Shown: one piece after another, positions 1 to 17,384 of the stretch
Layout: the number at the start of each line of letters is the position of its first letter
Numbering within the stretch: the first letter of the stretch is position 1
DNA from: a virus
Lineage: Duplodnaviria > Heunggongvirae > Uroviricota > Caudoviricetes
Length of the DNA: 17,384 nt
Reading direction: 5' to 3' (one strand)
Virus record (IMG/VR): IMGVR_UViG_2657244971_000001
Made by a program: the position numbers and the translations under genes
Notes under the pieces: model-generated
The model's database searches: none
Told to the model about the DNA's origin: nothing
The model's input: the letters and a program-made list of their open reading frames with translations, nothing else

Positions 1-1284
1 TTACTTCTTCGCCTCTGCAACCACTTTGCTACCCACGCCGCGATTATTGTATTCCCACATGCGGTTGTAGTTAGTGTCATTCAGATTGCGCTGTATTTCG
101 TCGCTATCGTCAACGCTGCCGGTATTACCCGCAAATGGACGATTGGAAATCACCGCATCGCCCCACGGTTTAACCGTGTTAAAACCTTCGTTGATGGCGC
201 TATCACGGATCACCACCTGACCGTTGGTATTGGCATCAACATCCAGCGAGCGGCCCAGTTGTGCCACGCCATCACCGGAAGCATTGAAACGGCTGTTTAC
301 GGCGAGGAAACCGTAATAGATGTTGGACAGCGTAGCCGGTGCAAACACATACGCTTCTTGCTGAGTACGTGAGTTCACCACGCGGAATTCGGTGTTATCG
401 AACACCACTGCGCCGCGACCAGAAACGATATCCACATCCCCTTCAATATAGCTGTTGGTCACCAGCGTACGCGGCTGACGGTTGGTTTCCAGACGGTTCT
501 GCACACCGCTGTTGGTGACAAAGAAGGTGTTCTGACGACCGAGAATGTTAACGTTGTTAATCTGTACCTGGTCACCATCAGTACGCAGTGCCACCGCCGG
601 ATGGTTACCTGCATCTACGCTATCGCCCAGCGTGTTTTCGATGGTCAGATTTTGCAGTTGCAGGCCATTGTTTTGTGACCAGAAGACCGCAGAGCAGAGA
701 ACACCGATACTGTCGCTGCGTTTGCTCTGGCAGCTATCGTACATATACCACGCTGGTTTACCTGGCATATATTTGCCGCGCGGGTTGACGTCGTGACGCC
801 AGTCGGTAGGGCTCATGCCACCATCAAGGGAAAGCCCAATCTTCACATCAATCGGTTTTTCACCTGTACCGTACAGAGTAATTCCACCCGGAGCGGCAGG
901 GACATATACCGTTCCCTGATACTCACCAGGCATCACGGCAATATACTGGCGCTTGTTGGTACGCTTGATAATTGCCGCATCTACCGCCGCCTGAATCGTG
1001 GTATGCGTTACACCTTGAGTGCCCGCCGGGCCGACAACAAATTCAGGTTGCGCAGGCAGGGTAATCGGGGAAGGATTCCACGCTGCAGCACCTGGTGTCA
1101 GGGATGCAAAATAGTGTTGAGCATCGAAATTCTGCGCTTCTTTTGCCGACAGAATCGGGCGAGAAGAGGTACCAGGCGCGGTTTGATCAGAAGGACGTTG
1201 ATCGGGCGGGGTTGAGCTACAGGCGGTCAGCGTCACGCCAAAAGCCAATGCCAGCGCCAGACGGGAAACTGAAAATGTGTTCAC
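1..1284 (-). CDS. ybhC: YbhC, outer-membrane lipoprotein of the pectinesterase-like / acyl-CoA thioesterase family; chromosomal gene flanking attB-lambda on the gal side
   Basis: Complete 427-aa ORF with lipoprotein signal peptide (..LTACSS); the protein matches my recollection of E. coli YbhC almost residue for residue; lies immediately outside the att core. Confidence 0.9.
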   Translation of the reverse strand: MNTFSVSRLALALAFGVTLTACSSTPPDQRPSDQTAPGTSSRPILSAKEAQNFDAQHYFASLTPGAAAWNPSPITLPAQPEFVVGPAGTQGVTHTTIQAAVDAAIIKRTNKRQYIAVMPGEYQGTVYVPAAPGGITLYGTGEKPIDVKIGLSLDGGMSPTDWRHDVNPRGKYMPGKPAWYMYDSCQSKRSDSIGVLCSAVFWSQNNGLQLQNLTIENTLGDSVDAGNHPAVALRTDGDQVQINNVNILGRQNTFFVTNSGVQNRLETNRQPRTLVTNSYIEGDVDIVSGRGAVVFDNTEFRVVNSRTQQEAYVFAPATLSNIYYGFLAVNSRFNASGDGVAQLGRSLDVDANTNGQVVIRDSAINEGFNTVKPWGDAVISNRPFAGNTGSVDDSDEIQRNLNDTNYNRMWEYNNRGVGSKVVAEAKK

Positions 1285-1320
1285 AGGTTGCTCCGGGCTA
1301 TGAAATAGAAAAATGAATCC

Positions 1321-1425
1321 GTTGAAGCCTGCTTTTTTATACTAAGTTGGCATTATAAAAAAGCATTGCTTATCAATTTGTTGCAACGAACAGGTCACTA
1401 TCAGTCAAAATAAAATCATTATTTG
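1321..1425. other. attL: lambda-type attachment site attL: bacterial B arm, 15-bp core GCTTTTTTATACTAA (1331-1345), then phage P' arm with IHF H' site (TATCAATTTGTTG, 1371-1383) and three Int arm-type sites (AGGTCACTAT 1392-1401, CAGTCAAAAT 1402-1411, AAAATCATTA 1412-1421)
   Basis: Sequence GAAGCCTGCTTTTTTATACTAAGTTGGCATTATAAAAAAGCATTGCTTATCAATTTGTTGCAACGAACAGGTCACTATCAGTCAAAATAAAATCATTATTTG matches the attB left arm fused to the lambda attP P' arm as I recall them; int ends inside the P' arm as in lambda. Confidence 0.9.
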
Positions 1426-2489
1426 ATTTCAATTTTGTCCCACTCCCTGCCTCTGTCATCACGATACTGTGATGCCATGGTGTCCGACTTATGCCCGAGA
1501 AGATGTTGAGCAAACTTATCGCTTATCTGCTTCTCATAGAGTCTTGCAGACAAACTGCGCAACTCGTGAAAGGTAGGCGGATCCCCTTCGAAGGAAAGAC
1601 CTGATGCTTTTCGTGCGCGCATAAAATACCTTGATACTGTGCCGGATGAAAGCGGTTCACGACGAGTAGATGCAATTATGGTTTCTCCGCCAAGAATCTC
1701 TTTGCATTTATCAAGTGTTTCCTTCATTGATATCCCGAGAGCATCAACATGCAATGTTGTTGGGATGGCAATTTTTACGCCTGTTTTGCTTTGCTCGACA
1801 TAAAGATATCCATCTACGATATCAGACCACTTCATTTCGCATAAATCACCAACTCGTTGCCCGGTAACAACAGCCAGTTCCATTGCAAGTCTGAGCCAAC
1901 ATGGTGATGATTCTGCTGCTTGATAAATTTTCAGGTATTCGTCAGCCGTAAGTCTTGATCTCCTTACCTCTGATTTTGCTGCGCGAGTGGCAGCGACAGG
2001 GTTTGTTGTTATATGGCCTTCAGCTATTGCCTCTCGGAATGCATCGCTCAGTGTTGATCTGATTAACTTGGCTGACGCCGCCTTGCCCTCGTCTATGTAT
2101 CCATTGAGCATTGCCGCAATTTCTTTTGTGGTGATGTCTTCAAGTGGAGCATCAGGCAGACCCCTCCTTATTGCTTTAATTTTGCTCATGTAATTTATGA
2201 GTGTCTTCTGCTTGATTCCTCTGCTGGCCAGGATTTTTTCGTAGCGATCAAGCCATGAATGTAACGTAACGGAATTATCACTGTTGATTCTCGCTGTCAG
2301 AGGCTTGTGTTTGTGTCCTGAAAATAACTCAATGTTGGCCTGTATGGCTTCAGTGATTGCGATTCGCCTGTCTCTGCCTAATCCAAACTCTTTACCCGTC
2401 CTTGGGTCCCTGTAGCAGTAATATCCATTGTTTCTTATATAAAGGTTAGGGGGTAAATCCCGGCGCTCATGACTTCGCCTTCTTCCCAT
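1419..2489 (-). CDS. int: Tyrosine integrase, lambda Int
   Basis: 356-aa ORF; sequence matches lambda Int as recalled, including the C-terminal catalytic region (..HELRSLSARLY..); adjacent to and ending within the att P' arm. Confidence 0.97.
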   Translation of the reverse strand: MGRRRSHERRDLPPNLYIRNNGYYCYRDPRTGKEFGLGRDRRIAITEAIQANIELFSGHKHKPLTARINSDNSVTLHSWLDRYEKILASRGIKQKTLINYMSKIKAIRRGLPDAPLEDITTKEIAAMLNGYIDEGKAASAKLIRSTLSDAFREAIAEGHITTNPVAATRAAKSEVRRSRLTADEYLKIYQAAESSPCWLRLAMELAVVTGQRVGDLCEMKWSDIVDGYLYVEQSKTGVKIAIPTTLHVDALGISMKETLDKCKEILGGETIIASTRREPLSSGTVSRYFMRARKASGLSFEGDPPTFHELRSLSARLYEKQISDKFAQHLLGHKSDTMASQYRDDRGREWDKIEIK

Positions 2490-2685
2490 TTCTGATCCTC
2501 TTCAAAAGGCTACCTGTTACTGGTCGATTTAAGTCAACCTTTACCGCTGATTCGTGGAACAGATATTCTCTTCCATCCTTAACCGGAGGAGGGAATATCC
2601 TGCATTCGCGCACCCATCGACGAACTGTTTCAAGGCTTCTTGGGCGTCGCTGGCGAGCGTTCCACTCCTGAAGTGTCAAGTACAT
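2467..2685 (-). CDS. xis: Excisionase, lambda Xis
   Basis: 72-aa ORF (MYLTLQEWNARQRRPRSLETVRRWVRECRIFPP...) overlapping the int start by 23 nt, as in lambda. Confidence 0.95.
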   Translation of the reverse strand: MYLTLQEWNARQRRPRSLETVRRWVRECRIFPPPVKDGREYLFHESAVKVDLNRPVTGSLLKRIRNGKKAKS

Positions 2686-2712
2686 CGCAAAGTCTCCGCA
2701 ATTACACGCAAG

Positions 2713-2733
2713 AAAAAACCGCCATCAGGCGGC
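2713..2733 (-). terminator. Rho-independent terminator candidate on the minus strand (RNA: GCCGCC-UGAU-GGCGGU followed by UUUUUU), between orf55 and xis
   Basis: Plus-strand AAAAAACCGCCATCAGGCGG; on the minus strand a 5-6 bp GC stem with 4-nt loop and U6 tract; the orf55 stop codon lies in the loop. Confidence 0.55.
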
Positions 2734-2892
2734 TTGGTGTTCTTTCAGTTCTTCAATTCGAATATTGGTTATGTCTGCATGTGCTATCTGCGCCCATATC
2801 ATCCAGTGGTCGTAGCAGTCGTTGATGTTCTCCGCTTCGATAACTCTGTTGAATGGCTCTCCATTCCATTCTCCTGTGACTCGGAAGTGCAT
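2725..2892 (-). CDS. Small lambda early-left ORF of 55 codons between xis and ea8.5 (hypothetical protein)
   Basis: Manually translated minus-strand ORF MHFRVTGEWNGEPFNRVIEAENINDCYDHWMIWAQIAHADITNIRIEELKEHQAA (55 aa); below the length cut-off of the supplied ORF track; position corresponds to the 55-codon ORF annotated in lambda. Confidence 0.5.
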   Translation of the reverse strand: MHFRVTGEWNGEPFNRVIEAENINDCYDHWMIWAQIAHADITNIRIEELKEHQAA

Positions 2893-2980
2893 TTATCATC
2901 TCCATAAAACAAAACCCGCCGTAGCGAGTTCAGATAAAATAAATCCCCGCGAGTGCGAGGATTGTTATGTAATATTGGGT

Positions 2981-3262
2981 TTAATCATCTATATGTTTTG
3001 TACAGAGAGGGCAAGTATCGTTTCCACCGTACTCGTGATAATAATTTTGCACGGTATCAGTCATTTCTCGCACATTGCAGAATGGGGATTTGTCTTCATT
3101 AGACTTATAAACCTTCATGGAATATTTGTATGCCGACTCTATATCTATACCTTCATCTACATAAACACCTTCGTGATGTCTGCATGGAGACAAGACACCG
3201 GATCTGCACAACATTGATAACGCCCAATCTTTTTGCTCAGACTCTAACTCATTGATACTCAT
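2981..3262 (-). CDS. ea8.5: Lambda Ea8.5 protein (function unknown)
   Basis: 93-aa ORF with Cys/His-rich C-terminus; size and position after xis match lambda ea8.5. Confidence 0.85.
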   Translation of the reverse strand: MSINELESEQKDWALSMLCRSGVLSPCRHHEGVYVDEGIDIESAYKYSMKVYKSNEDKSPFCNVREMTDTVQNYYHEYGGNDTCPLCTKHIDD

Positions 3263-3453
3263 TTATAAACTCCTTGCAATGTATGTCGTTTCAGCTAAAC
3301 GGTATCAGCAATGTTTATGTAAAGAAACAGTAAGATAATACTCAACCCGATGTTTGAGTACGGTCATCATCTGACACTACAGACTCTGGCATCGCTGTGA
3401 AGACGACGCGAAATTCAGCATTTTCACAAGCGTTATCTTTTACAAAACCGATC

Positions 3454-4002
3454 TCACTCTCCTTTGATGCGAATGCCAGCGTCAGACATCATATGCAGAT
3501 ACTCACCTGCATCCTGAACCCATTGACCTCCAACCCCGTAATAGCGATGCGTAATGATGTCGATAGTTACTAACGGGTCTTGTTCGATTAACTGCCGCAG
3601 AAACTCTTCCAGGTCACCAGTGCAGTGCTTGATAACAGGAGTCTTCCCAGGATGGCGAACAACAAGAAACTGGTTTCCGTCTTCACGGACTTCGTTGCTT
3701 TCCAGTTTAGCAATACGCTTACTCCCATCCGAGATAACACCTTCGTAATACTCACGCTGCTCGTTGAGTTTTGATTTTGCTGTTTCAAGCTCAACACGCA
3801 GTTTCCCTACTGTTAGCGCAATATCCTCGTTCTCCTGGTCGCGGCGTTTGATGTATTGCTGGTTTCTTTCCCGTTCATCCAGCAGTTCCAGCACAATCGA
3901 TGGTGTTACCAATTCATGGAAAAGGTCTGCGTCAAATCCCCAGTCGTCATGCATTGCCTGCTCTGCCGCTTCACGCAGTGCCTGAGAGTTAATTTCGCTC
4001 AC
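3454..4002 (-). CDS. ea22: Lambda Ea22 protein (coiled-coil protein, function unknown)
   Basis: 182-aa ORF; size, position and sequence as recalled for lambda Ea22. Confidence 0.85.
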   Translation of the reverse strand: MSEINSQALREAAEQAMHDDWGFDADLFHELVTPSIVLELLDERERNQQYIKRRDQENEDIALTVGKLRVELETAKSKLNEQREYYEGVISDGSKRIAKLESNEVREDGNQFLVVRHPGKTPVIKHCTGDLEEFLRQLIEQDPLVTIDIITHRYYGVGGQWVQDAGEYLHMMSDAGIRIKGE

Positions 4003-4220
4003 TTCGAACCTCTCTGTTTACTGATAAGTTCCAGATCCTCCTGGCAACTTGCACAAGTCCGACAACCCTGAACGGCCAAGCGTCTTCGTTCATCTATCGG
4101 ATCGCCACACTCACAACAATGAGTGGCAGATATAGCCTGGTGGTTCAGGCGGCGCATTTTTATTGCTGTGTTGCGCTGTAATTCTTCAATTTCTGATGCT
4201 GAATCAATGATGTCTGCCAT
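3999..4220 (-). CDS. TraR/DksA-type C4 zinc-finger protein (lambda Orf73-like RNA-polymerase-binding factor)
   Basis: 73-aa ORF with CxxC...CxxC motif (CCECGDPIDERRRLAVQGCRTCASC) typical of the TraR/DksA family; start overlaps the ea22 stop by 4 nt. Confidence 0.8.
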   Translation of the reverse strand: MADIIDSASEIEELQRNTAIKMRRLNHQAISATHCCECGDPIDERRRLAVQGCRTCASCQEDLELISKQRGSK

Positions 4221-4273
4221 CTTTCATTAATCCCTGAATTGTTGGTTAATACGCTTGAGGGTGAATGCGAATA

Positions 4274-4297
4274 ATAAAAAAGGAGCCTGTAGCTCCC
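4274..4297 (-). terminator. Rho-independent terminator candidate on the minus strand (RNA: GGGAGC-UACAG-GCUCCU followed by UUUUUU)
   Basis: Plus-strand AAAAAAGGAGCCTGTAGCTCC; hairpin plus U-tract in the direction of early-left transcription, between the orf61-position ORF and orf73. Confidence 0.5.
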
Positions 4298-4318
4298 TGA
4301 TGATTTTGCTTTTCATGT

Positions 4319-4630
4319 TCATCGTTCCTTAAAGACGCCGTTTAACATGCCGATTGCCAGGCTTAAATGAGTCGGTGTGAATCCCATCAGCGTTACCGTT
4401 TCGCGGTGCTTCTTCAGTACGCTACGGCAAATGTCATCGACGTTTTTATCCGGAAACTGCTGTCTGGCTTTTTTGATTTCAGAATTAGCCTGACGGGCAA
4501 TGCTGCGAAGGGCGTTTTCCTGCTGAGGTGTCATTGAACAAGTCCCATGTCGGCAAGCATAAGCACACAGAATATGAAGCCCGCTGCCAGAAAAATGCAT
4601 TCCGTGGTTGTCATACCTGGTCTCTCTCAT
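4319..4630 (-). CDS. Hypothetical protein at the lambda orf61 position, but 103 codons long here
   Basis: ATG at 4628-4630 overlapping the orf63 3' end by 20 nt, as expected for lambda orf61; the reading frame stays open for 103 codons instead of 61. Confidence 0.45.
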   Translation of the reverse strand: MRETRYDNHGMHFSGSGLHILCAYACRHGTCSMTPQQENALRSIARQANSEIKKARQQFPDKNVDDICRSVLKKHRETVTLMGFTPTHLSLAIGMLNGVFKER

Positions 4631-4802
4631 CTGCTTCTGCTTTCGCCACCATCATTTCCAGCTTTTGTGAAAGGGATGCGGCTAACGTATGAAATTCTTC
4701 GTCTGTTTCTACTGGTATTGGCACAAACCTGACTCCAATTTGAGCGAGGCTATGTGCCATCTCGATACTCGTTCTTAACTCAACGGGAGATGCTTTGTGC
4801 AT
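4611..4802 (-). CDS. Lambda Orf63 (hypothetical protein)
   Basis: 63-aa ORF; length and neighbourhood match lambda orf63. Confidence 0.7.
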   Translation of the reverse strand: MHKASPVELRTSIEMAHSLAQIGVRFVPIPVETDEEFHTLAASLSQKLEMMVAKAEADERDQV

Positions 4803-4957
4803 ACAGCTCCCCGTTTATTATTTATCTCCTCAGCCAGCCGCTGTGCTTTCAGGGGATTTCGGATAACAGAAAGGCCGGGAAATACCCAGCCTCGCTTCGT
4901 AACGGAGTAGACGAAAGTGATCGTGCCTACGCGGATATTATCGTGAGGATGTTTCAT
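4775..4957 (-). CDS. Lambda Orf60a (hypothetical protein)
   Basis: 60 codons from the ATG at 4955-4957 (the ORF track extends 2 codons upstream); start overlaps the exo stop by 4 nt. Confidence 0.6.
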
Positions 4958-5634
4958 CGCCATTGCTCCCCAAATACAAAACCAATTTCAGCCAGTGCCT
5001 CGTCCATTTTTTCGATGAACTCCGGCACCATCTCGTCAAAACTCGCTATATACTTTTCATTCCGCTCAATCACGACATAATGCAGGCCTTCACGCTTCAT
5101 ACGCGGGTCATAGTTGGCAAAGTACCAGGCATCTTTTCGCGTCACCCACATGCTGTACTGCACCTGGGCCATGTAAGCCGACTTTATGGCCTCGAAACCA
5201 CCGAGCCGGAATTTCATGAAATCCCGGGAGGTAAACGGGCATTTCAGCTCAAGGCCATTGCCGTCACTGCATAAACCATCGGGAGAGCAGGCGGTGCGCA
5301 TACTTTCGTCGCGATAGATGATCGGGGATTCAATAACATTTACGCCGGAAGTGAACTCAAACAGGGTTCTGGCGTCGTTCTCGTACTGTTTTCCCCAGGC
5401 CAGCGCTTTAGCGTTAACTTCCGGAGCCACACCGGTGCAAACCTCAGCTAGCAGGGTGTGGAAGTAGGACATTTTCATGTCAGGCCACTTCTTTCCTGAT
5501 CGGGGCTTTGCTATCACGTTGTGAACTTCTGAAGCGGTGATGACGCCGAGCCGTAATTTGTGCCATGCATCATCCCCCTGTTCGACAGCTCTCACGTCGA
5601 TCCCGGTACGCTGCAGGATAATGTCCGGTGTCAT
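4954..5634 (-). CDS. exo: Lambda exonuclease (Red-alpha, 5'-3' dsDNA exonuclease)
   Basis: 226-aa [43 protein letters not shown]... matching lambda Exo as recalled. Confidence 0.95.
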
Positions 5635-6011
5635 GCTGCCACCTTCTGCTCAGTGGCTTTCTGTTTCAGGAATCCAAGAGCTTTCACTGCTTCGGCCTGT
5701 GTCAGTTCTGACGATGCGCGAATGTCGCGGCGAAATATCTGGGAACAGAGCGGCAATAAGTCGTCATCCCATGTTTTATCCAGGGCGATCAGCAGAGTGT
5801 TAATCTCCTGCATGGTTTCATCGTTAATGGCTTTTTTGCTGGCCCCGTGGCGTTGCAAATGATCGATGCATAGCGATTCAAACAGGTGCTGGGGCAGGCT
5901 TTTTTCCATGTCGTCTGCCAGTTCTGCCTCTTTCTCTTCACGGGCGAGCTGCTGGTAGTGACGCGCCCAGCTCTGAGCCTCAAGACGATCCTGAATGTAA
6001 TAAGCGTTCAT
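5631..6011 (-). CDS. In-frame chimeric ORF: N-terminal ~62 aa like lambda Gam (short form, [43 protein letters not shown]) fused to C-terminal ~64 aa like lambda Bet ([60 protein letters not shown]); probable deletion derivative of gam-bet
   Basis: 126-aa ORF; good Shine-Dalgarno (AGGAG 9 nt upstream of the ATG at 6009-6011); stop overlaps the exo start exactly as the bet stop does in lambda. An in-frame TAA about 19 codons upstream of the ATG excludes a long-form Gam start. Confidence 0.75.
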
Positions 6012-6326
6012 GGCTGAACTCCTGAAAATGGCTGTGAAAATATCGCCCGCGAAATGCCAGGCTGATTAGGAAAACAGGAAAGGGGGGGTTAGTGATTCAG
6101 GCCGTTACCGCGTCCGTCGAGAAAAACTTCCACGAGCAAATCACTGGTATAAGTGCGCTCGATGCCGCGATGCAGATAAAGCCGTCCGCGTAAATTAGCT
6201 GATGCAGTCCAGGTAACTGTGTTAAGTTCTCGTTAACATTAGGGGTAACATAGGGAGTATAAGATAGTGGAATGCATCATTTTATTGTTGCGAAAATGAT
6301 CGAACCAGCTGGATATCGTGTATCAT

Positions 6327-8300
6327 ATGGAACCGATGATAACTTTCATGGAATGTCTCGGTATATATATGAAAATTAGACCACAGCAGCACCTAATTAA
6401 CATCCTGACTTCAACCAAACAACATCATCCAAATTTTACTCTTTTTCTTGGTGCAGGTGCTAGTATCTCAAGTGGTGTTGATAGTGCTGGTGGGATGATA
6501 AGGCGCTGGAGAGATGCTTACACTCTAATGTATGGAGAAGATGCTCTCAAAAAACAAGTTTGGTACGATAAAGATAATGAGTATTCAGAGCTTTTTGAAG
6601 CATTATATGATCAACCAACTCAAAGAAGAGAATTTATTGAAAGTTGTATTACCGCAGCTAAACCATCTTGGGGATACGTTTATCTCACAAATCTATTGGA
6701 TAAAGGCCATTTTAATACAATTTTTACGACTAACTTCGATGATTTAGTCAATGAAGCTTGCTTTACCTTTTCTAATAATCTGAGACCAATAGTGTGTGCC
6801 CACGATTCAAGTATCAACAGCATACGTTTAACCACAGCTCGGCCAAAAATAATAAAATTACATGGTGATTTTTTATTTGACAATATCAAGAATACTATAA
6901 GGGAGCTTGAGTCACTTGAAGATAACATGAGGGCCAAATTTAGACAGTTTGCAACTGAATTTGGCATGATCGTTATTGGGTACTCGGGACACGACCGTTC
7001 AATTATGGATACTCTCAATACGTTATTGCATTCCGGTAGTTGTTTTCCTCATGGGATTTATTGGTGTATCTGTGACTCAGACACTGAAAAACTTTCTGAG
7101 CAACTTAAAAATCTGGCCCGCTTTCCTCATTTTCATCTTATTAAAATTAATGGATTTGATGAGTTCATGGCTGAATTACATTACGCATTAGGCTGTAATT
7201 TGCAGCAAGAGGTAGTAGAGCCATACTCTGCATTATCTAATAAACTAGATAGATATTTCTCTATAGCTGAAGAAGATGACGCAGATGTCCAGCATGAGAT
7301 TATTAAAAGAGATATGAATAATCTTGCTGATCATGTCAGGAGAGTGAATACAGTAAGCCAGTTTGTAAAAAAAATAAAAGTACTTCTTTCAGAGAAAGAC
7401 TCATCGTTAGATGATAATTCGATCACTAAATCTTTAGAAATAATGTTAAAGGAAACTAAATTTGCTGGTTCTCCTGAGGGGATTCATTTTTATAATACCC
7501 CCAATTATTTGATTGCAAACTCTGCATTTCGTGCTGGAGAGTATAATGAATGTGTAGAATATGCTACTAAACATCTGGCTAATGGGAAATCTCTCGAAAC
7601 AGAAGTATTAATACTTCGTTCCTATATTCATTTGGATAATGATTCTGAAATACAAAAGTCAATAGAAAGAATAACAAGTTATAACAAAATGAATGATGGT
7701 GAAGTTGGCAAGCTTGTAAATGGATTAGTGGACTTAATGGATGCTAAAAAATTCAAAATTGCGAATAGCCTTATGGACATACTTGAATCCCGAACAATAC
7801 CGTCTAAACATAAGCAGTTATTGCTTATAAATAGAGTTCTTTGCAACAAATTACAAAAGCAGCCGCTTTCAGCAAAACAGCAACAAGAGCTTGAGGAAGT
7901 GCTGAATGAAGTGATAGATAAAAACGAAGCTTGGCTTGCTCTGGGGGCTGCTATACTTTTAGAAAAATGGGACATTGCTGAAGAAGTGCTATCAGCATTA
8001 GATGAAACTGAGATAGTTACAATATTGACGCAATCAATGCCGATTTTTGACTTGATTTCTACAGAGTTTTATGAAAAGGTCAAGTTAGTAGCTATAGAGC
8101 GTGGTTATAACGTTTCATTCGAAGAAGAAACGGAGTTACCAGAGGTTGTTCCTGCTGAGGATGAGACTCAAAGTCTCAGTCCTGATGTGAGAGAAATACC
8201 TACAGATAAAAAGAAAGCCATAACTCACAAATCAGCAGACAATGATGAGGCATTTGATGGATTACGCACTGGCGAAGAAAGTATAAGCAAACCAGCTTAA
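6327..8300 (+). CDS. SIR2-family (SIR2_2-like, defence-associated sirtuin type) protein with an uncharacterised alpha-helical C-terminal half; candidate NAD+-hydrolysing anti-phage effector. Start ambiguous: GTG 6318 or ATG 6327/6336/6348/6369
   Basis: 660-codon open frame. Motifs seen: FLGAGAS (nt 6444-6464, Gly-rich dinucleotide-binding loop), TTNFDDLVNEA (Asn codon at 6732-6734), KLHGDF (His codon at 6861-6863), IGYSGHD. Asn/His spacing (43 residues) is comparable to the catalytic N/H pair of ThsA and DSR-type sirtuins. AT-rich codon usage by eye, unlike the flanking lambda genes. Confidence 0.8.
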   Translation: MEPMITFMECLGIYMKIRPQQHLINILTSTKQHHPNFTLFLGAGASISSGVDSAGGMIRRWRDAYTLMYGEDALKKQVWYDKDNEYSELFEALYDQPTQRREFIESCITAAKPSWGYVYLTNLLDKGHFNTIFTTNFDDLVNEACFTFSNNLRPIVCAHDSSINSIRLTTARPKIIKLHGDFLFDNIKNTIRELESLEDNMRAKFRQFATEFGMIVIGYSGHDRSIMDTLNTLLHSGSCFPHGIYWCICDSDTEKLSEQLKNLARFPHFHLIKINGFDEFMAELHYALGCNLQQEVVEPYSALSNKLDRYFSIAEEDDADVQHEIIKRDMNNLADHVRRVNTVSQFVKKIKVLLSEKDSSLDDNSITKSLEIMLKETKFAGSPEGIHFYNTPNYLIANSAFRAGEYNECVEYATKHLANGKSLETEVLILRSYIHLDNDSEIQKSIERITSYNKMNDGEVGKLVNGLVDLMDAKKFKIANSLMDILESRTIPSKHKQLLLINRVLCNKLQKQPLSAKQQQELEEVLNEVIDKNEAWLALGAAILLEKWDIAEEVLSALDETEIVTILTQSMPIFDLISTEFYEKVKLVAIERGYNVSFEEETELPEVVPAEDETQSLSPDVREIPTDKKKAITHKSADNDEAFDGLRTGEESISKPA

Positions 8301-8336
8301 TAATTGAACAGTGATTAACTGAGAGTGAAGGGGCTT

Positions 8337-8420
8337 ATGAAGCAGAAAAATATCAACAACCAAAGCAGAATTTCTGAAGAAAGTAAGAAAAAAATCAAGG
8401 AAATGCTTAAAAAACAATAA
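8337..8420 (+). CDS. Lysine-rich 27-codon micro-ORF (MKQKNINNQSRISEESKKKIKEMLKKQ) immediately downstream of the SIR2-family gene; speculative
   Basis: ATG at 8337 preceded by GAAGGGG Shine-Dalgarno-like sequence about 5 nt upstream; ends 3 nt before the terminator hairpin; too short for the ORF track. Confidence 0.3.
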   Translation: MKQKNINNQSRISEESKKKIKEMLKKQ

Positions 8421-8423
8421 ATT

Positions 8424-8447
8424 AAAAGACCCCGCAAGGGGTCTTTT
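8424..8447. terminator. Strong rho-independent terminator (AAAAGACCCC-GCAA-GGGGTCTTTT), potentially bidirectional
   Basis: Perfect 10-bp stem with 4-nt loop, flanked by an A-run on one side and a T-run on the other. Confidence 0.75.
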
Positions 8448-9031
8448 AATAACTATTGGCCAGTTTTTAATGAAATCATGCTTAATACAATGTGATTTTT
8501 TTCACTTGTCGTAGTGCCGATCTGATTGCCATCGTCACAGGTACTCAGTAGCGAAAAAATACGTCTACTGGGTACCAATTATCCTCAATGAGAAGTGCAG
8601 CGCGCTCCAATAAAAAGGTGATTCACCGACAGCGAACTTTGTACACTCGCTTGGTTATGGCGAGCAGGTGATGCTAACCGCCTGCCAGAATGTCACTCCA
8701 CTTCCTCAAGTATCTGAGCGACGTGAAGCCGGTGGCTTGACTTACATCGAGCAAAAATATTTCCTGGCTCACAATAGGGTGCGAGCAATCGATTCAGAAC
8801 GGTATTAGAGCTGCTAATGATCCTTCATATTGCGCCTAAATCCACAAAATTGATTTTCAATAATCAACCCGCCATAATCATCTCATCGGAGCCTGAACAA
8901 CTCCGGTGACTTCTGCGCTAAACGGGGACGTTTATGCGCACACACAATCCAAACTCACTTCTCCCGTCACAGATGCAGAAATGCACCTGCAATTCTTTGC
9001 ATCTAACGTTTGACCTCTGCGGAGGTGAAGC

Positions 9032-9487
9032 GTGAACCTCTCACAAGACGGCATCAAATTACATCGCGGCAACTTCACCGCTATCGGCCAGCAGATCCAG
9101 CCTTATCTGGAGGAAGGCAAATGCTTTCGCATGGTGCTTAAACCGTGGCGAGAGAGACGCAGTCTTTCCCAGAATGCACTCAGCCACATGTGGTACAGCG
9201 AAATCAGTGAATACCTCATCAGCAGGGGGAAATCGTTCGCTACCGCAGCATGGGTAAAAGATGCTCTCAAACACACATACCTCGGTTATGAAACCAAGGA
9301 CCTGGTTGATGTCGTAACCGGCGAAATCACTACTATCCAGTCGTTACGCCATACCTCCGATCTTGATACCGGAGAGATGTATGTCTTCCTGTGTAAGGTT
9401 GAAGCCTGGGCGATGAATATTGGCTGTCACCTGACTATTCCGCAGAGCTGCGAGTTCCAGCTGCTCCGCGACAAGCAGGAGGCGTAA
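9032..9487 (+). CDS. ninB: NinB-family recombination protein (DLP12 YbcN-like)
   Basis: 151-aa ORF starting at GTG with GGAGGTG Shine-Dalgarno; contains an [13 protein letters not shown] segment reminiscent of the lambda NinB RSLDQNRKLW motif; first gene of a nin-type block. Confidence 0.75.
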
Positions 9488-9657
9488 TGGCTACACCGCT
9501 TATTCGTGTCATGAACGGACACATCTACAGAGTATCAAATCGTCGTAAGCGTAAGCCTGAGCTGAAGCCATCCGAAATACCAACACTGCTCGGATATACC
9601 GCTAGCCTGGTTGATAAAAAATGGTTGCGACTGGCAGCAAGGAGGAATCATGGCTGA
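9487..9657 (+). CDS. ninE: NinE-family small protein
   Basis: Manually translated 56-aa [59 protein letters not shown]; its ATG overlaps the ninB-like stop (TAATG). Confidence 0.7.
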   Translation: MATPLIRVMNGHIYRVSNRRKRKPELKPSEIPTLLGYTASLVDKKWLRLAARRNHG

Positions 9658-9940
9658 TTTGAGAAAAGCAGCGCGTGGTCGGGAATGCCAGGTAAGAATC
9701 CCTGGCGTATGTAATGGCAATTCTGAGACGTCTGTACTGGCACATATCCGGCTGGCTGGATTGTGCGGTACCGGTATCAAACCGCCAGACCTGATTGCCA
9801 CCATTGCATGTTCTGCCTGCCACGACGAAATCGACCGCCGCACACATTTTGTCGATGCTGCATATGCAAAAGAATGCGCGCTGGAAGGTATGGCGAGAAC
9901 ACAGGTTATCTGGCTGAAAGAGGGGGTTATTAAGGCGTGA
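9650..9940 (+). CDS. ybcO: YbcO-like protein (DUF1364, putative Zn-binding nuclease of lambdoid nin regions)
   Basis: 96 codons from ATG 9650 (GGAGG 5 nt upstream); cysteine-rich ([12 protein letters not shown]...CSACHDEID); the ORF track extends upstream from a TTG. Confidence 0.75.
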
Positions 9941-10299
9941 ATACCTACAGCATCACATTACCCTGGCCTCCGAGCAATAATCGCTATTACCGCCATAATC
10001 GCGGACGCACGCACATCAGCGCAGAGGGGCAGGCATACCGCGATAACGTCGCCCGAATCATTAAAAACGCAATGCTAGATATCGGCCTGGCTATGCCTGT
10101 GAAAATCCGCATTGAGTGCCACATGCCGGATCGCCGTCGCCGTGACCTGGATAATCTGCAAAAAGCCGCTTTTGACGCACTCACTAAAGCAGGTTTCTGG
10201 CTGGATGATGCTCAGGTCGTTGATTACCGCGTTGTGAAGATGCCTGTTACCAAAGGTGGGAGGCTGGAACTGACCATCACCGAAATGGGGAATGAATGA
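9937..10299 (+). CDS. rusA: RusA Holliday-junction resolvase
   Basis: 120-aa [41 protein letters not shown]... matching DLP12 RusA as recalled; start overlaps the ybcO stop. Confidence 0.9.
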
Positions 10300-10436
10300 T
10301 GTTTGAGTTTAATATGGCAGAACTTCTTCGCCACCGCTGGGGGCGTCTGCGCTTATATCGTTTCCCCGGTTCTGTTTTGACCGATTACCGAATACTGAAG
10401 AATTACGCCAAAACACTGACAGGAGCAGGAGTATGA
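10296..10436 (+). CDS. ylcG: YlcG-like small protein (46 aa)
   Basis: Manually translated [46 protein letters not shown]; start overlaps the rusA stop (ATGA). Confidence 0.55.
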
Positions 10437-10521
10437 AGTCAGAGATAACAATCAACTAATACTGTTTTGTTGATTTTTGCTTGTAATTGGCGTTCTGGTC
10501 TGAGTTTTGTGGAGTAAGTTG

Positions 10522-10899
10522 ATGCGTGATATTCAGATGGTTCTTGAGCGTTGGGGAGCGTGGGCGGCTAATAATCATGAAGATGTGACCTGGTCGTCCA
10601 TTGCCGCCGGTTTTAAGGGATTAATTCCTTCAAAAGTAAAATCTCGCCCACAATGTTGTGACGATGACGCGATGATCATTTGCGGGTGCATGGCCCGTCT
10701 GAAAAAGAACAACAGCGATTTGCATGATTTATTGGTGGACTATTATGTCGGCGGCATGACTTTTATGGCGCTTGCACGTAAGCATGGGCGATCTGATTGT
10801 TGGGTTGGCAGGATGCTTCAGAAAGCTGAGGGCGTAGTGGAGGGTATGCTGATGGTGTTGGATCTCCGATTGGAGATGGATGCTGATTGTTCGAAATAA
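10522..10899 (+). CDS. quuD: Late-gene antiterminator Q (phage 82 / DLP12 QuuD type)
   Basis: ATG at 10522 with GGAG 7 nt upstream; protein [33 protein letters not shown]...[16 protein letters not shown] matches the QuuD type as recalled; followed by a promoter-like element and terminator. Confidence 0.85.
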
Positions 10900-10911
10900 T
10901 TAAAGGAAAAG

Positions 10912-10940
10912 TTGCTGTCTGATTGTCATTAGTCTAACAT
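10912..10940 (+). promoter_or_regulatory. Candidate late promoter pR' (-35 TTGCTG, 17-bp spacer, -10 TAACAT) downstream of Q
   Basis: Hexamers read directly from the sequence; the position immediately after Q and before a terminator mirrors the lambdoid pR'-qut-tR' arrangement. Not verifiable without experiment. Confidence 0.35.
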
Positions 10941-11000
10941 TTTAAATGTTGGAATCGCAACGTAGTTATTATCATATAACAGCTTGTTTCCTGATTTAGC

Positions 11001-11027
11001 CAGCCTCCCCAAAGGCTGGTTTTTTTC
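11001..11027 (+). terminator. Rho-independent terminator (CCAGCC-TCCCCAAA-GGCTGG followed by T7), likely tR'-type terminator of the short late leader RNA
   Basis: 6-bp GC-rich stem followed by TTTTTTT on the plus strand. Confidence 0.6.
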
Positions 11028-11054
11028 TAATAAGTATTATTTCGGGTAGGGATT

Positions 11055-11579
11055 TTATTGTTTAACCCATAATAATTCATTGACATTGAATCCCAACTTT
11101 TGAGCGGTTCGCACATAGTCTGCTTTTACTTTATCTGGAATAGTTGGGGTCCTTGCCAGAATCCATAGGTATTCTCTGTTCGGACCACTGACAAGAGCAT
11201 ACTTATACTCATCATCCAGTTTGATTACATTATAGCCACCATAGAAGGGGCCAAAAAACGAAACCTTCAATGCTGCAGTTTTAGTATCTCCAGTAAAGTA
11301 TGCTTTACCTTCGCTCTCGCTCCATTTATTTTTCGTTGGATCGTATCCACGGTTAAGTACACGAATCCCTCCGTCGTTCCGTTTTCCATAAGTAGCGCTG
11401 ACCTGTTCCAGACCACGTTCGAACCGGTTCTCGAGGCGAGCTATTTCATACCATTTTCCGAGGTAGCGGTTGGCGTCAAAATTTGTAATCGGCTGCACAC
11501 CTTTAGGTGGTGTCGGGGCCTTACATGCTATAAGAGTGAAAGAGAGTGCAATGCCAGTCAACACAGGCCATAACTTCAT
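11055..11579 (-). CDS. Blc-like bacterial lipocalin, outer-membrane lipoprotein (moron cargo)
   Basis: 174-aa ORF with lipoprotein signal and lipobox (..FTLIAC); strong similarity to E. coli Blc as recalled (NFDANRYLGKWYEIARLENRFERGLE...KVSFFGPFYGGYNVI...YLWILARTP); AGGA Shine-Dalgarno about 8 nt upstream. Confidence 0.85.
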   Translation of the reverse strand: MKLWPVLTGIALSFTLIACKAPTPPKGVQPITNFDANRYLGKWYEIARLENRFERGLEQVSATYGKRNDGGIRVLNRGYDPTKNKWSESEGKAYFTGDTKTAALKVSFFGPFYGGYNVIKLDDEYKYALVSGPNREYLWILARTPTIPDKVKADYVRTAQKLGFNVNELLWVKQ

Positions 11580-11611
11580 AATAAATCCTGTACTTTTGAT
11601 AGTTGAGAGTA

Positions 11612-11661
11612 AGTATGAAAGATAGATGATTACGACCGATCACTTAAAGAACTTTCATACT
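11612..11661. repeat. Perfect 10-bp inverted repeat AGTATGAAAG ... CTTTCATACT separated by 30 nt, in the divergent intergenic region between the lipocalin gene and the DUF523/DUF1722 gene
   Basis: Arms at 11612-11621 and 11652-11661 are exact reverse complements. Confidence 0.6.
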
Positions 11662-11771
11662 ATATTAGGAATAGTCCATAACAGAAAAATTGTCAGTGAT
11701 GACGCCAGAAAGGCAATTTATTCCGTGCACTACACAGTTTATGTGTTAATGAATTAGTCAAGGGGGAGAAT

Positions 11772-12731
11772 ATGATAAAAAAACCTGTGATTGGAATCAG
11801 CGGTTGTTTGGCCGGTTCTGCTGTTCGTTTTGATGGTGGTCACAAAAGAGCTGACTTTTTAATGGACAAATTAGTGGAATGGGTAACATTCAGACCAGTA
11901 TGTCCGGAAATGGCTATAGGGCTGCCAGTTCCGCGTCCTGCTCTACGTCTTGTGCGCTCGACGCAAGGAAATATACGGATGTGTTTCAGCCACGACCAGA
12001 ATGAGGATGTGACAGAGAGAATGACAGAGTTTAGTCGTTCTTATATGGACAAATTAAAGGATGTATCGGGGTTTGTGGTTTGTGCTAAATCTCCCAGCTG
12101 TGGCATGGAGCGCGTGCGTGTCTATGATGAAAATGGTAATCGAGGTCGTAAAGATGGAGTGGGACTATTTACGAGCACTTTGATGGAAAAGTTTTCCTGG
12201 CTACCGGTTGAAGAGGATGGGCGATTACATGATCCAGTGCTTCGTGAGAATTTTGTTGAAAGAGTTTTTGCTTTGCATGAGCTCAATCACCTTTACAAGG
12301 AGAAATTATCAAGAAGAGAGTTATTAGCTTTTCATAGTCGTTATAAGCTTCAGTTGTTGGCGCATAGTCAGGCAGGCTATAAAGATATGGGACCATTTGT
12401 GGCTGCAATACACGAGTGGGCGGACCTTGAATCATACTTTGAGGTGTATCGTGATAAGCTGATGGCGATTCTCAGAAAACCTGCATCACGTAAAAATCAC
12501 ACGAATGTGCTGATGCATATACAGGGGTATTTTAGTAACTACTTAAGTACACGCCAGCGTAAAGAGTTGAGCGAGGTTATACTTAACTATCGTTCTGGCA
12601 CATTACCTCTTCTTGCGCCGTTGACTCTGCTGAAGCATTATCTGGGTGAGTATCCTAATGATTACTTGCTTACACAGAATTACTTCGATCCCTATCCGGA
12701 CGAACTGGCTCTAAGACTGATGGTAAATTAA
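11772..12731 (+). CDS. DUF523 (TudS-like 4Fe-4S thiouracil-desulfidase fold) / DUF1722 (YbgA-like) fusion protein
   Basis: 319-aa ORF with AGGGGGAG Shine-Dalgarno; N-terminus GISGCLAG..C..C-type cysteines typical of the DUF523 family, C-terminal half resembling YbgA-type DUF1722. Confidence 0.75.
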   Translation: MIKKPVIGISGCLAGSAVRFDGGHKRADFLMDKLVEWVTFRPVCPEMAIGLPVPRPALRLVRSTQGNIRMCFSHDQNEDVTERMTEFSRSYMDKLKDVSGFVVCAKSPSCGMERVRVYDENGNRGRKDGVGLFTSTLMEKFSWLPVEEDGRLHDPVLRENFVERVFALHELNHLYKEKLSRRELLAFHSRYKLQLLAHSQAGYKDMGPFVAAIHEWADLESYFEVYRDKLMAILRKPASRKNHTNVLMHIQGYFSNYLSTRQRKELSEVILNYRSGTLPLLAPLTLLKHYLGEYPNDYLLTQNYFDPYPDELALRLMVN

Positions 12732-13082
12732 TTGTATGCGATATCATCCAAAAGGATGAGTTCCTGCATGCAGGATATTTACAATCGTAAAAACTACACT
12801 ATGATACCCAGAGTGTCAGTTTGTATAAAAACTCTGTTTACGCTGAAGAAACAATTGAGATGCAACTTAAAGTTGGTAAACATGCCAGTCAAAATATATA
12901 ATATTATGATTCCACGCAGCTATATATAATATAACGGATTGGTTTAATAATTTGTCTTTGTGAGTTAAATACATAATTTTATACTTGTGATGCAATGAAA
13001 TTTTCCTTATTGTTGAACTGGCGAATATTGATTTTCCACCTATACTTACCTGGTGTAACCCCAATGATATCAGGTGGATAAT

Positions 13083-13814
13083 ATGCCATACATATGTTCT
13101 ATCATTTTGGTGTTGAACTCGTTTGATGTCCGAATTGGTAAAGAAGATATTTTGTTTAAAAAAGGAAGTGCTGTTCTCATTGATTACAATTTAAAAGATT
13201 TTTTTTCATCAAATATAGATCATGTAATGATCGTAGATGTTGAAGAGAAAACAGTTAATGATTTCTTTAAAAGCAACACACTCTCACCTTTTTCTGTAAG
13301 AAGGTTTTATCCGGCATACTTGATGGTGGAATGTGAAGATTTTTCATTGTTAAAGAACTTGATTGCATGCTTGAATTGTGATGGCAGAACTGTGGATTTT
13401 GTTAGAAATCAAATATCACTTGCATGTCTTGCTATCTTATCTTCAGAGAAAATAGTGCAAAGTTTTTTATTTGGATGTCTTAATAGTTTAGGAAGTAAAG
13501 TTAAGGCTATTATTCACACGGATATATCTGCGGCATGGAGACTTTGTGATATATCTTCAAGACTGTATCTGAGTGAAAGTCTGTTAAAAAGAAAATTAAA
13601 GCACGAAGGCTTATCATTTAGTAAGTTAATTCTTGAAGAGCGAATGGTGATGGCGGAAAGGTTATTAAGCTACAATTTATATTCTGTTGGAAAAGTTGCT
13701 GAGATATGCGGTTATGAAAACACGTCATATTTTGTAAGTGTTTTCAGAAGGTATTTTTGTGTTCCTCCCCATCAATATTCATCAAGATTTTTTTTAGAAA
13801 AAGACATGATGTAA
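13083..13814 (+). CDS. AraC/XylS-family transcriptional regulator (AppY/GadX/Rns-like small activator) in a strongly AT-rich islet
   Basis: C-terminal double helix-turn-helix signature (..LYLSESLLKRKLKHEGLSFSKLILEERMVMAERLL...VGKVAEICGYENTSYFVSVFRRYF); ATG 13083 preceded by AGGTGG; the ORF track starts at an upstream GTG (13074). Confidence 0.8.
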   Translation: MPYICSIILVLNSFDVRIGKEDILFKKGSAVLIDYNLKDFFSSNIDHVMIVDVEEKTVNDFFKSNTLSPFSVRRFYPAYLMVECEDFSLLKNLIACLNCDGRTVDFVRNQISLACLAILSSEKIVQSFLFGCLNSLGSKVKAIIHTDISAAWRLCDISSRLYLSESLLKRKLKHEGLSFSKLILEERMVMAERLLSYNLYSVGKVAEICGYENTSYFVSVFRRYFCVPPHQYSSRFFLEKDMM

Positions 13815-14001
13815 CGTGATGCGTTTTAATGATTTTGTAATTTTCGTATTTGATAATTGTATGATGCTTTCAGCTACGCCAGAATAATCGCGGCGTTTTT
13901 CTTTTTGAATAGATGTTCAAGCCTTACGCTAATGTAACTTCTATACCTTTCCTCTTCGTTCCGAACCGTGTACACCATCCGTTATTTGCGGAGGTGAGGC
14001 T

Positions 14002-14217
14002 ATGAAATCCATGGATAAGTTAACAACGGGCATTGCCTACGGCACCTCCGCAGGCAGTGCTGGCTACTGGTTTTTACAGCTGCTCGATAAAGTCACGCCC
14101 TCACAGTGGGCAGCAATAGGTGTGCTGGGTAGCTTGGTATTTGGCCTGCTGACGTACCTGACAAACCTTTATTTCAAGATTAAAGAAGATAAGCGCAAGG
14201 CTGCGAGAGGTGAATAA
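14002..14217 (+). CDS. essD: Class II holin / pinholin (phage 21 S21 / DLP12 EssD type) with dual-start motif MKSM
   Basis: 71-aa [63 protein letters not shown]... matching S21/EssD as recalled; two predicted TM helices. Confidence 0.9.
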
Positions 14218-14714
14218 TGCCTCCATCATTACGAAAAGCCGTTGCTGCTGCTATTGGTGGCGGAGCAATTGCTATAGCATCAGTGTTAATCACTGGCCCA
14301 AGTGGTAACGATGGTCTGGAAGGTGTCAGCTACATACCATACAAAGATATCGTTGGCGTATGGACTGTATGTCACGGGCATACAGGAAAAGACATCATTC
14401 CCGGTAAAACGTATACCGAAGCAGAATGCAAAGCCCTCCTGAATAAAGACCTTGCCACGGTAGCCAGACAAATTAACCCGTACATCAAAGTCGATATACC
14501 GGAAACAACGCGCGGCGCTCTTTACTCGTTCGTCTATAACGTGGGCGCAGGCAATTTCAGAACATCTACTCTTCTTCGCAAAATAAACCAGGGCGATATC
14601 AAGGGCGCATGTGACCAGCTACGTCGCTGGGCATACGCTGGCGGTAAGCAATGGAAAGGCCTGATGACTCGTCGTGAGATTGAGCGTGAGGTCTGTTTGT
14701 GGGGGCAACAATGA
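14217..14714 (+). CDS. rrrD: SAR endolysin (signal-anchor-release lysozyme, R21 / RrrD type)
   Basis: 165-aa ORF with Gly/Ala-rich N-terminal SAR helix ([20 protein letters not shown]) followed by a lysozyme domain; start overlaps the holin stop by 1 nt. Confidence 0.9.
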
Positions 14715-15175
14715 GCAGGGTAACCGCGATTATCTCCGCTCTGGTTATCTGCATCATCGTCTGCCTGTCATGGGCTGTTAATCATTACCGTGATAATGCA
14801 ATCGCCTACAAAGAACAGCGCGATAACAAGGCCAGTGAACTGGAGAAGGCGAACGCCACCATTACTGACATGCAGATGCGTCAGCGTGATGTTGCTGCGC
14901 TCGATGCAAAATACACGAAGGAGTTAGCTGATGCGAAAGCTGAAAATGATGTTCTGCGTGATGATGTTGCCGCTGGTCGTCGTCGGTTGCACATCAAAGC
15001 AGTCTGTCAGTCAGTGCGTGAAGCCACCACCGCCTCCGGCGTGGATAATGCAGCCTCCCCCCGACTGGCAGACACCGCTGAACGGGATTATTTCACCCTC
15101 CGGGAACGACTGGTAATGATGCAGGCCCAACTTGAAGGTGCTCAGCAATACATAACCGAGCAGTGTTTAAAGTAA
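14711..15175 (+). CDS. rzpD: Rz inner-membrane spanin (i-spanin)
   Basis: N-terminal TM helix followed by a coiled-coil-rich periplasmic domain; ATG at 14711 overlaps the endolysin stop. Confidence 0.85.
14931..15116 (+). CDS. rzoD: Rz1 outer-membrane lipoprotein spanin (o-spanin), embedded in the +1 frame of Rz
   Basis: 61-aa ORF with lipobox (VVGC) and proline-rich mature segment ([16 protein letters not shown]); the embedded Rz/Rz1 architecture is classic. Confidence 0.8.
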
Positions 15176-15312
15176 AATCTTAACTACAATATGATTCATT
15201 TTGATGATTGTTTCATAAGGAACAGTGAAGTAAGATCTAAGAGGAGTTAAATTTTATACAGTATAATCATAATATTGCAGCAAGGTGGTTATAATTGAAA
15301 GAATATTTAGAT

Positions 15313-16770
15313 ATGAATACATCTCATGTAAGAGTTGTTACTCATATGTGTGGGTTCCTGGTTTGGCTCTATAGTCTTTCAATGTTGCCACCAATGGTTG
15401 TAGCATTGTTTTATAAAGAAAAAAGCCTGTTCGTTTTCTTTATAACTTTCGTTATATTTTTTTGCATTGGTGGCGGAGCGTGGTATACAACTAAGAAATC
15501 TGGCATTCAATTACGTACCCGTGATGGGTTTATTATAATTGTAATGTTTTGGATTTTGTTTTCTGTTATTAGTGCATTCCCTTTATGGATTGACTCAGAA
15601 CTTAATTTAACGTTCATTGATGCTCTGTTTGAAGGGGTTTCTGGAATAACAACAACAGGAGCAACTGTAATTGATGATGTTAGTTCATTACCTCGGGCAT
15701 ATTTGTACTATCGGTCACAGTTAAATTTTATAGGTGGTTTAGGAGTTATTGTTCTGGCGGTTGCTGTATTGCCATTATTGGGTATTGGTGGTGCAAAGCT
15801 TTATCAGTCAGAAATGCCGGGGCCATTTAAGGATGACAAACTCACTCCCCGCCTGGCCGATACGTCACGGACACTGTGGATAACTTATTCTTTATTAGGT
15901 ATTGCTTGTATTGTCTGTTATAGACTTGCAGGAATGCCTTTGTTTGATGCTATTTGTCACGGGATTTCCACAGTTTCGCTTGGTGGTTTCTCAACTCATA
16001 GCGAGAGTATCGGATATTTTAATAACTATTTGGTTGAGCTGGTGGCTGGTTCTTTTTCCCTGCTATCGGCTTTCAACTTCACTCTTTGGTATATTGTTAT
16101 TAGCAGGAAAACGATAAAACCTTTAATCAGAGATATTGAACTTCGTTTCTTTCTGTTAATAGCCTTAGGGGTGATCATTGTTACCTCTTTCCAGGTCTGG
16201 CATATAGGTATGTATGACTTGCATGGAAGTTTTATTCATTCGTTTTTTCTTGCCAGTTCCATGCTCACTGATAATGGTTTAGCTACGCAGGATTATGCAA
16301 GTTGGCCCACGCACACGATAGTGTTTTTGCTGTTGTCAAGTTTCTTTGGGGGATGTATAGGTTCAACTTGTGGTGGAATTAAGTCACTTCGATTTCTTAT
16401 ACTTTTCAAACAAAGCAAACACGAGATAAATCAGCTTTCTCATCCCAGAGCGTTGTTGAGTGTAAATGTAGGAGGGAAGATAGTTACAGATCGTGTAATG
16501 AGGTCTGTATGGAGTTTCTTTTTTCTTTATACTCTCTTCACGGTGTTTTTTATACTGGTGTTAAATGGTATGGGATATGATTTTCTTACATCATTTGCAA
16601 CAGTGGCTGCATGTATTAATAATATGGGATTAGGTTTTGGGGCTACTGCATCGTCATTCGGAGTGCTTAATGACATTGCAAAATGTTTAATGTGCATAGC
16701 TATGATTCTTGGTCGCCTTGAAATTTATCCTGTTATTATATTGTTTTCAGGTTTTTTTTGGCGCTCCTAA
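15313..16770 (+). CDS. trkG: TrkH/TrkG-family potassium uptake membrane protein (Rac prophage TrkG-like moron)
   Basis: 485 codons from ATG 15313 (the ORF track starts at an upstream TTG); polytopic membrane protein matching E. coli TrkG as recalled; AT-rich; sits directly after Rz/Rz1, as in Rac. Confidence 0.9.
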   Translation: MNTSHVRVVTHMCGFLVWLYSLSMLPPMVVALFYKEKSLFVFFITFVIFFCIGGGAWYTTKKSGIQLRTRDGFIIIVMFWILFSVISAFPLWIDSELNLTFIDALFEGVSGITTTGATVIDDVSSLPRAYLYYRSQLNFIGGLGVIVLAVAVLPLLGIGGAKLYQSEMPGPFKDDKLTPRLADTSRTLWITYSLLGIACIVCYRLAGMPLFDAICHGISTVSLGGFSTHSESIGYFNNYLVELVAGSFSLLSAFNFTLWYIVISRKTIKPLIRDIELRFFLLIALGVIIVTSFQVWHIGMYDLHGSFIHSFFLASSMLTDNGLATQDYASWPTHTIVFLLLSSFFGGCIGSTCGGIKSLRFLILFKQSKHEINQLSHPRALLSVNVGGKIVTDRVMRSVWSFFFLYTLFTVFFILVLNGMGYDFLTSFATVAACINNMGLGFGATASSFGVLNDIAKCLMCIAMILGRLEIYPVIILFSGFFWRS

Positions 16771-16907
16771 TATATGGCTGATTTATAATTGTGAGTTTAA
16801 TATTATGTTGACTCACTCATTGATCCAATACCTAACTTTACCAGCAACCCCTCCGTCCCCAGTAGCACTGGCTGCTGGGGTGCGTTTTATTCATAAAGCA
16901 AGGCTGT

Positions 16908-17384
16908 ATGAGCGAGAAATTAAAGATAGTCTATCGCCCATTACAAGAATTGTCACCGTATGCGCACAACGCCAGGACGCACAGTACTGAGCAGGTGGCA
17001 CAACTGGTAGAAAGTATTAAGCAATTCGGCTGGACTAATCCGGTGCTGATTGACGAAAAGGGCGAAATTATTGCGGGTCACGGTCGTGTTATGGCGGCTG
17101 AAATGCTCAAAATGGATTCTGTTCCGGTCATTGTTCTGTCTGGCCTGACGGATGAGCAGAAAAAGGCGTACCGCCTGGCAGATAATCGCCTGCCGATGAA
17201 TGCTGGCTGGGATGAAGATCTGTTGCGGATGGAGCTGTCGGACCTAATCAATGCTGATTTTGATGTCTCCCTGACAGGCTTCATCCCGACAGAAATTGAT
17301 GAACTGTTGACGGATGTTTTGCCCGGTATGCGTGGCTGGACGATTAAGGGCAAACCTGCCAGTGGTCGGGCCGTATTGTCTCAG
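16908..17384 (+). CDS. ParB-like nuclease-domain protein, 5' part only (open to the window edge; possibly the N-terminal domain of a phage ParB-methyltransferase)
   Basis: Manually translated open frame MSEKLKIVYRPLQELSPYAHNARTHSTEQVAQLVESIKQFGWTNPVLIDEKGEIIAGHGRVMAAEML... with no stop before position 17384; absent from the ORF track because it is incomplete. Confidence 0.65.
   Translation, partial: MSEKLKIVYRPLQELSPYAHNARTHSTEQVAQLVESIKQFGWTNPVLIDEKGEIIAGHGRVMAAEMLKMDSVPVIVLSGLTDEQKKAYRLADNRLPMNAGWDEDLLRMELSDLINADFDVSLTGFIPTEIDELLTDVLPGMRGWTIKGKPASGRAVLSQ

Follow-up and report, generated by a model that had tools for sequence, protein, structure and literature searches.

The 17,384-nucleotide stretch analyzed here (the window) carries a lambda-like Escherichia coli prophage at the att-lambda/ybhC site. 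It runs through ybhC (1-1284), a lambda-type integrase, excisionase, early-left genes, exo, and a chimeric open reading frame (ORF), beyond which lie a divergent 660-amino-acid gene, the nin region, Q, cargo genes, lysis genes, and trkG (Table 1). An initial annotation, made from the letters of the sequence, had described the ORF as an N-terminal piece of Gam that switches, after about residue 62, into the last 64 or so residues of Bet. Alignment, Pfam, and a PDB sequence search bore this out to the residue: the product consists of Gam (short form) residues 1 to 62 followed by Bet residues 198 to 261. Pfam returned Gam (PF06064) over residues 1 to 64 only (E = 1.7e-38), a match to profile positions 1-64/98 rather than to the whole domain of about 98 residues. 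In the PDB search, the Gam chains 2uuz and 5mbv matched chimera residues 1 to 63 (E = 1.3e-35), while the Bet C-terminal-domain chains 8tfu and 6m9k_D matched residues 61 to 126 (E = 8.2e-36) and 62 to 125 (E = 2.2e-35), respectively. The translation signals that the annotation had pointed out are also in place. The ORF opens with ATG, AGGAG lies 7 nt 5' of it (AGGAG-N7-ATG) as in intact phages, and the stop overlaps the start of exo as ATGA at 5631-5634 (GCAGCATGACACCGG).

The window derives from the E. coli draft assembly GCA_001484405.1. The exact chimera protein is GenBank KUH20254.1, found on one contig and annotated "recombinase RecT." The fusion is already in the databases, under misleading names; a proper annotation for the ORF would be gam'-'bet fusion pseudogene.

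Table 1. Features of the window around the gam'-'bet fusion
Feature	Position	Strand	Evidence
gam'-'bet fusion ORF, 126 codons, incl. stop	5631..6011	(-)	ORF list and translation
Gam-derived part, codons 1-62, short form (GamS)	5826..6011	(-)	Pfam, PDB match, alignment with intact gam
Bet-derived part, codons 198-261 and stop	5631..5825	(-)	PDB match 6m9k_D/8tfu
Deletion junction, TTA, 3-nt microhomology	5825..5827	(-)	Overlapping BLAST pieces, three-way sequence display
Native gamS Shine-Dalgarno, AGGAG	6019..6023	(-)	Read directly from sequence
exo, lambda exonuclease, 226 aa, intact	4954..5634	(-)	Pfam YqaJ, E = 3.3e-29
Last native upstream DNA, 3' kil-like remnant and gam leader, 204 bp	6012..6215	(-)	Homology to intact phages/prophages ends at 6215
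Foreign low-GC (0.36) block, 2.6 kb	6216..8849	(+)	Synteny with strain MSI001
SIR2_2-domain gene, 660 aa, inside foreign block	6318-8300		Pfam SIR2_2, PADLOC SIR2-type matches

In the closest complete genome, that of strain MSI001, this prophage occupies the identical site and still has its gam, bet, exo, kil-like gene, repressor, cro, ydaT, O, and P intact. Synteny between MSI001 and the window is lost at window position 6215 and restored at 8850, and the foreign block stands in place of about 6.2 kb of MSI001 that comprises the kil-like remainder, repressor, cro, ydaT, O, P, and ren. In PADLOC, the 660-amino-acid protein encoded in the block strongly matched the SIR2 domains of defence proteins. 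With native upstream DNA reduced to 204 bp, the native promoter and the regulators of the leftward operon are gone, and the retained Shine-Dalgarno alone therefore says little about expression. A scan of the upstream DNA for promoters returned consensus-level matches only, 4 in number where chance would give 2.5. What is left is a defective prophage without repressor, replication genes, or native promoter.

Extent of the deletion and the parts retained

We compared positions 4900-6400 with 50,697 phage records using megablast. Many lambdoid phages matched, always in two pieces, which cover about 2,021 bp in the phage record versus 1,316 bp in the window. With Escherichia phage PhiR68_2 as the intact reference (locus L001; gam 1703-1999, bet 2005-2790, exo 2787-3467), BLAST gave two collinear pieces that share 3 nt (TTA). 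The left piece, at 96.4% identity, comprises the upstream region and gam codons 1 to 62 and extends into gam codon 63 by one base. The right piece, at 99.8% identity, starts at the second base of bet codon 197 and extends from bet codon 198 through exo. Exactly 707 bp of PhiR68_2 are missing from the window, and the same 707-bp gap with TTA microhomology was seen against Perceval and MSI001. The initial annotation had proposed an in-frame deletion of about 0.7 kb and an alignment check for microhomology at its junction; the alignment supplies both the exact length and the 3-nt TTA at 5825-5827. The fusion is in frame because the remainder of 707 divided by 3, which is 2, offsets the +2 frame difference between gam and bet. 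The TTA is common to gam (GCCATTA^CCCGTG, where the caret marks the breakpoint) and bet (CCGGTTA^ACGATG). At greater length, gam reads ..AAAAAAGCCATTA^CCCGTG.. and bet ..CTCCGGTTA^ACGATG.., and the window reads ..AAAAAAGCCATTAACGATG.. across the junction. The deletion in the window was microhomology mediated.

As the initial annotation had held, Exo is intact: the protein encoded in the window has 0 differences from Exo of PhiR68_2, an isolated phage. The catalytic residues, which we take to be D109, D119, E129, and K131, are all present. The same annotation had the Bet annealing domain and the C-terminal third of Gam as lost, and this agrees with our results. By alignment, Bet codons 1 to 197 are missing from the chimera, including the annealing domain (residues 1 to about 177), and a Pfam search of the chimera returned no RecT/Bet annealing-domain (PF03837) match. 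Annealing activity is certainly lost, and Red recombination is dead because no Bet annealing domain is left. The deletion likewise took gam codons 63 to 98, which make up the last third of the Gam domain. In the cryo-EM structure of RecBCD with Gam, the long N-terminal Gam helix inserts in the single-stranded DNA channel of RecB, and Gam inhibits in dimeric form, the body of the dimer mimicking duplex DNA (PMC5218532). That long helix is included in the Gam part of the chimera (residues 1 to 62). Judging from the sequence, RecBCD inhibition is probably lost, since the dimeric DNA mimic is unlikely to form without residues 63 to 98.

The Bet region that was kept is the part that contacts partner proteins, again in line with the initial annotation. 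Caldwell et al. crystallized Bet 183-261 with lambda Exo, with which it forms a stable complex in vitro (PMC6393309). In that structure, residues 183 to 194 form a disordered linker, order begins at Thr195, and the C-terminal domain is a three-helix bundle of about 67 residues, the same domain that is required for binding of SSB (PMC6393309). Helices 2 and 3 of the bundle hold helix E of Exo through L223, I227, F249, and L250, together with Q226, R229, Q252, K253, and E256 (PMC6393309). Using this published list of interface residues, we found all nine conserved in the chimera. The corresponding Exo residues (Q83, D87, T90, L91, F94, T95, L184, and Y186) are all present in the window's Exo. 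An AlphaFold2 model of the chimera, built from a two-part alignment, had a mean pLDDT of 57 and was used for secondary structure only. At this low confidence, it predicts helices at residues 3-38, 41-54, 64-76, 81-99, and 105-125, with a loop at residues 55-63 that includes the junction. If the product is made, the one activity probably retained is the ability of the C-terminal bundle to bind Exo and the SSB tail.

Recurrent deletion end points in gam and bet

Searching proteins with the chimera as query brought up many further fusion ORFs. The search is unbiased with respect to breakpoints, since fusions retaining more of Bet or Gam would score equally. Approximately 21 distinct proteins have non-Bet sequence before the Bet C terminus. 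Eight of these enter Bet at V197/N198, three at Q188/P189, and three at L208, while codons 1-180 account for only five. Among Gam N-terminal fusions, seven break after ..KKAI(62). Separately, many alleles are frameshifted in the adjacent A6 run. A sibling scar with other end points, PI12, joins Gam1-41 to Bet189-261.

The same two positions stood out at the DNA level. The Bet site, where ..TAACGATG is retained, has at least nine DNA-verified partners: gam codon 62 (the window), the gamL leader/kil end joined to Bet198 (NC19 and other genomes), lambda ea10, the O gene in antisense, the region upstream of Q, and four more. The Gam site, where ..GCCATTA is retained, has at least five (bet 198 in the window, DUF1382, DUF1317/orf60a, a site near ea8.5, and a site near xis/int), along with a sixth, bet 114 (P0002), at the protein level only. 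All of the breakpoint-sharing events took the form of simple collinear deletions, and all lie in decayed prophages, at either att-lambda or argU. Crossovers invariably fall inside TTAA at the bet site or TTA at the gam site, and each of the 14 DNA-verified junctions of the two sites combined has 2 to 3 nt of microhomology (TT, TA, TTA, or TAA). At both sites, one end is fixed and the far end varies. The deletions have a fixed direction: from the gam site they proceed towards bet/exo, and from the bet site towards gam/kil, in every case. In IMG/VR, exact-pattern scans recovered 10 contigs with the outer flanks retained and 0 with the reciprocal inner flanks. The sites also resemble each other in inverted orientation, with 7/9 positions shared between the gam top strand (CATTACCCG) and the bet bottom strand (CGTTAACCG). 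In lambdoid prophages of E. coli, both positions serve time and again as end points of one-directional deletions. The recurrent breakpoints are new here, are the sole part of this analysis beyond routine, and merit a population-scale survey. They mean that gam-bet-exo deletions in E. coli prophages are not random and that two nucleotide positions take a large share of independent events.

We considered several processes that could make such hot spots. Stalling of replication at hairpins is not supported, as single-stranded DNA folding at both sites and on both strands was no more stable than that of shuffled sequences (z scores of -0.6 to +0.2); the gam site lies within CACGGG-N19-CCCGTG. Blunt cutting at the GTTAAC (HpaI-type) palindrome of bet does not fit either: every junction keeps the T before AACG, crossovers occur anywhere in TTAA, and the gam site is neither GTTAAC nor TTAA. 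The mcr-1/ISApl1 transposon of a related prophage was inserted in a different gene and is irrelevant.

Involvement of insertion sequences (IS) is suggestive. Neither protein matches nor targeted scans of DNA from IMG/VR, JGI metagenomes, and GTDB genomes revealed an IS placed exactly at a fixed end. In one genome, an IS629-like end lies at gam ..ATTACCC^, 3 nt from the gam site; two further proteins indicate IS-like insertions 2 to 3 nt from the hot spot; and an IS21-family end abuts bet at ..^GTTAACG, 2 to 3 nt from the bet site. Excision of IS elements that depends on IEE leaves deletions adjoining the IS that range from a few nucleotides to over 40 kb; IEE has microhomology end-joining activity, and more than 30% of E. 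coli assemblies carry it (PMC9943667). Loss of ISApl1 leaves microhomology scars of 2 to 4 bp (bioRxiv 10.1101/2023.06.07.543989). With low confidence, we suggest that the fixed ends were made by a mobile-element or end-joining process, such as IS excision with microhomology joining of the IEE type. IS-associated end joining is our leading guess at the cause, with template switching of a polymerase from a stalled ..TTA-3' end as an alternative that likewise would account for the directionality. A Gam62-IS-Bet198 intermediate is attractive in light of the 0 inner versus 10 outer flanks retained in IMG/VR, and it would account for both fixed ends, the directionality, and the window junction as a "clean excision" product. 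Scans of IMG/VR, JGI metagenomes, and GTDB did not recover this intermediate. As a single ancestor of all variants it was rejected, since P0002 (Gam62/Bet114) needs bet sequence that such an ancestor would lack. If a defined mechanism is at work, be it IS excision with IEE or template switching, the two sites would offer a convenient natural read-out of it, along with a view of how recombination and anti-RecBCD functions disappear from resident prophages.

Distribution and origin of the fusion

The junction is present in 7 of 5,426 complete E. coli genomes, all of them porcine (P13-6, ETEC4073, ETEC4090, ETEC1706, ETEC1716, HNSQ2209, and UMNF18), and in 0 of 50,697 phage records. Among 5.8 billion proteins, the fusion forms one 12-member cluster, whose commonest allele occurs on 99 contigs. 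In P13-6, the junction sits in a DLP12-type prophage at the argU tRNA, that is, in a different prophage from that of the window. There, PGAP calls two pseudogenes ("Gam, incomplete" and "Bet, incomplete"). The P13-6 copy has its start codon changed to TTG, unlike other DLP12-type copies, in which ATG is retained. The window allele and the DLP12-type allele differ at 27 of 1,316 positions. Between these two carriers, Gam haplotype H18/L22/S38 (att-lambda type) stands against Y18/I22/G38 (DLP12 type), and the window's exo is 2 nt from that of PhiR68_2 over 928 nt, compared with 20 nt from the common type. The haplotype differences closest to the junction are 74 nt to its left and 196 nt to its right. 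In DNA-level comparisons of the window with L003 and L021, all differences within the ORF are nonsynonymous or affect the start codon. There is no sign of visible constraint on the fused ORF, and the 4 to 5 substitutions are too few for a real selection test. A literature search returned nothing specific that describes a Gam-Bet fusion and no data on C-terminal-domain-only Bet acting in trans.

Most probably, the ORF is a gam'-'bet fusion pseudogene, a scar that an in-frame deletion left in what is now a defective prophage, and, as such, an ordinary by-product of prophage decay. One illegitimate-recombination event would have joined the TTA of gam codons 62-63 to the TTA of bet codons 197-198, taking out 707 bp and restoring the reading frame by chance; the host prophage at att-lambda/ybhC has since lost its repressor, replication genes, and native promoter. 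The scar is favored by a state that is derived from intact homologues by a single deletion, by the rarity of the fusion, the PGAP pseudogene calls, and the TTG start in P13-6, and by sibling scars of the same make (PI12; NC19 and other genomes). There is practically no chance that a single known protein is homologous to the ORF over its full length or that the ORF is a product of misassembly. The names "recombinase RecT" or "recT domain protein" given by GenBank submitters are the only point in favor of a single protein; the halves match two different proteins at 95 to 98% identity with a sharp boundary, and no protein covers the whole ORF except copies of the same fusion. An assembly artefact is contradicted by the identical junction in seven closed E. 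coli genomes, including long-read closed genomes, and by the 99 contigs that carry a single allele (P0122). What decay explains less readily is that frame, Shine-Dalgarno, exo overlap, a complete Exo/SSB-binding bundle, and an intact Exo were all preserved. The fusion might instead be a functional small protein whose C-terminal bundle docks on Exo trimers and the SSB C-tail with the Gam helices displayed; it could act as a decoy by which a resident prophage uncouples Exo from Bet in superinfecting lambdoid phages, or as a modulator of RecBCD or SSB. Conservation of the nine interface residues and of their Exo partners is consistent with such a role, as are the stable Exo complex formed in vitro by the construct of the C-terminal domain alone (183-261; PMC6393309), the retained frame, Shine-Dalgarno, and ATGA overlap, a junction in predicted loops so that whole helices are kept, and three independent in-frame fusions with the whole C-terminal domain (the window, PI12, and P0045). 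We nevertheless regard a functional protein as improbable, given that the native promoter is missing in the window, that the fusion is very rare, that one lineage has a TTG start and PGAP pseudogene calls, and that Gam works as a dimer and its C-terminal third is absent here. Moreover, many sibling junctions formed at this Bet site lie out of frame or attach antisense junk (NC19, P0021, P0028, and P0031), and because of these siblings the common Bet end point is not explained by selection on a protein. On sequence grounds, we leave a small chance of residual Exo/SSB-binding activity.

The occurrence of the junction on two haplotypes in two prophages could mean persistence or transfer rather than plain decay. 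Either the same deletion happened twice or a patch of at most 270 bp moved between prophages. It is quite conceivable, if somewhat short of an even chance, that the identical junction arose more than once and that the window copy is an independent recurrence, unrelated to the DLP12 copy of the pig strains. The carriers differ in prophage type, integration site, Gam haplotype, and exo haplotype, with the nearest differences at the distances given above. In addition, both end points serve many other deletions and share TTA, of which there are only 7 triplets in the 707-bp segment. On the other hand, gene conversion between co-resident prophages over a short patch of no more than 270 bp would produce an identical pattern. 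The invariance of the Bet C-terminal domain in nearly all alleles makes the right flank little informative on the choice between two origins and a patch. More tentative still, and on balance unlikely, is the wider proposal that a directional, sequence-preferring process acting at gam CATTA^CCCG and bet CGTTA^ACCG (opposite strand) repeatedly truncates the Gam/Red module and that the identical fusion arose independently in different prophages. Candidates for this process would be IS excision with microhomology joining from a Gam62-IS-Bet198 intermediate, or template switching.

Comparison with known systems

The locus resembles cryptic lambdoid prophage remnants of the DLP12 type and at the att-lambda site, which are likewise deletion-derived fragments that have lost immunity and replication genes and in which PGAP annotates "incomplete" Gam and "incomplete" Bet. 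It differs from them in that the fragments are fused in frame with intact translation signals, and the coincidence of its end points with recurrent breakpoints is, as far as we found, not a described feature of such remnants. Deletions that accompany IS loss through IEE (IS629 and ISApl1) share with the events described here a fixed and a variable end, microhomology of 2 to 4 nt, and the absence of any remaining IS, and in other genomes IS ends lie 2 to 3 nt from both sites. In contrast to those deletions, none of the examined sequences has an IS at precisely the fixed ends.

Of the two parent proteins, lambda Gam (GamS; PF06064; PDB 2UUZ and 5MBV) is about 95% identical to chimera residues 1 to 62 and shares its start codon and ribosome-binding site with the chimera. 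GamS acts as a dimer that mimics duplex DNA, whereas the chimera is without residues 63 to 98. Chimera residues 63 to 126 equal residues 198 to 261 of lambda Red-beta/Bet (PDB 6M9K and 8TFU), so that 64 of the approximately 67 ordered residues of the Bet bundle are kept, with all of the Exo contacts. Like bet, the chimera lies directly upstream of exo and overlaps it; unlike Bet, it has neither the annealing domain (1-177) nor the flexible linker (183-194). The chimera is a natural protein with only the Bet C-terminal domain beside an intact Exo, a reagent-like variant for studies of the contacts among Exo, Bet, and SSB.

Additional deletions and insertions in gam and bet

A second, independent in-frame fusion was found in E. 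coli PI12 (NZ_CP074005.1; locus L005, 3940-4281), where Gam 1-41 is joined to Bet 189-261 with CAGC microhomology at the junction. Its 113-aa product, annotated as a Gam family protein (WP_257160974.1), shares the Gam haplotype L22, S38 with the window. Meanwhile, in E. coli NC19 (L004, 3855-4200), bet is joined directly to the kil/gamL leader, with ..CCCCCCTT followed by AACGATG, a junction that is also present in at least 13 other complete genomes. The residual ORF of NC19 has 60 codons (Bet 202-261) and overlaps an intact exo, and the bet end point of this deletion is identical to that of the window fusion. Among the DLP12-type prophages that carry the window's junction, the fusion ORF of the pig strain E. 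coli P13-6 (L003, about 11940) has TTG rather than ATG as its start codon, while the ATG is kept in other copies (L021, L030, and L053).

Insertion sequence ends were also observed near the breakpoints. In L018 (3183-3282), gam is interrupted after ..ATTACCC by an IS629-like end (TGAACCGCCCCGGGTTTCC..). In L019 (1-80), the end of an IS21-family, ISEc62-like element (..GGCGCTGACA) adjoins bet at GTTAACGATG. A second copy of this element, in a different genome, has the similar flank TTATTGATG, which hints that the element may have a target preference.

Gam frameshifts and exchange of the Bet C-terminal domain

Frameshift alleles are common at the AAAAAA run in gam (window about 5832-5837), and one of them, P0020, alone represents 310 sequences. 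These alleles encode 113-aa products whose reading frame continues into the start region of bet, and the frameshift is a second frequent route of Gam inactivation in resident prophages. Furthermore, two Salmonella enterica proteins (P0102 and P0097) combine a different RecT-family N-terminal domain with a Bet-like C-terminal domain (..AERQPERDITPVSDETMREIN..). The module boundary falls in the linker, around Bet 184-188, and represents a natural module exchange in the same region as the cluster of deletion breakpoints.

Cargo and replaced regions of the prophage

Within window 11055-16770, the remnant carries non-phage cargo around its late/lysis region. A close relative of this prophage at the att-lambda site, from E. 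coli 2018-18.25PC (pig, Viet Nam; L069, 20387-25039), has the mcr-1 transposon Tn6330 (ISApl1-mcr-1-pap2-ISApl1) inserted in the counterpart of the window's AraC-type regulator gene. Window 2963-3986, which lacks a counterpart in MSI001, the closest complete genome, represents a typical case of mosaic swapping within the early-left region.

Features of the window prophage and gam frameshift alleles
Feature	Position	Strand	Remarks
Ead/Ea22-like ORF	window 3454-4002	-	in stretch absent from MSI001
gam A6 frameshift alleles	gam codons 59-60		P0020, P0061, P0074, P0081, P0091
660-aa protein gene	window 6318-8300	+	SIR2_2 domain; weak TPR-like match
Lipocalin (blc-like)	window 11055-11579	-	
YbgA/DUF1722 protein	window 11772-12731		
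AraC-type HTH protein	window 13074-13814		
trkG	window 15295-16770		directly after Rz-like gene

The immunity/replication region has been replaced by a 2.6-kb block of low GC content (0.36; window 6216-8849). The SIR2_2 gene within it is likely an anti-phage defence gene parked in the prophage remnant. Its product matches, in PADLOC, the SIR2 domains of pAgo-associated and PDC-S65 candidates, with E values down to 1.6e-62.

Follow-up and report, generated by a model that had tools for sequence, protein, structure and literature searches.

SIR2 NADases are a major effector class in bacterial immunity, and the sensor differs between the characterised families. The window, by which we mean the whole stretch of DNA analysed here (17,384 nucleotides), carries a gene for a 643-aa protein whose SIR2 domain is closest, both by sequence and by structure, to that of SPARSA, the system composed of a short pAgo and a SIR2-APAZ protein (Geobacter GsSir2/Ago, PDB 8JKZ/8JL0/8Y80). 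Comparison with the SPARSA SIR2 gave E 5e-24 in phmmer over residues 69-270 and E 1e-11 in Foldseek, and the PADLOC Aga_SIR2 profiles matched with E 1e-62. [quoted passage not shown] In contrast, no APAZ is present: the PADLOC SIR2-PNTD profiles align only as far as residues ~295-303, after which the chain continues as a TPR/PPR-like solenoid. Furthermore, no pAgo gene lies nearby in any locus examined; the protein instead has an acidic tail and is paired with a micropeptide ORF.

DSR2 of Bacillus subtilis resembles the protein in its overall plan, an N-terminal SIR2 NADase followed by a C-terminal alpha-solenoid, which in DSR2 senses a phage protein; residues N133 and H171 of DSR2 are essential. 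In Foldseek the SIR2 parts of the two match in fold (E 1e-8). However, DSR2 is ~1,000 aa long compared with 643 aa here, and the two are without sequence similarity outside SIR2. No Dsr match was obtained at E<=1 in the PADLOC library, which includes a Dsr2 model that a distant relative matched weakly. DSR2 is also a single gene, and neither an acidic tail nor a micropeptide partner is mentioned in the DSR2 sources consulted. Similar in overall length is PADLOC PDC-S65, whose profile PDLC05061 (592 positions) matches residues 8-328 with E 9e-33. Since the match is limited to profile positions 18-344 of 592, the C-terminal halves appear to differ, and the definition of PDC-S65 comprises one gene only. 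PDC systems are candidate, untested phage defence systems (10.1101/2024.01.29.577857).

Thoeris differs in that no SLOG or ThsA profile matched the protein and no ThsB (TIR) gene occurs in any locus, SIR2-HerA (Nezha) in that there is no HerA domain or neighbour here, Avs5 (SIR2-STAND) in its STAND NTPase, and KomC in its KomAB partner, both of which are missing here. An earlier note on this DNA had stated that the protein fits no named SIR2 system, and we agree: it is not ThsA, SIR2-HerA, Avs5 or SPARSA, and the PADLOC Dsr2 model gave no match. PADLOC, Pfam and NCBIfam, together with sequence and structure searches, revealed no characterised defence protein that matches over the full length. 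AbiH and CobB were rejected as identities, with no full-length match in PADLOC, Pfam or NCBIfam and only insignificant CobB-type NCBIfam matches, as was PD-T7-2 (Vassallo et al.), which is a DUF4917-SIR2 protein plus an ATPase. A full-text literature search found no paper on the SIR2-solenoid family, PDC-S65 or WP_225876873.

The SIR2-solenoid protein

The gene and the parts of its product are as follows.
6369..8300, plus strand: SIR2-solenoid protein gene, 643 aa plus stop, with ATG 6369 as the probable true start
6369..7238, plus strand: SIR2 (sirtuin-like NADase-type) domain, residues 1-290
nt 6450-6464, plus strand: GAGAS NAD-binding loop within the SIR2 domain
6732-6734, plus strand: putative catalytic Asn122, aligned with GsSir2 N142
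6861-6863, plus strand: putative catalytic His165, aligned with GsSir2 H186
7239..8120, plus strand: helical linker and TPR/PPR-like alpha-solenoid, residues 291-584, fast-evolving
8121..8297, plus strand: acidic disordered C-terminal tail, residues 585-643, with pLDDT below 50 (29-34)

The plus-strand ORF of ~660 codons in AT-rich DNA reported previously is a real gene. In the mechanical ORF list it spans 6318..8300 and has 660 codons from a GTG; its DNA is of ~35% GC against ~50% in the flanks (0.34-0.36 over 6501-8500 versus 0.45-0.53 either side). ATG 6369 is more likely to be the true start than GTG 6318, as the start of RefSeq WP_225876873.1 ('SIR2 family protein', 1,932 nt, the length of the gene from ATG 6369) and the N-termini of homologues agree on it. 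The Shine-Dalgarno sequence of the gene is weak, with an anti-SD duplex of -3.4 kcal/mol in the window.

All four motifs named in that note, FLGAGAS (residues 26-32 in the 643-aa numbering), TTNFDDLVNEA, KLHGDF and IGYSGHD, are present in the translation, and the positions given for the catalytic Asn and His are exact, corresponding to Asn122 and His165. The earlier note had also proposed a search with Pfam SIR2_2 (PF13289), which gave 50.2 bits over residues 117-247 (E 3.7e-13), above the gathering cut-off of 24.5. N122, H165 and the G28-A29-G30-x-S32 loop are invariant in an alignment of 38 homologues, and in the AlphaFold2 model (mean pLDDT 75) the N-terminal half is a Rossmann-type SIR2. 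These comparisons support assignment to the defence-type SIR2s, catalytic N/H pair included, and the closest solved relatives found by sequence and structure are all phage-defence NADases.

SIR2 domains are also able to work as ADP-ribosyltransferases or deacylases. The protein could modify a specific target, be it a protein or a nucleic acid, of host or phage, by ADP-ribosylation or deacylation, with the solenoid picking the target and with no depletion of NAD+. We consider this unlikely, given that the top matches, in sequence as well as in structure, are NADase-type defence SIR2s and not SirTM or CobB, that the CobB-type matches noted above are insignificant, and that no macro-domain partner is encoded nearby. 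Superinfection exclusion and host reprogramming would be example outcomes of such an activity.

The C-terminal half had been described as helical, with an acidic and probably disordered tail and no assignable motif. The AlphaFold2 model bears out the first two points, with helices across residues 310-577 and low pLDDT throughout the tail, and the third holds to the extent that no characterised protein matches full-length. The last 60 residues have a net charge of -10. Median identity is 68% in the SIR2 half and 24% in the solenoid; this fast divergence suggests a sensor-like element, and residues 291-584 are presumed to be a sensor or regulatory domain. We also considered whether other effectors share this C-terminal domain as an exchangeable sensor, but phmmer against 1.84 billion representatives gave only 16 matches, essentially the family itself and fragments.

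A conserved micropeptide ORF downstream

Three further features lie immediately 3' of the SIR2 gene.
8327..8333, plus strand: Shine-Dalgarno GAAGGGG of the micropeptide ORF, read from the sequence
8337..8420, plus strand: unannotated micropeptide gene, 27 aa, pI 10.2, product MKQKNINNQSRISEESKKKIKEMLKKQ
8421..8450, no strand assigned: terminator-like hairpin, GACCCC-GCAA-GGGGTC core with A/T extensions, closing the two-gene unit

The conserved 27-codon ORF between the SIR2 stop and the hairpin was overlooked in the first reading of the DNA. An ORF occupies the same position in 23/23 of the in-family loci first examined, and also in four independent loci that took no part in model building, from Pantoea, Photobacterium, Aeromonas and a PM2-like Vibrio prophage. 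In all full-length homologues checked, which reach down to 45% identity and come from seven genera, a Lys-rich ORF of 26-32 aa follows on the same strand, the distance from the stop codon of SIR2 to the start of the peptide being -13 to +108 nt. The anti-SD duplex of the micropeptide is -7.1 kcal/mol in the window and -6.6 to -10.2 kcal/mol in 8/8 loci, compared with +0.9 to -5.1 kcal/mol for the SIR2 gene across the eight; in each of them a strong SD precedes the peptide and a weak one the enzyme. As this ORF, with its own strong SD, follows the SIR2 gene in every full-length family member checked, the description of the system as single-gene is not supported and we treat it as a two-gene system. 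The claim that the SIR2 gene has its own terminator is correct only in part: the hairpin exists, but it follows the micropeptide and not the SIR2 gene. Equivalent hairpins lie 3' of the micropeptide ORF in other loci, that of Aeromonas consisting of a GC stem-loop alone, without a T-run.

The gene order, an effector and then an overlooked small gene, is that of SoFic/AS1. SoFic is a defence protein that was long taken as a single gene, and a small downstream gene, that of the antitoxic protein AS1, controls its toxicity (PMC12249575); SoFic is, however, an unrelated FIC AMPylase.

The peptides are charged throughout and have no hydrophobic stretch or N-terminal secretion signal. They share the motif MK.K...K[IL]S.EE.K..L..LL.K across SIR2 proteins down to 45% identity, and the micropeptide of the window, which is strongly basic, is predicted to form an amphipathic helix. 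It matched nothing in Pfam or PHROGs. A profile HMM of the peptide matches only micropeptide ORFs among 24,018 small ORFs (1.65 Mb). The presence of the micropeptide goes together with that of the acidic tail. Both are found in 20/20 peptide-bearing relatives, with a tail net charge of -5 to -19, and neither is found in 5/5 peptide-less relatives, where the corresponding net charge is -1 to +9 (acidic tail in 0/5). There is no obvious quantitative correlation between peptide charge and tail charge.

An alternative is that the SIR2 gene acts on its own in defence and that the downstream ORF is untranslated, or a mere spacer or leader before the terminator. RefSeq annotates no CDS at this site, the region is A-rich, so that open frames arise easily and other reading frames are indeed open too, and more distant relatives of 560-590 aa retain the SIR2-solenoid architecture while lacking the ORF. 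Against this, the position of the ORF, its length of 26-32 codons, its strong SD and its amino-acid motif are all kept to 45% identity in seven genera; differences in the conserved peptide core fall mainly at codon position 3 (36, versus 10 and 8 at positions 1 and 2); the HMM is specific; and the ORF and the acidic tail are lost together. A single-gene system is on these grounds improbable. An RNA element in place of a peptide was also rejected, as Rfam is empty in the window and folding gave only the terminator hairpin, leaving the ORF region unstructured. The stretches KKIKVLL and LEIMLKE look alike by eye, and we asked whether the micropeptide could be a mimic of a helix within the enzyme; in local alignments of 20 cognate pairs, compared with shuffled peptides, z ranged from -0.9 to +2.3 and the regions were inconsistent, and the idea was dropped.

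The layout is also that of RRNPP systems, a TPR receptor-like gene followed by a small peptide gene. The solenoid would then be the receptor of a co-encoded peptide that reports the state of the population or of lysogeny and tunes SIR2 activity instead of serving as an antitoxin. The micropeptides differ from RRNPP peptides in lacking an N-terminal secretion signal, and we regard such a pair as very improbable.

A proposed two-gene defence operon

Our preferred reading, to which we assign a probability of about 0.6, is that 6369-8450 is a prophage-borne, two-gene, NAD+-depleting defence operon regulated by the micropeptide. In the uninfected cell the enzyme would be present at a low level, which we propose follows from its weak SD, and would be held inactive. 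The micropeptide, in excess as a proposed consequence of its strong SD, would act on the enzyme as a negative regulator or 'micro-antitoxin', binding at the acidic tail, at the solenoid groove or at both. On infection, either the solenoid would recognise a phage component or the short-lived peptide would be lost or displaced; the SIR2 domains would then oligomerise, as in SPARSA, ThsA, DSR2 and Avs5, and hydrolysis of NAD+ would abort phage replication. The earlier note had predicted that a C-terminal sensor detects a phage component and that the SIR2 domain depletes NAD+, which is plausible. The role of the micropeptide, be it inhibitor, activator or something else, is one that we purely infer.

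A more specific and more tentative form of this proposal is that the micropeptide is the key regulatory ligand and, together with the acidic tail, forms an electrostatic latch on the SIR2 NADase. As the peptide would be strongly translated and is probably short-lived, it might serve as a 'translation/proteolysis guard', the enzyme firing on host shut-off or on displacement of the peptide. If this were so, a defence sensor would be built from a microprotein, and other 'single-gene' defence proteins may conceal unannotated micro-partners.

If the locus is confirmed as a defence system, a compact SIR2-solenoid architecture would be added to those described, and a peptide of ~27 residues that is missed by gene callers would be an integral part of an immune system. 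Defence discovery would then be affected, in that 'single gene' constructs may include or omit the micropeptide partner by accident. The system would also offer a simple model for the control of toxic enzymes by microproteins. Annotation pipelines mislabel the family, either as an orphan pAgo-associated SIR2 or just as 'SIR2 family protein'.

Prophage setting and family distribution

The element that carries the gene is a degraded lambda-like prophage without immunity and replication regions, and the DNA upstream of the SIR2 gene divides as follows.
6089..6215, minus strand: 3' remnant of kil, cut by the deletion (annotation and blastn)
6215..6215, no strand assigned: deletion junction, 5,372 bp missing, joining truncated kil to the DNA just after P
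6216..6368, plus strand: upstream region retained with the SIR2 gene, collinear with ZH193 prophage L001 9001-9154
6216-6284, plus strand: post-P DNA of the E. coli prophage, part of the upstream region
6285-6368, plus strand: 3'-end remnant of an 81-91-aa gene that precedes SIR2 in Klebsiella and Citrobacter cassettes

In blastn against the intact ZH193 prophage, window 5825-6215 corresponds to L001 3240-3628 and window 6215-10881 to L001 9001-13667; the deletion took out the 5' part of kil together with the immunity region and the replication genes O and P. The junction is found in no complete E. coli genome searched. In intact relatives, the SIR2 gene lies between P and ybcN/nin and is co-oriented with the rightward early genes. 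The gene had been placed where the lambda immunity region should be, and its orientation against the early-left genes had been taken as the signature of a moron. Neither point is supported by the comparison: the gene seems to be in the place of the immunity region due to the 5,372-bp loss from kil through P, and because it runs with the rightward early genes in intact relatives, its orientation is no sign of an independent moron. That it is prophage-borne cargo is nonetheless upheld by its low GC content and by its recurrence in prophages of several genera, in different slots per host.

Nucleotide homology to the 81-91-aa gene runs from 6285 on, the remnant reading KMIEPAGYRVSY against KMIEKAGYRVSY. 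No consensus sigma-70 promoter was found on the plus strand in 6216-6368. The 81-91-aa ORF abuts the SIR2 gene in Klebsiella and Citrobacter, but E. coli retains no more than the final ~15 codons and the other loci lack it, and we rejected it as an obligatory partner.

The unit has the layout of a type II toxin-antitoxin pair, two same-strand genes of which one is small, with a terminator-like hairpin after them. Its function could then be that of an addiction module, with SIR2 as the toxin and the micropeptide as a labile antitoxin, which stabilises a prophage or genomic island more than it defends. This would fit a co-transcribed pair whose small partner has the far stronger SD, the persistence of the unit in a heavily decayed prophage that lacks immunity, replication and recombination genes, and the chromosomal single-locus copies in Vibrio and Aeromonas. 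However, a large, fast-diverging solenoid is needless in a simple toxin and typical of sensors, and the closest SIR2 relatives are all infection-triggered defence effectors, so that addiction as the main role seems a minor prospect. Many toxin-antitoxin modules double as abortive-infection systems, and the two roles are therefore compatible.

In PHROGs the protein falls over its full length into phrog_23427 (1,375 bits), to which no function is assigned. More than 2,000 database relatives occur in Enterobacteriaceae, Vibrionaceae and Aeromonas, and the family is present in 18 IMG/VR viral contigs; the SIR2 gene itself is found in only 26/5,426 complete E. coli genomes. No defence-island neighbours were seen at the chromosomal Vibrio and Aeromonas copies, and in all loci examined the SIR2 gene has phage genes and the micropeptide ORF next to it. 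A sister family, phrog_14359 (~860-900 aa), likewise of no assigned function, belongs to the same SIR2 clade but has a longer TPR-like C-terminus and no micropeptide, and is widespread in Proteobacteria, Bacteroidota and viral contigs.

Both tailed and non-tailed prophages carry the family. In E. coli, Citrobacter and Klebsiella the gene occupies the slot between P and nin. In Klebsiella and Photobacterium it also comes straight after a cI-type repressor gene and in the same orientation, an arrangement like that of rexAB in lambda. In the PM2-like Vibrio prophage it is beside the integrase, and in Pantoea it is at a prophage end. One Vibrio member of the family bears the automated label 'pAgo__SIR2APAZ'.

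A SIR2 protein with a diverging solenoid

The longest ORF of the window (6318-8300, plus strand) is real and, as the earlier note had seen, AT-rich, with a GC content of 34-36% against 45-53% in the flanks. Its mechanical start is GTG 6318; RefSeq starts the identical gene (WP_225876873.1, 643 aa) at ATG 6369, where the homologue alignment likewise begins, and residues are numbered here on this 643-aa form. The motifs FLGAGAS, TTNFDDLVNEA, KLHGDF and IGYSGHD, all quoted in the earlier note, are present in the translation, and its coordinates for the Asn and His match exactly:

6732-6734, plus strand, Asn122
6861-6863, plus strand, His165
8298-8300, plus strand, stop codon of the SIR2 gene

An HMM search confirmed the family assignment (Pfam SIR2_2, 50.2 bits; cut-off 24.5). 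The top PADLOC profiles were pAgo-associated SIR2 proteins (E 1e-62), confined to their SIR2 part. These were followed by PDC-S65 (E 9e-33, profile positions 18-344 of 592), one of the PDC candidate systems (10.1101/2024.01.29.577857), whose overlap is restricted to the SIR2 half. This search gave no Dsr, ThsA, AbiH or HerA-type profile match, and CobB-type NCBIfam matches were insignificant. Among solved structures the best sequence match was the Sir2-APAZ subunit of SPARSA (E 5e-24, residues 69-270), an alignment that places TTN122FDD and KLH165GDF onto N142 and H186 of GsSir2. These residues are catalytic, and tetramerisation positions both, turning on the NADase (PMC11452484). N122, H165 and the GAGxS loop are invariant across 38 aligned homologues, which bears out the catalytic pair proposed from sequence. 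A sirtuin modifying a target by ADP-ribosylation is a less likely alternative.

An AlphaFold2 model built on the homologue alignment (mean pLDDT 75) falls into three segments: the SIR2 half, of Rossmann type; a long linker of helices that leads into a stack of paired helices (residues 379-577); and an unstructured tail (residues 585-643, pLDDT about 30). The helical C-terminal half and disordered acidic tail foreseen in the earlier note are thus reproduced. The C-terminal half is fast-evolving and family-specific: homologues share a median of 68% identity with the query over the SIR2 half but 24% over the solenoid and 14% over the tail, and a phmmer search with residues 290-585 against 1.84 billion representative proteins returned only 16 matches, essentially the same family and fragments of it.

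The SIR2 domain belongs to the pAgo-associated SIR2-APAZ clade, but membership of SPARSA fails because the protein has neither an APAZ domain nor a pAgo partner. DSR2 shares the outline of SIR2 plus alpha-solenoid sensor, making sensing a candidate role here by analogy; the protein nevertheless lies outside that family, having no profile match, about two-thirds of the length and a different C-terminus. The view that it fits none of the named SIR2 systems therefore holds, and we found no publication on the family within the literature searched. A sister family, phrog_14359, comprises proteins of about 860-900 aa in the same pAgo-type SIR2 clade (45-50% identity) with a longer TPR-like C-terminus. 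Likewise uncharacterised, it is widespread in bacteria and on many viral contigs (Pseudomonas, Acinetobacter, Xenorhabdus, Bacteroides; comparison loci L027-L063 and L113-L133, for example L039 5947-8559). A more distant SIR2-TPR protein occurs in a Haloferax virus.

A conserved putative micropeptide gene

The system had been taken for a single gene, which is very probably wrong, as a conserved micropeptide ORF follows the SIR2 gene in all full-length loci examined. In the window it lies between the SIR2 stop codon and a hairpin:

8337-8420, plus strand, micropeptide ORF of 27 codons, encoding MKQKNINNQSRISEESKKKIKEMLKKQ, with GAAGGGG upstream
8421-8450, terminator hairpin following the micropeptide ORF

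The terminator ascribed to the SIR2 gene is therefore present, but the micropeptide ORF intervenes. All 23 loci of the family in the first set examined (E. coli, Klebsiella, Citrobacter, Vibrio and viral contigs, with SIR2 proteins down to about 45% identity) have such an ORF 3' of the SIR2 gene, 26-32 codons long and preceded by a strong Shine-Dalgarno sequence. Relative to the SIR2 stop, its start varies from -13 to +108 nt. These peptides are basic (pI 9.5-11.2) and share the pattern MK.K(5-8 residues)K[IL][STN].E[EQ][KR]..L..L[LI].K. An HMM built from 17 of them and searched against 24,018 small ORFs (1.65 Mb of loci) matched solely ORFs 3' of in-family SIR2 genes (E below 1e-6); no other ORF scored better than E 0.2, and the phrog_14359 family lacks the peptide in this search. 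In Pantoea, Photobacterium and Aeromonas, all outside the training set, the top-scoring small ORF was the one right after the SIR2 gene, and direct reading found the ORF in a Vibrio PM2-like prophage. These four independent loci all have a Shine-Dalgarno sequence before the ORF and a hairpin after it, that of Aeromonas being a GC stem-loop without a T-run. Among five close variants, differences in the conserved core fall at third codon positions (36) more often than at first (10) or second (8). It is against this record that a true single-gene system with a meaningless downstream ORF has to be weighed; the ORF is unannotated in RefSeq and GenBank, and the peptide has no Pfam or PHROGs match.

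Peptide and enzyme are also linked by their translation signals. The anti-Shine-Dalgarno duplex is strong for the micropeptide (-6.6 to -10.2 kcal/mol) and weak or absent for the enzyme (+0.9 to -5.1 kcal/mol) in 8/8 loci, so the micropeptide should be made in excess. An acidic low-complexity tail ends all 20 peptide-bearing proteins: over the last 60 residues, 18 of them have a net charge between -9 and -19, and the other two, Vibrio proteins with a peptide ORF that overlaps the stop codon, range from -5 to -7. Both tail and peptide are missing from five remoter relatives of 559-580 aa, where the net charge is -1 to +9. From this co-occurrence, it seems that tail and peptide were acquired jointly and retained as a pair.

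Proposed function

Read from its sequence, the unit combines an NADase-type SIR2 domain whose catalytic residues are intact with a rapidly diverging solenoid and an acidic tail, together with a conserved, co-transcribed micropeptide. We favour, at a probability of about 0.6, a two-gene defence system acting by NAD+ depletion, and the core of the earlier interpretation, an uncharacterised defence-type SIR2, is plausible. The operon would be anti-phage and of abortive-infection type, with the solenoid sensing infection and oligomerisation gating SIR2 activity, as in SPARSA, ThsA, DSR2 and Avs5. The micropeptide would regulate the enzyme, most plausibly as a labile inhibitor present in excess that contacts the acidic tail or solenoid; SoFic, with its small downstream antitoxic gene AS1, is a direct precedent (PMC12249575). 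Less probably, the two genes might be a toxin-antitoxin pair stabilising the prophage. An RRNPP-like peptide receptor is a further reading, against which the micropeptides carry no secretion signal. Within the favoured defence reading, a mechanism in which peptide and tail form an electrostatic latch on the NADase, fired when a phage shuts down the expression of host genes or displaces the peptide, is a tentative and rather doubtful proposal.

A SIR2 NADase with a solenoid sensor is a known kind of defence, and another such architecture will not surprise specialists. The conserved micropeptide/acidic-tail module is the unusual addition, and an unannotated micro-partner offers a concrete, easily testable lead.

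Prophage decay and distribution

The window represents a lambdoid prophage located at ybhC, the att-lambda site. Comparison with the intact prophage of E. coli strain ZH193 defined two deletions, of 704 bp and 5,372 bp. The larger joins a truncated kil (junction 6215) to the base directly after replication gene P, removing the entire immunity region, O and P. The SIR2 gene is found in 26 of 5,426 complete E. coli genomes, placed after P and before ybcN/nin and sharing the strand of the rightward early genes; the 6215 junction occurs in none of the 26, nor in three IMG/VR contigs encoding the identical protein. Thus only prophage decay has put the gene where the earlier note expected the immunity region, and since in intact relatives it is co-stranded with the rightward early genes, its orientation against the early-left operon is no sign of an independent moron. 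Further features are:

5631-6011, minus strand, in-frame Gam-Bet fusion ORF, junction at about 5825-5827, from the 704-bp deletion relative to intact prophages
6285-6368, what is left of an 81-91-aa gene found ahead of the SIR2 gene in Klebsiella and Citrobacter and absent elsewhere
11055-11579, minus strand, Blc-like lipoprotein gene
11772-12731, DUF523/DUF1722 'YbgA'/2-thiouracil desulfurase-like gene
13074-13814, AraC-family regulator gene, low-GC (32-36%)

Over its N-terminal ~62 residues the fusion corresponds to Gam (positions 2-64 of the 98 in Pfam Gam); the remainder is the Bet C-terminus, so the Red recombination module is destroyed. Expression of the SIR2 operon in the window is uncertain: the region of the rightward early promoter has been lost, and a search of 6216-6368 gave no consensus promoter. 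Downstream of the operon, 8578-8790 (plus strand) corresponds to 11364-11576 of the ZH193 prophage; RefSeq annotates this segment in intact relatives as a frameshifted piece of a gene for a P22AR (antirepressor) C-terminal domain, suggesting that the cassette landed in or beside a decayed antirepressor gene.

The unit is low-GC cargo hopping between prophage slots and mobile elements. Full-length members occur on 18 IMG/VR viral contigs, and the PHROGs entry, phrog_23427, has no assigned function. In Citrobacter and Klebsiella prophages the homologue is flanked by the replication/DinI block and RusA/Q; a Rac-like Klebsiella prophage and Photobacterium have it immediately 3' of a cI-type repressor and co-oriented with it, the position of rexAB. 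The Pantoea homologue sits at a prophage end, and Vibrio and Aeromonas also have isolated chromosomal copies. Vibrio phage 10N.286.55.B4_PE002 (GenBank PQ189367), a temperate, non-tailed PM2-like phage (Vinavirales), encodes a member adjoining its integrase (L144 1354-3228). The depositor's automated note there reads 'pAgo__SIR2APAZ', which shows current defence finders wrongly taking the family for an orphan partner of pAgo.

Other cargo was seen in these elements. The Blc-like, desulfurase-like and AraC-family genes belong to a non-phage segment (10900-14000) flanked by the lysis genes and antiterminator Q (10507-10899), the slot that holds stx in Stx phages. Directly after the lysis genes comes a TrkG/TrkH potassium transporter gene (15295-16770, plus strand, 491 aa), placed as in Rac, which makes the element mosaic, with lambda-att, DLP12-like and Rac-like parts. 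A lambdoid Citrobacter prophage (L009/L010/L011 1308-7170) has a complete arsenic-resistance operon (arsR-D-A-B-C + arsP) whose insertion separates replication gene P from the DinI/SIR2 cassette. At L142 (6136-7804) a peptide-less 559-aa relative has three genes downstream in the same orientation, encoding proteins of 150 aa, 310 aa (weak HATPase_c) and 95 aa (weak DUF4325); these may serve the tail-less branch as an alternative set of partners.

Follow-up and report, generated by a model that had tools for sequence, protein, structure and literature searches.

A defective lambdoid prophage at the lambda attachment site, with a deleted early region and a SIR2 cassette

Organization of the locus

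The window analysed here, i.e. the whole stretch of 17,384 nt, was taken from a 37.9-kb draft contig (assembly GCA_001484405.1) that ends inside a prophage; the window itself stops one base short of the contig end, and attR and the late genes lie beyond it. At its left end the chromosomal gene ybhC is followed by an attL core and by int and xis (Table 1), and related prophages are found at the same site. The core opens a 4.5-kb block which shares 98.7% nucleotide identity with lambda 27724-32221 (blastn). The genes are arranged in the order int-xis-exo'-(early region deleted)-cargo-ylcH-ybcN-ninE-ybcO-rusA-ylcG-Q-cargo-lysis, with int, xis, exo, Q and the genes for the holin, the endolysin and Rz/Rz1 being intact and their products showing 83-100% identity to the lambda or DLP12 counterparts. 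The search of the whole window against Rfam gave no match at the gathering thresholds.

As revealed by blastn, the window is colinear with lambda over positions 1331-5827 (98.7%) and 5825-6095, with Escherichia coli ZH193 over 5825-6215 and 6215-10881 (98.2% for the latter), and with MSI001 over 8850-17328 (98.6%). Alignment to lambda, ZH193 and DLP12, in line with the whole-window check proposed in the first-pass annotation, placed the breakpoints at 5825-5827 and 6215/6216 and the beginning of DLP12-type homology at 8850, somewhat upstream of position 9032, from which the nin-type genes had been thought to start. Downstream of trkG/ynaK the relatives run on into terminase genes, and this synteny argues against the presence of early genes further to the right in the prophage.

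Table 1. Features of the window (positions in nt; strand relative to the sequence as given)
Feature	Position	Strand	Basis and remarks
ybhC	1-1284	-	chromosomal flank; annotated so in relatives
attL core GCTTTTTTATACTAA	1331-1345	+	exact core match, 0.01 expected by chance
int	1419-2489	-	356 aa, intact; 353/356 residues as in lambda Int, no internal stops
xis	2467-2685	-	72 aa, intact; 71/72 residues as in lambda Xis, no internal stops
exo	4954-5634	-	226 aa, intact; 221/226 residues as in lambda Exo; Pfam YqaJ
gam'-'bet in-frame fusion ORF	5631-6011	-	126 aa; GamS residues 1-62 + Bet residues 198-261
kil-type remnant (cell-division-inhibitor gene, 68-aa allele)	6089-6215	-	codons 28-68 + stop; tblastn, ZH193 Kil residues 28-67, 97.5%, E 4e-23; blastn, L001 3240-3628
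Deletion 2 junction	6215-6216		ZH193-type 3628 joined to 9002, 1-nt microhomology, 5,373 bp gone
SIR2 cassette, AT-rich (32-38% GC)	6216-8849	+	composition; Pfam; PADLOC; comparison with genomes
SIR2 CDS	6369-8300	+	643 aa; alternative starts 6318, 6327; Pfam SIR2_2, E 3.9e-13
Micro-ORF	8337-8420	+	27 aa; conserved after SIR2 homologues
Hairpin terminator	8421-8450	+	fold dG -22.6 kcal/mol, z -5.35
rha/P22AR-type antirepressor pseudogene remnant, degenerate	8516-8790	+	RefSeq pseudogene call; similarity to Rha genes
DLP12-type nin/Q block	8850-10899	+	95.1% nt identity to K-12 DLP12 over 8850-10881; Pfam and PHROG
ylcH-like ORF	8934-9035	+	33 aa; 31/33 identical to K-12 YlcH
ybcN	9032-9487	+	nin/Q block
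ninE	9487-9657	+	nin/Q block
ybcO	9650-9940	+	nin/Q block
rusA	9937-10299	+	nin/Q block
ylcG	10296-10436	+	nin/Q block
Q	10522-10899	+	nin/Q block, intact
Lysis cassette, intact	14002-15175	+	92.8% nt identity to DLP12; protein identities
essD	14002-14217	+	lysis cassette
rrrD	14217-14714	+	lysis cassette
Rz	14711-15175	+	lysis cassette
Rz1	14931-15116	+	lysis cassette

Absence of immunity and replication genes

The window was searched by tblastn with 33 early proteins, comprising the products of the lambda kil-to-ren genes, Bet and Gam as positive controls, and alternative alleles from three related prophages. Only Bet (residues 197-261), Gam and Kil (residues 28-67) gave matches, all other queries remaining at E>0.05; hence, with the exception of the kil remnant, the 31 early-control, immunity and replication proteins have no homologue in the window at E<0.05. 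Likewise, no repressor, Cro, O or P family was detected by Pfam among all called genes of the source contig, and between exo and the nin genes there is no repressor, cro, N, cII, O, P or ori. The two approaches agree with the first-pass annotation, according to which no repressor, Cro, N, O or P-like gene is present.

The product of ORF 13074-13814, an AraC-type helix-turn-helix protein, was considered as a hidden repressor and rejected: it is a YdeO/GadX-like cargo gene of an activator family. The same gene is found in MSI001, the early region of which is intact, in 2017.15.02CC, and, split by an ISApl1/mcr-1 insertion, in 2018-18.25PC.

Two deletions in the early region

The ORF previously read as a truncated gam turned out to be an in-frame gam'-'bet fusion, produced by a separate deletion (deletion 1) of 707 bp (about lambda 32222-32928) whose junction at 5825-5827 displays a 3-nt microhomology, TAA. 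Pfam Gam covers only residues 1-64 of the fusion product, while tblastn matches Bet 197-261; the exact fusion protein is on record from a single contig. The earlier placement of the defence gene between red and nin is therefore inexact, since bet is destroyed and gam truncated, i.e. the red genes are broken too.

The second deletion removed the start codon and the first 27 codons of kil, leaving the last 41, and on the right it ends 5-6 nt beyond the P stop codon. The DNA missing at this point in comparison with the relatives comprises the 5' end of kil, early-left genes, the repressor, a cro-like gene, YdaT, an O-like replication gene and P. The loss of 5,373 bp was measured against the closest relatives that keep the segment, and the lost immunity and replication alleles are those suggested by the same relatives, among which three or more different immunity modules are represented. 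The proposal that lambda-like sequence stops at about 6100 holds for lambda itself, homology to which ends at 6095, but lambdoid homology reaches 6215. Similarly, the absence of the whole kil-to-ren segment is confirmed for most early genes, but 41 codons of kil are kept, and ren does not belong to the losses, its position in the intact relatives being held by SIR2. As for the recombination signals at junction 2, only the 1-nt microhomology was seen; a TGTGTT repeat nearby was rejected as the cause of the deletion, being out of register with the junction.

That both junctions are false joins of a short-read assembly is extremely improbable. The contig is indeed a draft ending inside the prophage, and neither junction occurs in any complete genome; however, the joined sequences share just 1-3 nt, leaving no repeat for an assembler to collapse, deletion 1 leaves an open in-frame fusion, and ERR9882167, a separately assembled run, matches the window at 100% identity along 6,503 nt that include both junctions.

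The SIR2 cassette

The SIR2 ORF, the micro-ORF and the terminator reported by the first-pass annotation in the ~3-kb stretch are all there. The 581 bp from 8451 to 9031, however, are not non-coding as had been stated, but contain the rha/antirepressor remnant and the ylcH-like ORF. The cassette opens with 153 nt of upstream DNA before the SIR2 CDS. A promoter scan of positions 5900-9200 yielded 8 matches against 8.7 expected from shuffled sequences, none of them assignable to SIR2, the leftward genes or the nin block.

The SIR2 protein matches Pfam SIR2_2 with a score of 50.2 bits (cut-off 24.5). In 60 SIR2 homologues the motifs TTNFDD and KLHGD, Asn122 and His165 are invariant, and from what is generally known of the family these two residues are presumably catalytic. 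The top Foldseek matches were 8jl0, DSR2, ThsA and KomC, and the best matches by sequence and fold were SPARSA SIR2-APAZ, DSR2, ThsA and KomC. The fold and the conserved Asn/His motifs are thus those of the SIR2 domain of NAD+-depleting effectors. The partners that characterize the individual families were not found: the genes of the window include no pAgo, ThsB, HerA or SLOG, and the ~1000-aa architecture of DSR2 is not seen either. The C-terminal domain is a helical, all-alpha repeat region with no sequence match. PADLOC matches are restricted to the SIR2 domain, with a partial match to the candidate PDC-S65; no named PADLOC system matches the protein over its full length, and neither a name nor experimental data for this SIR2 family were found in PADLOC, NCBIfam or the literature. 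As judged from the sequence and the predicted fold, the protein most likely acts as a NAD+-consuming abortive-infection effector of the DSR2, ThsA or SPARSA type that has been kept from the ancestral phage.

SIR2 homologues are followed by a conserved basic ORF of 26-30 aa. A scan of genome contigs with the SIR2 protein gave a single locus (Vibrio barjaei), informative for the micro-ORF but not for the E. coli contexts.

Retention of the cassette

The SIR2 cassette is present in 26 of the 5,426 complete E. coli genomes (at least 99.5% identity), and the junction of the window in none of these 26. In all inspected contexts that keep the early region, namely those in five complete genomes, three contigs of IMG/VR, a metagenome contig and a draft genome, the cassette (99.5-99.9% identical, with the same right flank) directly follows the stop codon of P. 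The left flank, i.e. the end of P, is identical in nine other loci (L001, L006-L008, L011-L013, L023 and L025), and EC7 (L009) shows the P-then-SIR2 arrangement by annotation. The metagenome scan contributed the one metagenomic P|SIR2 locus counted here and gave nothing new. In ZH193 compared with lambda, the P|SIR2 boundary falls immediately after the P stop codon. The window copy is devoid of the first 5-6 nt of the cassette. In L013, an IMG/VR contig in which the cassette belongs to a prophage at the same ybhC site, 5,372-5,373 bp are found where the window has its junction. On sequence comparison, the ren slot of lambda is the normal place of the SIR2 cassette in related prophages that keep the early region.

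It could be argued that incoming SIR2 DNA substituted for the kil-to-P segment in a single event, 6215/6216 being the acquisition scar, all the more because 5-6 nt at most separate the junction from the left end of the cassette (as set by comparing ZH193 with lambda), much as an insertion would lead one to expect, and because the composition of the cassette (32-38% GC) is foreign. Such a replacement is nevertheless quite improbable: in all other contexts examined the cassette is found after P with an identical right flank of more than 4.6 kb, the window misses the first 5-6 nt that other copies have, and L013 possesses, at the same chromosomal site, both the P|SIR2 order and the missing 5.37 kb. 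One deletion accounts for the post-P copies, the missing 5-6 nt and L013 alike. The suggestion that the defence gene was gained at a replaced locus is accordingly abandoned, the same P|SIR2 order being found in all contexts keeping the early region; the cassette was retained.

Position of the deletion endpoints

Independent losses of the early region were also found in 2017.15.02CC, with an IS1 between xis and ylcH, in Citrobacter (L016/L017) and in L024 (orf60a|SIR2). The deletion in L024 ends 31 nt from deletion 2 of the window.

Under a purely random model, a deletion end within 6 nt of a module boundary would be an unlikely coincidence. The endpoint may possibly be non-random, owing either to selection for an expressed SIR2 cassette or to a deletion hotspot at the P|SIR2 boundary, in which case the remnant would represent a defence locus that has been domesticated and not neutral debris; we regard this as doubtful. 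The deletions in the window and L024 differ in their left ends (kil and orf60a) and in the integration site, yet end 6 and 37 nt past the P stop codon, flanking the inverted repeat TGTTAA-N7-TTAACA (6221-6239), and in front of the SIR2 ATG each keeps 121 nt or more. A Citrobacter remnant has lost everything to the left of a 74%-identical SIR2 that it keeps, and SIR2 and the micro-ORF are intact in all three. On the other hand, there are two cases only, and their ascertainment is biased, both having been found through a SIR2 search. The ends of other remnants are placed differently: in DLP12 within P, in EH01-18-02 at an O'-'P fusion and in 2017.15.02CC at an IS1. No feature typical of site-specific recombination was identified.

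A broader reading can be offered tentatively, and with about the same reserve. SIR2 and the basic 26-30-aa ORF might constitute an undescribed two-gene anti-phage cassette which moves among cargo slots of unrelated temperate phages, these slots being the post-P position, the nin region, the neighbourhood of the repressor in Rac-like prophages and the interval from cI to int in prophages of the P2/186 type. Independent disarming deletions would then stop within ~40 nt of the left edge of the cassette either because the cassette is beneficial or because the site is locally fragile, and the locus would provide a natural, if small, example of prophage domestication driven by defence.

Proposed history of the element

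The region 1331-17384 very probably represents the left-hand and middle portions of a mosaic lambdoid prophage at att-lambda, the early region of which was gutted by two illegitimate deletions, with the SIR2 cassette as the normal occupant of the P-to-nin interval. Deletion 1 (707 bp, 3-nt microhomology) would have brought codon 198 of bet in frame behind codon 62 of gam. Deletion 2 (5,373 bp, 1-nt microhomology) would have extended from inside kil to 5-6 nt beyond the P stop codon. Judging from the relatives, it would have taken with it the early promoters/operators of both directions, the repressor, the cro-like gene, YdaT/the cII-position gene, the O-type initiator gene and P. It would have stopped at the left edge of a resident SIR2 cassette, with no insertion at the scar. 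Repression, replication and antiterminated early transcription would thereby have become impossible; int/xis and gam'-'bet/exo would be left without their normal promoters, and Q and the lysis genes, though intact, would no longer be fed by the rightward early promoter and would be insulated by the SIR2 terminator. The self-contained cargo (the SIR2 cassette, blc, ybgA, the AraC-type regulator and trkG) could still be expressed.

It is very improbable that the element is instead a helper-dependent, streamlined satellite-like island that is replicated and packaged with the aid of a superinfecting lambdoid phage. Although none of int, xis, attL, Q and the lysis genes is damaged, the O-type initiator gene is gone; the origin of replication of lambda lies inside O, and the O and P of a helper would have no target. 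Moreover, the scars are irregular, one being an in-frame fusion and the other a mid-gene truncation, as accidents would leave them, and the closest relatives are ordinary complete prophages.

With its immunity/early-control and replication modules lost and both deletion junctions mapped, the element is, on the reading preferred here, a cryptic prophage comparable to DLP12. The earlier description as a defective remnant that lacks immunity and replication genes and has intact int/xis, Q and lysis reading frames stands. The term "grounded" would further imply that the prophage cannot excise, which may be so; attL, int and xis are, however, intact, and the window stops before attR.

Cryptic lambdoid prophages that lack immunity and replication genes but have kept nin, Q, lysis and cargo genes, such as DLP12, Rac and Qin, are textbook examples, and a further defective prophage of this known kind, arisen by ordinary lambda-type decay, is of little weight on its own. 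The present contribution is the account of the decay to the exact base pair, both junctions being mapped against relatives that keep the lost DNA: there are two deletions with microhomology, of which one created the in-frame gam-bet fusion, and the predicted defence gene belongs to the ancestral cargo at the ren slot and did not replace anything there. Should the endpoints cluster beside SIR2, and should the pair of SIR2 and the micro-ORF defend, the locus would lend itself to studies of how such genes survive the phages that introduced them.

Comparison with known systems

DLP12 is described as having lost most functions needed for lytic reactivation, with its lysis module intact and transcribed (PMC7918800). 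It resembles the element described here in possessing int, xis, an exo remnant, a scar at bet-to-O (extending to P in the window), cargo, the ylcH-ybcN-ninE-ybcO-rusA-ylcG-Q genes, further cargo and essD-rrrD-rzpD/rzoD; the possibility, raised at first pass, that the gene order is that of a standard lambdoid variant thus holds in part, the order being the described DLP12 layout. However, the two are not the same prophage: the match to DLP12 is limited to exo, nin/Q and the lysis genes. DLP12 is located at argU and carries intD, whereas the window element is at att-lambda and encodes a 99% identical lambda-type Int. The scar ends are exoD'|'peaD (inside P) in DLP12 and kil'|post-P in the window, which alone has the extra gam'-'bet deletion. 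The ren position is occupied by renD-emrE-ybcKLM in DLP12 and by the SIR2 cassette in the window, and the cargo after Q is nmpC in the former and blc-ybgA-AraC-type regulator in the latter.

With the lambda prophage the element shares the attachment site, the attL core and a colinear int-exo region (98.7% identical). No counterpart of the lambda kil-to-P segment is present in the window, and the position of lambda ren holds SIR2. As to nin, Q and lysis, the genes belong to the DLP12 and not to the lambda type, Rz alone matching lambda (90.5%). The element is therefore not a lambda prophage at the species level, since matches to lambda DNA are confined to 1331-6095 and part of Rz, the rest being of the DLP12 or MSI001 type.

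DSR2, Thoeris ThsA and SPARSA SIR2-APAZ resemble the window protein in the N-terminal SIR2 domain, and DSR2 also in the all-alpha repeat region that follows it; the window gene, too, is carried by a prophage. It differs from all three in that the protein has only 643 aa, the partner genes are absent, and a conserved basic ORF of 26-30 aa lies alongside.

The cassette itself is shared with the SIR2 prophages that keep the early region (for example E. coli ZH193, Res13-Lact-ER02-39 and EC7, and IMG/VR UViG_3300029312_000025 at ybhC), in which it is 99.5-99.9% identical and precedes the same nin block. These prophages differ in still having kil, early-left genes, a repressor, a cro-like gene, YdaT, an O-type gene and P (5,373 bp in ZH193), as well as full-length gam and bet.

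Prophage organization and loss of the early region

The window comprises bases 20551-37934 of the 37,935-nt draft contig LLYN01000053.1 (assembly GCA_001484405.1); since it stops at 37934 of 37,935, its right end reflects where the contig stops rather than a biological boundary. The interval between ybhC and ybhB/bioA is occupied by related prophages in many E. coli genomes. Mapping by blastn against lambda, E. coli ZH193, MSI001 and K-12 DLP12 yielded a simple, colinear picture (Table), the nin/Q and lysis blocks being 95.1% and 92.8% identical, respectively, to those of DLP12. All retained genes are open, with int, xis, exo, the nin genes, Q, the lysis cassette and the cargo genes intact and the proteins 83-100% identical to their lambda or DLP12 counterparts, in agreement with the first-pass annotation, in which the integration/excision genes, Q and the lysis cassette were described as kept.

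Features of the window and of loci carrying SIR2 homologues
Feature	Location	Strand	Remarks
ybhC, chromosomal gene	1-1284	-	
Lambda attachment core GCTTTTTTATACTAA	1331-1345		phage sequence from here on
attP core, int, xis, ea8.5, ea22, orf61/63/60a, exo, last 197 nt of bet	1331-5827		98.7% identical to lambda 27724-32221 (blastn)
Lambda gam	5825-6095		blastn
gam and 68-aa kil-type allele	5825-6215		as in ZH193 and MSI001 (blastn)
ZH193 match	6215-10881		98.2%; begins 6 nt past its P gene (blastn)
ylcH, ybcN, ninE, ybcO, rusA, ylcG, Q, blc, ybgA, AraC-type regulator, essD, rrrD, Rz/Rz1, trkG, ynaK'	8850-17328		98.6% identical to MSI001 (blastn)
Rha/antirepressor-like remnant	8516-8790		72-83% similarity; RefSeq relatives: frameshifted P22AR C-terminal-domain pseudogene
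ylcH-like 33-aa ORF	8934-9035		overlaps ybcN start
E. coli micro-ORF	8337-8420	+	peptide MKQKNINNQSRISEESKKKIKEMLKKQ
Citrobacter micro-ORF	L016/L018, about 7033-7116		peptide MKQKSQHASSKISEESKKKLKELLKKQ
Klebsiella micro-ORF	L019/L021, 6990-7079		peptide MKDKNAATNVKKLDLEEKKKLIEQIESKK
Vibrio P2/186-like phage micro-ORF	L014, 5123-5215		peptide MNPIKQTTSKPRSAKQTSQLLKELKAQLKK
V. barjaei micro-ORF	L015, 7922-8002		peptide MKEKKVVNRKKLTQEQKARLKRLAKL

The central claim of the first-pass annotation, the loss of the early region, was confirmed. A set of 33 early-region proteins was compared with the window by tblastn: lambda Kil, CIII, Ea10, Ral, SieB, N, RexA/B, CI, Cro, CII, O, P and Ren, the repressor, cro-like, YdaT, initiator and P alleles of ZH193, MSI001 and EC7, and, as positive controls, Bet and Gam. 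Matches were obtained only for Bet 197-261 (E 6e-37), Gam (E 2e-44) and Kil 28-67 (E 4e-23), all other alignments having E>0.05. Likewise, Pfam assigned none of the genes predicted on the contig to a repressor, Cro, O or P family. The sole helix-turn-helix protein (13074-13814) was rejected as a repressor, being a YdeO/GadX-like AraC-family cargo protein that MSI001 carries as well while keeping its early region. Together with two deletion scars, the absence of early-control and replication genes upholds the reading of the element as a defective prophage.

Between Q and the lysis genes (10900-13990) lies bacterial-type cargo: the blc lipocalin gene (minus strand), ybgA/DUF1722 and the YdeO/GadX-like AraC regulator gene; in strain 2018-18.25PC an ISApl1-mcr-1 transposon is located within the AraC-type gene. 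As in the Rac prophage, trkG comes after Rz (15295-16770), a cargo arrangement common to relatives. Over the last 56 nt (17329-17384) a ParB/Srx-like reading frame continues and the sequence departs from MSI001, whose own ynaK is a truncated pseudogene. Assembly breaks off at this point, probably at a repeat common to other prophages, which leaves the late region unassembled.

Deletion junctions

The first deletion, of 707 bp (about lambda 32222-32928) with a 3-nt microhomology (TAA, 5825-5827), joins GamS residues 1-62 in frame to Bet residues 198-261 in a minus-strand ORF (5631-6011). Because gam is thereby fused to bet, bet is destroyed and exo is the sole survivor of the red system. The supposed truncated gam is indeed shortened, but the ORF is a gam'-'bet fusion.

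The second deletion defines the main junction. Lambda-like sequence had been placed as ending around 6100; homology to lambda proper does stop at 6095, but by blastn lambdoid sequence extends to 6215 and the junction lies at 6215/6216, with a 1-nt microhomology. Compared with ZH193, 5,373 bp (3629-9001 of that locus) are missing, containing the kil 5' end, two early-left genes, an XRE/S24-type repressor gene, a cro-like gene, YdaT, an O-type initiator gene and P. The homology of ZH193 P to lambda and MSI001 stops exactly at the P stop codon, which is followed by ren in lambda and by the SIR2 cassette in ZH193. By this gene order, ren was no part of the lost segment, the cassette standing at its position in ZH193. 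The statement that the entire kil-to-ren segment is absent hence holds apart from the last 41 kil codons, which remain, and ren, which was no part of the loss. Similarly, the 581 bp from the terminator to ybcN, described as ∼570 bp of non-coding DNA, are not empty but contain the antirepressor-type remnant and the ylcH-like ORF. The original observation was essentially right, though anatomically imprecise.

Neither junction is present in any of the complete genomes searched, and the fusion protein is recorded on one contig only. That the joins are an assembly artefact is very unlikely, given that they overlap by just 1-3 nt and that window 5798-12300, including both joins, recurs with 100% identity on a contig from the independent run ERR9882167.

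Origin of the SIR2 cassette

The 2.6-kb SIR2 cassette (6216-8849) has a GC content of 32-38%, compared with about 50% in the flanks, and is found at ≥99.5% identity in 26 of 5,426 complete E. coli genomes. Its carriers are lambdoid prophages at varied sites and in varied stages of decay. Two of the copies inspected are deletion derivatives; in all the others, the 60 nt adjoining the cassette on the left belong to the end of P. These P-flanked copies come from five complete genomes, three IMG/VR contigs, one metagenome contig and one draft genome. One of the carrier prophages (IMG/VR contig L013) occupies the same ybhC site with the 5.37-kb early segment present, and all that the window copy lacks is the first 5-6 nt beyond the P stop codon. 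On the simplest history, a prophage with P next to SIR2 came first and the deletion followed. Of the two options originally offered, retention of the defence gene thus holds and its gain at a replaced locus does not, P lying left of the cassette in all non-deleted copies inspected; the first-pass annotation is wrong on how this gene reached the scar and right on the defective prophage.

In the second deletion derivative (GCA_051333965.1, DLP12/argU site; scar at 3878-3880 of that locus), orf60a is joined directly to the same cassette by an independent deletion. Its junction lies 31 nt to the right of the window junction (window 6215-6248), the right endpoints being 37 nt and 6 nt past the P stop, respectively, and an inverted repeat (TGTTAA-N7-TTAACA, 6221-6239) lies between them. 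In each case, at least 121 nt are left ahead of SIR2. As there are two cases, both of them discovered via SIR2, this closeness may be due to chance; a fragile site or hotspot, or selection keeping SIR2 expressed, could also account for it.

Other remnants were seen. In E. coli 2017.15.02CC (8725-9917 of that locus), which has the same ybhC site and prophage type, everything from ea8.5 to nin is gone and IS1B at the scar separates xis from ylcH; here an immunity-less remnant arose independently, by an IS-associated route. In two Citrobacter assemblies (L016/L017) the chromosomal ars operon adjoins a prophage remnant carrying DinI, a SIR2 of 74% identity and the stretch from RusA to the lysis genes.

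The SIR2 gene and its micro-ORF

Counted from the RefSeq start (6369), the SIR2 protein is 643 aa long and contains a SIR2_2 domain. In PADLOC, among PDB sequences and at the level of fold, it is matched best by the NAD+-consuming anti-phage effectors pAgo-associated SIR2 (SPARSA), DSR2, ThsA and KomC, and the motifs TTNFDD and KLHGD show no variation across 60 homologues. In its AlphaFold model (mean pLDDT 74.7), the SIR2 domain (1-300) is followed by a helical linker, then an all-alpha repeat domain (379-578) and finally a disordered acidic tail; the overall plan is like that of DSR2, though the sequence is not. The partners defining the named SIR2 systems are all absent. Homologous proteins occur widely in Enterobacterales, Vibrionaceae and Aeromonas, where their only annotation is 'SIR2 family protein', and a literature search on this family found no experimental paper. 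The gene is a predicted rather than a demonstrated defence gene, although that role is quite probable.

The micro-ORF noted in the first pass proved to be conserved: a basic, lysine-rich ORF of 26-30 aa follows or overlaps the SIR2 stop in five lineages (E. coli, Citrobacter, Klebsiella, the Vibrio phage and V. barjaei), the SIR2 proteins of which are just 45-74% identical. It is preceded by a Shine-Dalgarno-like sequence in four of the five, the Citrobacter upstream sequence being not resolved. SIR2 and the micropeptide may form a two-gene cassette, and there is a modest possibility of something new in it.

The cargo slots in which SIR2 homologues are found differ among temperate phages that are unrelated: in the P2/186-like Vibrio phage 10N.286.45.B12_PE001 (L014) the slot lies between the genes for CI repressor and integrase, in a lambdoid from Citrobacter (L016-L018) within the nin region, and directly downstream of an HTH_3 repressor gene in Klebsiella Rac-like prophages (L019-L021).

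Predicted regulatory state

A strong hairpin terminator (dG -22.6 kcal/mol, z -5.35) lies directly 3' of the SIR2 operon. Going by established lambda biology, the element, lacking early promoters, N-type antiterminator, cII-type activator, replication initiator and origin, would be unable to repress, replicate or run the early programme. Both usual transcription routes of int and xis would be lost, while Q and the lysis genes would lack the feed from the rightward early promoter and have the SIR2 terminator ahead of them; expression could persist for cargo genes that have signals of their own. These regulatory consequences are predictions, since the promoter scan was uninformative.

Comparison with DLP12 and other cryptic prophages

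'Grounded' or cryptic prophages have been reviewed as elements that have lost excision functions and decay (PMC6379469). DLP12 is a defective lambdoid prophage from which most functions for lytic reactivation are gone, with the lysis module intact and transcribed (PMC7918800). Its layout (intD, xisD', exoD' / 'peaD (P remnant), renD', cargo, ylcH-ybcN-ninE-ybcO-rusA-ylcG-quuD, cargo, essD-rrrD-rzpD) is also that of the window, but the two differ in site, integrase, scar and cargo, which rules out that the window is DLP12 itself. In itself of low interest, the element is one more example of a familiar type, a separate product of the same process as DLP12.

What the first reader, a model, noticed from the sequence alone, without database searches (positions are those of the whole stretch)
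11055..11579. Prophage-borne Blc-like lipocalin encoded antisense to the late operon
An outer-membrane lipocalin paralogue sits on the opposite strand immediately after the Q terminator, in the classic moron slot between Q and the holin (where toxin genes lie in Stx phages). The chromosomal Blc is linked to envelope stress and lipid handling; a phage copy could alter outer-membrane properties or serve as a superinfection-exclusion or fitness factor.
Basis: partly seen in the sequence, partly recalled or inferred. Interest (0 to 1): 0.45.

Follow-up and report, generated by a model that had tools for sequence, protein, structure and literature searches.

The report
Prophage-carried Blc lipocalin cargo gene
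The gene is a real, intact and expressed outer-membrane lipocalin carried as cargo by lambda-like E. coli prophages; it is common and already annotated and published, but it came from another bacterial lineage together with its neighbour, a tRNA-desulfurating enzyme linked to light stress.

Summary
Window 11055-11579 (-) encodes an intact 174-aa Blc-family lipoprotein. It lies 27 nt past the terminator that follows Q, upstream of the holin, and antisense to the late genes.

It is not new. The same gene is in 1,135 of 5,426 complete E. coli genomes and in sequenced lambdoid phages, where it is annotated 'Lipocalin Blc'. Mathieu et al. 2020 list blc as a moron in more than half of their gut lambda phages. 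The identical protein (WP_000780581.1) was quantified by proteomics and rose 2-3 fold on meropenem.

What I add:
- It is not a copy of E. coli's own blc (64% identity). It belongs to a second Enterobacterales clade (82-85% identity).
- In that clade, blc sits divergent from a MerR/MlrA-like regulator whose operon holds RudS, a tRNA 4-thiouridine desulfidase.
- The phage carries blc and rudS 192 bp apart with the regulator missing, plus an AraC-like gene, as one 3.1-kb swappable module.

Likely role: a periplasm-facing lipid-binding lipoprotein that helps lysogens under envelope or photo-oxidative stress. This role is inferred, not shown.

The parts
10507..10899 (+). Late antiterminator Q (DLP12 QuuD / phage 21-type family)
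   Evidence: Pfam Phage_antitermQ 2.5e-51. 97-100% identical and at an essentially fixed offset from blc (+1069 to +1074) in 78 of 80 viral loci; L136 is offset by about 1.3 kb and L146 is 91% identical.
10912..10940 (+). Candidate late promoter pR' (TTGCTG, 17 nt, TAACAT)
   Evidence: My reading of the sequence. 8 of 12 consensus matches, which is below the scan's threshold. The region is 97% conserved among allele groups. Inferred, not shown.
10998..11028 (+). tR'-like intrinsic terminator: 9-bp stem, 6-nt loop, U7
   Evidence: The only terminator-like site in 10400-14300. MFE -26.2 kcal/mol, z = -4.24. On the minus strand the hairpin forms but has no U tract.
11055..11579 (-). blc: 174-aa outer-membrane lipoprotein of the lipocalin family, clade B
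   Evidence: 100% identical to RefSeq WP_000780581.1.
11580..11771 (.). 192-bp divergent spacer between blc and rudS. Holds candidate blc -10 elements (TATAGT at 11664-11659; CATACT at 11617-11612) and the 10-mer TGCACTACAC at 11726-11735.
   Evidence: The rudS-to-blc offset is -193 in 76 of the 77 loci where rudS was found (L100: -198). 96% conserved across allele groups whose flanking genes have dS 0.19-0.29. Collinear with the chromosomal blc upstream regions for about 95 bp. No consensus sigma-70 promoter was found on the minus strand.
11772..12731 (+). rudS: TudS (DUF523) + DUF1722 fusion, a tRNA 4-thiouridine desulfidase
   Evidence: Pfam 2-thiour_desulf 3e-40 and DUF1722 2e-40. 93% identical to RudS_vir of phage 1H12, which lowered tRNA s4U when overexpressed (PMC11417400).
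13074..13814 (+). AraC-family regulator, YdeO/GadX-like, GC 0.32
   Evidence: Pfam HTH_18 and HTH_AraC. Best NCBIfam match is YdeO at 124 bits, below the 348-bit cutoff. Present in 75 of 80 viral loci.
10882..13990 (.). The exchangeable cargo module: 3' tip of Q, pR'/tR', blc, rudS, araC-like
   Evidence: Homology to the porin-carrying phage ev243 ends at 10881 and resumes at 13991. GC drops to 0.31-0.46 across this stretch.
14002..14217 (+). Holin (phage 21 S type), first lysis gene downstream of the module
   Evidence: Pfam Phage_holin_2_1 2e-35.

Best explanation
The ORF is the blc gene of a widespread lambdoid-prophage cargo module.

The protein (shown by homology): it is exported, lipidated at Cys19 and sorted to the outer membrane (Lys at +2, so no Lol-avoidance signal). 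It is an eight-stranded lipocalin barrel facing the periplasm. By homology with E. coli Blc it should bind lysophospholipids or fatty acids, and so take part in handling damaged or misplaced envelope lipids.

Expression: it is transcribed in the lysogen from its own upstream region (partly shown). It does not depend on late phage transcription, because it lies antisense to that transcription and beyond the tR' terminator, which shields it from the constitutive short pR' transcript.

Origin (shown by comparison): the gene was not copied from E. coli. It was captured together with the adjacent rudS gene from a chromosomal locus of the type 'blc <-> merR/mlrA-like, (hiuH-like), rudS' found in Enterobacter, Leclercia and Buttiauxella. 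The regulator gene was lost in the process. In the related genera Cedecea and Scandinavium, the same regulator heads an SDR / FAD-oxidase / DUF1365 / CFA(UfaM)-like operon, a gene set that is light-inducible in Pseudomonas.

Most likely biological role (inferred): blc is a lysogen fitness gene for envelope stress, and possibly near-UV or photo-oxidative stress. It is delivered with RudS, which removes the UVA-sensitive s4U from tRNA, and E. coli has no RudS of its own.
For: Family, signal peptide and fold by homology. Position and strand.

Fixed module: 80 of 80 viral loci have intact blc; Q is at a constant offset in 79 of 80; rudS is about 192 bp away in 77 of 80; the AraC-like gene is present in 75 of 80. 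Of the 1,042 E. coli genomes holding at least 80% of blc, 979 hold at least 80% of the Q-to-holin segment.

Purifying selection: dN/dS 0.065, from 20 synonymous and 5 non-synonymous differences. blc stays intact even where rudS is disrupted (L156).

Expression: WP_000780581.1, identical to the window protein, was quantified in mid-log E. coli CCUG 70745 and rose 1.99- and 2.98-fold after 15 min of meropenem, alongside Spy, PspC and outer-membrane lipoproteins (PMC13459554).

Origin: the NJ tree places it in clade B, at 82-85% identity against 64% to E. coli Blc. Ten of the 11 species genomes with at least 74% identical Blc show blc divergent from the rudS-containing operon (the exception is Kosakonia sacchari L020), and 9 of those 10 have the MlrA-like regulator gene next to blc. 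That rudS is 70-73% identical to the window's.

RudS function and its light-regulon context: PMC11417400 and PMC9758184. The operon next to blc in Cedecea and Scandinavium. The native-like upstream region of about 95 bp is retained and conserved.
Against: No ligand, localisation or phenotype data exist for this protein; its function rests on 64-68% identity to E. coli Blc.

No consensus sigma-70 promoter was found upstream of blc. The sigma-S-like -10 of the chromosomal relatives (CTACACTT) is degraded to CATACT in the phage.

The MerR-like regulator and its operator are absent, so the light-stress link may not carry over to the phage context.

DNA identity to the chromosomal loci is only 67-73%, with saturated dS, and GC3 is 0.40 against 0.57-0.78. 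The real donor is therefore unsampled and the capture may be old.

The proteomic induction followed a beta-lactam, not light. I did not check how many of the quantified peptides are unique to the prophage protein.

My AF2 model had low confidence (pLDDT 58.5).
Confidence: 0.6

Rival explanations
1. Superinfection exclusion or receptor masking. Like T5 Llp or the Cor-type lipoproteins, the phage lipocalin would sit at the inner face of the outer membrane and block a receptor or DNA entry for incoming phages.
For: It is an outer-membrane lipoprotein made from a prophage. Mathieu et al. note that lambda morons are dominated by membrane proteins, including a sie gene. The alternative occupant of the same slot is a porin, so the slot often holds surface-remodelling cargo.
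Against: No match to any PADLOC defence model. The PHROG family is 'unknown function'. Its nearest relatives, 82-85% identical and of the same length, are chromosomal lipocalins in non-phage loci next to a stress regulator. That leaves little room for a new protein-protein function. Its constant partner is a tRNA-modifying enzyme, not a defence gene.
Confidence: 0.08
2. Hitch-hiker. blc has no selected function in the phage and persists only because it is physically tied to the selected cargo (rudS and/or the AraC-like regulator) or to the pR'/tR' region.
For: blc, rudS and the spacer travel as a rigid unit with a fixed 192-bp spacing. No phenotype is known for it.
Against: dN/dS 0.065 between phage allele groups, with no inactivated copy among the 80 viral loci. 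Of the 1,135 E. coli genomes with a match, 1,042 match over at least 80% of the gene. blc is intact in L156, where rudS carries frame disruptions. The protein is actually made.
Confidence: 0.12
3. Antibiotic or xenobiotic capture. The lipocalin would sequester hydrophobic antibiotics or host-derived lipids such as bile or fatty acids in the envelope, raising tolerance, as proposed for the Burkholderia BcnA lipocalins (recalled from my own knowledge).
For: Abundance rose 2-3 fold within 15 min of meropenem exposure in a carbapenem-resistant strain. The gene is frequent in gut, animal and clinical isolates.
Against: The induction came together with a general envelope-stress set (Spy, PspC, IbpB, other lipoproteins), so it is more simply read as a stress response. 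BcnA belongs to the YceI family, not the Blc family (my own knowledge). Meropenem is hydrophilic.
Confidence: 0.1
4. Decaying pseudogene or silent ORF.
For: The prophage in this window is defective: there is no cI, cro, O or P between exo and ninB. A few E. coli genomes hold truncated copies covering 71-78% of the gene.
Against: Full-length ORF with an intact lipobox. 80 of 80 viral copies intact. Strong purifying selection. Protein detected.
Confidence: 0.02

Closest known systems
E. coli chromosomal Blc (P0A901; structures 1QWD, 2ACO, 3MBT)
   Same: Same family and length. Lipoprotein signal peptide, GxW motif, E 3.5e-69 over residues 20-174, and above the curated Blc cutoff. Probably the same fold and the same lipid-binding chemistry.
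   Different: Only 64% identical over the mature part, and in a different clade. The E. coli gene lies in the ampC/sugE neighbourhood (PMC6177240). This one is in a prophage, and its chromosomal relatives lie next to a MerR/MlrA-like regulator and RudS.
Clade-B Blc of Enterobacter, Leclercia, Buttiauxella, Cedecea and Scandinavium (MlrA-like-linked lipocalin)
   Same: 82-85% identity, identical length, and the phage copy nests inside this clade. Same neighbour, rudS (70-73% identical), and the same divergent orientation. About 95 bp of upstream sequence is collinear.
   Different: The regulator gene and the optional hiuH-like gene are missing. The rudS operator palindrome is not kept. GC3 is 0.40 against 0.57-0.78. 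The gene is embedded between phage Q and the holin.
blc moron of gut lambda-like phages (Mathieu et al. 2020; phages 1H12, Lambda_ev087 and others)
   Same: The same gene. 1H12 gp65 is 97% identical and lies in the same Q-blc-rudS-araC-holin order. The paper already calls it a moron present in more than 50% of its lambdas.
   Different: A different allele group (about 90% DNA identity over the module). In this window it sits in a defective prophage at attB-lambda. The paper neither analyses its origin nor tests its function.
NmpC/OmpD-type porin moron of DLP12-like phages, and stx in Stx phages
   Same: Same slot, downstream of Q and tR' and upstream of the holin. The porin is also on the opposite strand, and the flanking DNA (the RusA-Q and holin-lysis regions) is about 94-95% identical.
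   Different: Unrelated proteins. stx genes are co-oriented with late transcription and depend on it (established knowledge), whereas blc is antisense to it.
Lambda Bor and Lom (classical envelope morons)
   Same: Prophage-expressed outer-membrane proteins or lipoproteins that are dispensable for phage growth. Mathieu et al. group them with blc.
   Different: No sequence relationship. Bor and Lom act in serum resistance and adhesion (established knowledge). No host-interaction phenotype is known for blc.

Membership tests
Bacterial lipocalin Blc (NCBIfam NF007786 / Pfam PF08212) | Full-length profile score above the curated cutoff | tested here: met
   316.1 bits against a cutoff of 267, residues 1-174 on model positions 1-174/176. 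Lipocalin_2 at 149.7 bits against a cutoff of 24.
Bacterial lipocalin Blc (NCBIfam NF007786 / Pfam PF08212) | Type II (lipoprotein) signal peptide with a lipobox and an invariant Cys | tested here: met
   MKLWPVLTGIALSFTLIAC: L-I-A-C at residues 16-19. L16, A18 and C19 are invariant in 30 homologues.
Bacterial lipocalin Blc (NCBIfam NF007786 / Pfam PF08212) | Outer-membrane sorting (no Asp at position +2) | tested here: met
   Lys20 follows Cys19. The sorting rule is established knowledge. Actual localisation was not measured.
Bacterial lipocalin Blc (NCBIfam NF007786 / Pfam PF08212) | Lipocalin fold (eight-stranded barrel plus C-terminal helix) with the GxW motif | tested here: met
   Gapless alignment to solved Blc 3MBT at E 3.5e-69. 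G41-K42-W43 is present. The AF2 model shows 7 beta strands and a C-terminal helix but has pLDDT 58.5, so it was not relied on.
Bacterial lipocalin Blc (NCBIfam NF007786 / Pfam PF08212) | Binding of lysophospholipids or fatty acids | not testable with these tools
   Needs purified protein.
Bacterial lipocalin Blc (NCBIfam NF007786 / Pfam PF08212) | Stationary-phase or stress (sigma-S type) promoter | tested here: inconclusive
   Chromosomal clade-B copies carry CTACACTT about 35 nt upstream of the ATG. The phage has CATACT at that position and TATAGT 80 nt upstream. The scan found no consensus promoter. The protein rises under envelope stress.
Orthologue of the E. coli chromosomal blc (clade A, ampC/sugE-linked) | Groups with E. 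coli, Salmonella and Citrobacter Blc in a tree | tested here: not met
   64% identity to E. coli Blc. It nests in the other clade with Enterobacter bugandensis and L004.
Clade-B (MlrA-like-linked) blc locus | Adjacent, divergently transcribed MerR/MlrA-like regulator gene | tested here: not met
   Absent from all 80 viral loci and from the window. No remnants in the non-coding DNA.
Clade-B (MlrA-like-linked) blc locus | Linkage to a DUF523+DUF1722 (RudS) gene on the opposite strand | tested here: met
   rudS starts 192 bp from blc. The chromosomal counterparts are 70-73% identical.
Phage moron | Dispensable insert between conserved phage genes, with other cargo at the same site in related phages | tested here: met
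   Phage ev243 has 94-95% identical flanking DNA but carries a porin instead. The breakpoints are at 10881 and 13991.
Phage moron | Base composition different from the flanking phage genes | tested here: met
   blc GC 0.44 and GC3 0.40, compared with Q 0.48/0.51, RusA 0.52/0.57 and Rz 0.52/0.53.
Phage moron | Own promoter and terminator | tested here: inconclusive
   A conserved native-like upstream region is present, but there is no consensus promoter. The downstream hairpin lacks a U tract on the blc strand.
Phage moron | Expressed from the prophage | tested here: met
   From the literature, not from my own computation: the identical protein was quantified by TMT proteomics.
Known superinfection-exclusion or anti-phage defence proteins | Similarity to a described defence or exclusion family | tested here: not met
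   No PADLOC hit at E <= 0.001. PHROG 2809 is 'unknown function'.

The most novel reading that the evidence does not exclude
blc and rudS together would be a phage-transduced near-UV / photo-oxidative-stress protection module, cut out of a MerR(LitR/BluR-like)-controlled light-response locus and freed from its repressor. RudS would erase the UVA-sensitive s4U from tRNA. The clade-B lipocalin would bind or clear photo-oxidised or lyso-lipids (or furan / cyclopropane fatty-acid derivatives) in the outer membrane. This would give E. coli lysogens, which have no native RudS or clade-B Blc, better survival in light-exposed environments outside the host. Host BluR or MlrA might cross-regulate the retained promoter.
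Probability: 0.2. Interest if true: 0.55.

Novelty: already known. Interest (0 to 1): 0.25.

Why it matters
About one in five sequenced E. coli strains carries this module, so its function bears on how prophages shape envelope and stress physiology in gut, clinical and environmental isolates. In practice, proteomic and transcriptomic studies that report 'Blc' in such strains may be measuring the prophage protein rather than the core-genome one, as happened in the meropenem study. The co-capture with RudS gives a concrete, cheap hypothesis to test (UVA or blue-light and envelope-stress phenotypes of lysogens), and a possible first functional handle on a second, unstudied Blc clade. The existence of the gene in phages is not itself a discovery.

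Tried and rejected
1. DNA alignment of the phage spacer to the chromosomal loci. Only the coding regions align, at 67-73%, so deletion end-points cannot be mapped. A protein-level search of the module's non-coding DNA for remnants of the merR, hiuH-like, AAA-ATPase or methyltransferase neighbours found nothing (best E 0.06).
2. Promoter scan. There is no consensus sigma-70 promoter on the blc strand of the spacer. My hand-picked -10 candidates are weak.
3. Looking for the chromosomal rudS operator palindrome (ACTTGGACAA-N10-TTGTGTAAGT) in the phage. It is not retained. I considered an MlrA-box-like AAATTG...CAATTT repeat in the spacer and dropped it as unsupported.
4. AF2 structure from a 30-sequence alignment. 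pLDDT was 58.5, too low to use, so I ran no fold search.
5. Rfam on the whole window: no hits.
6. Literature search for DUF1365 + lipocalin + photolyase + cyclopropane: no papers. No supplementary tables were held for the proteomics paper, so I could not check RudS, the AraC-like protein or the chromosomal Blc in that dataset.
7. A link between lipocalin and light-response genes beyond Enterobacterales. None of the 52 more distant loci (L035-L086) had MerR, CFA-synthase or DUF1365 homologues within 6 kb at my thresholds, and only L042 had a weak (41%) YbgA/RudS-like match. The association is therefore lineage-specific.
8. Whether the AraC-like gene is a PsrA/PsrB/PatE homologue. Not tested, because I held no reference sequences.

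Full report
OBSERVATION. It matches Pfam Lipocalin_2 (7e-44) and, over its full length, the NCBIfam model 'outer membrane lipoprotein Blc' at 316 bits against a curated cutoff of 267. It aligns without gaps to the solved E. coli Blc structures (3MBT at E 3.5e-69; 1QWD, 2ACO). The N-terminus, MKLWPVLTGIALSFTLIAC|K, is a lipoprotein signal peptide with a lipobox, and Lys at +2 predicts outer-membrane sorting (the rule is established knowledge).

The surroundings are also as described:
- YbcO, RusA, YlcG and a Q antiterminator (10507-10899) lie on the + strand.
- The only terminator-like site in 10400-14300 is at 10998-11021, followed by a T run. It folds strongly (-26.2 kcal/mol, z = -4.2).
- The blc stop codon lies 27 nt beyond that T run.
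- A phage-21-type holin, a lysozyme and Rz lie at 14002-15175 on the + strand.

So the gene does sit in the Q-to-holin cargo slot, antisense to late transcription.

WHAT ELSE IS IN THE SLOT. blc is not alone. A 319-aa DUF523+DUF1722 protein (11772-12731) starts 192 bp away on the other strand. After it comes a 246-aa AraC-family regulator of very low GC (13074-13814).

Comparison with phage ev243, which has 94-95% identical flanking DNA but carries a porin, puts the breakpoints at 10881 (inside the last codons of Q) and 13991 (11 nt before the holin ATG). The exchangeable unit is therefore 10882-13990. It brings its own pR'/tR' region along with all three cargo genes.

Among 80 IMG/VR viral loci holding this blc:
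- all 80 have an intact ORF;
- Q sits at a fixed offset in 79;
- rudS lies at the same 192-bp spacing in 77;
- the AraC-like gene is present in 75.

HOW COMMON, AND IS IT KNOWN?
- The 525-bp gene is present at 95% identity or more in 1,135 of 5,426 complete E. coli genomes.
- 1,042 genomes hold at least 80% of the gene, and 979 hold at least 80% of the 3.9-kb Q-to-holin segment.
- RefSeq annotates it 'lipocalin family protein' (WP_000780581.1).
- Twelve sequenced lambdoid phages carry the module, with the gene labelled 'Lipocalin Blc' in most of them.
- Mathieu et al. [quoted passage not shown]

The finding as written is therefore already in the literature and the databases. PHROGs still files the protein as 'unknown function'.

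IS IT FUNCTIONAL? Neither holds.
- No viral copy is broken.
- Between the most divergent phage allele groups, blc shows 20 synonymous and 5 non-synonymous differences, giving dN/dS 0.065.
- In L156, rudS carries frame disruptions while blc is intact.
- A 2026 TMT proteomics study of E. coli CCUG 70745 lists WP_000780581.1, which is 100% identical to the window protein. It rose 1.99- and 2.98-fold after 15 min of meropenem at 128 and 192 ug/mL, within an envelope-stress group that includes Spy, PspC, IbpB and several outer-membrane lipoproteins. The authors call it simply 'Blc' (PMC13459554).

One caveat: I could not inspect the peptide-level data.

ORIGIN. The phage protein is only 64% identical to mature E. 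coli Blc. It is 82-85% identical to lipocalins of Enterobacter, Leclercia, Buttiauxella and Cedecea, and to one metagenome contig.

A neighbour-joining tree separates two Enterobacterales clades:
- Clade A holds E. coli, Salmonella, Citrobacter and the second copy in Buttiauxella. This is the ampC/sugE-linked gene (PMC6177240).
- Clade B holds the phage copies, nested next to Enterobacter bugandensis and contig L004.

Ten of the 11 species-representative genomes whose Blc is at least 74% identical to the phage protein show the same arrangement; Kosakonia sacchari (L020, 78%) is the exception. In those ten, blc lies divergent from an operon holding a DUF523+DUF1722 gene that is 70-73% identical to the window's and of identical length. 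Nine of the ten have a 241-aa MerR-family regulator with MlrA-type domains at the head of that operon (Huaxiibacter L015 does not), and most also have a transthyretin/HiuH-like gene. In Cedecea and Scandinavium the same regulator instead heads a SnoaL / SDR / FAD-amine-oxidase / DUF1365 / CFA-synthase operon.

The phage pair blc <-192 bp-> rudS is thus most simply a piece of such a locus that has lost the regulator. The roughly 95 bp upstream of blc are still collinear with the chromosomal spacers, including a conserved block (chromosome CAATATACTACGAAT, phage TAATATAGTATGAAA). I found no remnant of merR or the hiuH-like gene.

The direct donor is unsampled or the capture is old:
- coding DNA identity is only 67-73%;
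- dS is saturated;
- GC3 is 0.40, against 0.57-0.78 in the chromosomal copies.

The AraC-like gene (GC 0.32) has a separate origin.

THE NEIGHBOUR GIVES THE CONTEXT. DUF523+DUF1722 fusions are RudS enzymes, [4Fe-4S] desulfidases that remove 4-thiouridine from tRNA. Overexpression lowers tRNA s4U and shortens the UVA-induced growth delay (Jamontas et al. 2024, PMC11417400).

[quoted passage not shown] In 1H12, gp66 lies next to gp65 'Lipocalin Blc'. The two are 93% and 97% identical to the window proteins.

The same paper makes three further points:
- E. coli has no RudS of its own.
- RudS genes often sit in light-responsive operons under MerR/LitR regulators.
- The Enterobacter cloacae RudS lies next to a MerR regulator.

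In Pseudomonas, the class II LitR light regulon contains phrB, an SDR, an FAD oxidoreductase and the furan-fatty-acid synthase UfaM (PMC9758184). That is essentially the gene set next to clade-B blc in Cedecea and Scandinavium. A lipocalin-family lipoprotein is light-induced in Chryseobacterium lacus (PMC7064467). None of these papers mentions the blc-rudS linkage.

MECHANISM, AND HOW SURE EACH STEP IS.
- Shown by sequence and homology: it is a lipidated, outer-membrane-sorted lipocalin of the Blc family.
- Shown by comparison: it is cargo in a swappable module, under purifying selection, co-inherited with RudS, and of clade-B origin.
- Shown in the literature: the protein is made in a lysogen and rises with envelope stress.
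- Inferred: it binds lysophospholipids or fatty acids, as E. coli Blc does (my knowledge of Campanacci et al.), and helps the lysogen handle damaged envelope lipids.
- Inferred: its antisense position beyond tR' keeps it independent of the constitutive short pR' transcript in lysogeny and exposes it to antisense interference during Q-dependent late transcription.
- Speculative: together with RudS it forms a near-UV / photo-oxidative protection pair.

Regulation is unresolved:
- The scan found no consensus promoter on the blc strand.
- The sigma-S-like CTACACTT of the chromosomal copies is CATACT in the phage.
- The 10-mer TGCACTACAC from the chromosomal blc promoter occurs once in the window, upstream of rudS at 11726-11735. 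I cannot explain this.
- The blc-proximal part of the spacer is better conserved than synonymous sites in the flanking genes, which points to functional constraint.

THIS WINDOW'S PROPHAGE. It abuts ybhC, so it sits at the lambda attB site. It has a lambda-type integrase. It has no cI, cro, O or P between exo and ninB; a 660-aa SIR2-domain protein sits there instead. A trkG-like gene follows Rz. It is therefore a defective, mosaic prophage in which the blc module has been kept intact. That fits host-level selection, and it makes the 'late operon' aspect largely historical in this strain.

VERDICT. They give a testable hypothesis rather than a surprise. Interest 0.25; novelty class 'already known'.

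Noticed in passing
window 11772-12731 (+): The neighbour gene is a RudS (TudS+DUF1722) tRNA 4-thiouridine desulfidase. It is 93% identical to the experimentally tested RudS_vir of phage 1H12. E. coli has no native RudS, so the prophage adds a tRNA de-modification activity to about 18-20% of E. coli strains.
   Followed up: yes
window 13074-13814 (+): An AraC-family regulator with GC 0.32. Its best (sub-threshold) NCBIfam matches are YdeO, HilD and GadX. It is present in 75 of 80 viral loci and shows the highest allele divergence in the module (82-100%). It may belong with the prophage Psr/PatE/AppY-type regulators of acid resistance. I did not compare it with them.
   Followed up: partly
window 6318-8300 (+): A 660-aa SIR2-domain protein sits where the immunity and replication genes (cI, cro, O, P) would be. 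It has PADLOC hits to pAgo-associated SIR2 (Aga_SIR2) models and to candidate system PDC-S65, so it is likely a prophage-borne defence gene. I looked for no partner gene.
   Followed up: partly
window 15295-16770 (+): A TrkH-family potassium transporter (annotated trkG in matching genomes) with GC 0.38 lies directly after Rz, as in the K-12 Rac prophage, although this prophage sits at attB-lambda next to ybhC. No genome in the collection covers more than 79% of the window at one place, so the mosaic appears unusual.
   Followed up: partly
window 11726-11735 (+); loci L003-L017 about 35 nt upstream of blc: The 10-mer TGCACTACAC is conserved in the chromosomal clade-B blc promoters, where it contains a sigma-S-like CTACACTT. 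It occurs exactly once in the window, but upstream of rudS and pointing towards rudS, not blc. This could be promoter shuffling or a shared regulator site. Unexplained.
   Followed up: partly
L004, L008-L017, 40-75 nt upstream of rudS: A conserved palindrome, ACTTGGACAA-N10-TTGTGTAAGT, overlaps a TTGGAC-17-TAAGTT promoter upstream of the chromosomal rudS genes. It is a good candidate operator for the adjacent MerR/MlrA-like regulator. It is absent from the phage module.
   Followed up: partly
L156 (rudS region); L136 and hits H4-H7, H16: Some copies of the module are hit by insertions. L136 has about 1.3 kb extra between Q and blc. Several genomes have IS2, IS3 or IS5 elements inside the segment. 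L156 has a frame-disrupted rudS. blc is intact in the two viral loci checked (L136, L156).
   Followed up: partly
L007 (JARKOR010000135.1, 2.1-kb contig): A contig binned as 'Candidatus Nanosynbacter' carries a 99% identical blc and a 100% identical Q. This is almost certainly E. coli prophage DNA mis-binned into the MAG.
   Followed up: no
PMC13459554, Table of DEPs: The meropenem proteomics paper discusses 'Blc' as a core envelope-stress lipoprotein, but the accession it reports is the prophage lipocalin, not the chromosomal Blc. Studies on strains carrying this prophage can easily confuse the two.
   Followed up: partly

What the first reader, a model, noticed from the sequence alone, without database searches (positions are those of the whole stretch)
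11772..12731. DUF523-DUF1722 fusion protein (TudS-like Fe-S desulfidase fold) as late-region cargo
DUF523 is the fold of 2-thiouracil / thio-nucleotide desulfidases (established for the TudS family), here fused to a YbgA-like DUF1722 domain and given its own strong ribosome-binding site. A thionucleotide-modifying enzyme on a prophage could act on thiolated tRNA or nucleotides of the host or of incoming phages; the function of the fusion is unknown.
Basis: partly seen in the sequence, partly recalled or inferred. Interest (0 to 1): 0.45.

Follow-up and report, generated by a model that had tools for sequence, protein, structure and literature searches.

The report
Prophage-borne tRNA 4-thiouridine desulfidase RudS
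The gene is real and intact, but it is no longer of unknown function: it encodes RudS, an iron-sulfur enzyme that strips the UV-sensing 4-thiouridine mark from tRNA, and a 93%-identical copy from the same phage gene block was assayed in 2024; why lambda-like phages carry it is still open.

Summary
ORF 11772-12731 (+) encodes a 319-aa protein with a TudS/DUF523 domain (aa 7-149, E 3e-40) and a DUF1722 domain (aa 192-309, E 2e-40). It lies between the Q antiterminator and the holin/endolysin/Rz genes of a defective lambdoid prophage next to ybhC.

"Function unknown" is outdated. TudS-DUF1722 fusions were named RudS, tRNA 4-thiouridine (s4U8) desulfidases, in NAR 2024 (PMC11417400). One enzyme tested there, RudS_vir of phage 1H12, sits in the same gene block and is 93% identical without gaps. 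The three cluster cysteines (C12, C44, C110) and the positions corresponding to the catalytic Glu, Arg and two Ser (E46, R55, S107, S109) are present and conserved.

The gene is under purifying selection in phages (dN/dS about 0.11). It travels as a fixed module: Q, blc (reverse), rudS, a PatE/AppY-like AraC regulator, then lysis genes. It occurs in 1136 of 5426 complete E. coli genomes, although the paper says E. coli lacks RudS. blc and rudS are also neighbours in Enterobacter and Citrobacter chromosomes, so they were probably captured together.

The benefit to phage or lysogen is untested. Verdict: already known biochemistry, ordinary cargo, with one modestly interesting open question.

The parts
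11772..12731 (+). rudS: 319-aa TudS-DUF1722 fusion, a tRNA 4-thiouridine desulfidase
   Evidence: ORF; Pfam domains; 298/319 identical, no gaps, to the assayed RudS_vir of phage 1H12; 318/319 identical to phage IdasGreatGrand; phrog_3275 over the full length.
11790..12218 (+). TudS (DUF523) catalytic domain, aa 7-149. Holds cluster ligands C12, C44, C110 and residues E46, R55, S107, S109.
   Evidence: Pfam PF04463. Residues present and invariant or near-invariant in 120 enterobacterial homologues. Ligand positions are the same as in the paper's Table 1 for RudS_vir. The AF2 model matches only TudS structures 6z92/6z93/6z96/6zw9, probability 1.00, TM 0.64-0.68.
12345..12698 (+). DUF1722 helical domain, aa 192-309 (tRNA anticodon-arm binding in the published RudS model). 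Holds S239 and R240.
   Evidence: Pfam PF08349; 49% identical to E. coli K-12 YbgA over aa 164-315; all-helical in the model with no solved structural relative; role of the domain from PMC11417400.
11760..11768 (+). Shine-Dalgarno-like AAGGGGGAG, 3 nt upstream of the ATG
   Evidence: Read directly from the sequence; conserved in the phage alleles.
10507..10899 (+). QuuD-type late antiterminator Q; always linked to the cargo block
   Evidence: Pfam PF06530. 88% nt identity to DLP12 quuD. Q plus its downstream segment occurs in 1080 E. coli genomes, about the same set as rudS. In the phage collection it occurs only in the same 12 phages.
10998..11021 (+). GC-rich hairpin followed by a T run: candidate tR' terminator after Q and/or bidirectional terminator of blc
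   Evidence: Terminator scan: 9-bp stem, 5 GC pairs. RNA fold of 10940-11035 gives -26.2 kcal/mol, z = -4.2. Assignment to tR' is an inference.
11055..11579 (-). blc-like outer-membrane lipocalin lipoprotein, divergent from rudS
   Evidence: Pfam Lipocalin_2. NCBIfam Blc subfamily, 313.8 bits against a cut-off of 267. Homologues about 80% identical lie divergently upstream of chromosomal rudS in Enterobacter, Leclercia and C. sedlakii.
12732..12830 (+). Structured segment just 3' of rudS: hairpin TCATCC-aaaa-GGATGA, the 12-nt palindrome CCTGCATGCAGG, and a second hairpin. No T run follows.
   Evidence: RNA fold gives z = -5.2. The palindrome is kept in the 1H12 allele through two compensatory changes. 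Function unknown.
13083..13814 (+). AraC-family regulator of the YdeO/AppY/PatE group, 32% GC; third cargo gene
   Evidence: Pfam HTH_18/HTH_AraC. Best NCBIfam match is YdeO, below its cut-off. 31% identical to AppY. 53% identical to the AraC regulator of the EDL933 OI-8 prophage. Absent from all chromosomal rudS loci examined. GC.
14002..15175 (+). Lysis cassette (P21-type holin, lysozyme, Rz) that closes the cargo slot
   Evidence: Pfam.

Best explanation
The ORF encodes a RudS enzyme. The N-terminal TudS domain holds a [4Fe-4S] cluster on C12, C44 and C110, and the fourth iron binds the sulfur of 4-thiouridine. E46, oriented by R55, S107 and S109, activates water, and the thiocarbonyl is hydrolysed to give uridine and sulfide. 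The C-terminal DUF1722 helical domain grips the anticodon arm, so that s4U8 of intact tRNA is the substrate rather than free thiouracil. The cellular outcome is erasure of s4U8, the near-UV chromophore of tRNA, which shortens the UVA-induced growth delay.

In phages the gene belongs to a fixed module: Q, blc (reverse strand), rudS, a PatE/AppY-like regulator, then the lysis genes. In intact phages rudS lies on the late-transcript strand between Q and the holin. It should therefore be transcribed with the lysis genes under Q antitermination, as stx is in Stx phages. In this window the prophage has lost its immunity and replication genes, so any expression must come from a local promoter or from a Q supplied in trans.

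Shown by others for close relatives: the chemistry and the tRNA s4U loss. Shown here: membership, conservation, linkage and prevalence. Inferred: the transcription pattern, and the reading that the three cargo genes form a stress-tolerance conversion cassette (envelope, near-UV, acid).
For: Both domains are matched over the full profile length. The protein is 93% identical without gaps to RudS_vir of phage 1H12, which lowered tRNA s4U when expressed in E. coli. The 1H12 gene sits in the same module. It is 74% identical to a Salmonella RudS-like protein. C12, C44 and C110 match the ligand positions in Table 1 of PMC11417400. E46, R55, S107, S109, R19, F20, S239 and R240 are present and invariant or nearly so in 120 homologues; mutating their RudS_KT counterparts abolished or reduced activity. 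The predicted N-terminal domain matches only TudS crystal structures, and the low-confidence loop 13-27 matches the mobile loop described for RudS_KT. dN/dS is 0.106 between the phage alleles. All 80 IMG/VR copies are intact, with 22 protein alleles, none touching a catalytic residue. The module order is constant in three prophage backgrounds and in two groups of free phages. RudS_KT expression diminished UVA growth delay in E. coli (abstract; discussion).
Against: No assay exists for this allele. RudS_vir was the least tRNA-active enzyme for its protein level and gave the shortest lag on 4-thiouracil, so the phage clade may be shifted towards small substrates. The phage clade has replaced conserved arginines (R71C, R175Y, R255S, R267S). 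All published activity comes from overexpression, and native expression from a prophage is unknown. No convincing sigma-70 promoter was found upstream of rudS (best match 9 of 12). pR' was not located. The hairpin after Q could be only the blc terminator. Deletion of thiI mildly inhibits lambda growth, so s4U loss is not obviously good for a lambdoid phage. The mapping of RudS_KT residue numbers onto this protein uses the cysteine offsets, not a direct alignment.
Confidence: 0.85

Rival explanations
1. The phage enzyme mainly works as a TudS-like salvage desulfidase on free 4-thiouracil or 4-thio-UMP released by tRNA turnover, feeding uracil nucleotides to the infected cell. Its tRNA activity would be secondary.
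For: RudS_vir gave the shortest lag of all RudS proteins on 4-thiouracil in a pyrF auxotroph. Its tRNA desulfidation was lower than RudS_ST at a comparable protein level. The phage clade has lost four conserved arginines.
Against: None of the RudS proteins supported growth the way TudS does, and RudS_vir still lowered tRNA s4U significantly. The DUF1722 domain is kept under purifying selection, and S239 and R240, the positions corresponding to the tRNA-contacting S243 and R244 of RudS_KT, are invariant. A salvage enzyme would not need that domain.
Confidence: 0.07
2. The gene's selected role is in phage-phage or phage-host conflict rather than UV physiology. By lowering s4U8, or by acting on another thiolated RNA, a lysogen would hamper superinfecting phages or evade a tRNA-directed defence.
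For: The thiI deletion strain, which lacks s4U8, shows mildly but significantly reduced lambda replication. The Q-to-lysis slot often holds conflict or conversion genes. The same defective prophage carries a SIR2-type defence candidate. Overexpressing RudS_KT halved tRNA-Tyr and tRNA-Ser levels.
Against: RudS has no PADLOC match and no experimental link to defence. The thiI effect is small and has other explanations, such as sulfur flux, according to the authors. Chromosomal relatives sit in light or stress operons with MerR-type regulators. The carrying phages are themselves lambdoid and would be hurt as well.
Confidence: 0.05
3. The gene is a silent, decaying passenger in a defective prophage and has no function here.
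For: This prophage lacks cI, cro, O and P and has a gam-bet fusion. No complete E. coli genome holds the whole window. The cargo is AT-rich, at 43% GC for rudS and 32-34% in the flanking intergenic regions, and could be H-NS silenced.
Against: The reading frame is intact and 26 of 80 viral-contig copies encode the identical protein. dN/dS is 0.11-0.28. 1064 of the 1136 E. coli genomes with a match cover at least 80% of the gene. The gene is also carried by free, plaque-forming phages.
Confidence: 0.03

Closest known systems
RudS_vir, gp66 (H3V29_gp66) of Escherichia phage 1H12 (NC_049947), assayed in Jamontas et al., NAR 2024
   Same: Both are 319 aa and 93% identical with no gaps. They share ligands C12, C44 and C110 and sit in the same Q-blc-rudS-AraC-holin-endolysin-Rz module.
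   Different: There are 21 amino-acid differences, none at a residue tested in the paper. The host prophage here is defective and sits at the lambda attachment site next to ybhC, with TrkG after Rz. 1H12 is a complete phage with Bor after Rz.
RudS_KT (Pseudomonas putida PP_0741) and RudS_ST (Salmonella STM1389, ORF319), the chromosomal RudS enzymes with in vitro and mutagenesis data
   Same: The two-domain architecture is the same. Counterparts of the Cys ligands, the catalytic Glu, Arg and two Ser, and the DUF1722 Ser-Arg pair are all present. The protein is 74% identical to a Salmonella RudS-like protein.
   Different: Chromosomal genes sit in light- or stress-responsive contexts with MerR-type regulators or photolyase. 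Here no MerR is present and an AraC-type regulator follows instead. The phage clade carries 16 substitutions at otherwise conserved positions, including four arginine losses. A direct alignment with RudS_KT was not made.
TudS (stand-alone DUF523; PDB 6Z92, 6Z96), a [4Fe-4S] thiouracil / 4-thio-UMP desulfidase
   Same: The fold and the cluster site are shared. Foldseek gives probability 1.00 and TM 0.64-0.68 at 27% identity. The sequence alignment covers the first two cysteines.
   Different: TudS has no DUF1722 domain, does not change tRNA s4U in vivo, and uses 2-thiouracil as well. This protein has the longer loops described for RudS.
E. coli K-12 YbgA (b0707), a stand-alone DUF1722 protein upstream of the photolyase gene phr
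   Same: 49% identical over aa 164-315. NCBI names the phage gene 'YbgA family protein'.
   Different: YbgA lacks the catalytic domain and had no effect on s4U. The score against the YbgA equivalog model is 190.8 bits, below its cut-off of 237.
Cargo ('moron') genes in the Q-to-lysis slot of lambdoid phages, such as stx in Stx phages and nmpC after quuD in DLP12
   Same: The position is the same, immediately after a Q antiterminator and before the holin. The Q type is the same as in DLP12. The GC content is lower than in the flanking phage genes.
   Different: The cargo here is a tRNA-modification eraser together with a lipocalin and a regulator. The comparisons with stx and nmpC rest on general knowledge, not on a test made here.

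Membership tests
RudS (TudS-DUF1722 tRNA s4U desulfidase) | N-terminal TudS/DUF523 domain | tested here: met
   PF04463 at aa 7-149, E 3.1e-40, full-length profile. The predicted structure matches TudS crystal structures only.
RudS (TudS-DUF1722 tRNA s4U desulfidase) | C-terminal DUF1722 domain fused in the same polypeptide | tested here: met
   PF08349 at aa 192-309, E 1.9e-40, full-length profile; eight-helix C-terminal half in the model.
RudS (TudS-DUF1722 tRNA s4U desulfidase) | Three cysteines that hold the [4Fe-4S] cluster | tested here: met
   C12, C44 and C110 are the positions given for RudS_vir and RudS_ST in Table 1 of PMC11417400. They are identical in the gapless alignment and invariant in 120 homologues.
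RudS (TudS-DUF1722 tRNA s4U desulfidase) | Catalytic Glu, the Arg that orients it, and two Ser (RudS_KT E51, R60, S111, S113) | tested here: met
   E46, R55, S107 and S109 are present. All are invariant except S109, which is found in 118 of 120. The mapping uses the offsets of the flanking cysteines, not a direct alignment with RudS_KT.
RudS (TudS-DUF1722 tRNA s4U desulfidase) | tRNA-contacting residues (RudS_KT R24, Y25, N26, S243, R244) | tested here: inconclusive
   R19, F20, S239 and R240 are present and invariant, and Y25F was as active as wild type in the paper. Position 21 is Asp rather than Asn in all enterobacterial homologues. C-terminal numbering is by offset only.
RudS (TudS-DUF1722 tRNA s4U desulfidase) | Removes s4U from tRNA | not testable with these tools
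   Shown by others for the 93%-identical RudS_vir and five other RudS proteins by LC-MS/MS after overexpression. Not shown for this allele.
RudS (TudS-DUF1722 tRNA s4U desulfidase) | Host makes s4U (ThiI present) | not tested
   thiI is not in the window. E. coli is known to have ThiI and s4U8, and the host is E. coli by DNA identity.
TudS (stand-alone thiouracil / 4-thio-UMP desulfidase) | Single-domain protein of about 150-170 aa acting on free thiouracils, including 2-thiouracil | tested here: not met
   The protein is 319 aa with a second domain. No RudS supported growth on 2-thiouracil. It shares the fold and chemistry but is not a member of the stand-alone group.
YbgA (NCBIfam NF007549 equivalog) | Score at or above the curated cut-off of 237 bits, stand-alone DUF1722 | tested here: not met
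   190.8 bits, matching only aa 160-315; 49% identity to K-12 YbgA.
Lambdoid late-region cargo (moron) | Lies between the Q antiterminator and the lysis genes, and is dispensable for the phage life cycle | tested here: met
   Gene order is Q 10507-10899, cargo 11055-13814, holin 14002. DLP12 carries a closely related Q without this cargo.
Lambdoid late-region cargo (moron) | Own promoter and terminator that allow expression from the repressed prophage | tested here: inconclusive
   Only weak promoter-like matches lie upstream of rudS (9 of 12), no more than expected by chance. The stable 3' structure has no T run. The hairpin at 10998-11021 may serve blc, pR', or both.

The most novel reading that the evidence does not exclude
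The phage copy may not be a mere passenger. Together with the lipocalin Blc and the PatE/AppY-like regulator it could form a lysogenic-conversion cassette carried by about one E. coli strain in five. At native expression it would lower tRNA s4U8 and so reset the host's near-UV growth-delay and stringent response. It might also reduce the growth of superinfecting lambdoid phages, as a thiI deletion does. That would make it the first tRNA-modification eraser shown to be used by a temperate phage to reprogram its host.
Probability: 0.2. Interest if true: 0.55.

Novelty: already known. Interest (0 to 1): 0.27.

Why it matters
The enzymology is settled, so little changes there. Two points have practical value.

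First, public annotation calls this gene 'YbgA family protein' or 'hypothetical protein', which hides a characterised tRNA-modification eraser. It can be re-annotated as RudS.

Second, the RudS paper states that E. coli lacks RudS. Yet 1136 of 5426 complete E. coli genomes (21%) carry this prophage copy. E. coli strains may therefore differ in tRNA s4U content, in UVA growth delay, and in behaviour in s4U-based labelling or crosslinking experiments, depending on prophage content.

If the gene is expressed in lysogens or during lytic growth, it would be a clear case of a phage editing the host's tRNA modification state. That question is now directly testable with an existing free phage (IdasGreatGrand or 1H12).

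Tried and rejected
- **PDB by sequence.** Single-sequence and profile searches found only TudS and aligned only residues 6-66 and 6-58, so the third cysteine could not be placed that way. It was placed through the gapless alignment with RudS_vir and the paper's table instead.
- **Structure job.** It was rerun without that row.
- **Regulatory site in the blc-rudS intergenic region.** Comparing it with the Citrobacter chromosomal loci gave nothing: the region is conserved among phage alleles but unrelated to the chromosomal ones.
- **tR' versus blc terminator.** I looked for phages with this Q but other cargo. The test failed because this Q allele and its downstream segment occur only together with the cargo. 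DLP12 quuD similarity stops just before the Q stop codon.
- **Other features at the locus.** Rfam at gathering thresholds and a tRNA scan of the whole window found nothing. PADLOC has no model matching RudS, Blc or the AraC-like protein.
- **Decaying pseudogene.** Considered and rejected on intactness and dN/dS.
- **Later literature.** A search for papers on phage RudS after 2024 found only reviews that cite the 2024 paper.

Full report
**Observation.** Pfam matches both halves over the full profile length. PF04463 (2-thiouracil desulfurase, the former DUF523) covers aa 7-149 at E 3.1e-40. PF08349 (DUF1722) covers aa 192-309 at E 1.9e-40. NCBIfam sees only the C-terminal half as YbgA-like, below that model's cut-off (190.8 against 237 bits). 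A purine-rich AAGGGGGAG run ends 3 nt before the ATG.

**Setting.** The window is a lambdoid prophage at the lambda attachment site. It starts with ybhC and a lambda-type integrase, followed by exo, NinB, a YbcO-type nuclease and RusA. Then comes a Q antiterminator of the QuuD/PF06530 type at 10507-10899. Three cargo genes follow, and then a P21-type holin, a lysozyme, Rz and TrkG. The cargo genes are:
- a reverse-oriented Blc-type lipocalin lipoprotein at 11055-11579 (NCBIfam Blc subfamily above cut-off);
- the gene in question;
- an AraC-family regulator at 13083-13814.

'Late-region cargo' is therefore correct. The prophage itself is defective. No cI, cro, cII, O or P reading frame exists, and gam is fused to the 3' end of bet. 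A 660-aa SIR2-like gene fills the place of the immunity region. No complete E. coli genome contains the whole window (best coverage 79%).

**What the gene is.** The statement that the fusion's function is unknown is out of date. Jamontas et al. (Nucleic Acids Res 2024, PMC11417400) named TudS-DUF1722 fusions RudS. They showed that six of them remove 4-thiouridine from E. coli tRNA in vivo, by 4.7- to 26-fold. They also showed that purified RudS_KT does so in vitro, that the stand-alone TudS and YbgA do not, and that RudS_KT expression diminishes UVA-induced growth delay.

One of the six was RudS_vir, gp66 of Escherichia phage 1H12. Phage 1H12 carries the same block: Q, Blc, gp66, an AraC-like gene, holin, endolysin and Rz. 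Its protein is 298/319 identical to the window protein with no gaps. A free phage isolated from swamp mud, IdasGreatGrand, carries a copy that is 318/319 identical.

**Active site.** The paper gives Cys12, Cys44 and Cys110 as the cluster ligands of RudS_vir and RudS_ST. The window protein has cysteines at those positions. Using the offsets of the flanking cysteines, I mapped the other RudS_KT residues onto this protein:
- the catalytic residues E51, R60, S111 and S113 correspond to E46, R55, S107 and S109;
- the loop residues R24, Y25 and N26 correspond to R19, F20 and D21;
- the DUF1722 residues S243 and R244 correspond to S239 and R240.

All are present, and all are invariant or nearly so in an alignment of 120 enterobacterial homologues. 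In the paper, mutating the RudS_KT counterparts abolished activity (E51, R60, S111, S113) or reduced it, and Y25F was as active as wild type. This mapping is by offset and not by direct alignment with RudS_KT.

An AlphaFold2 model (mean pLDDT 78) has an alpha/beta N-terminal domain and an all-helical C-terminal half. Foldseek against the PDB returns only the TudS structures 6z92, 6z93, 6z96 and 6zw9 (probability 1.00, TM 0.64-0.68, 27% identity), and nothing for the helical half. The low-confidence loop at 13-27 coincides with the mobile loop that the authors propose opens the site for tRNA.

**Is the phage copy maintained?** Between the window allele and the 1H12 allele there are 22.5 non-synonymous and 50.5 synonymous differences, giving dN/dS of 0.106. 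Of 153 IMG/VR viral contigs with a relative, the 80 best are all this clade. All 80 are intact. They comprise 22 protein alleles, none touching a ligand or catalytic residue, and 26 are identical to the window protein. That set is biased towards full-length matches.

In complete E. coli genomes the gene is found in 1136 of 5426, and 1064 of those cover at least 80% of it. It is almost always chromosomal, with up to three copies per genome. The 2.9-kb three-gene block is in 1152 genomes, 999 of them near-complete. The paper's remark that E. coli lacks RudS holds for laboratory strains, not for the species.

**Module and origin.** The order Q, blc (reverse), rudS, AraC-like, lysis genes recurs in at least three backgrounds:
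- a Qin-like prophage;
- a complete lambda-like prophage with P, ren, NinB and iss;
- this ybhC-adjacent remnant.

It also recurs in the free phages. The Q allele with its downstream hairpin is found in 1080 genomes, essentially the rudS set, and in the phage collection only in the same 12 phages. Q and the cargo therefore move as one unit.

Outside this clade the closest proteins are chromosomal RudS of Citrobacter at 76-77% identity, with nothing in between. Synonymous sites are saturated against them. In most Enterobacter and Leclercia chromosomes a Blc homologue about 80% identical lies divergently upstream of rudS, with a MerR/MlrA-like regulator and a transthyretin-like gene between them. 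In Citrobacter sedlakii blc and rudS are directly adjacent, as in the phage. The pair was therefore probably captured together from an enterobacterial chromosome, without the MerR regulator.

The AraC-like gene is absent from all chromosomal loci examined and has 32% GC. It is 31% identical to the DLP12 regulator AppY and 53% identical to the AraC regulator of the EDL933 OI-8 prophage, the locus the literature calls PatE, an acid-resistance activator.

**How it most likely works here.** The chemistry is that of RudS and TudS, as established by others: non-redox hydrolysis of the thiocarbonyl at the free iron of a [4Fe-4S] cluster, with DUF1722 providing tRNA recognition.

Regulation is inferred. 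A strong hairpin with a T run lies 100 nt after Q (10998-11021; fold energy -26.2 kcal/mol, z = -4.2). It is a candidate tR', but it could equally be, or also be, the blc terminator.

In intact phages the lysis genes are known to depend on Q-antiterminated late transcription. rudS and the regulator lie between Q and the holin on the same strand, so they should be part of that transcript, like stx in Stx phages.

In this window Q probably cannot be expressed in the normal way, because the early region is gone. No convincing sigma-70 promoter precedes rudS. A highly structured segment follows the stop codon (z = -5.2), and its palindrome is kept in 1H12 by two compensatory changes. Its role is unknown.

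**Why a phage carries it.** This is open. Three readings were weighed.
- **Lysogenic conversion.** The three cargo genes could form a stress cassette (envelope lipocalin, near-UV sensor eraser, acid-resistance-type regulator). This fits the chromosomal association of RudS with light-responsive operons.
- **Phage-phage or phage-host conflict.** The mild inhibition of lambda in a thiI deletion suggests this, but nothing else supports it.
- **Salvage of free thiouracils.** RudS_vir had the shortest lag on 4-thiouracil, had relatively low tRNA activity, and belongs to a clade that has lost four conserved arginines. Against this, the DUF1722 domain is clearly under selection.

**Verdict.** The thing is a member of an already characterised family, and a near-identical orthologue from the same phage module has been assayed. 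Novelty is low. The residual interest lies in the unexplored biology of the phage copy and in its high prevalence in E. coli.

Noticed in passing
window 6318-8300 (+): A 660-aa SIR2_2-domain protein, 36% GC, sits where the immunity region of a lambdoid prophage would be. Its best PADLOC matches are pAgo-associated SIR2 models (1.6e-62) and candidate system PDC-S65. It matches phrog_23427 over the full length, but 5600-8850 has no near-DNA match in the phage collection. It is a likely prophage-borne defence gene.
   Followed up: partly
window 1419-9032: The prophage is defective. There is no cI, cro, cII, O or P ORF. ORF 5631-6011 (-) reads as the N-terminus of lambda Gam fused to the C-terminal end of Bet. 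No complete E. coli genome holds the whole window; the best coverage is 79%.
   Followed up: partly
window 13083-13814 (+): The AraC-family regulator next to rudS belongs to the YdeO/AppY/GadX group. It is 31% identical to AppY and 53% identical to the AraC regulator of the EDL933 OI-8 prophage (PatE locus). It is absent from chromosomal rudS loci and missing from 5 of 80 viral contigs. It may control acid-resistance genes or the cargo itself.
   Followed up: partly
window 12732-12830 (+): An unusually stable RNA structure lies right after the rudS stop codon (z = -5.2). It includes a perfect 12-nt palindrome, CCTGCATGCAGG, at 12764-12775, which is preserved in the 1H12 allele through two compensatory changes. 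No T run follows, so it is not a classical terminator.
   Followed up: partly
window 11772-12731, protein positions 71, 175, 204, 255, 267 and others: The phage clade differs from 115 chromosomal enterobacterial RudS proteins at 16 positions that are at least 90% conserved. The changes include R71C, R175Y, R255S, R267S and R204K. None of these positions was mutated in the RudS paper. They might relate to the lower tRNA activity reported for RudS_vir.
   Followed up: no
L013 4018-6960 and other Enterobacter/Leclercia loci; L009 5292-6960: A conserved chromosomal arrangement is present: blc-like lipocalin (reverse), a MerR/MlrA-like regulator, a transthyretin-like gene, then rudS. In C. sedlakii blc and rudS are directly adjacent and a pseudouridine synthase gene follows. 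C. amalonaticus instead has a CFA-synthase-like gene, DUF3833, then rudS.
   Followed up: partly
window 15295-16770 (+): A TrkH-family potassium transporter (TrkG) follows Rz directly, at 38% GC. From my own knowledge this is the arrangement in the Rac prophage of K-12. It is another cargo gene.
   Followed up: no
L055 and L060 (contigs of a 'Candidatus Nanosynbacter' MAG): These short MAG contigs carry this E. coli prophage block (Q, Blc, RudS, AraC-like, holin, lysozyme) at 94-100% protein identity. They are almost certainly binning contamination.
   Followed up: no
P0002 (403 aa) and P0006 (500 aa): These are single-record proteins in which RudS appears fused to a GGDEF domain (PF00990, E. 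coli) or to DUF3833. They could be real fusions or gene-calling artefacts. DUF3833 is the upstream neighbour of rudS in C. amalonaticus.
   Followed up: no
H33, H13, H14 (E. coli genomes): In some strains the block is interrupted by IS elements: IS1 inside rudS, which splits it into separately annotated DUF523 and YbgA genes, and IS2 within the 2.9-kb block.
   Followed up: no

Follow-up and report, generated by a model that had tools for sequence, protein, structure and literature searches.

The AT-rich islet at positions 12732-13990 contains a single intact gene, coding for an AraC/XylS-family regulator, and looks like a self-contained cassette (promoter, Shine-Dalgarno sequence, gene and terminator) resembling the classic phage "moron". 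The window, that is, the whole stretch of 17,384 nucleotides that was analysed, comes from a defective E. coli lambdoid prophage at the lambda attachment site. The reading that we favour, with moderate confidence, is that the islet is an autonomous, horizontally acquired moron lodged in the slot between the antiterminator gene Q and the holin gene, and that it encodes a trans-acting factor of the PatE/PsrA-PsrB/AppY/GadW/YdeO group which likely raises the acid resistance of the host. Such cargo is of a common kind, familiar for phages, and represents neither a new system nor a new category of mechanism. The interpretation put forward in the earlier note is supported, with the reservations given below. 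Neither the regulator protein nor the phage IdasGreatGrand, which carries a 99% identical islet, is mentioned in any paper found.

Position of the islet in the prophage

The features of the islet and its surroundings are the following (coordinates of the window, strand, description):
10507..10899 (RefSeq start 10522), +, Q antiterminator gene (Pfam Phage_antitermQ, 173 bits; PHROG 79)
10998..11030, +, strong intrinsic terminator about 100 nt past Q, presumably tR' of the late leader
11055..11579, -, outer-membrane lipocalin of the Blc type, a cargo gene of its own within the Q-to-holin slot (Pfam Lipocalin_2, 149.7 bits; NCBIfam Blc subfamily, 316 bits)
11772..12731, +, YbgA-like protein, a separate cargo gene (2-thiouracil desulfurase domain PF04463 and DUF1722 PF08349)
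12732..13082, +, non-coding region with the candidate promoter and the leader of the regulator gene, 32% GC
12778..12805, +, candidate sigma-70 promoter P1, TTTACA-16 nt-TATGAT, matching 10 of 12 consensus positions
13070..13075, +, Shine-Dalgarno sequence AGGTGG, 7 nt before the ATG at 13083, read from the sequence
13083..13814, +, AraC/XylS-family regulator, 243 aa, intact (ORF 13074/13083-13814; RefSeq has the same 732-bp CDS)
13199..13206, +, T8 homopolymer, codons 39-41 (a T7 length is the frameshift allele; the window copy is T8 and intact)
13876..13906, +, intrinsic terminator of the moron, between the regulator gene and the holin gene, ACGCCAG-8 nt-CTGGCGT followed by T5CT5
13991..15175, +, lysis cassette (Pfam P21 holin S, Phage_lysozyme and Phage_lysis), with essD (14002-14217), rrrD (14217-14714), rzpD/Rz (14699-15175) and Rz1 (14931-15116)

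The Q gene, which forms the upstream border of the cargo slot, is 95% identical to quuD of the K-12 prophage DLP12 up to position 10881, where the homology ends. Homology to DLP12 restarts at 13991, the right border of the slot, with 92.8% identity over 13991-15165. No similarity was found between the region 3' of Q and the region 3' of quuD in DLP12, so that pR' was not placed. The terminator at 10998..11030 has a folding energy of -14.9 kcal/mol (z = -3.35, none of 200 shuffles being as good) and is the sole terminator-like site found by a scan of 10400-14300; it could additionally terminate transcription of the convergent lipocalin gene.

The left edge of the islet is the stop codon of the ybgA-like gene. 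With PADLOC, neither the regulator nor blc nor ybgA was matched, and a search of the whole window with Rfam (gathering thresholds) and a tRNA scan returned no matches. Two candidates for an ancestral empty site, in which ybgA abuts the holin gene, were discarded, both being IS1-mediated deletions.

The earlier note located the islet inside the late operon. This is topologically correct, because Q and its tR'-like terminator are on one side of the islet and the holin-lysozyme-Rz genes on the other. The immunity and replication region is absent from the window prophage, and its loss makes Q-driven co-expression of the islet with the late operon doubtful in this strain.

Base composition

The sharp drop in GC content that had been noticed by eye at about 12740-13900 is borne out by calculation. 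In 300-bp windows, the GC content falls from 0.417 (12451-12750) to 0.30-0.33 (12751-13950) and rises to 0.50 (13951-14250). The islet as a whole (12732-13990) has a GC content of 0.328, compared to 0.423 and 0.490 in left and right flanks of equal length; the value is 0.322 for 12732-13900. The gene itself (0.318) is set between two AT-rich non-coding stretches, as had been claimed, one of 351 bp on the 5' side (12732-13082, 0.322) and one of 187 bp on the 3' side (13815-14001, 0.396). The GC3 of the regulator gene is 0.27, compared to 0.40 for ybgA and 0.56 for essD.

Over all 1259-bp windows of the 17.4-kb sequence, the mean GC content is 0.436 (standard deviation 0.051); the lowest value, 0.324, is found at 12656, and 0.8% of the windows are as low as the islet. 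Two further AT-rich cargo stretches are seen in the window, at about 6150-8550 and 15150-16800, so that the islet is the most extreme of three and not unique. A moron in the sense of Hendrix/Juhala is an extra gene amid conserved phage genes that brings its own promoter and terminator and stands out in base composition; the islet shows these traits, its promoter activity being predicted.

The high-affinity H-NS nucleation motif TCGATAAATT has no match in 12313-14011 with up to 2 mismatches, and TCGATAAATT is not enriched across the window (28 found, 25.3 expected). Silencing of the islet by H-NS, which the earlier note described as typical of AT-rich islets, is putative, and so is the identity of the host regulon.

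The regulator and its relatives

The protein starting at ATG 13083 has the 243 residues and the AraC/XylS affiliation that had been assigned to it. Two Pfam models score above their cutoffs, HTH_18 (51 bits, cutoff 33.6, residues 158-234) and HTH_AraC (35.2 bits, cutoff 26.6). A β-rich N-terminal domain (about 1-132) is followed by the C-terminal domain of about 100 residues with two helix-turn-helix motifs that defines the AraC/XylS family (about 133-235); this DNA-binding domain is complete. The AlphaFold model (pLDDT 88.3) has seven helices over residues 136-242, and over the DNA-binding domain it can be superposed on that of GadX (3mkl) with an rmsd of 1.1-1.4 Å and a TM score of 0.88-0.91. 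In RefSeq the protein is labelled only "helix-turn-helix domain-containing protein", and PHROG lists the family to which it belongs under "unknown function".

The regulator belongs to the Escherichia-restricted GadW/YdeO/AppY/PatE/PsrA group, with which it shares alignments of 233-237 aa, 31-53% identity and an M-x3-C-S-(V/I) start; M1 and C5 are invariant across 12 sequences. In the homology search that had been called for, the nearest characterised protein is ECs0287 (53% identity over 235 aa), followed by PsrA (ECs1087, 39%), GadW (33%), AppY and YdeO (31% each, all full length). When the N-terminal domain alone was used in an exhaustive search of 1.84 billion proteins, only 11 representatives were retrieved, which include PatE-type, PsrA-type and YdeO-like clusters.

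The N-terminal resemblance to AppY, GadX and Rns proposed in the earlier note thus stands for AppY, and extends to GadW, YdeO, PatE and PsrA, with the M-x3-C-S start and full-length alignment, but not for GadX and Rns, which align over the C-terminal half only. The DNA-binding domain of GadX is 40% identical to that of the regulator and superposes at 1.1 Å, but the BLASTP alignment covers 101 aa of the C-terminal domain only. The GadX equivalog NF007432 was rejected (82 bits, cutoff 500, residues 100-235 only). The best NCBIfam model is that of YdeO (123.7 bits over residues 1-236); because this score is far below the cutoff of 348 of the equivalog NF007407, the regulator is a relative of YdeO and not an orthologue. 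GadW and YdeO align with the regulator over their full length, but their genes, like that of GadX, belong to the chromosomal core or the acid island and do not travel as phage cargo.

The closest characterised relative is ECs0287, which we take to be PatE (Z0321) from its position in O-island 8 / CP-933H. The two DNA-binding domains are 71% identical and the recognition helix of HTH1 (SESLLKRKLK) is the same in both. PatE is of the same length class, has the same M-x3-C-S start and is likewise prophage-borne (CP-933H/Sp1 of O157:H7). However, the N-terminal domain, presumably signal-sensing, is only 39% identical, and HTH2 differs at the likely base-contacting positions (NTSYFVS in the regulator, SVSYFTY in ECs0287), so the operator specificity may differ from that of PatE. 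The PatE-type gene of Sakai and of phages mEp332 and ev099 follows a tail-fibre assembly gene near att/int and is not in the Q-to-holin slot. A 56% relative of the regulator that is 84% identical to ECs0287 does occupy this slot. The 53% identity and the different prophage position rule out that the regulator is the PatE orthologue; it is a lineage paralogous to PatE.

PsrA and PsrB (ECs1087 / Z1789, Z2104), prophage-encoded secretion regulators, belong to the same sequence group. PsrA shares the niche of the regulator, its gene being 3' of Q in the lambdoid prophage Sp4; in an Stx2k phage, a gene of the PsrA type is flanked by Q and the tRNA-stx2 genes. PsrA is nevertheless further removed from the regulator (its N-terminal domain is 26% identical, its DNA-binding domain 55%), and it is followed by tRNA genes, whereas the regulator is followed by a terminator and the holin gene. 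PsrA/PsrB are tied to effector loci and Pch regulators, neither of which is in the window. AppY is the AraC-type cargo regulator of DLP12, whose late region is 93-95% identical to that of the window prophage. It has the N-terminal motif in common with the regulator, but the full-length identity is low, and its gene is located at the far right end of DLP12, past tail-fibre remnants, the Q-to-holin slot of DLP12 being occupied by nmpC.

Among solved structures, the best full-length matches to the model are Rns, CsvR and ToxT (Foldseek E 1e-10 to 1e-6), which are virulence AraC regulators with a fatty-acid pocket. They have the same two-domain plan, a small β-rich N-domain and a two-HTH C-domain, but the identity is 17-21%, the TM score about 0.44, and the N-domain of the regulator about 30 residues shorter. 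Rns is thus among the best matches to the predicted fold over the full length even though its sequence aligns C-terminally only (residues 109-236 of the regulator; residues 22-233 align with ToxT).

Candidate promoter, leader and terminator

The alleles of the region 12732..13082 differ by 57-94 indel positions. Two ORFs of 65 codons in this spacer (12732-12929 on the + strand, 12867-13064 on the - strand) were rejected as genes and are considered non-coding because of these many indels. The P1 block is kept in all three diverged alleles, while the identity of the surrounding sequence goes down to 66-68%; transcription from P1 would produce a leader of about 270 nt. Promoter matches are no more numerous here than chance would give (13 found, against 11.6 expected from shuffles), so the backing for P1 comes from its conservation and not from the scan. 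A second, stronger-looking match at 12873-12902 (TTGGTA, 18 nt, TATAAT) was discarded, as it is broken by a 54-bp insertion in one allele and missing from another. The AGGTGG sequence is kept in loci L007, L008, L016 and L017.

The terminator at 13876..13906 is conserved in L007, L008, the phage locus L011 and L012, with a folding energy of -11.3 kcal/mol. In the copies of the window and of L001, one T is missing from the 3' arm, and the folding energy is -7.3 kcal/mol. The moron terminator is weakened in the window copy by this 1-nt deletion, which interrupts the stem and is the reason why the terminator scan missed it. Alleles of 82-89% identity have kept both the P1 block and the terminator.

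Distribution and alleles

Of 5426 complete E. coli genomes, 1085 (about 20%) have the islet, which also occurs in many lambdoid backbones and in isolated lambda-like phages: besides IdasGreatGrand, the Lambda_ev/1H12 phages have it at about 90% identity. Relatives of the regulator with 64% and 56% identity lie directly between Q and holin, without blc or ybgA. Between the window and L007, ybgA is 98.4% identical and the islet 90%; this jump in divergence at their border indicates that ybgA and the islet have separate histories. A 3.2-kb contig from a "Candidatus Nanosynbacter" MAG with a gene 98% identical to that of E. coli was set aside as almost certainly mis-binned E. coli DNA.

The dN/dS ratio between alleles is 0.22-0.26 for the whole gene and 0.13-0.15 for the DNA-binding domain, which points to long-term purifying selection on the regulator gene. 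IS1 insertions and deletions eliminate the islet in some strains, and the gene calls P0011, P0014 and P0015 are truncated at the N- or C-terminus. Counted with a 75-nt query, an exact T7 in place of T8 is found in 232 of the 534 complete genomes that have the window-type allele (43%), and PGAP marks the T7 copies as 'frameshifted'. At this proportion, the gene is dispensable in many lineages.

The T7 allele occurs on at least two haplotypes, for which a single recombination event could equally account, and four sampled T7 genomes share one common prophage haplotype. The T tract is interrupted in other alleles and in paralogues. We think it very improbable that the T8 run acts as a reversible ON/OFF switch through strand slippage, which would make it a contingency locus of the prophage for a transcription factor regulating host acid-resistance or virulence genes. 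If true, such a switch would explain the coexistence of intact and frameshifted copies, roughly 56:43, on more than one haplotype.

Proposed role and alternatives

The regulator is most likely a trans-acting modulator of host acid-resistance genes. The function proposed for it is based on the 53% homology; targets of PatE are known by experiment, whereas the regulator is known here from its sequence. According to a review, gadE/hdeAB are activated by both PatE and PsrB, which also bind to the promoter of hdeA; PsrA/B act through GadE to repress type III secretion. AppY is a direct activator of gadE and has pleiotropic targets beyond the acid-resistance pathway. The expression of appY is under H-NS and RpoS, and Z0321 is RpoS-dependent.

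By analogy, the gene would be transcribed in the lysogen from its own promoter; like those of appY and Z0321/patE, this promoter is probably restrained by H-NS and becomes more active under stress or in stationary phase. The moron terminator would halt the transcript ahead of the holin gene. The regulator would then bind AT-rich host promoter sites, most likely those of gadE and hdeAB, which belong to the acid fitness island, and the outcome would be a higher glutamate-dependent acid resistance; in strains that have the LEE island, type III secretion might be indirectly lowered. Where the phage is inducible, neither terminator would stop Q-modified RNA polymerase, and the gene would also be co-expressed with the lysis genes.

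The regulator might instead modulate a host regulon unrelated to acid, either anaerobic/stationary-phase (as the hya and app targets of AppY) or concerned with biofilm, motility or virulence, perhaps in response to a lipid ligand as in Rns/ToxT. We regard this as unlikely: the divergence of the N-terminal domain and of HTH2 from ECs0287, the wider targets of AppY and the fatty-acid-binding proteins found as best full-length folds all speak for it, but the fold match has a TM score of just 0.44 with 17-19% identity, HTH1 is identical to that of ECs0287, and all five characterised group members (GadW, YdeO, AppY, PatE, PsrA/B) converge on gadE/hdeAB. AraC-family regulators often control adjacent genes. 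A local role, in which the regulator controls the divergent blc-like lipocalin gene and the YbgA/TudS-like gene, the three forming one functional cassette, is consistent with this habit and with the occurrence of the three genes together in all three alleles of the lineage and in different phage backbones. It is nonetheless improbable, given the 64% and 56% relatives that sit in the same slot without blc or ybgA, the other neighbours of the PatE-type and PsrA-type paralogues, the identity break at the ybgA/islet border, and the islet's own promoter-like block and terminator.

That the islet is now a functionless passenger in decay, a silenced AT-rich remnant that is being lost, seems to us hardly probable: the T7 frameshift, the loss of the islet through IS1 insertions and deletions, the truncated gene calls and the defective state of the host prophage fit such a decay, but the window copy is full length, isolated viable phages have intact copies, the promoter-like block and terminator are conserved, and the dN/dS ratios are low. 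The least probable role is one in phage development, whereby the regulator would act on the downstream lysis genes or on the lysis-lysogeny decision rather than on host genes. The lineage and its 56-64% relatives are always directly upstream of holin, inside the late unit. However, Q antitermination drives the late genes of lambdoid phages, a conserved terminator parts the regulator from holin, PatE-type relatives and AppY adjoin tail-fibre genes or att, frameshifted copies persist in 232 genomes, and all characterised relatives act on host promoters.

Significance for E. coli and its phages

The prophage AraC regulators AppY, PatE and PsrA/B plug into the gadE/hdeAB circuit and thereby into gastric survival and the timing of virulence-gene expression. 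About one in five complete E. coli genomes, as well as viable lambda-like phages, have the lineage described here, although it is unstudied. If the regulator acts like its relatives, it would be a widespread, mobile and often inactivated factor that makes strains differ in acid resistance, and the T8 and T7 strains would offer a convenient natural on/off comparison.

The prophage and the Q-to-holin slot

A defective lambdoid prophage of Escherichia coli makes up the window; it is integrated beside ybhC, in the attachment region of lambda. Strain 2017.15.02CC is 99% identical to window 1-2846 and 8891-17328 at the nucleotide level; an IS1 takes the place of window 2847-8890 in this strain. Its RefSeq gene order is ybhC, integrase, excisionase, then ybcN-ninE-ybcO-rusA-ylcG and Q, and lipocalin, YbgA, HTH protein, essD-rrrD-rzpD, trkG and ynaK after Q. 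Homology to K-12 DLP12 extends from ylcH to near the end of Q (8850-10881, 95%) and from essD to rzpD (13991-15165, 93%). Since it stops at 10881 and restarts at 13991, the interval 10882-13990 is the slot which holds nmpC in DLP12. The main features are:

6318-8300, + strand: SIR2-like gene (660-aa protein, N-terminal SIR2-like domain), in an AT-rich block of about 6150-8550
10998-11021: strong terminator, about 100 nt after Q (z = -3.35)
within 11055-12731, - strand: Blc-like lipocalin lipoprotein, cargo of the Q-to-holin slot (PHROG family of unknown function)
within 11055-12731: YbgA-like 319-aa protein, a TudS/DUF523 2-thiouracil desulfurase domain fused to DUF1722 (PHROG family of unknown function)
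12778-12805, + strand: candidate sigma-70 promoter TTTACAATCGTAAAAACTnCnCTATGAT, 10 of 12 consensus matches in a promoter scan
13083-13814, + strand: regulator ORF, with a Shine-Dalgarno AGGTGG read from the sequence 7 nt before its ATG
13199-13206: T8 run of the window allele, codons 39-41 of the regulator
13876-13906: intrinsic terminator hairpin (ACGCCAG, 8 nt, CTGGCGT, then T5CT5), 3' of the regulator stop codon
15295-16770: trkG-like potassium transporter gene (31-41% GC), directly 3' of the Rz gene

A truncated gam ends the left arm. The SIR2-like gene has taken the place of the immunity and replication region and lies between the truncated gam and ylcH/ybcN. This candidate anti-phage defence gene encodes a product with matches to Pfam SIR2_2, PHROG 23427, PDC-S65 (a candidate family of PADLOC) and, at up to 210 bits, the Argonaute-associated SIR2 models of PADLOC. 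At the other end, in the near-identical strain, ynaK/ParB-like sequence comes after the trkG-like gene, as in the Rac prophage. The same trkG-like arrangement occurs at locus L017, there behind a PatE-like regulator. In E. coli RL465, one genome with the frameshifted allele (L021 5177-6075), a chromosomal insertion just 3' of the prophage lysis genes comprises a WbuC-like gene and blaCTX-M-15.

The AT-rich islet and its transcription signals

The earlier note had described an AT-rich islet carrying an AraC-family regulator inside the late operon, and each element of this description holds. The compositional drop is real and sharp: GC falls from 0.417 to 0.30-0.33 over 12751-13950, then rises to 0.50 (300-bp windows). 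The segment 12732-13990 has 32.8% GC, compared to 42.3% and 49.0% in flanks of equal length. It marks the GC minimum among 1259-bp stretches of the window, of which only 0.8% are as low; the GC3 of the regulator gene is 0.27. The ORF encodes 243 aa and passes the gathering scores of Pfam HTH_18 and HTH_AraC. Thus, both the GC shift and the helix-turn-helix domain are present, contrary to the two outcomes which the earlier note named as refuting it. In several genomes (L009 5001-5930; L010 5001-5800; H56) IS1 has inserted into the islet or deleted it, consistent with the preference of IS1 for AT-rich DNA.

Topologically, the islet is within the late unit. The terminator which follows Q is at the place expected for tR'; pR' could not be mapped when the region downstream of Q was compared with that downstream of quuD in DLP12. 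A Q-modified polymerase would read the lipocalin gene in antisense and go on through ybgA and the regulator into the lysis genes.

Three diverged alleles were aligned: the window type, L007 and L008, whose regulator genes are about 89% (L007) and 87% (L008) identical to the window type at the nucleotide level. The 351-bp upstream spacer of the window or L007 alleles is only 66-68% identical to that of L008, with many indels, and the candidate promoter is the single block kept intact. The argument for it rests on this conservation, because the scan as a whole found no enrichment over shuffled sequences (13 matches, 11.6 expected). A second match (12873-12902) was rejected, as it is not conserved between alleles. 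The terminator hairpin is kept in L007, L008, the phage copy L011 and the contig L012 (-11.3 kcal/mol), and a T is deleted from the 3' arm in the window and L001 copies, which weakens the hairpin to -7.3 kcal/mol and could increase read-through from the regulator promoter into the lysis genes.

A moron consists of a promoter, a gene and a terminator of aberrant composition inserted between conserved phage genes. The islet fits this definition, with a predicted promoter, the gene and its terminator.

Protein family and predicted structure

The best NCBIfam model is YdeO (123.7 bits over residues 1-236), far below its equivalog cutoff of 348. The models of HilD, GadX and other family members match only the C-terminal domain, and PHROG 1450 ("unknown function") matches with 354 bits. 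The homology search called for in the earlier note gives 53% identity to ECs0287 from Sakai prophage Sp1, 39% to PsrA (ECs1087, extended to its full 237-aa ORF), 33% to GadW, 31% to AppY (DLP12) and YdeO, and 40% to GadX over only 101 aa. We infer that ECs0287 is PatE (Z0321), because prophage Sp1, at thrW, has no other AraC-like gene, and because Z0321 has been described as the putative regulator that prophage CP-933H carries in O-island 8. The RefSeq annotation of Sakai psrA (L006 23677-24390) starts at an internal Met and gives 195 aa; the ORF begins 42 codons earlier, with MVVVCSVIM..., so that the conserved N-terminal motif of the family is present.

The AlphaFold model, built with 29 homologues, is confident (pLDDT 88.3, pTM 0.82) and shows a small β-rich N-domain and a seven-helix C-domain, which superposes on the GadX domain at 1.1 Å. 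The best full-length structural matches are CsvR, Rns and ToxT (E 1e-10 to 1e-6, TM about 0.44). An exhaustive search with the N-domain alone retrieved only 11 representative clusters among 1.84 billion proteins, including PatE-type, PsrA-type and YdeO-like ones. The presumed signal-sensing half falls in a very narrow family centred on Escherichia. When one genome per prokaryotic species was scanned, the only match was a single contig (L012, JARKOR010000151.1, 3209 bp), assigned to 'Candidatus Nanosynbacter sp.'. It has the regulator and its flanks at 98% identity and is almost certainly mis-binned E. coli DNA.

Distribution and allelic variation

Of 5426 complete E. coli genomes, 1085 contain a match to the islet, and in 873 of these the match covers at least 80% of it. 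The isolated phage IdasGreatGrand is 99.2% identical across the whole 3.1-kb cargo segment, and eleven Lambda_ev/1H12-type phage records are about 90% identical to the islet. The lambdoid backbones differ (DLP12/Rac-like in the window, Qin-like in L007, lambda-like in L008). Between the window and L007, identity drops from 98.4% in ybgA to about 90% in the islet, and dS within the regulator gene (L007 7406-8119) is 0.08 for the N-terminal 132 codons and 0.68 for the C-terminal part. Both changes point to recombination, the second to a breakpoint inside a mosaic gene.

The T8 run is interrupted in other alleles and paralogues. With T7, the reading frame breaks up into a fragment of 44 aa and an ORF of 195 aa (truncated-protein cluster P0011), and PGAP labels such copies "frameshifted". 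Exact T7 is present in 232 of the 534 complete genomes which match a 75-nt probe, the remainder being mostly T8. It occurs on at least two haplotypes, one of which is otherwise closest to a T8 genome, though one recombination event might be enough to account for this; the four T7 genomes sampled have a prophage haplotype in common. We take T7 to be a frequent loss-of-function allele, arisen at a mutable homopolymer; the tract may be phase-variable.

Proposed function

The regulator is an intact, selected and mobile AraC-type DNA-binding protein, whose candidate signals for its own transcription are conserved. Its most likely role, by analogy, is that of a trans-acting activator of the acid fitness island, since its characterised relatives act on gadE/hdeAB. 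Both PatE and PsrB are activators of gadE/hdeAB that bind to the hdeA promoter, and PsrA and PsrB repress type III secretion via GadE. AppY activates gadE directly and is itself under the control of H-NS and RpoS; the expression of Z0321 depends on RpoS. Judged by composition alone, silencing of the islet by H-NS is plausible; a scan of the islet for H-NS nucleation motifs was negative.

The regulator could instead act on a different host regulon. The first recognition helix, SESLLKRKLK, is the same in ECs0287, whereas the second is NTSYFVS in the window regulator and SVSYFTY in ECs0287; identity is 71% over residues 133-235 and 39% over residues 1-132. A decaying remnant would be another explanation for a gene so often frameshifted, but the window copy is the intact T8 form, and dN/dS between alleles (0.22-0.26 overall, 0.13-0.15 in the DNA-binding domain) indicates purifying selection.

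Local action on blc and ybgA would fit the gene order of the window, L007 and L008: Q, blc and ybgA, then the islet, then the holin. For more distant relatives (64% and 56%), Q is the immediate neighbour on the 5' side and there is no blc or ybgA, so that the regulator is an independent cargo unit and the link with these genes is specific to the window lineage. PsrA-type genes also lie 3' of Q, in one case just before tRNA-stx2 genes, whereas PatE-type genes and appY lie behind tail-fibre genes. A further, less likely reading is control of lysis. The 56% relative is directly 5' of the holin, with a terminator before the holin there too. In a lysogen, the window regulator would be expressed from its own promoter, and its terminator would insulate the holin from this transcript.

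Activation of the acid fitness island would make the regulator a modulator of a host regulon, the candidate role proposed in the earlier note, whose reading is essentially right. Among the AraC regulators of prophages, a known class, it is an uncharacterised paralogue, and it comes packaged as a textbook moron.
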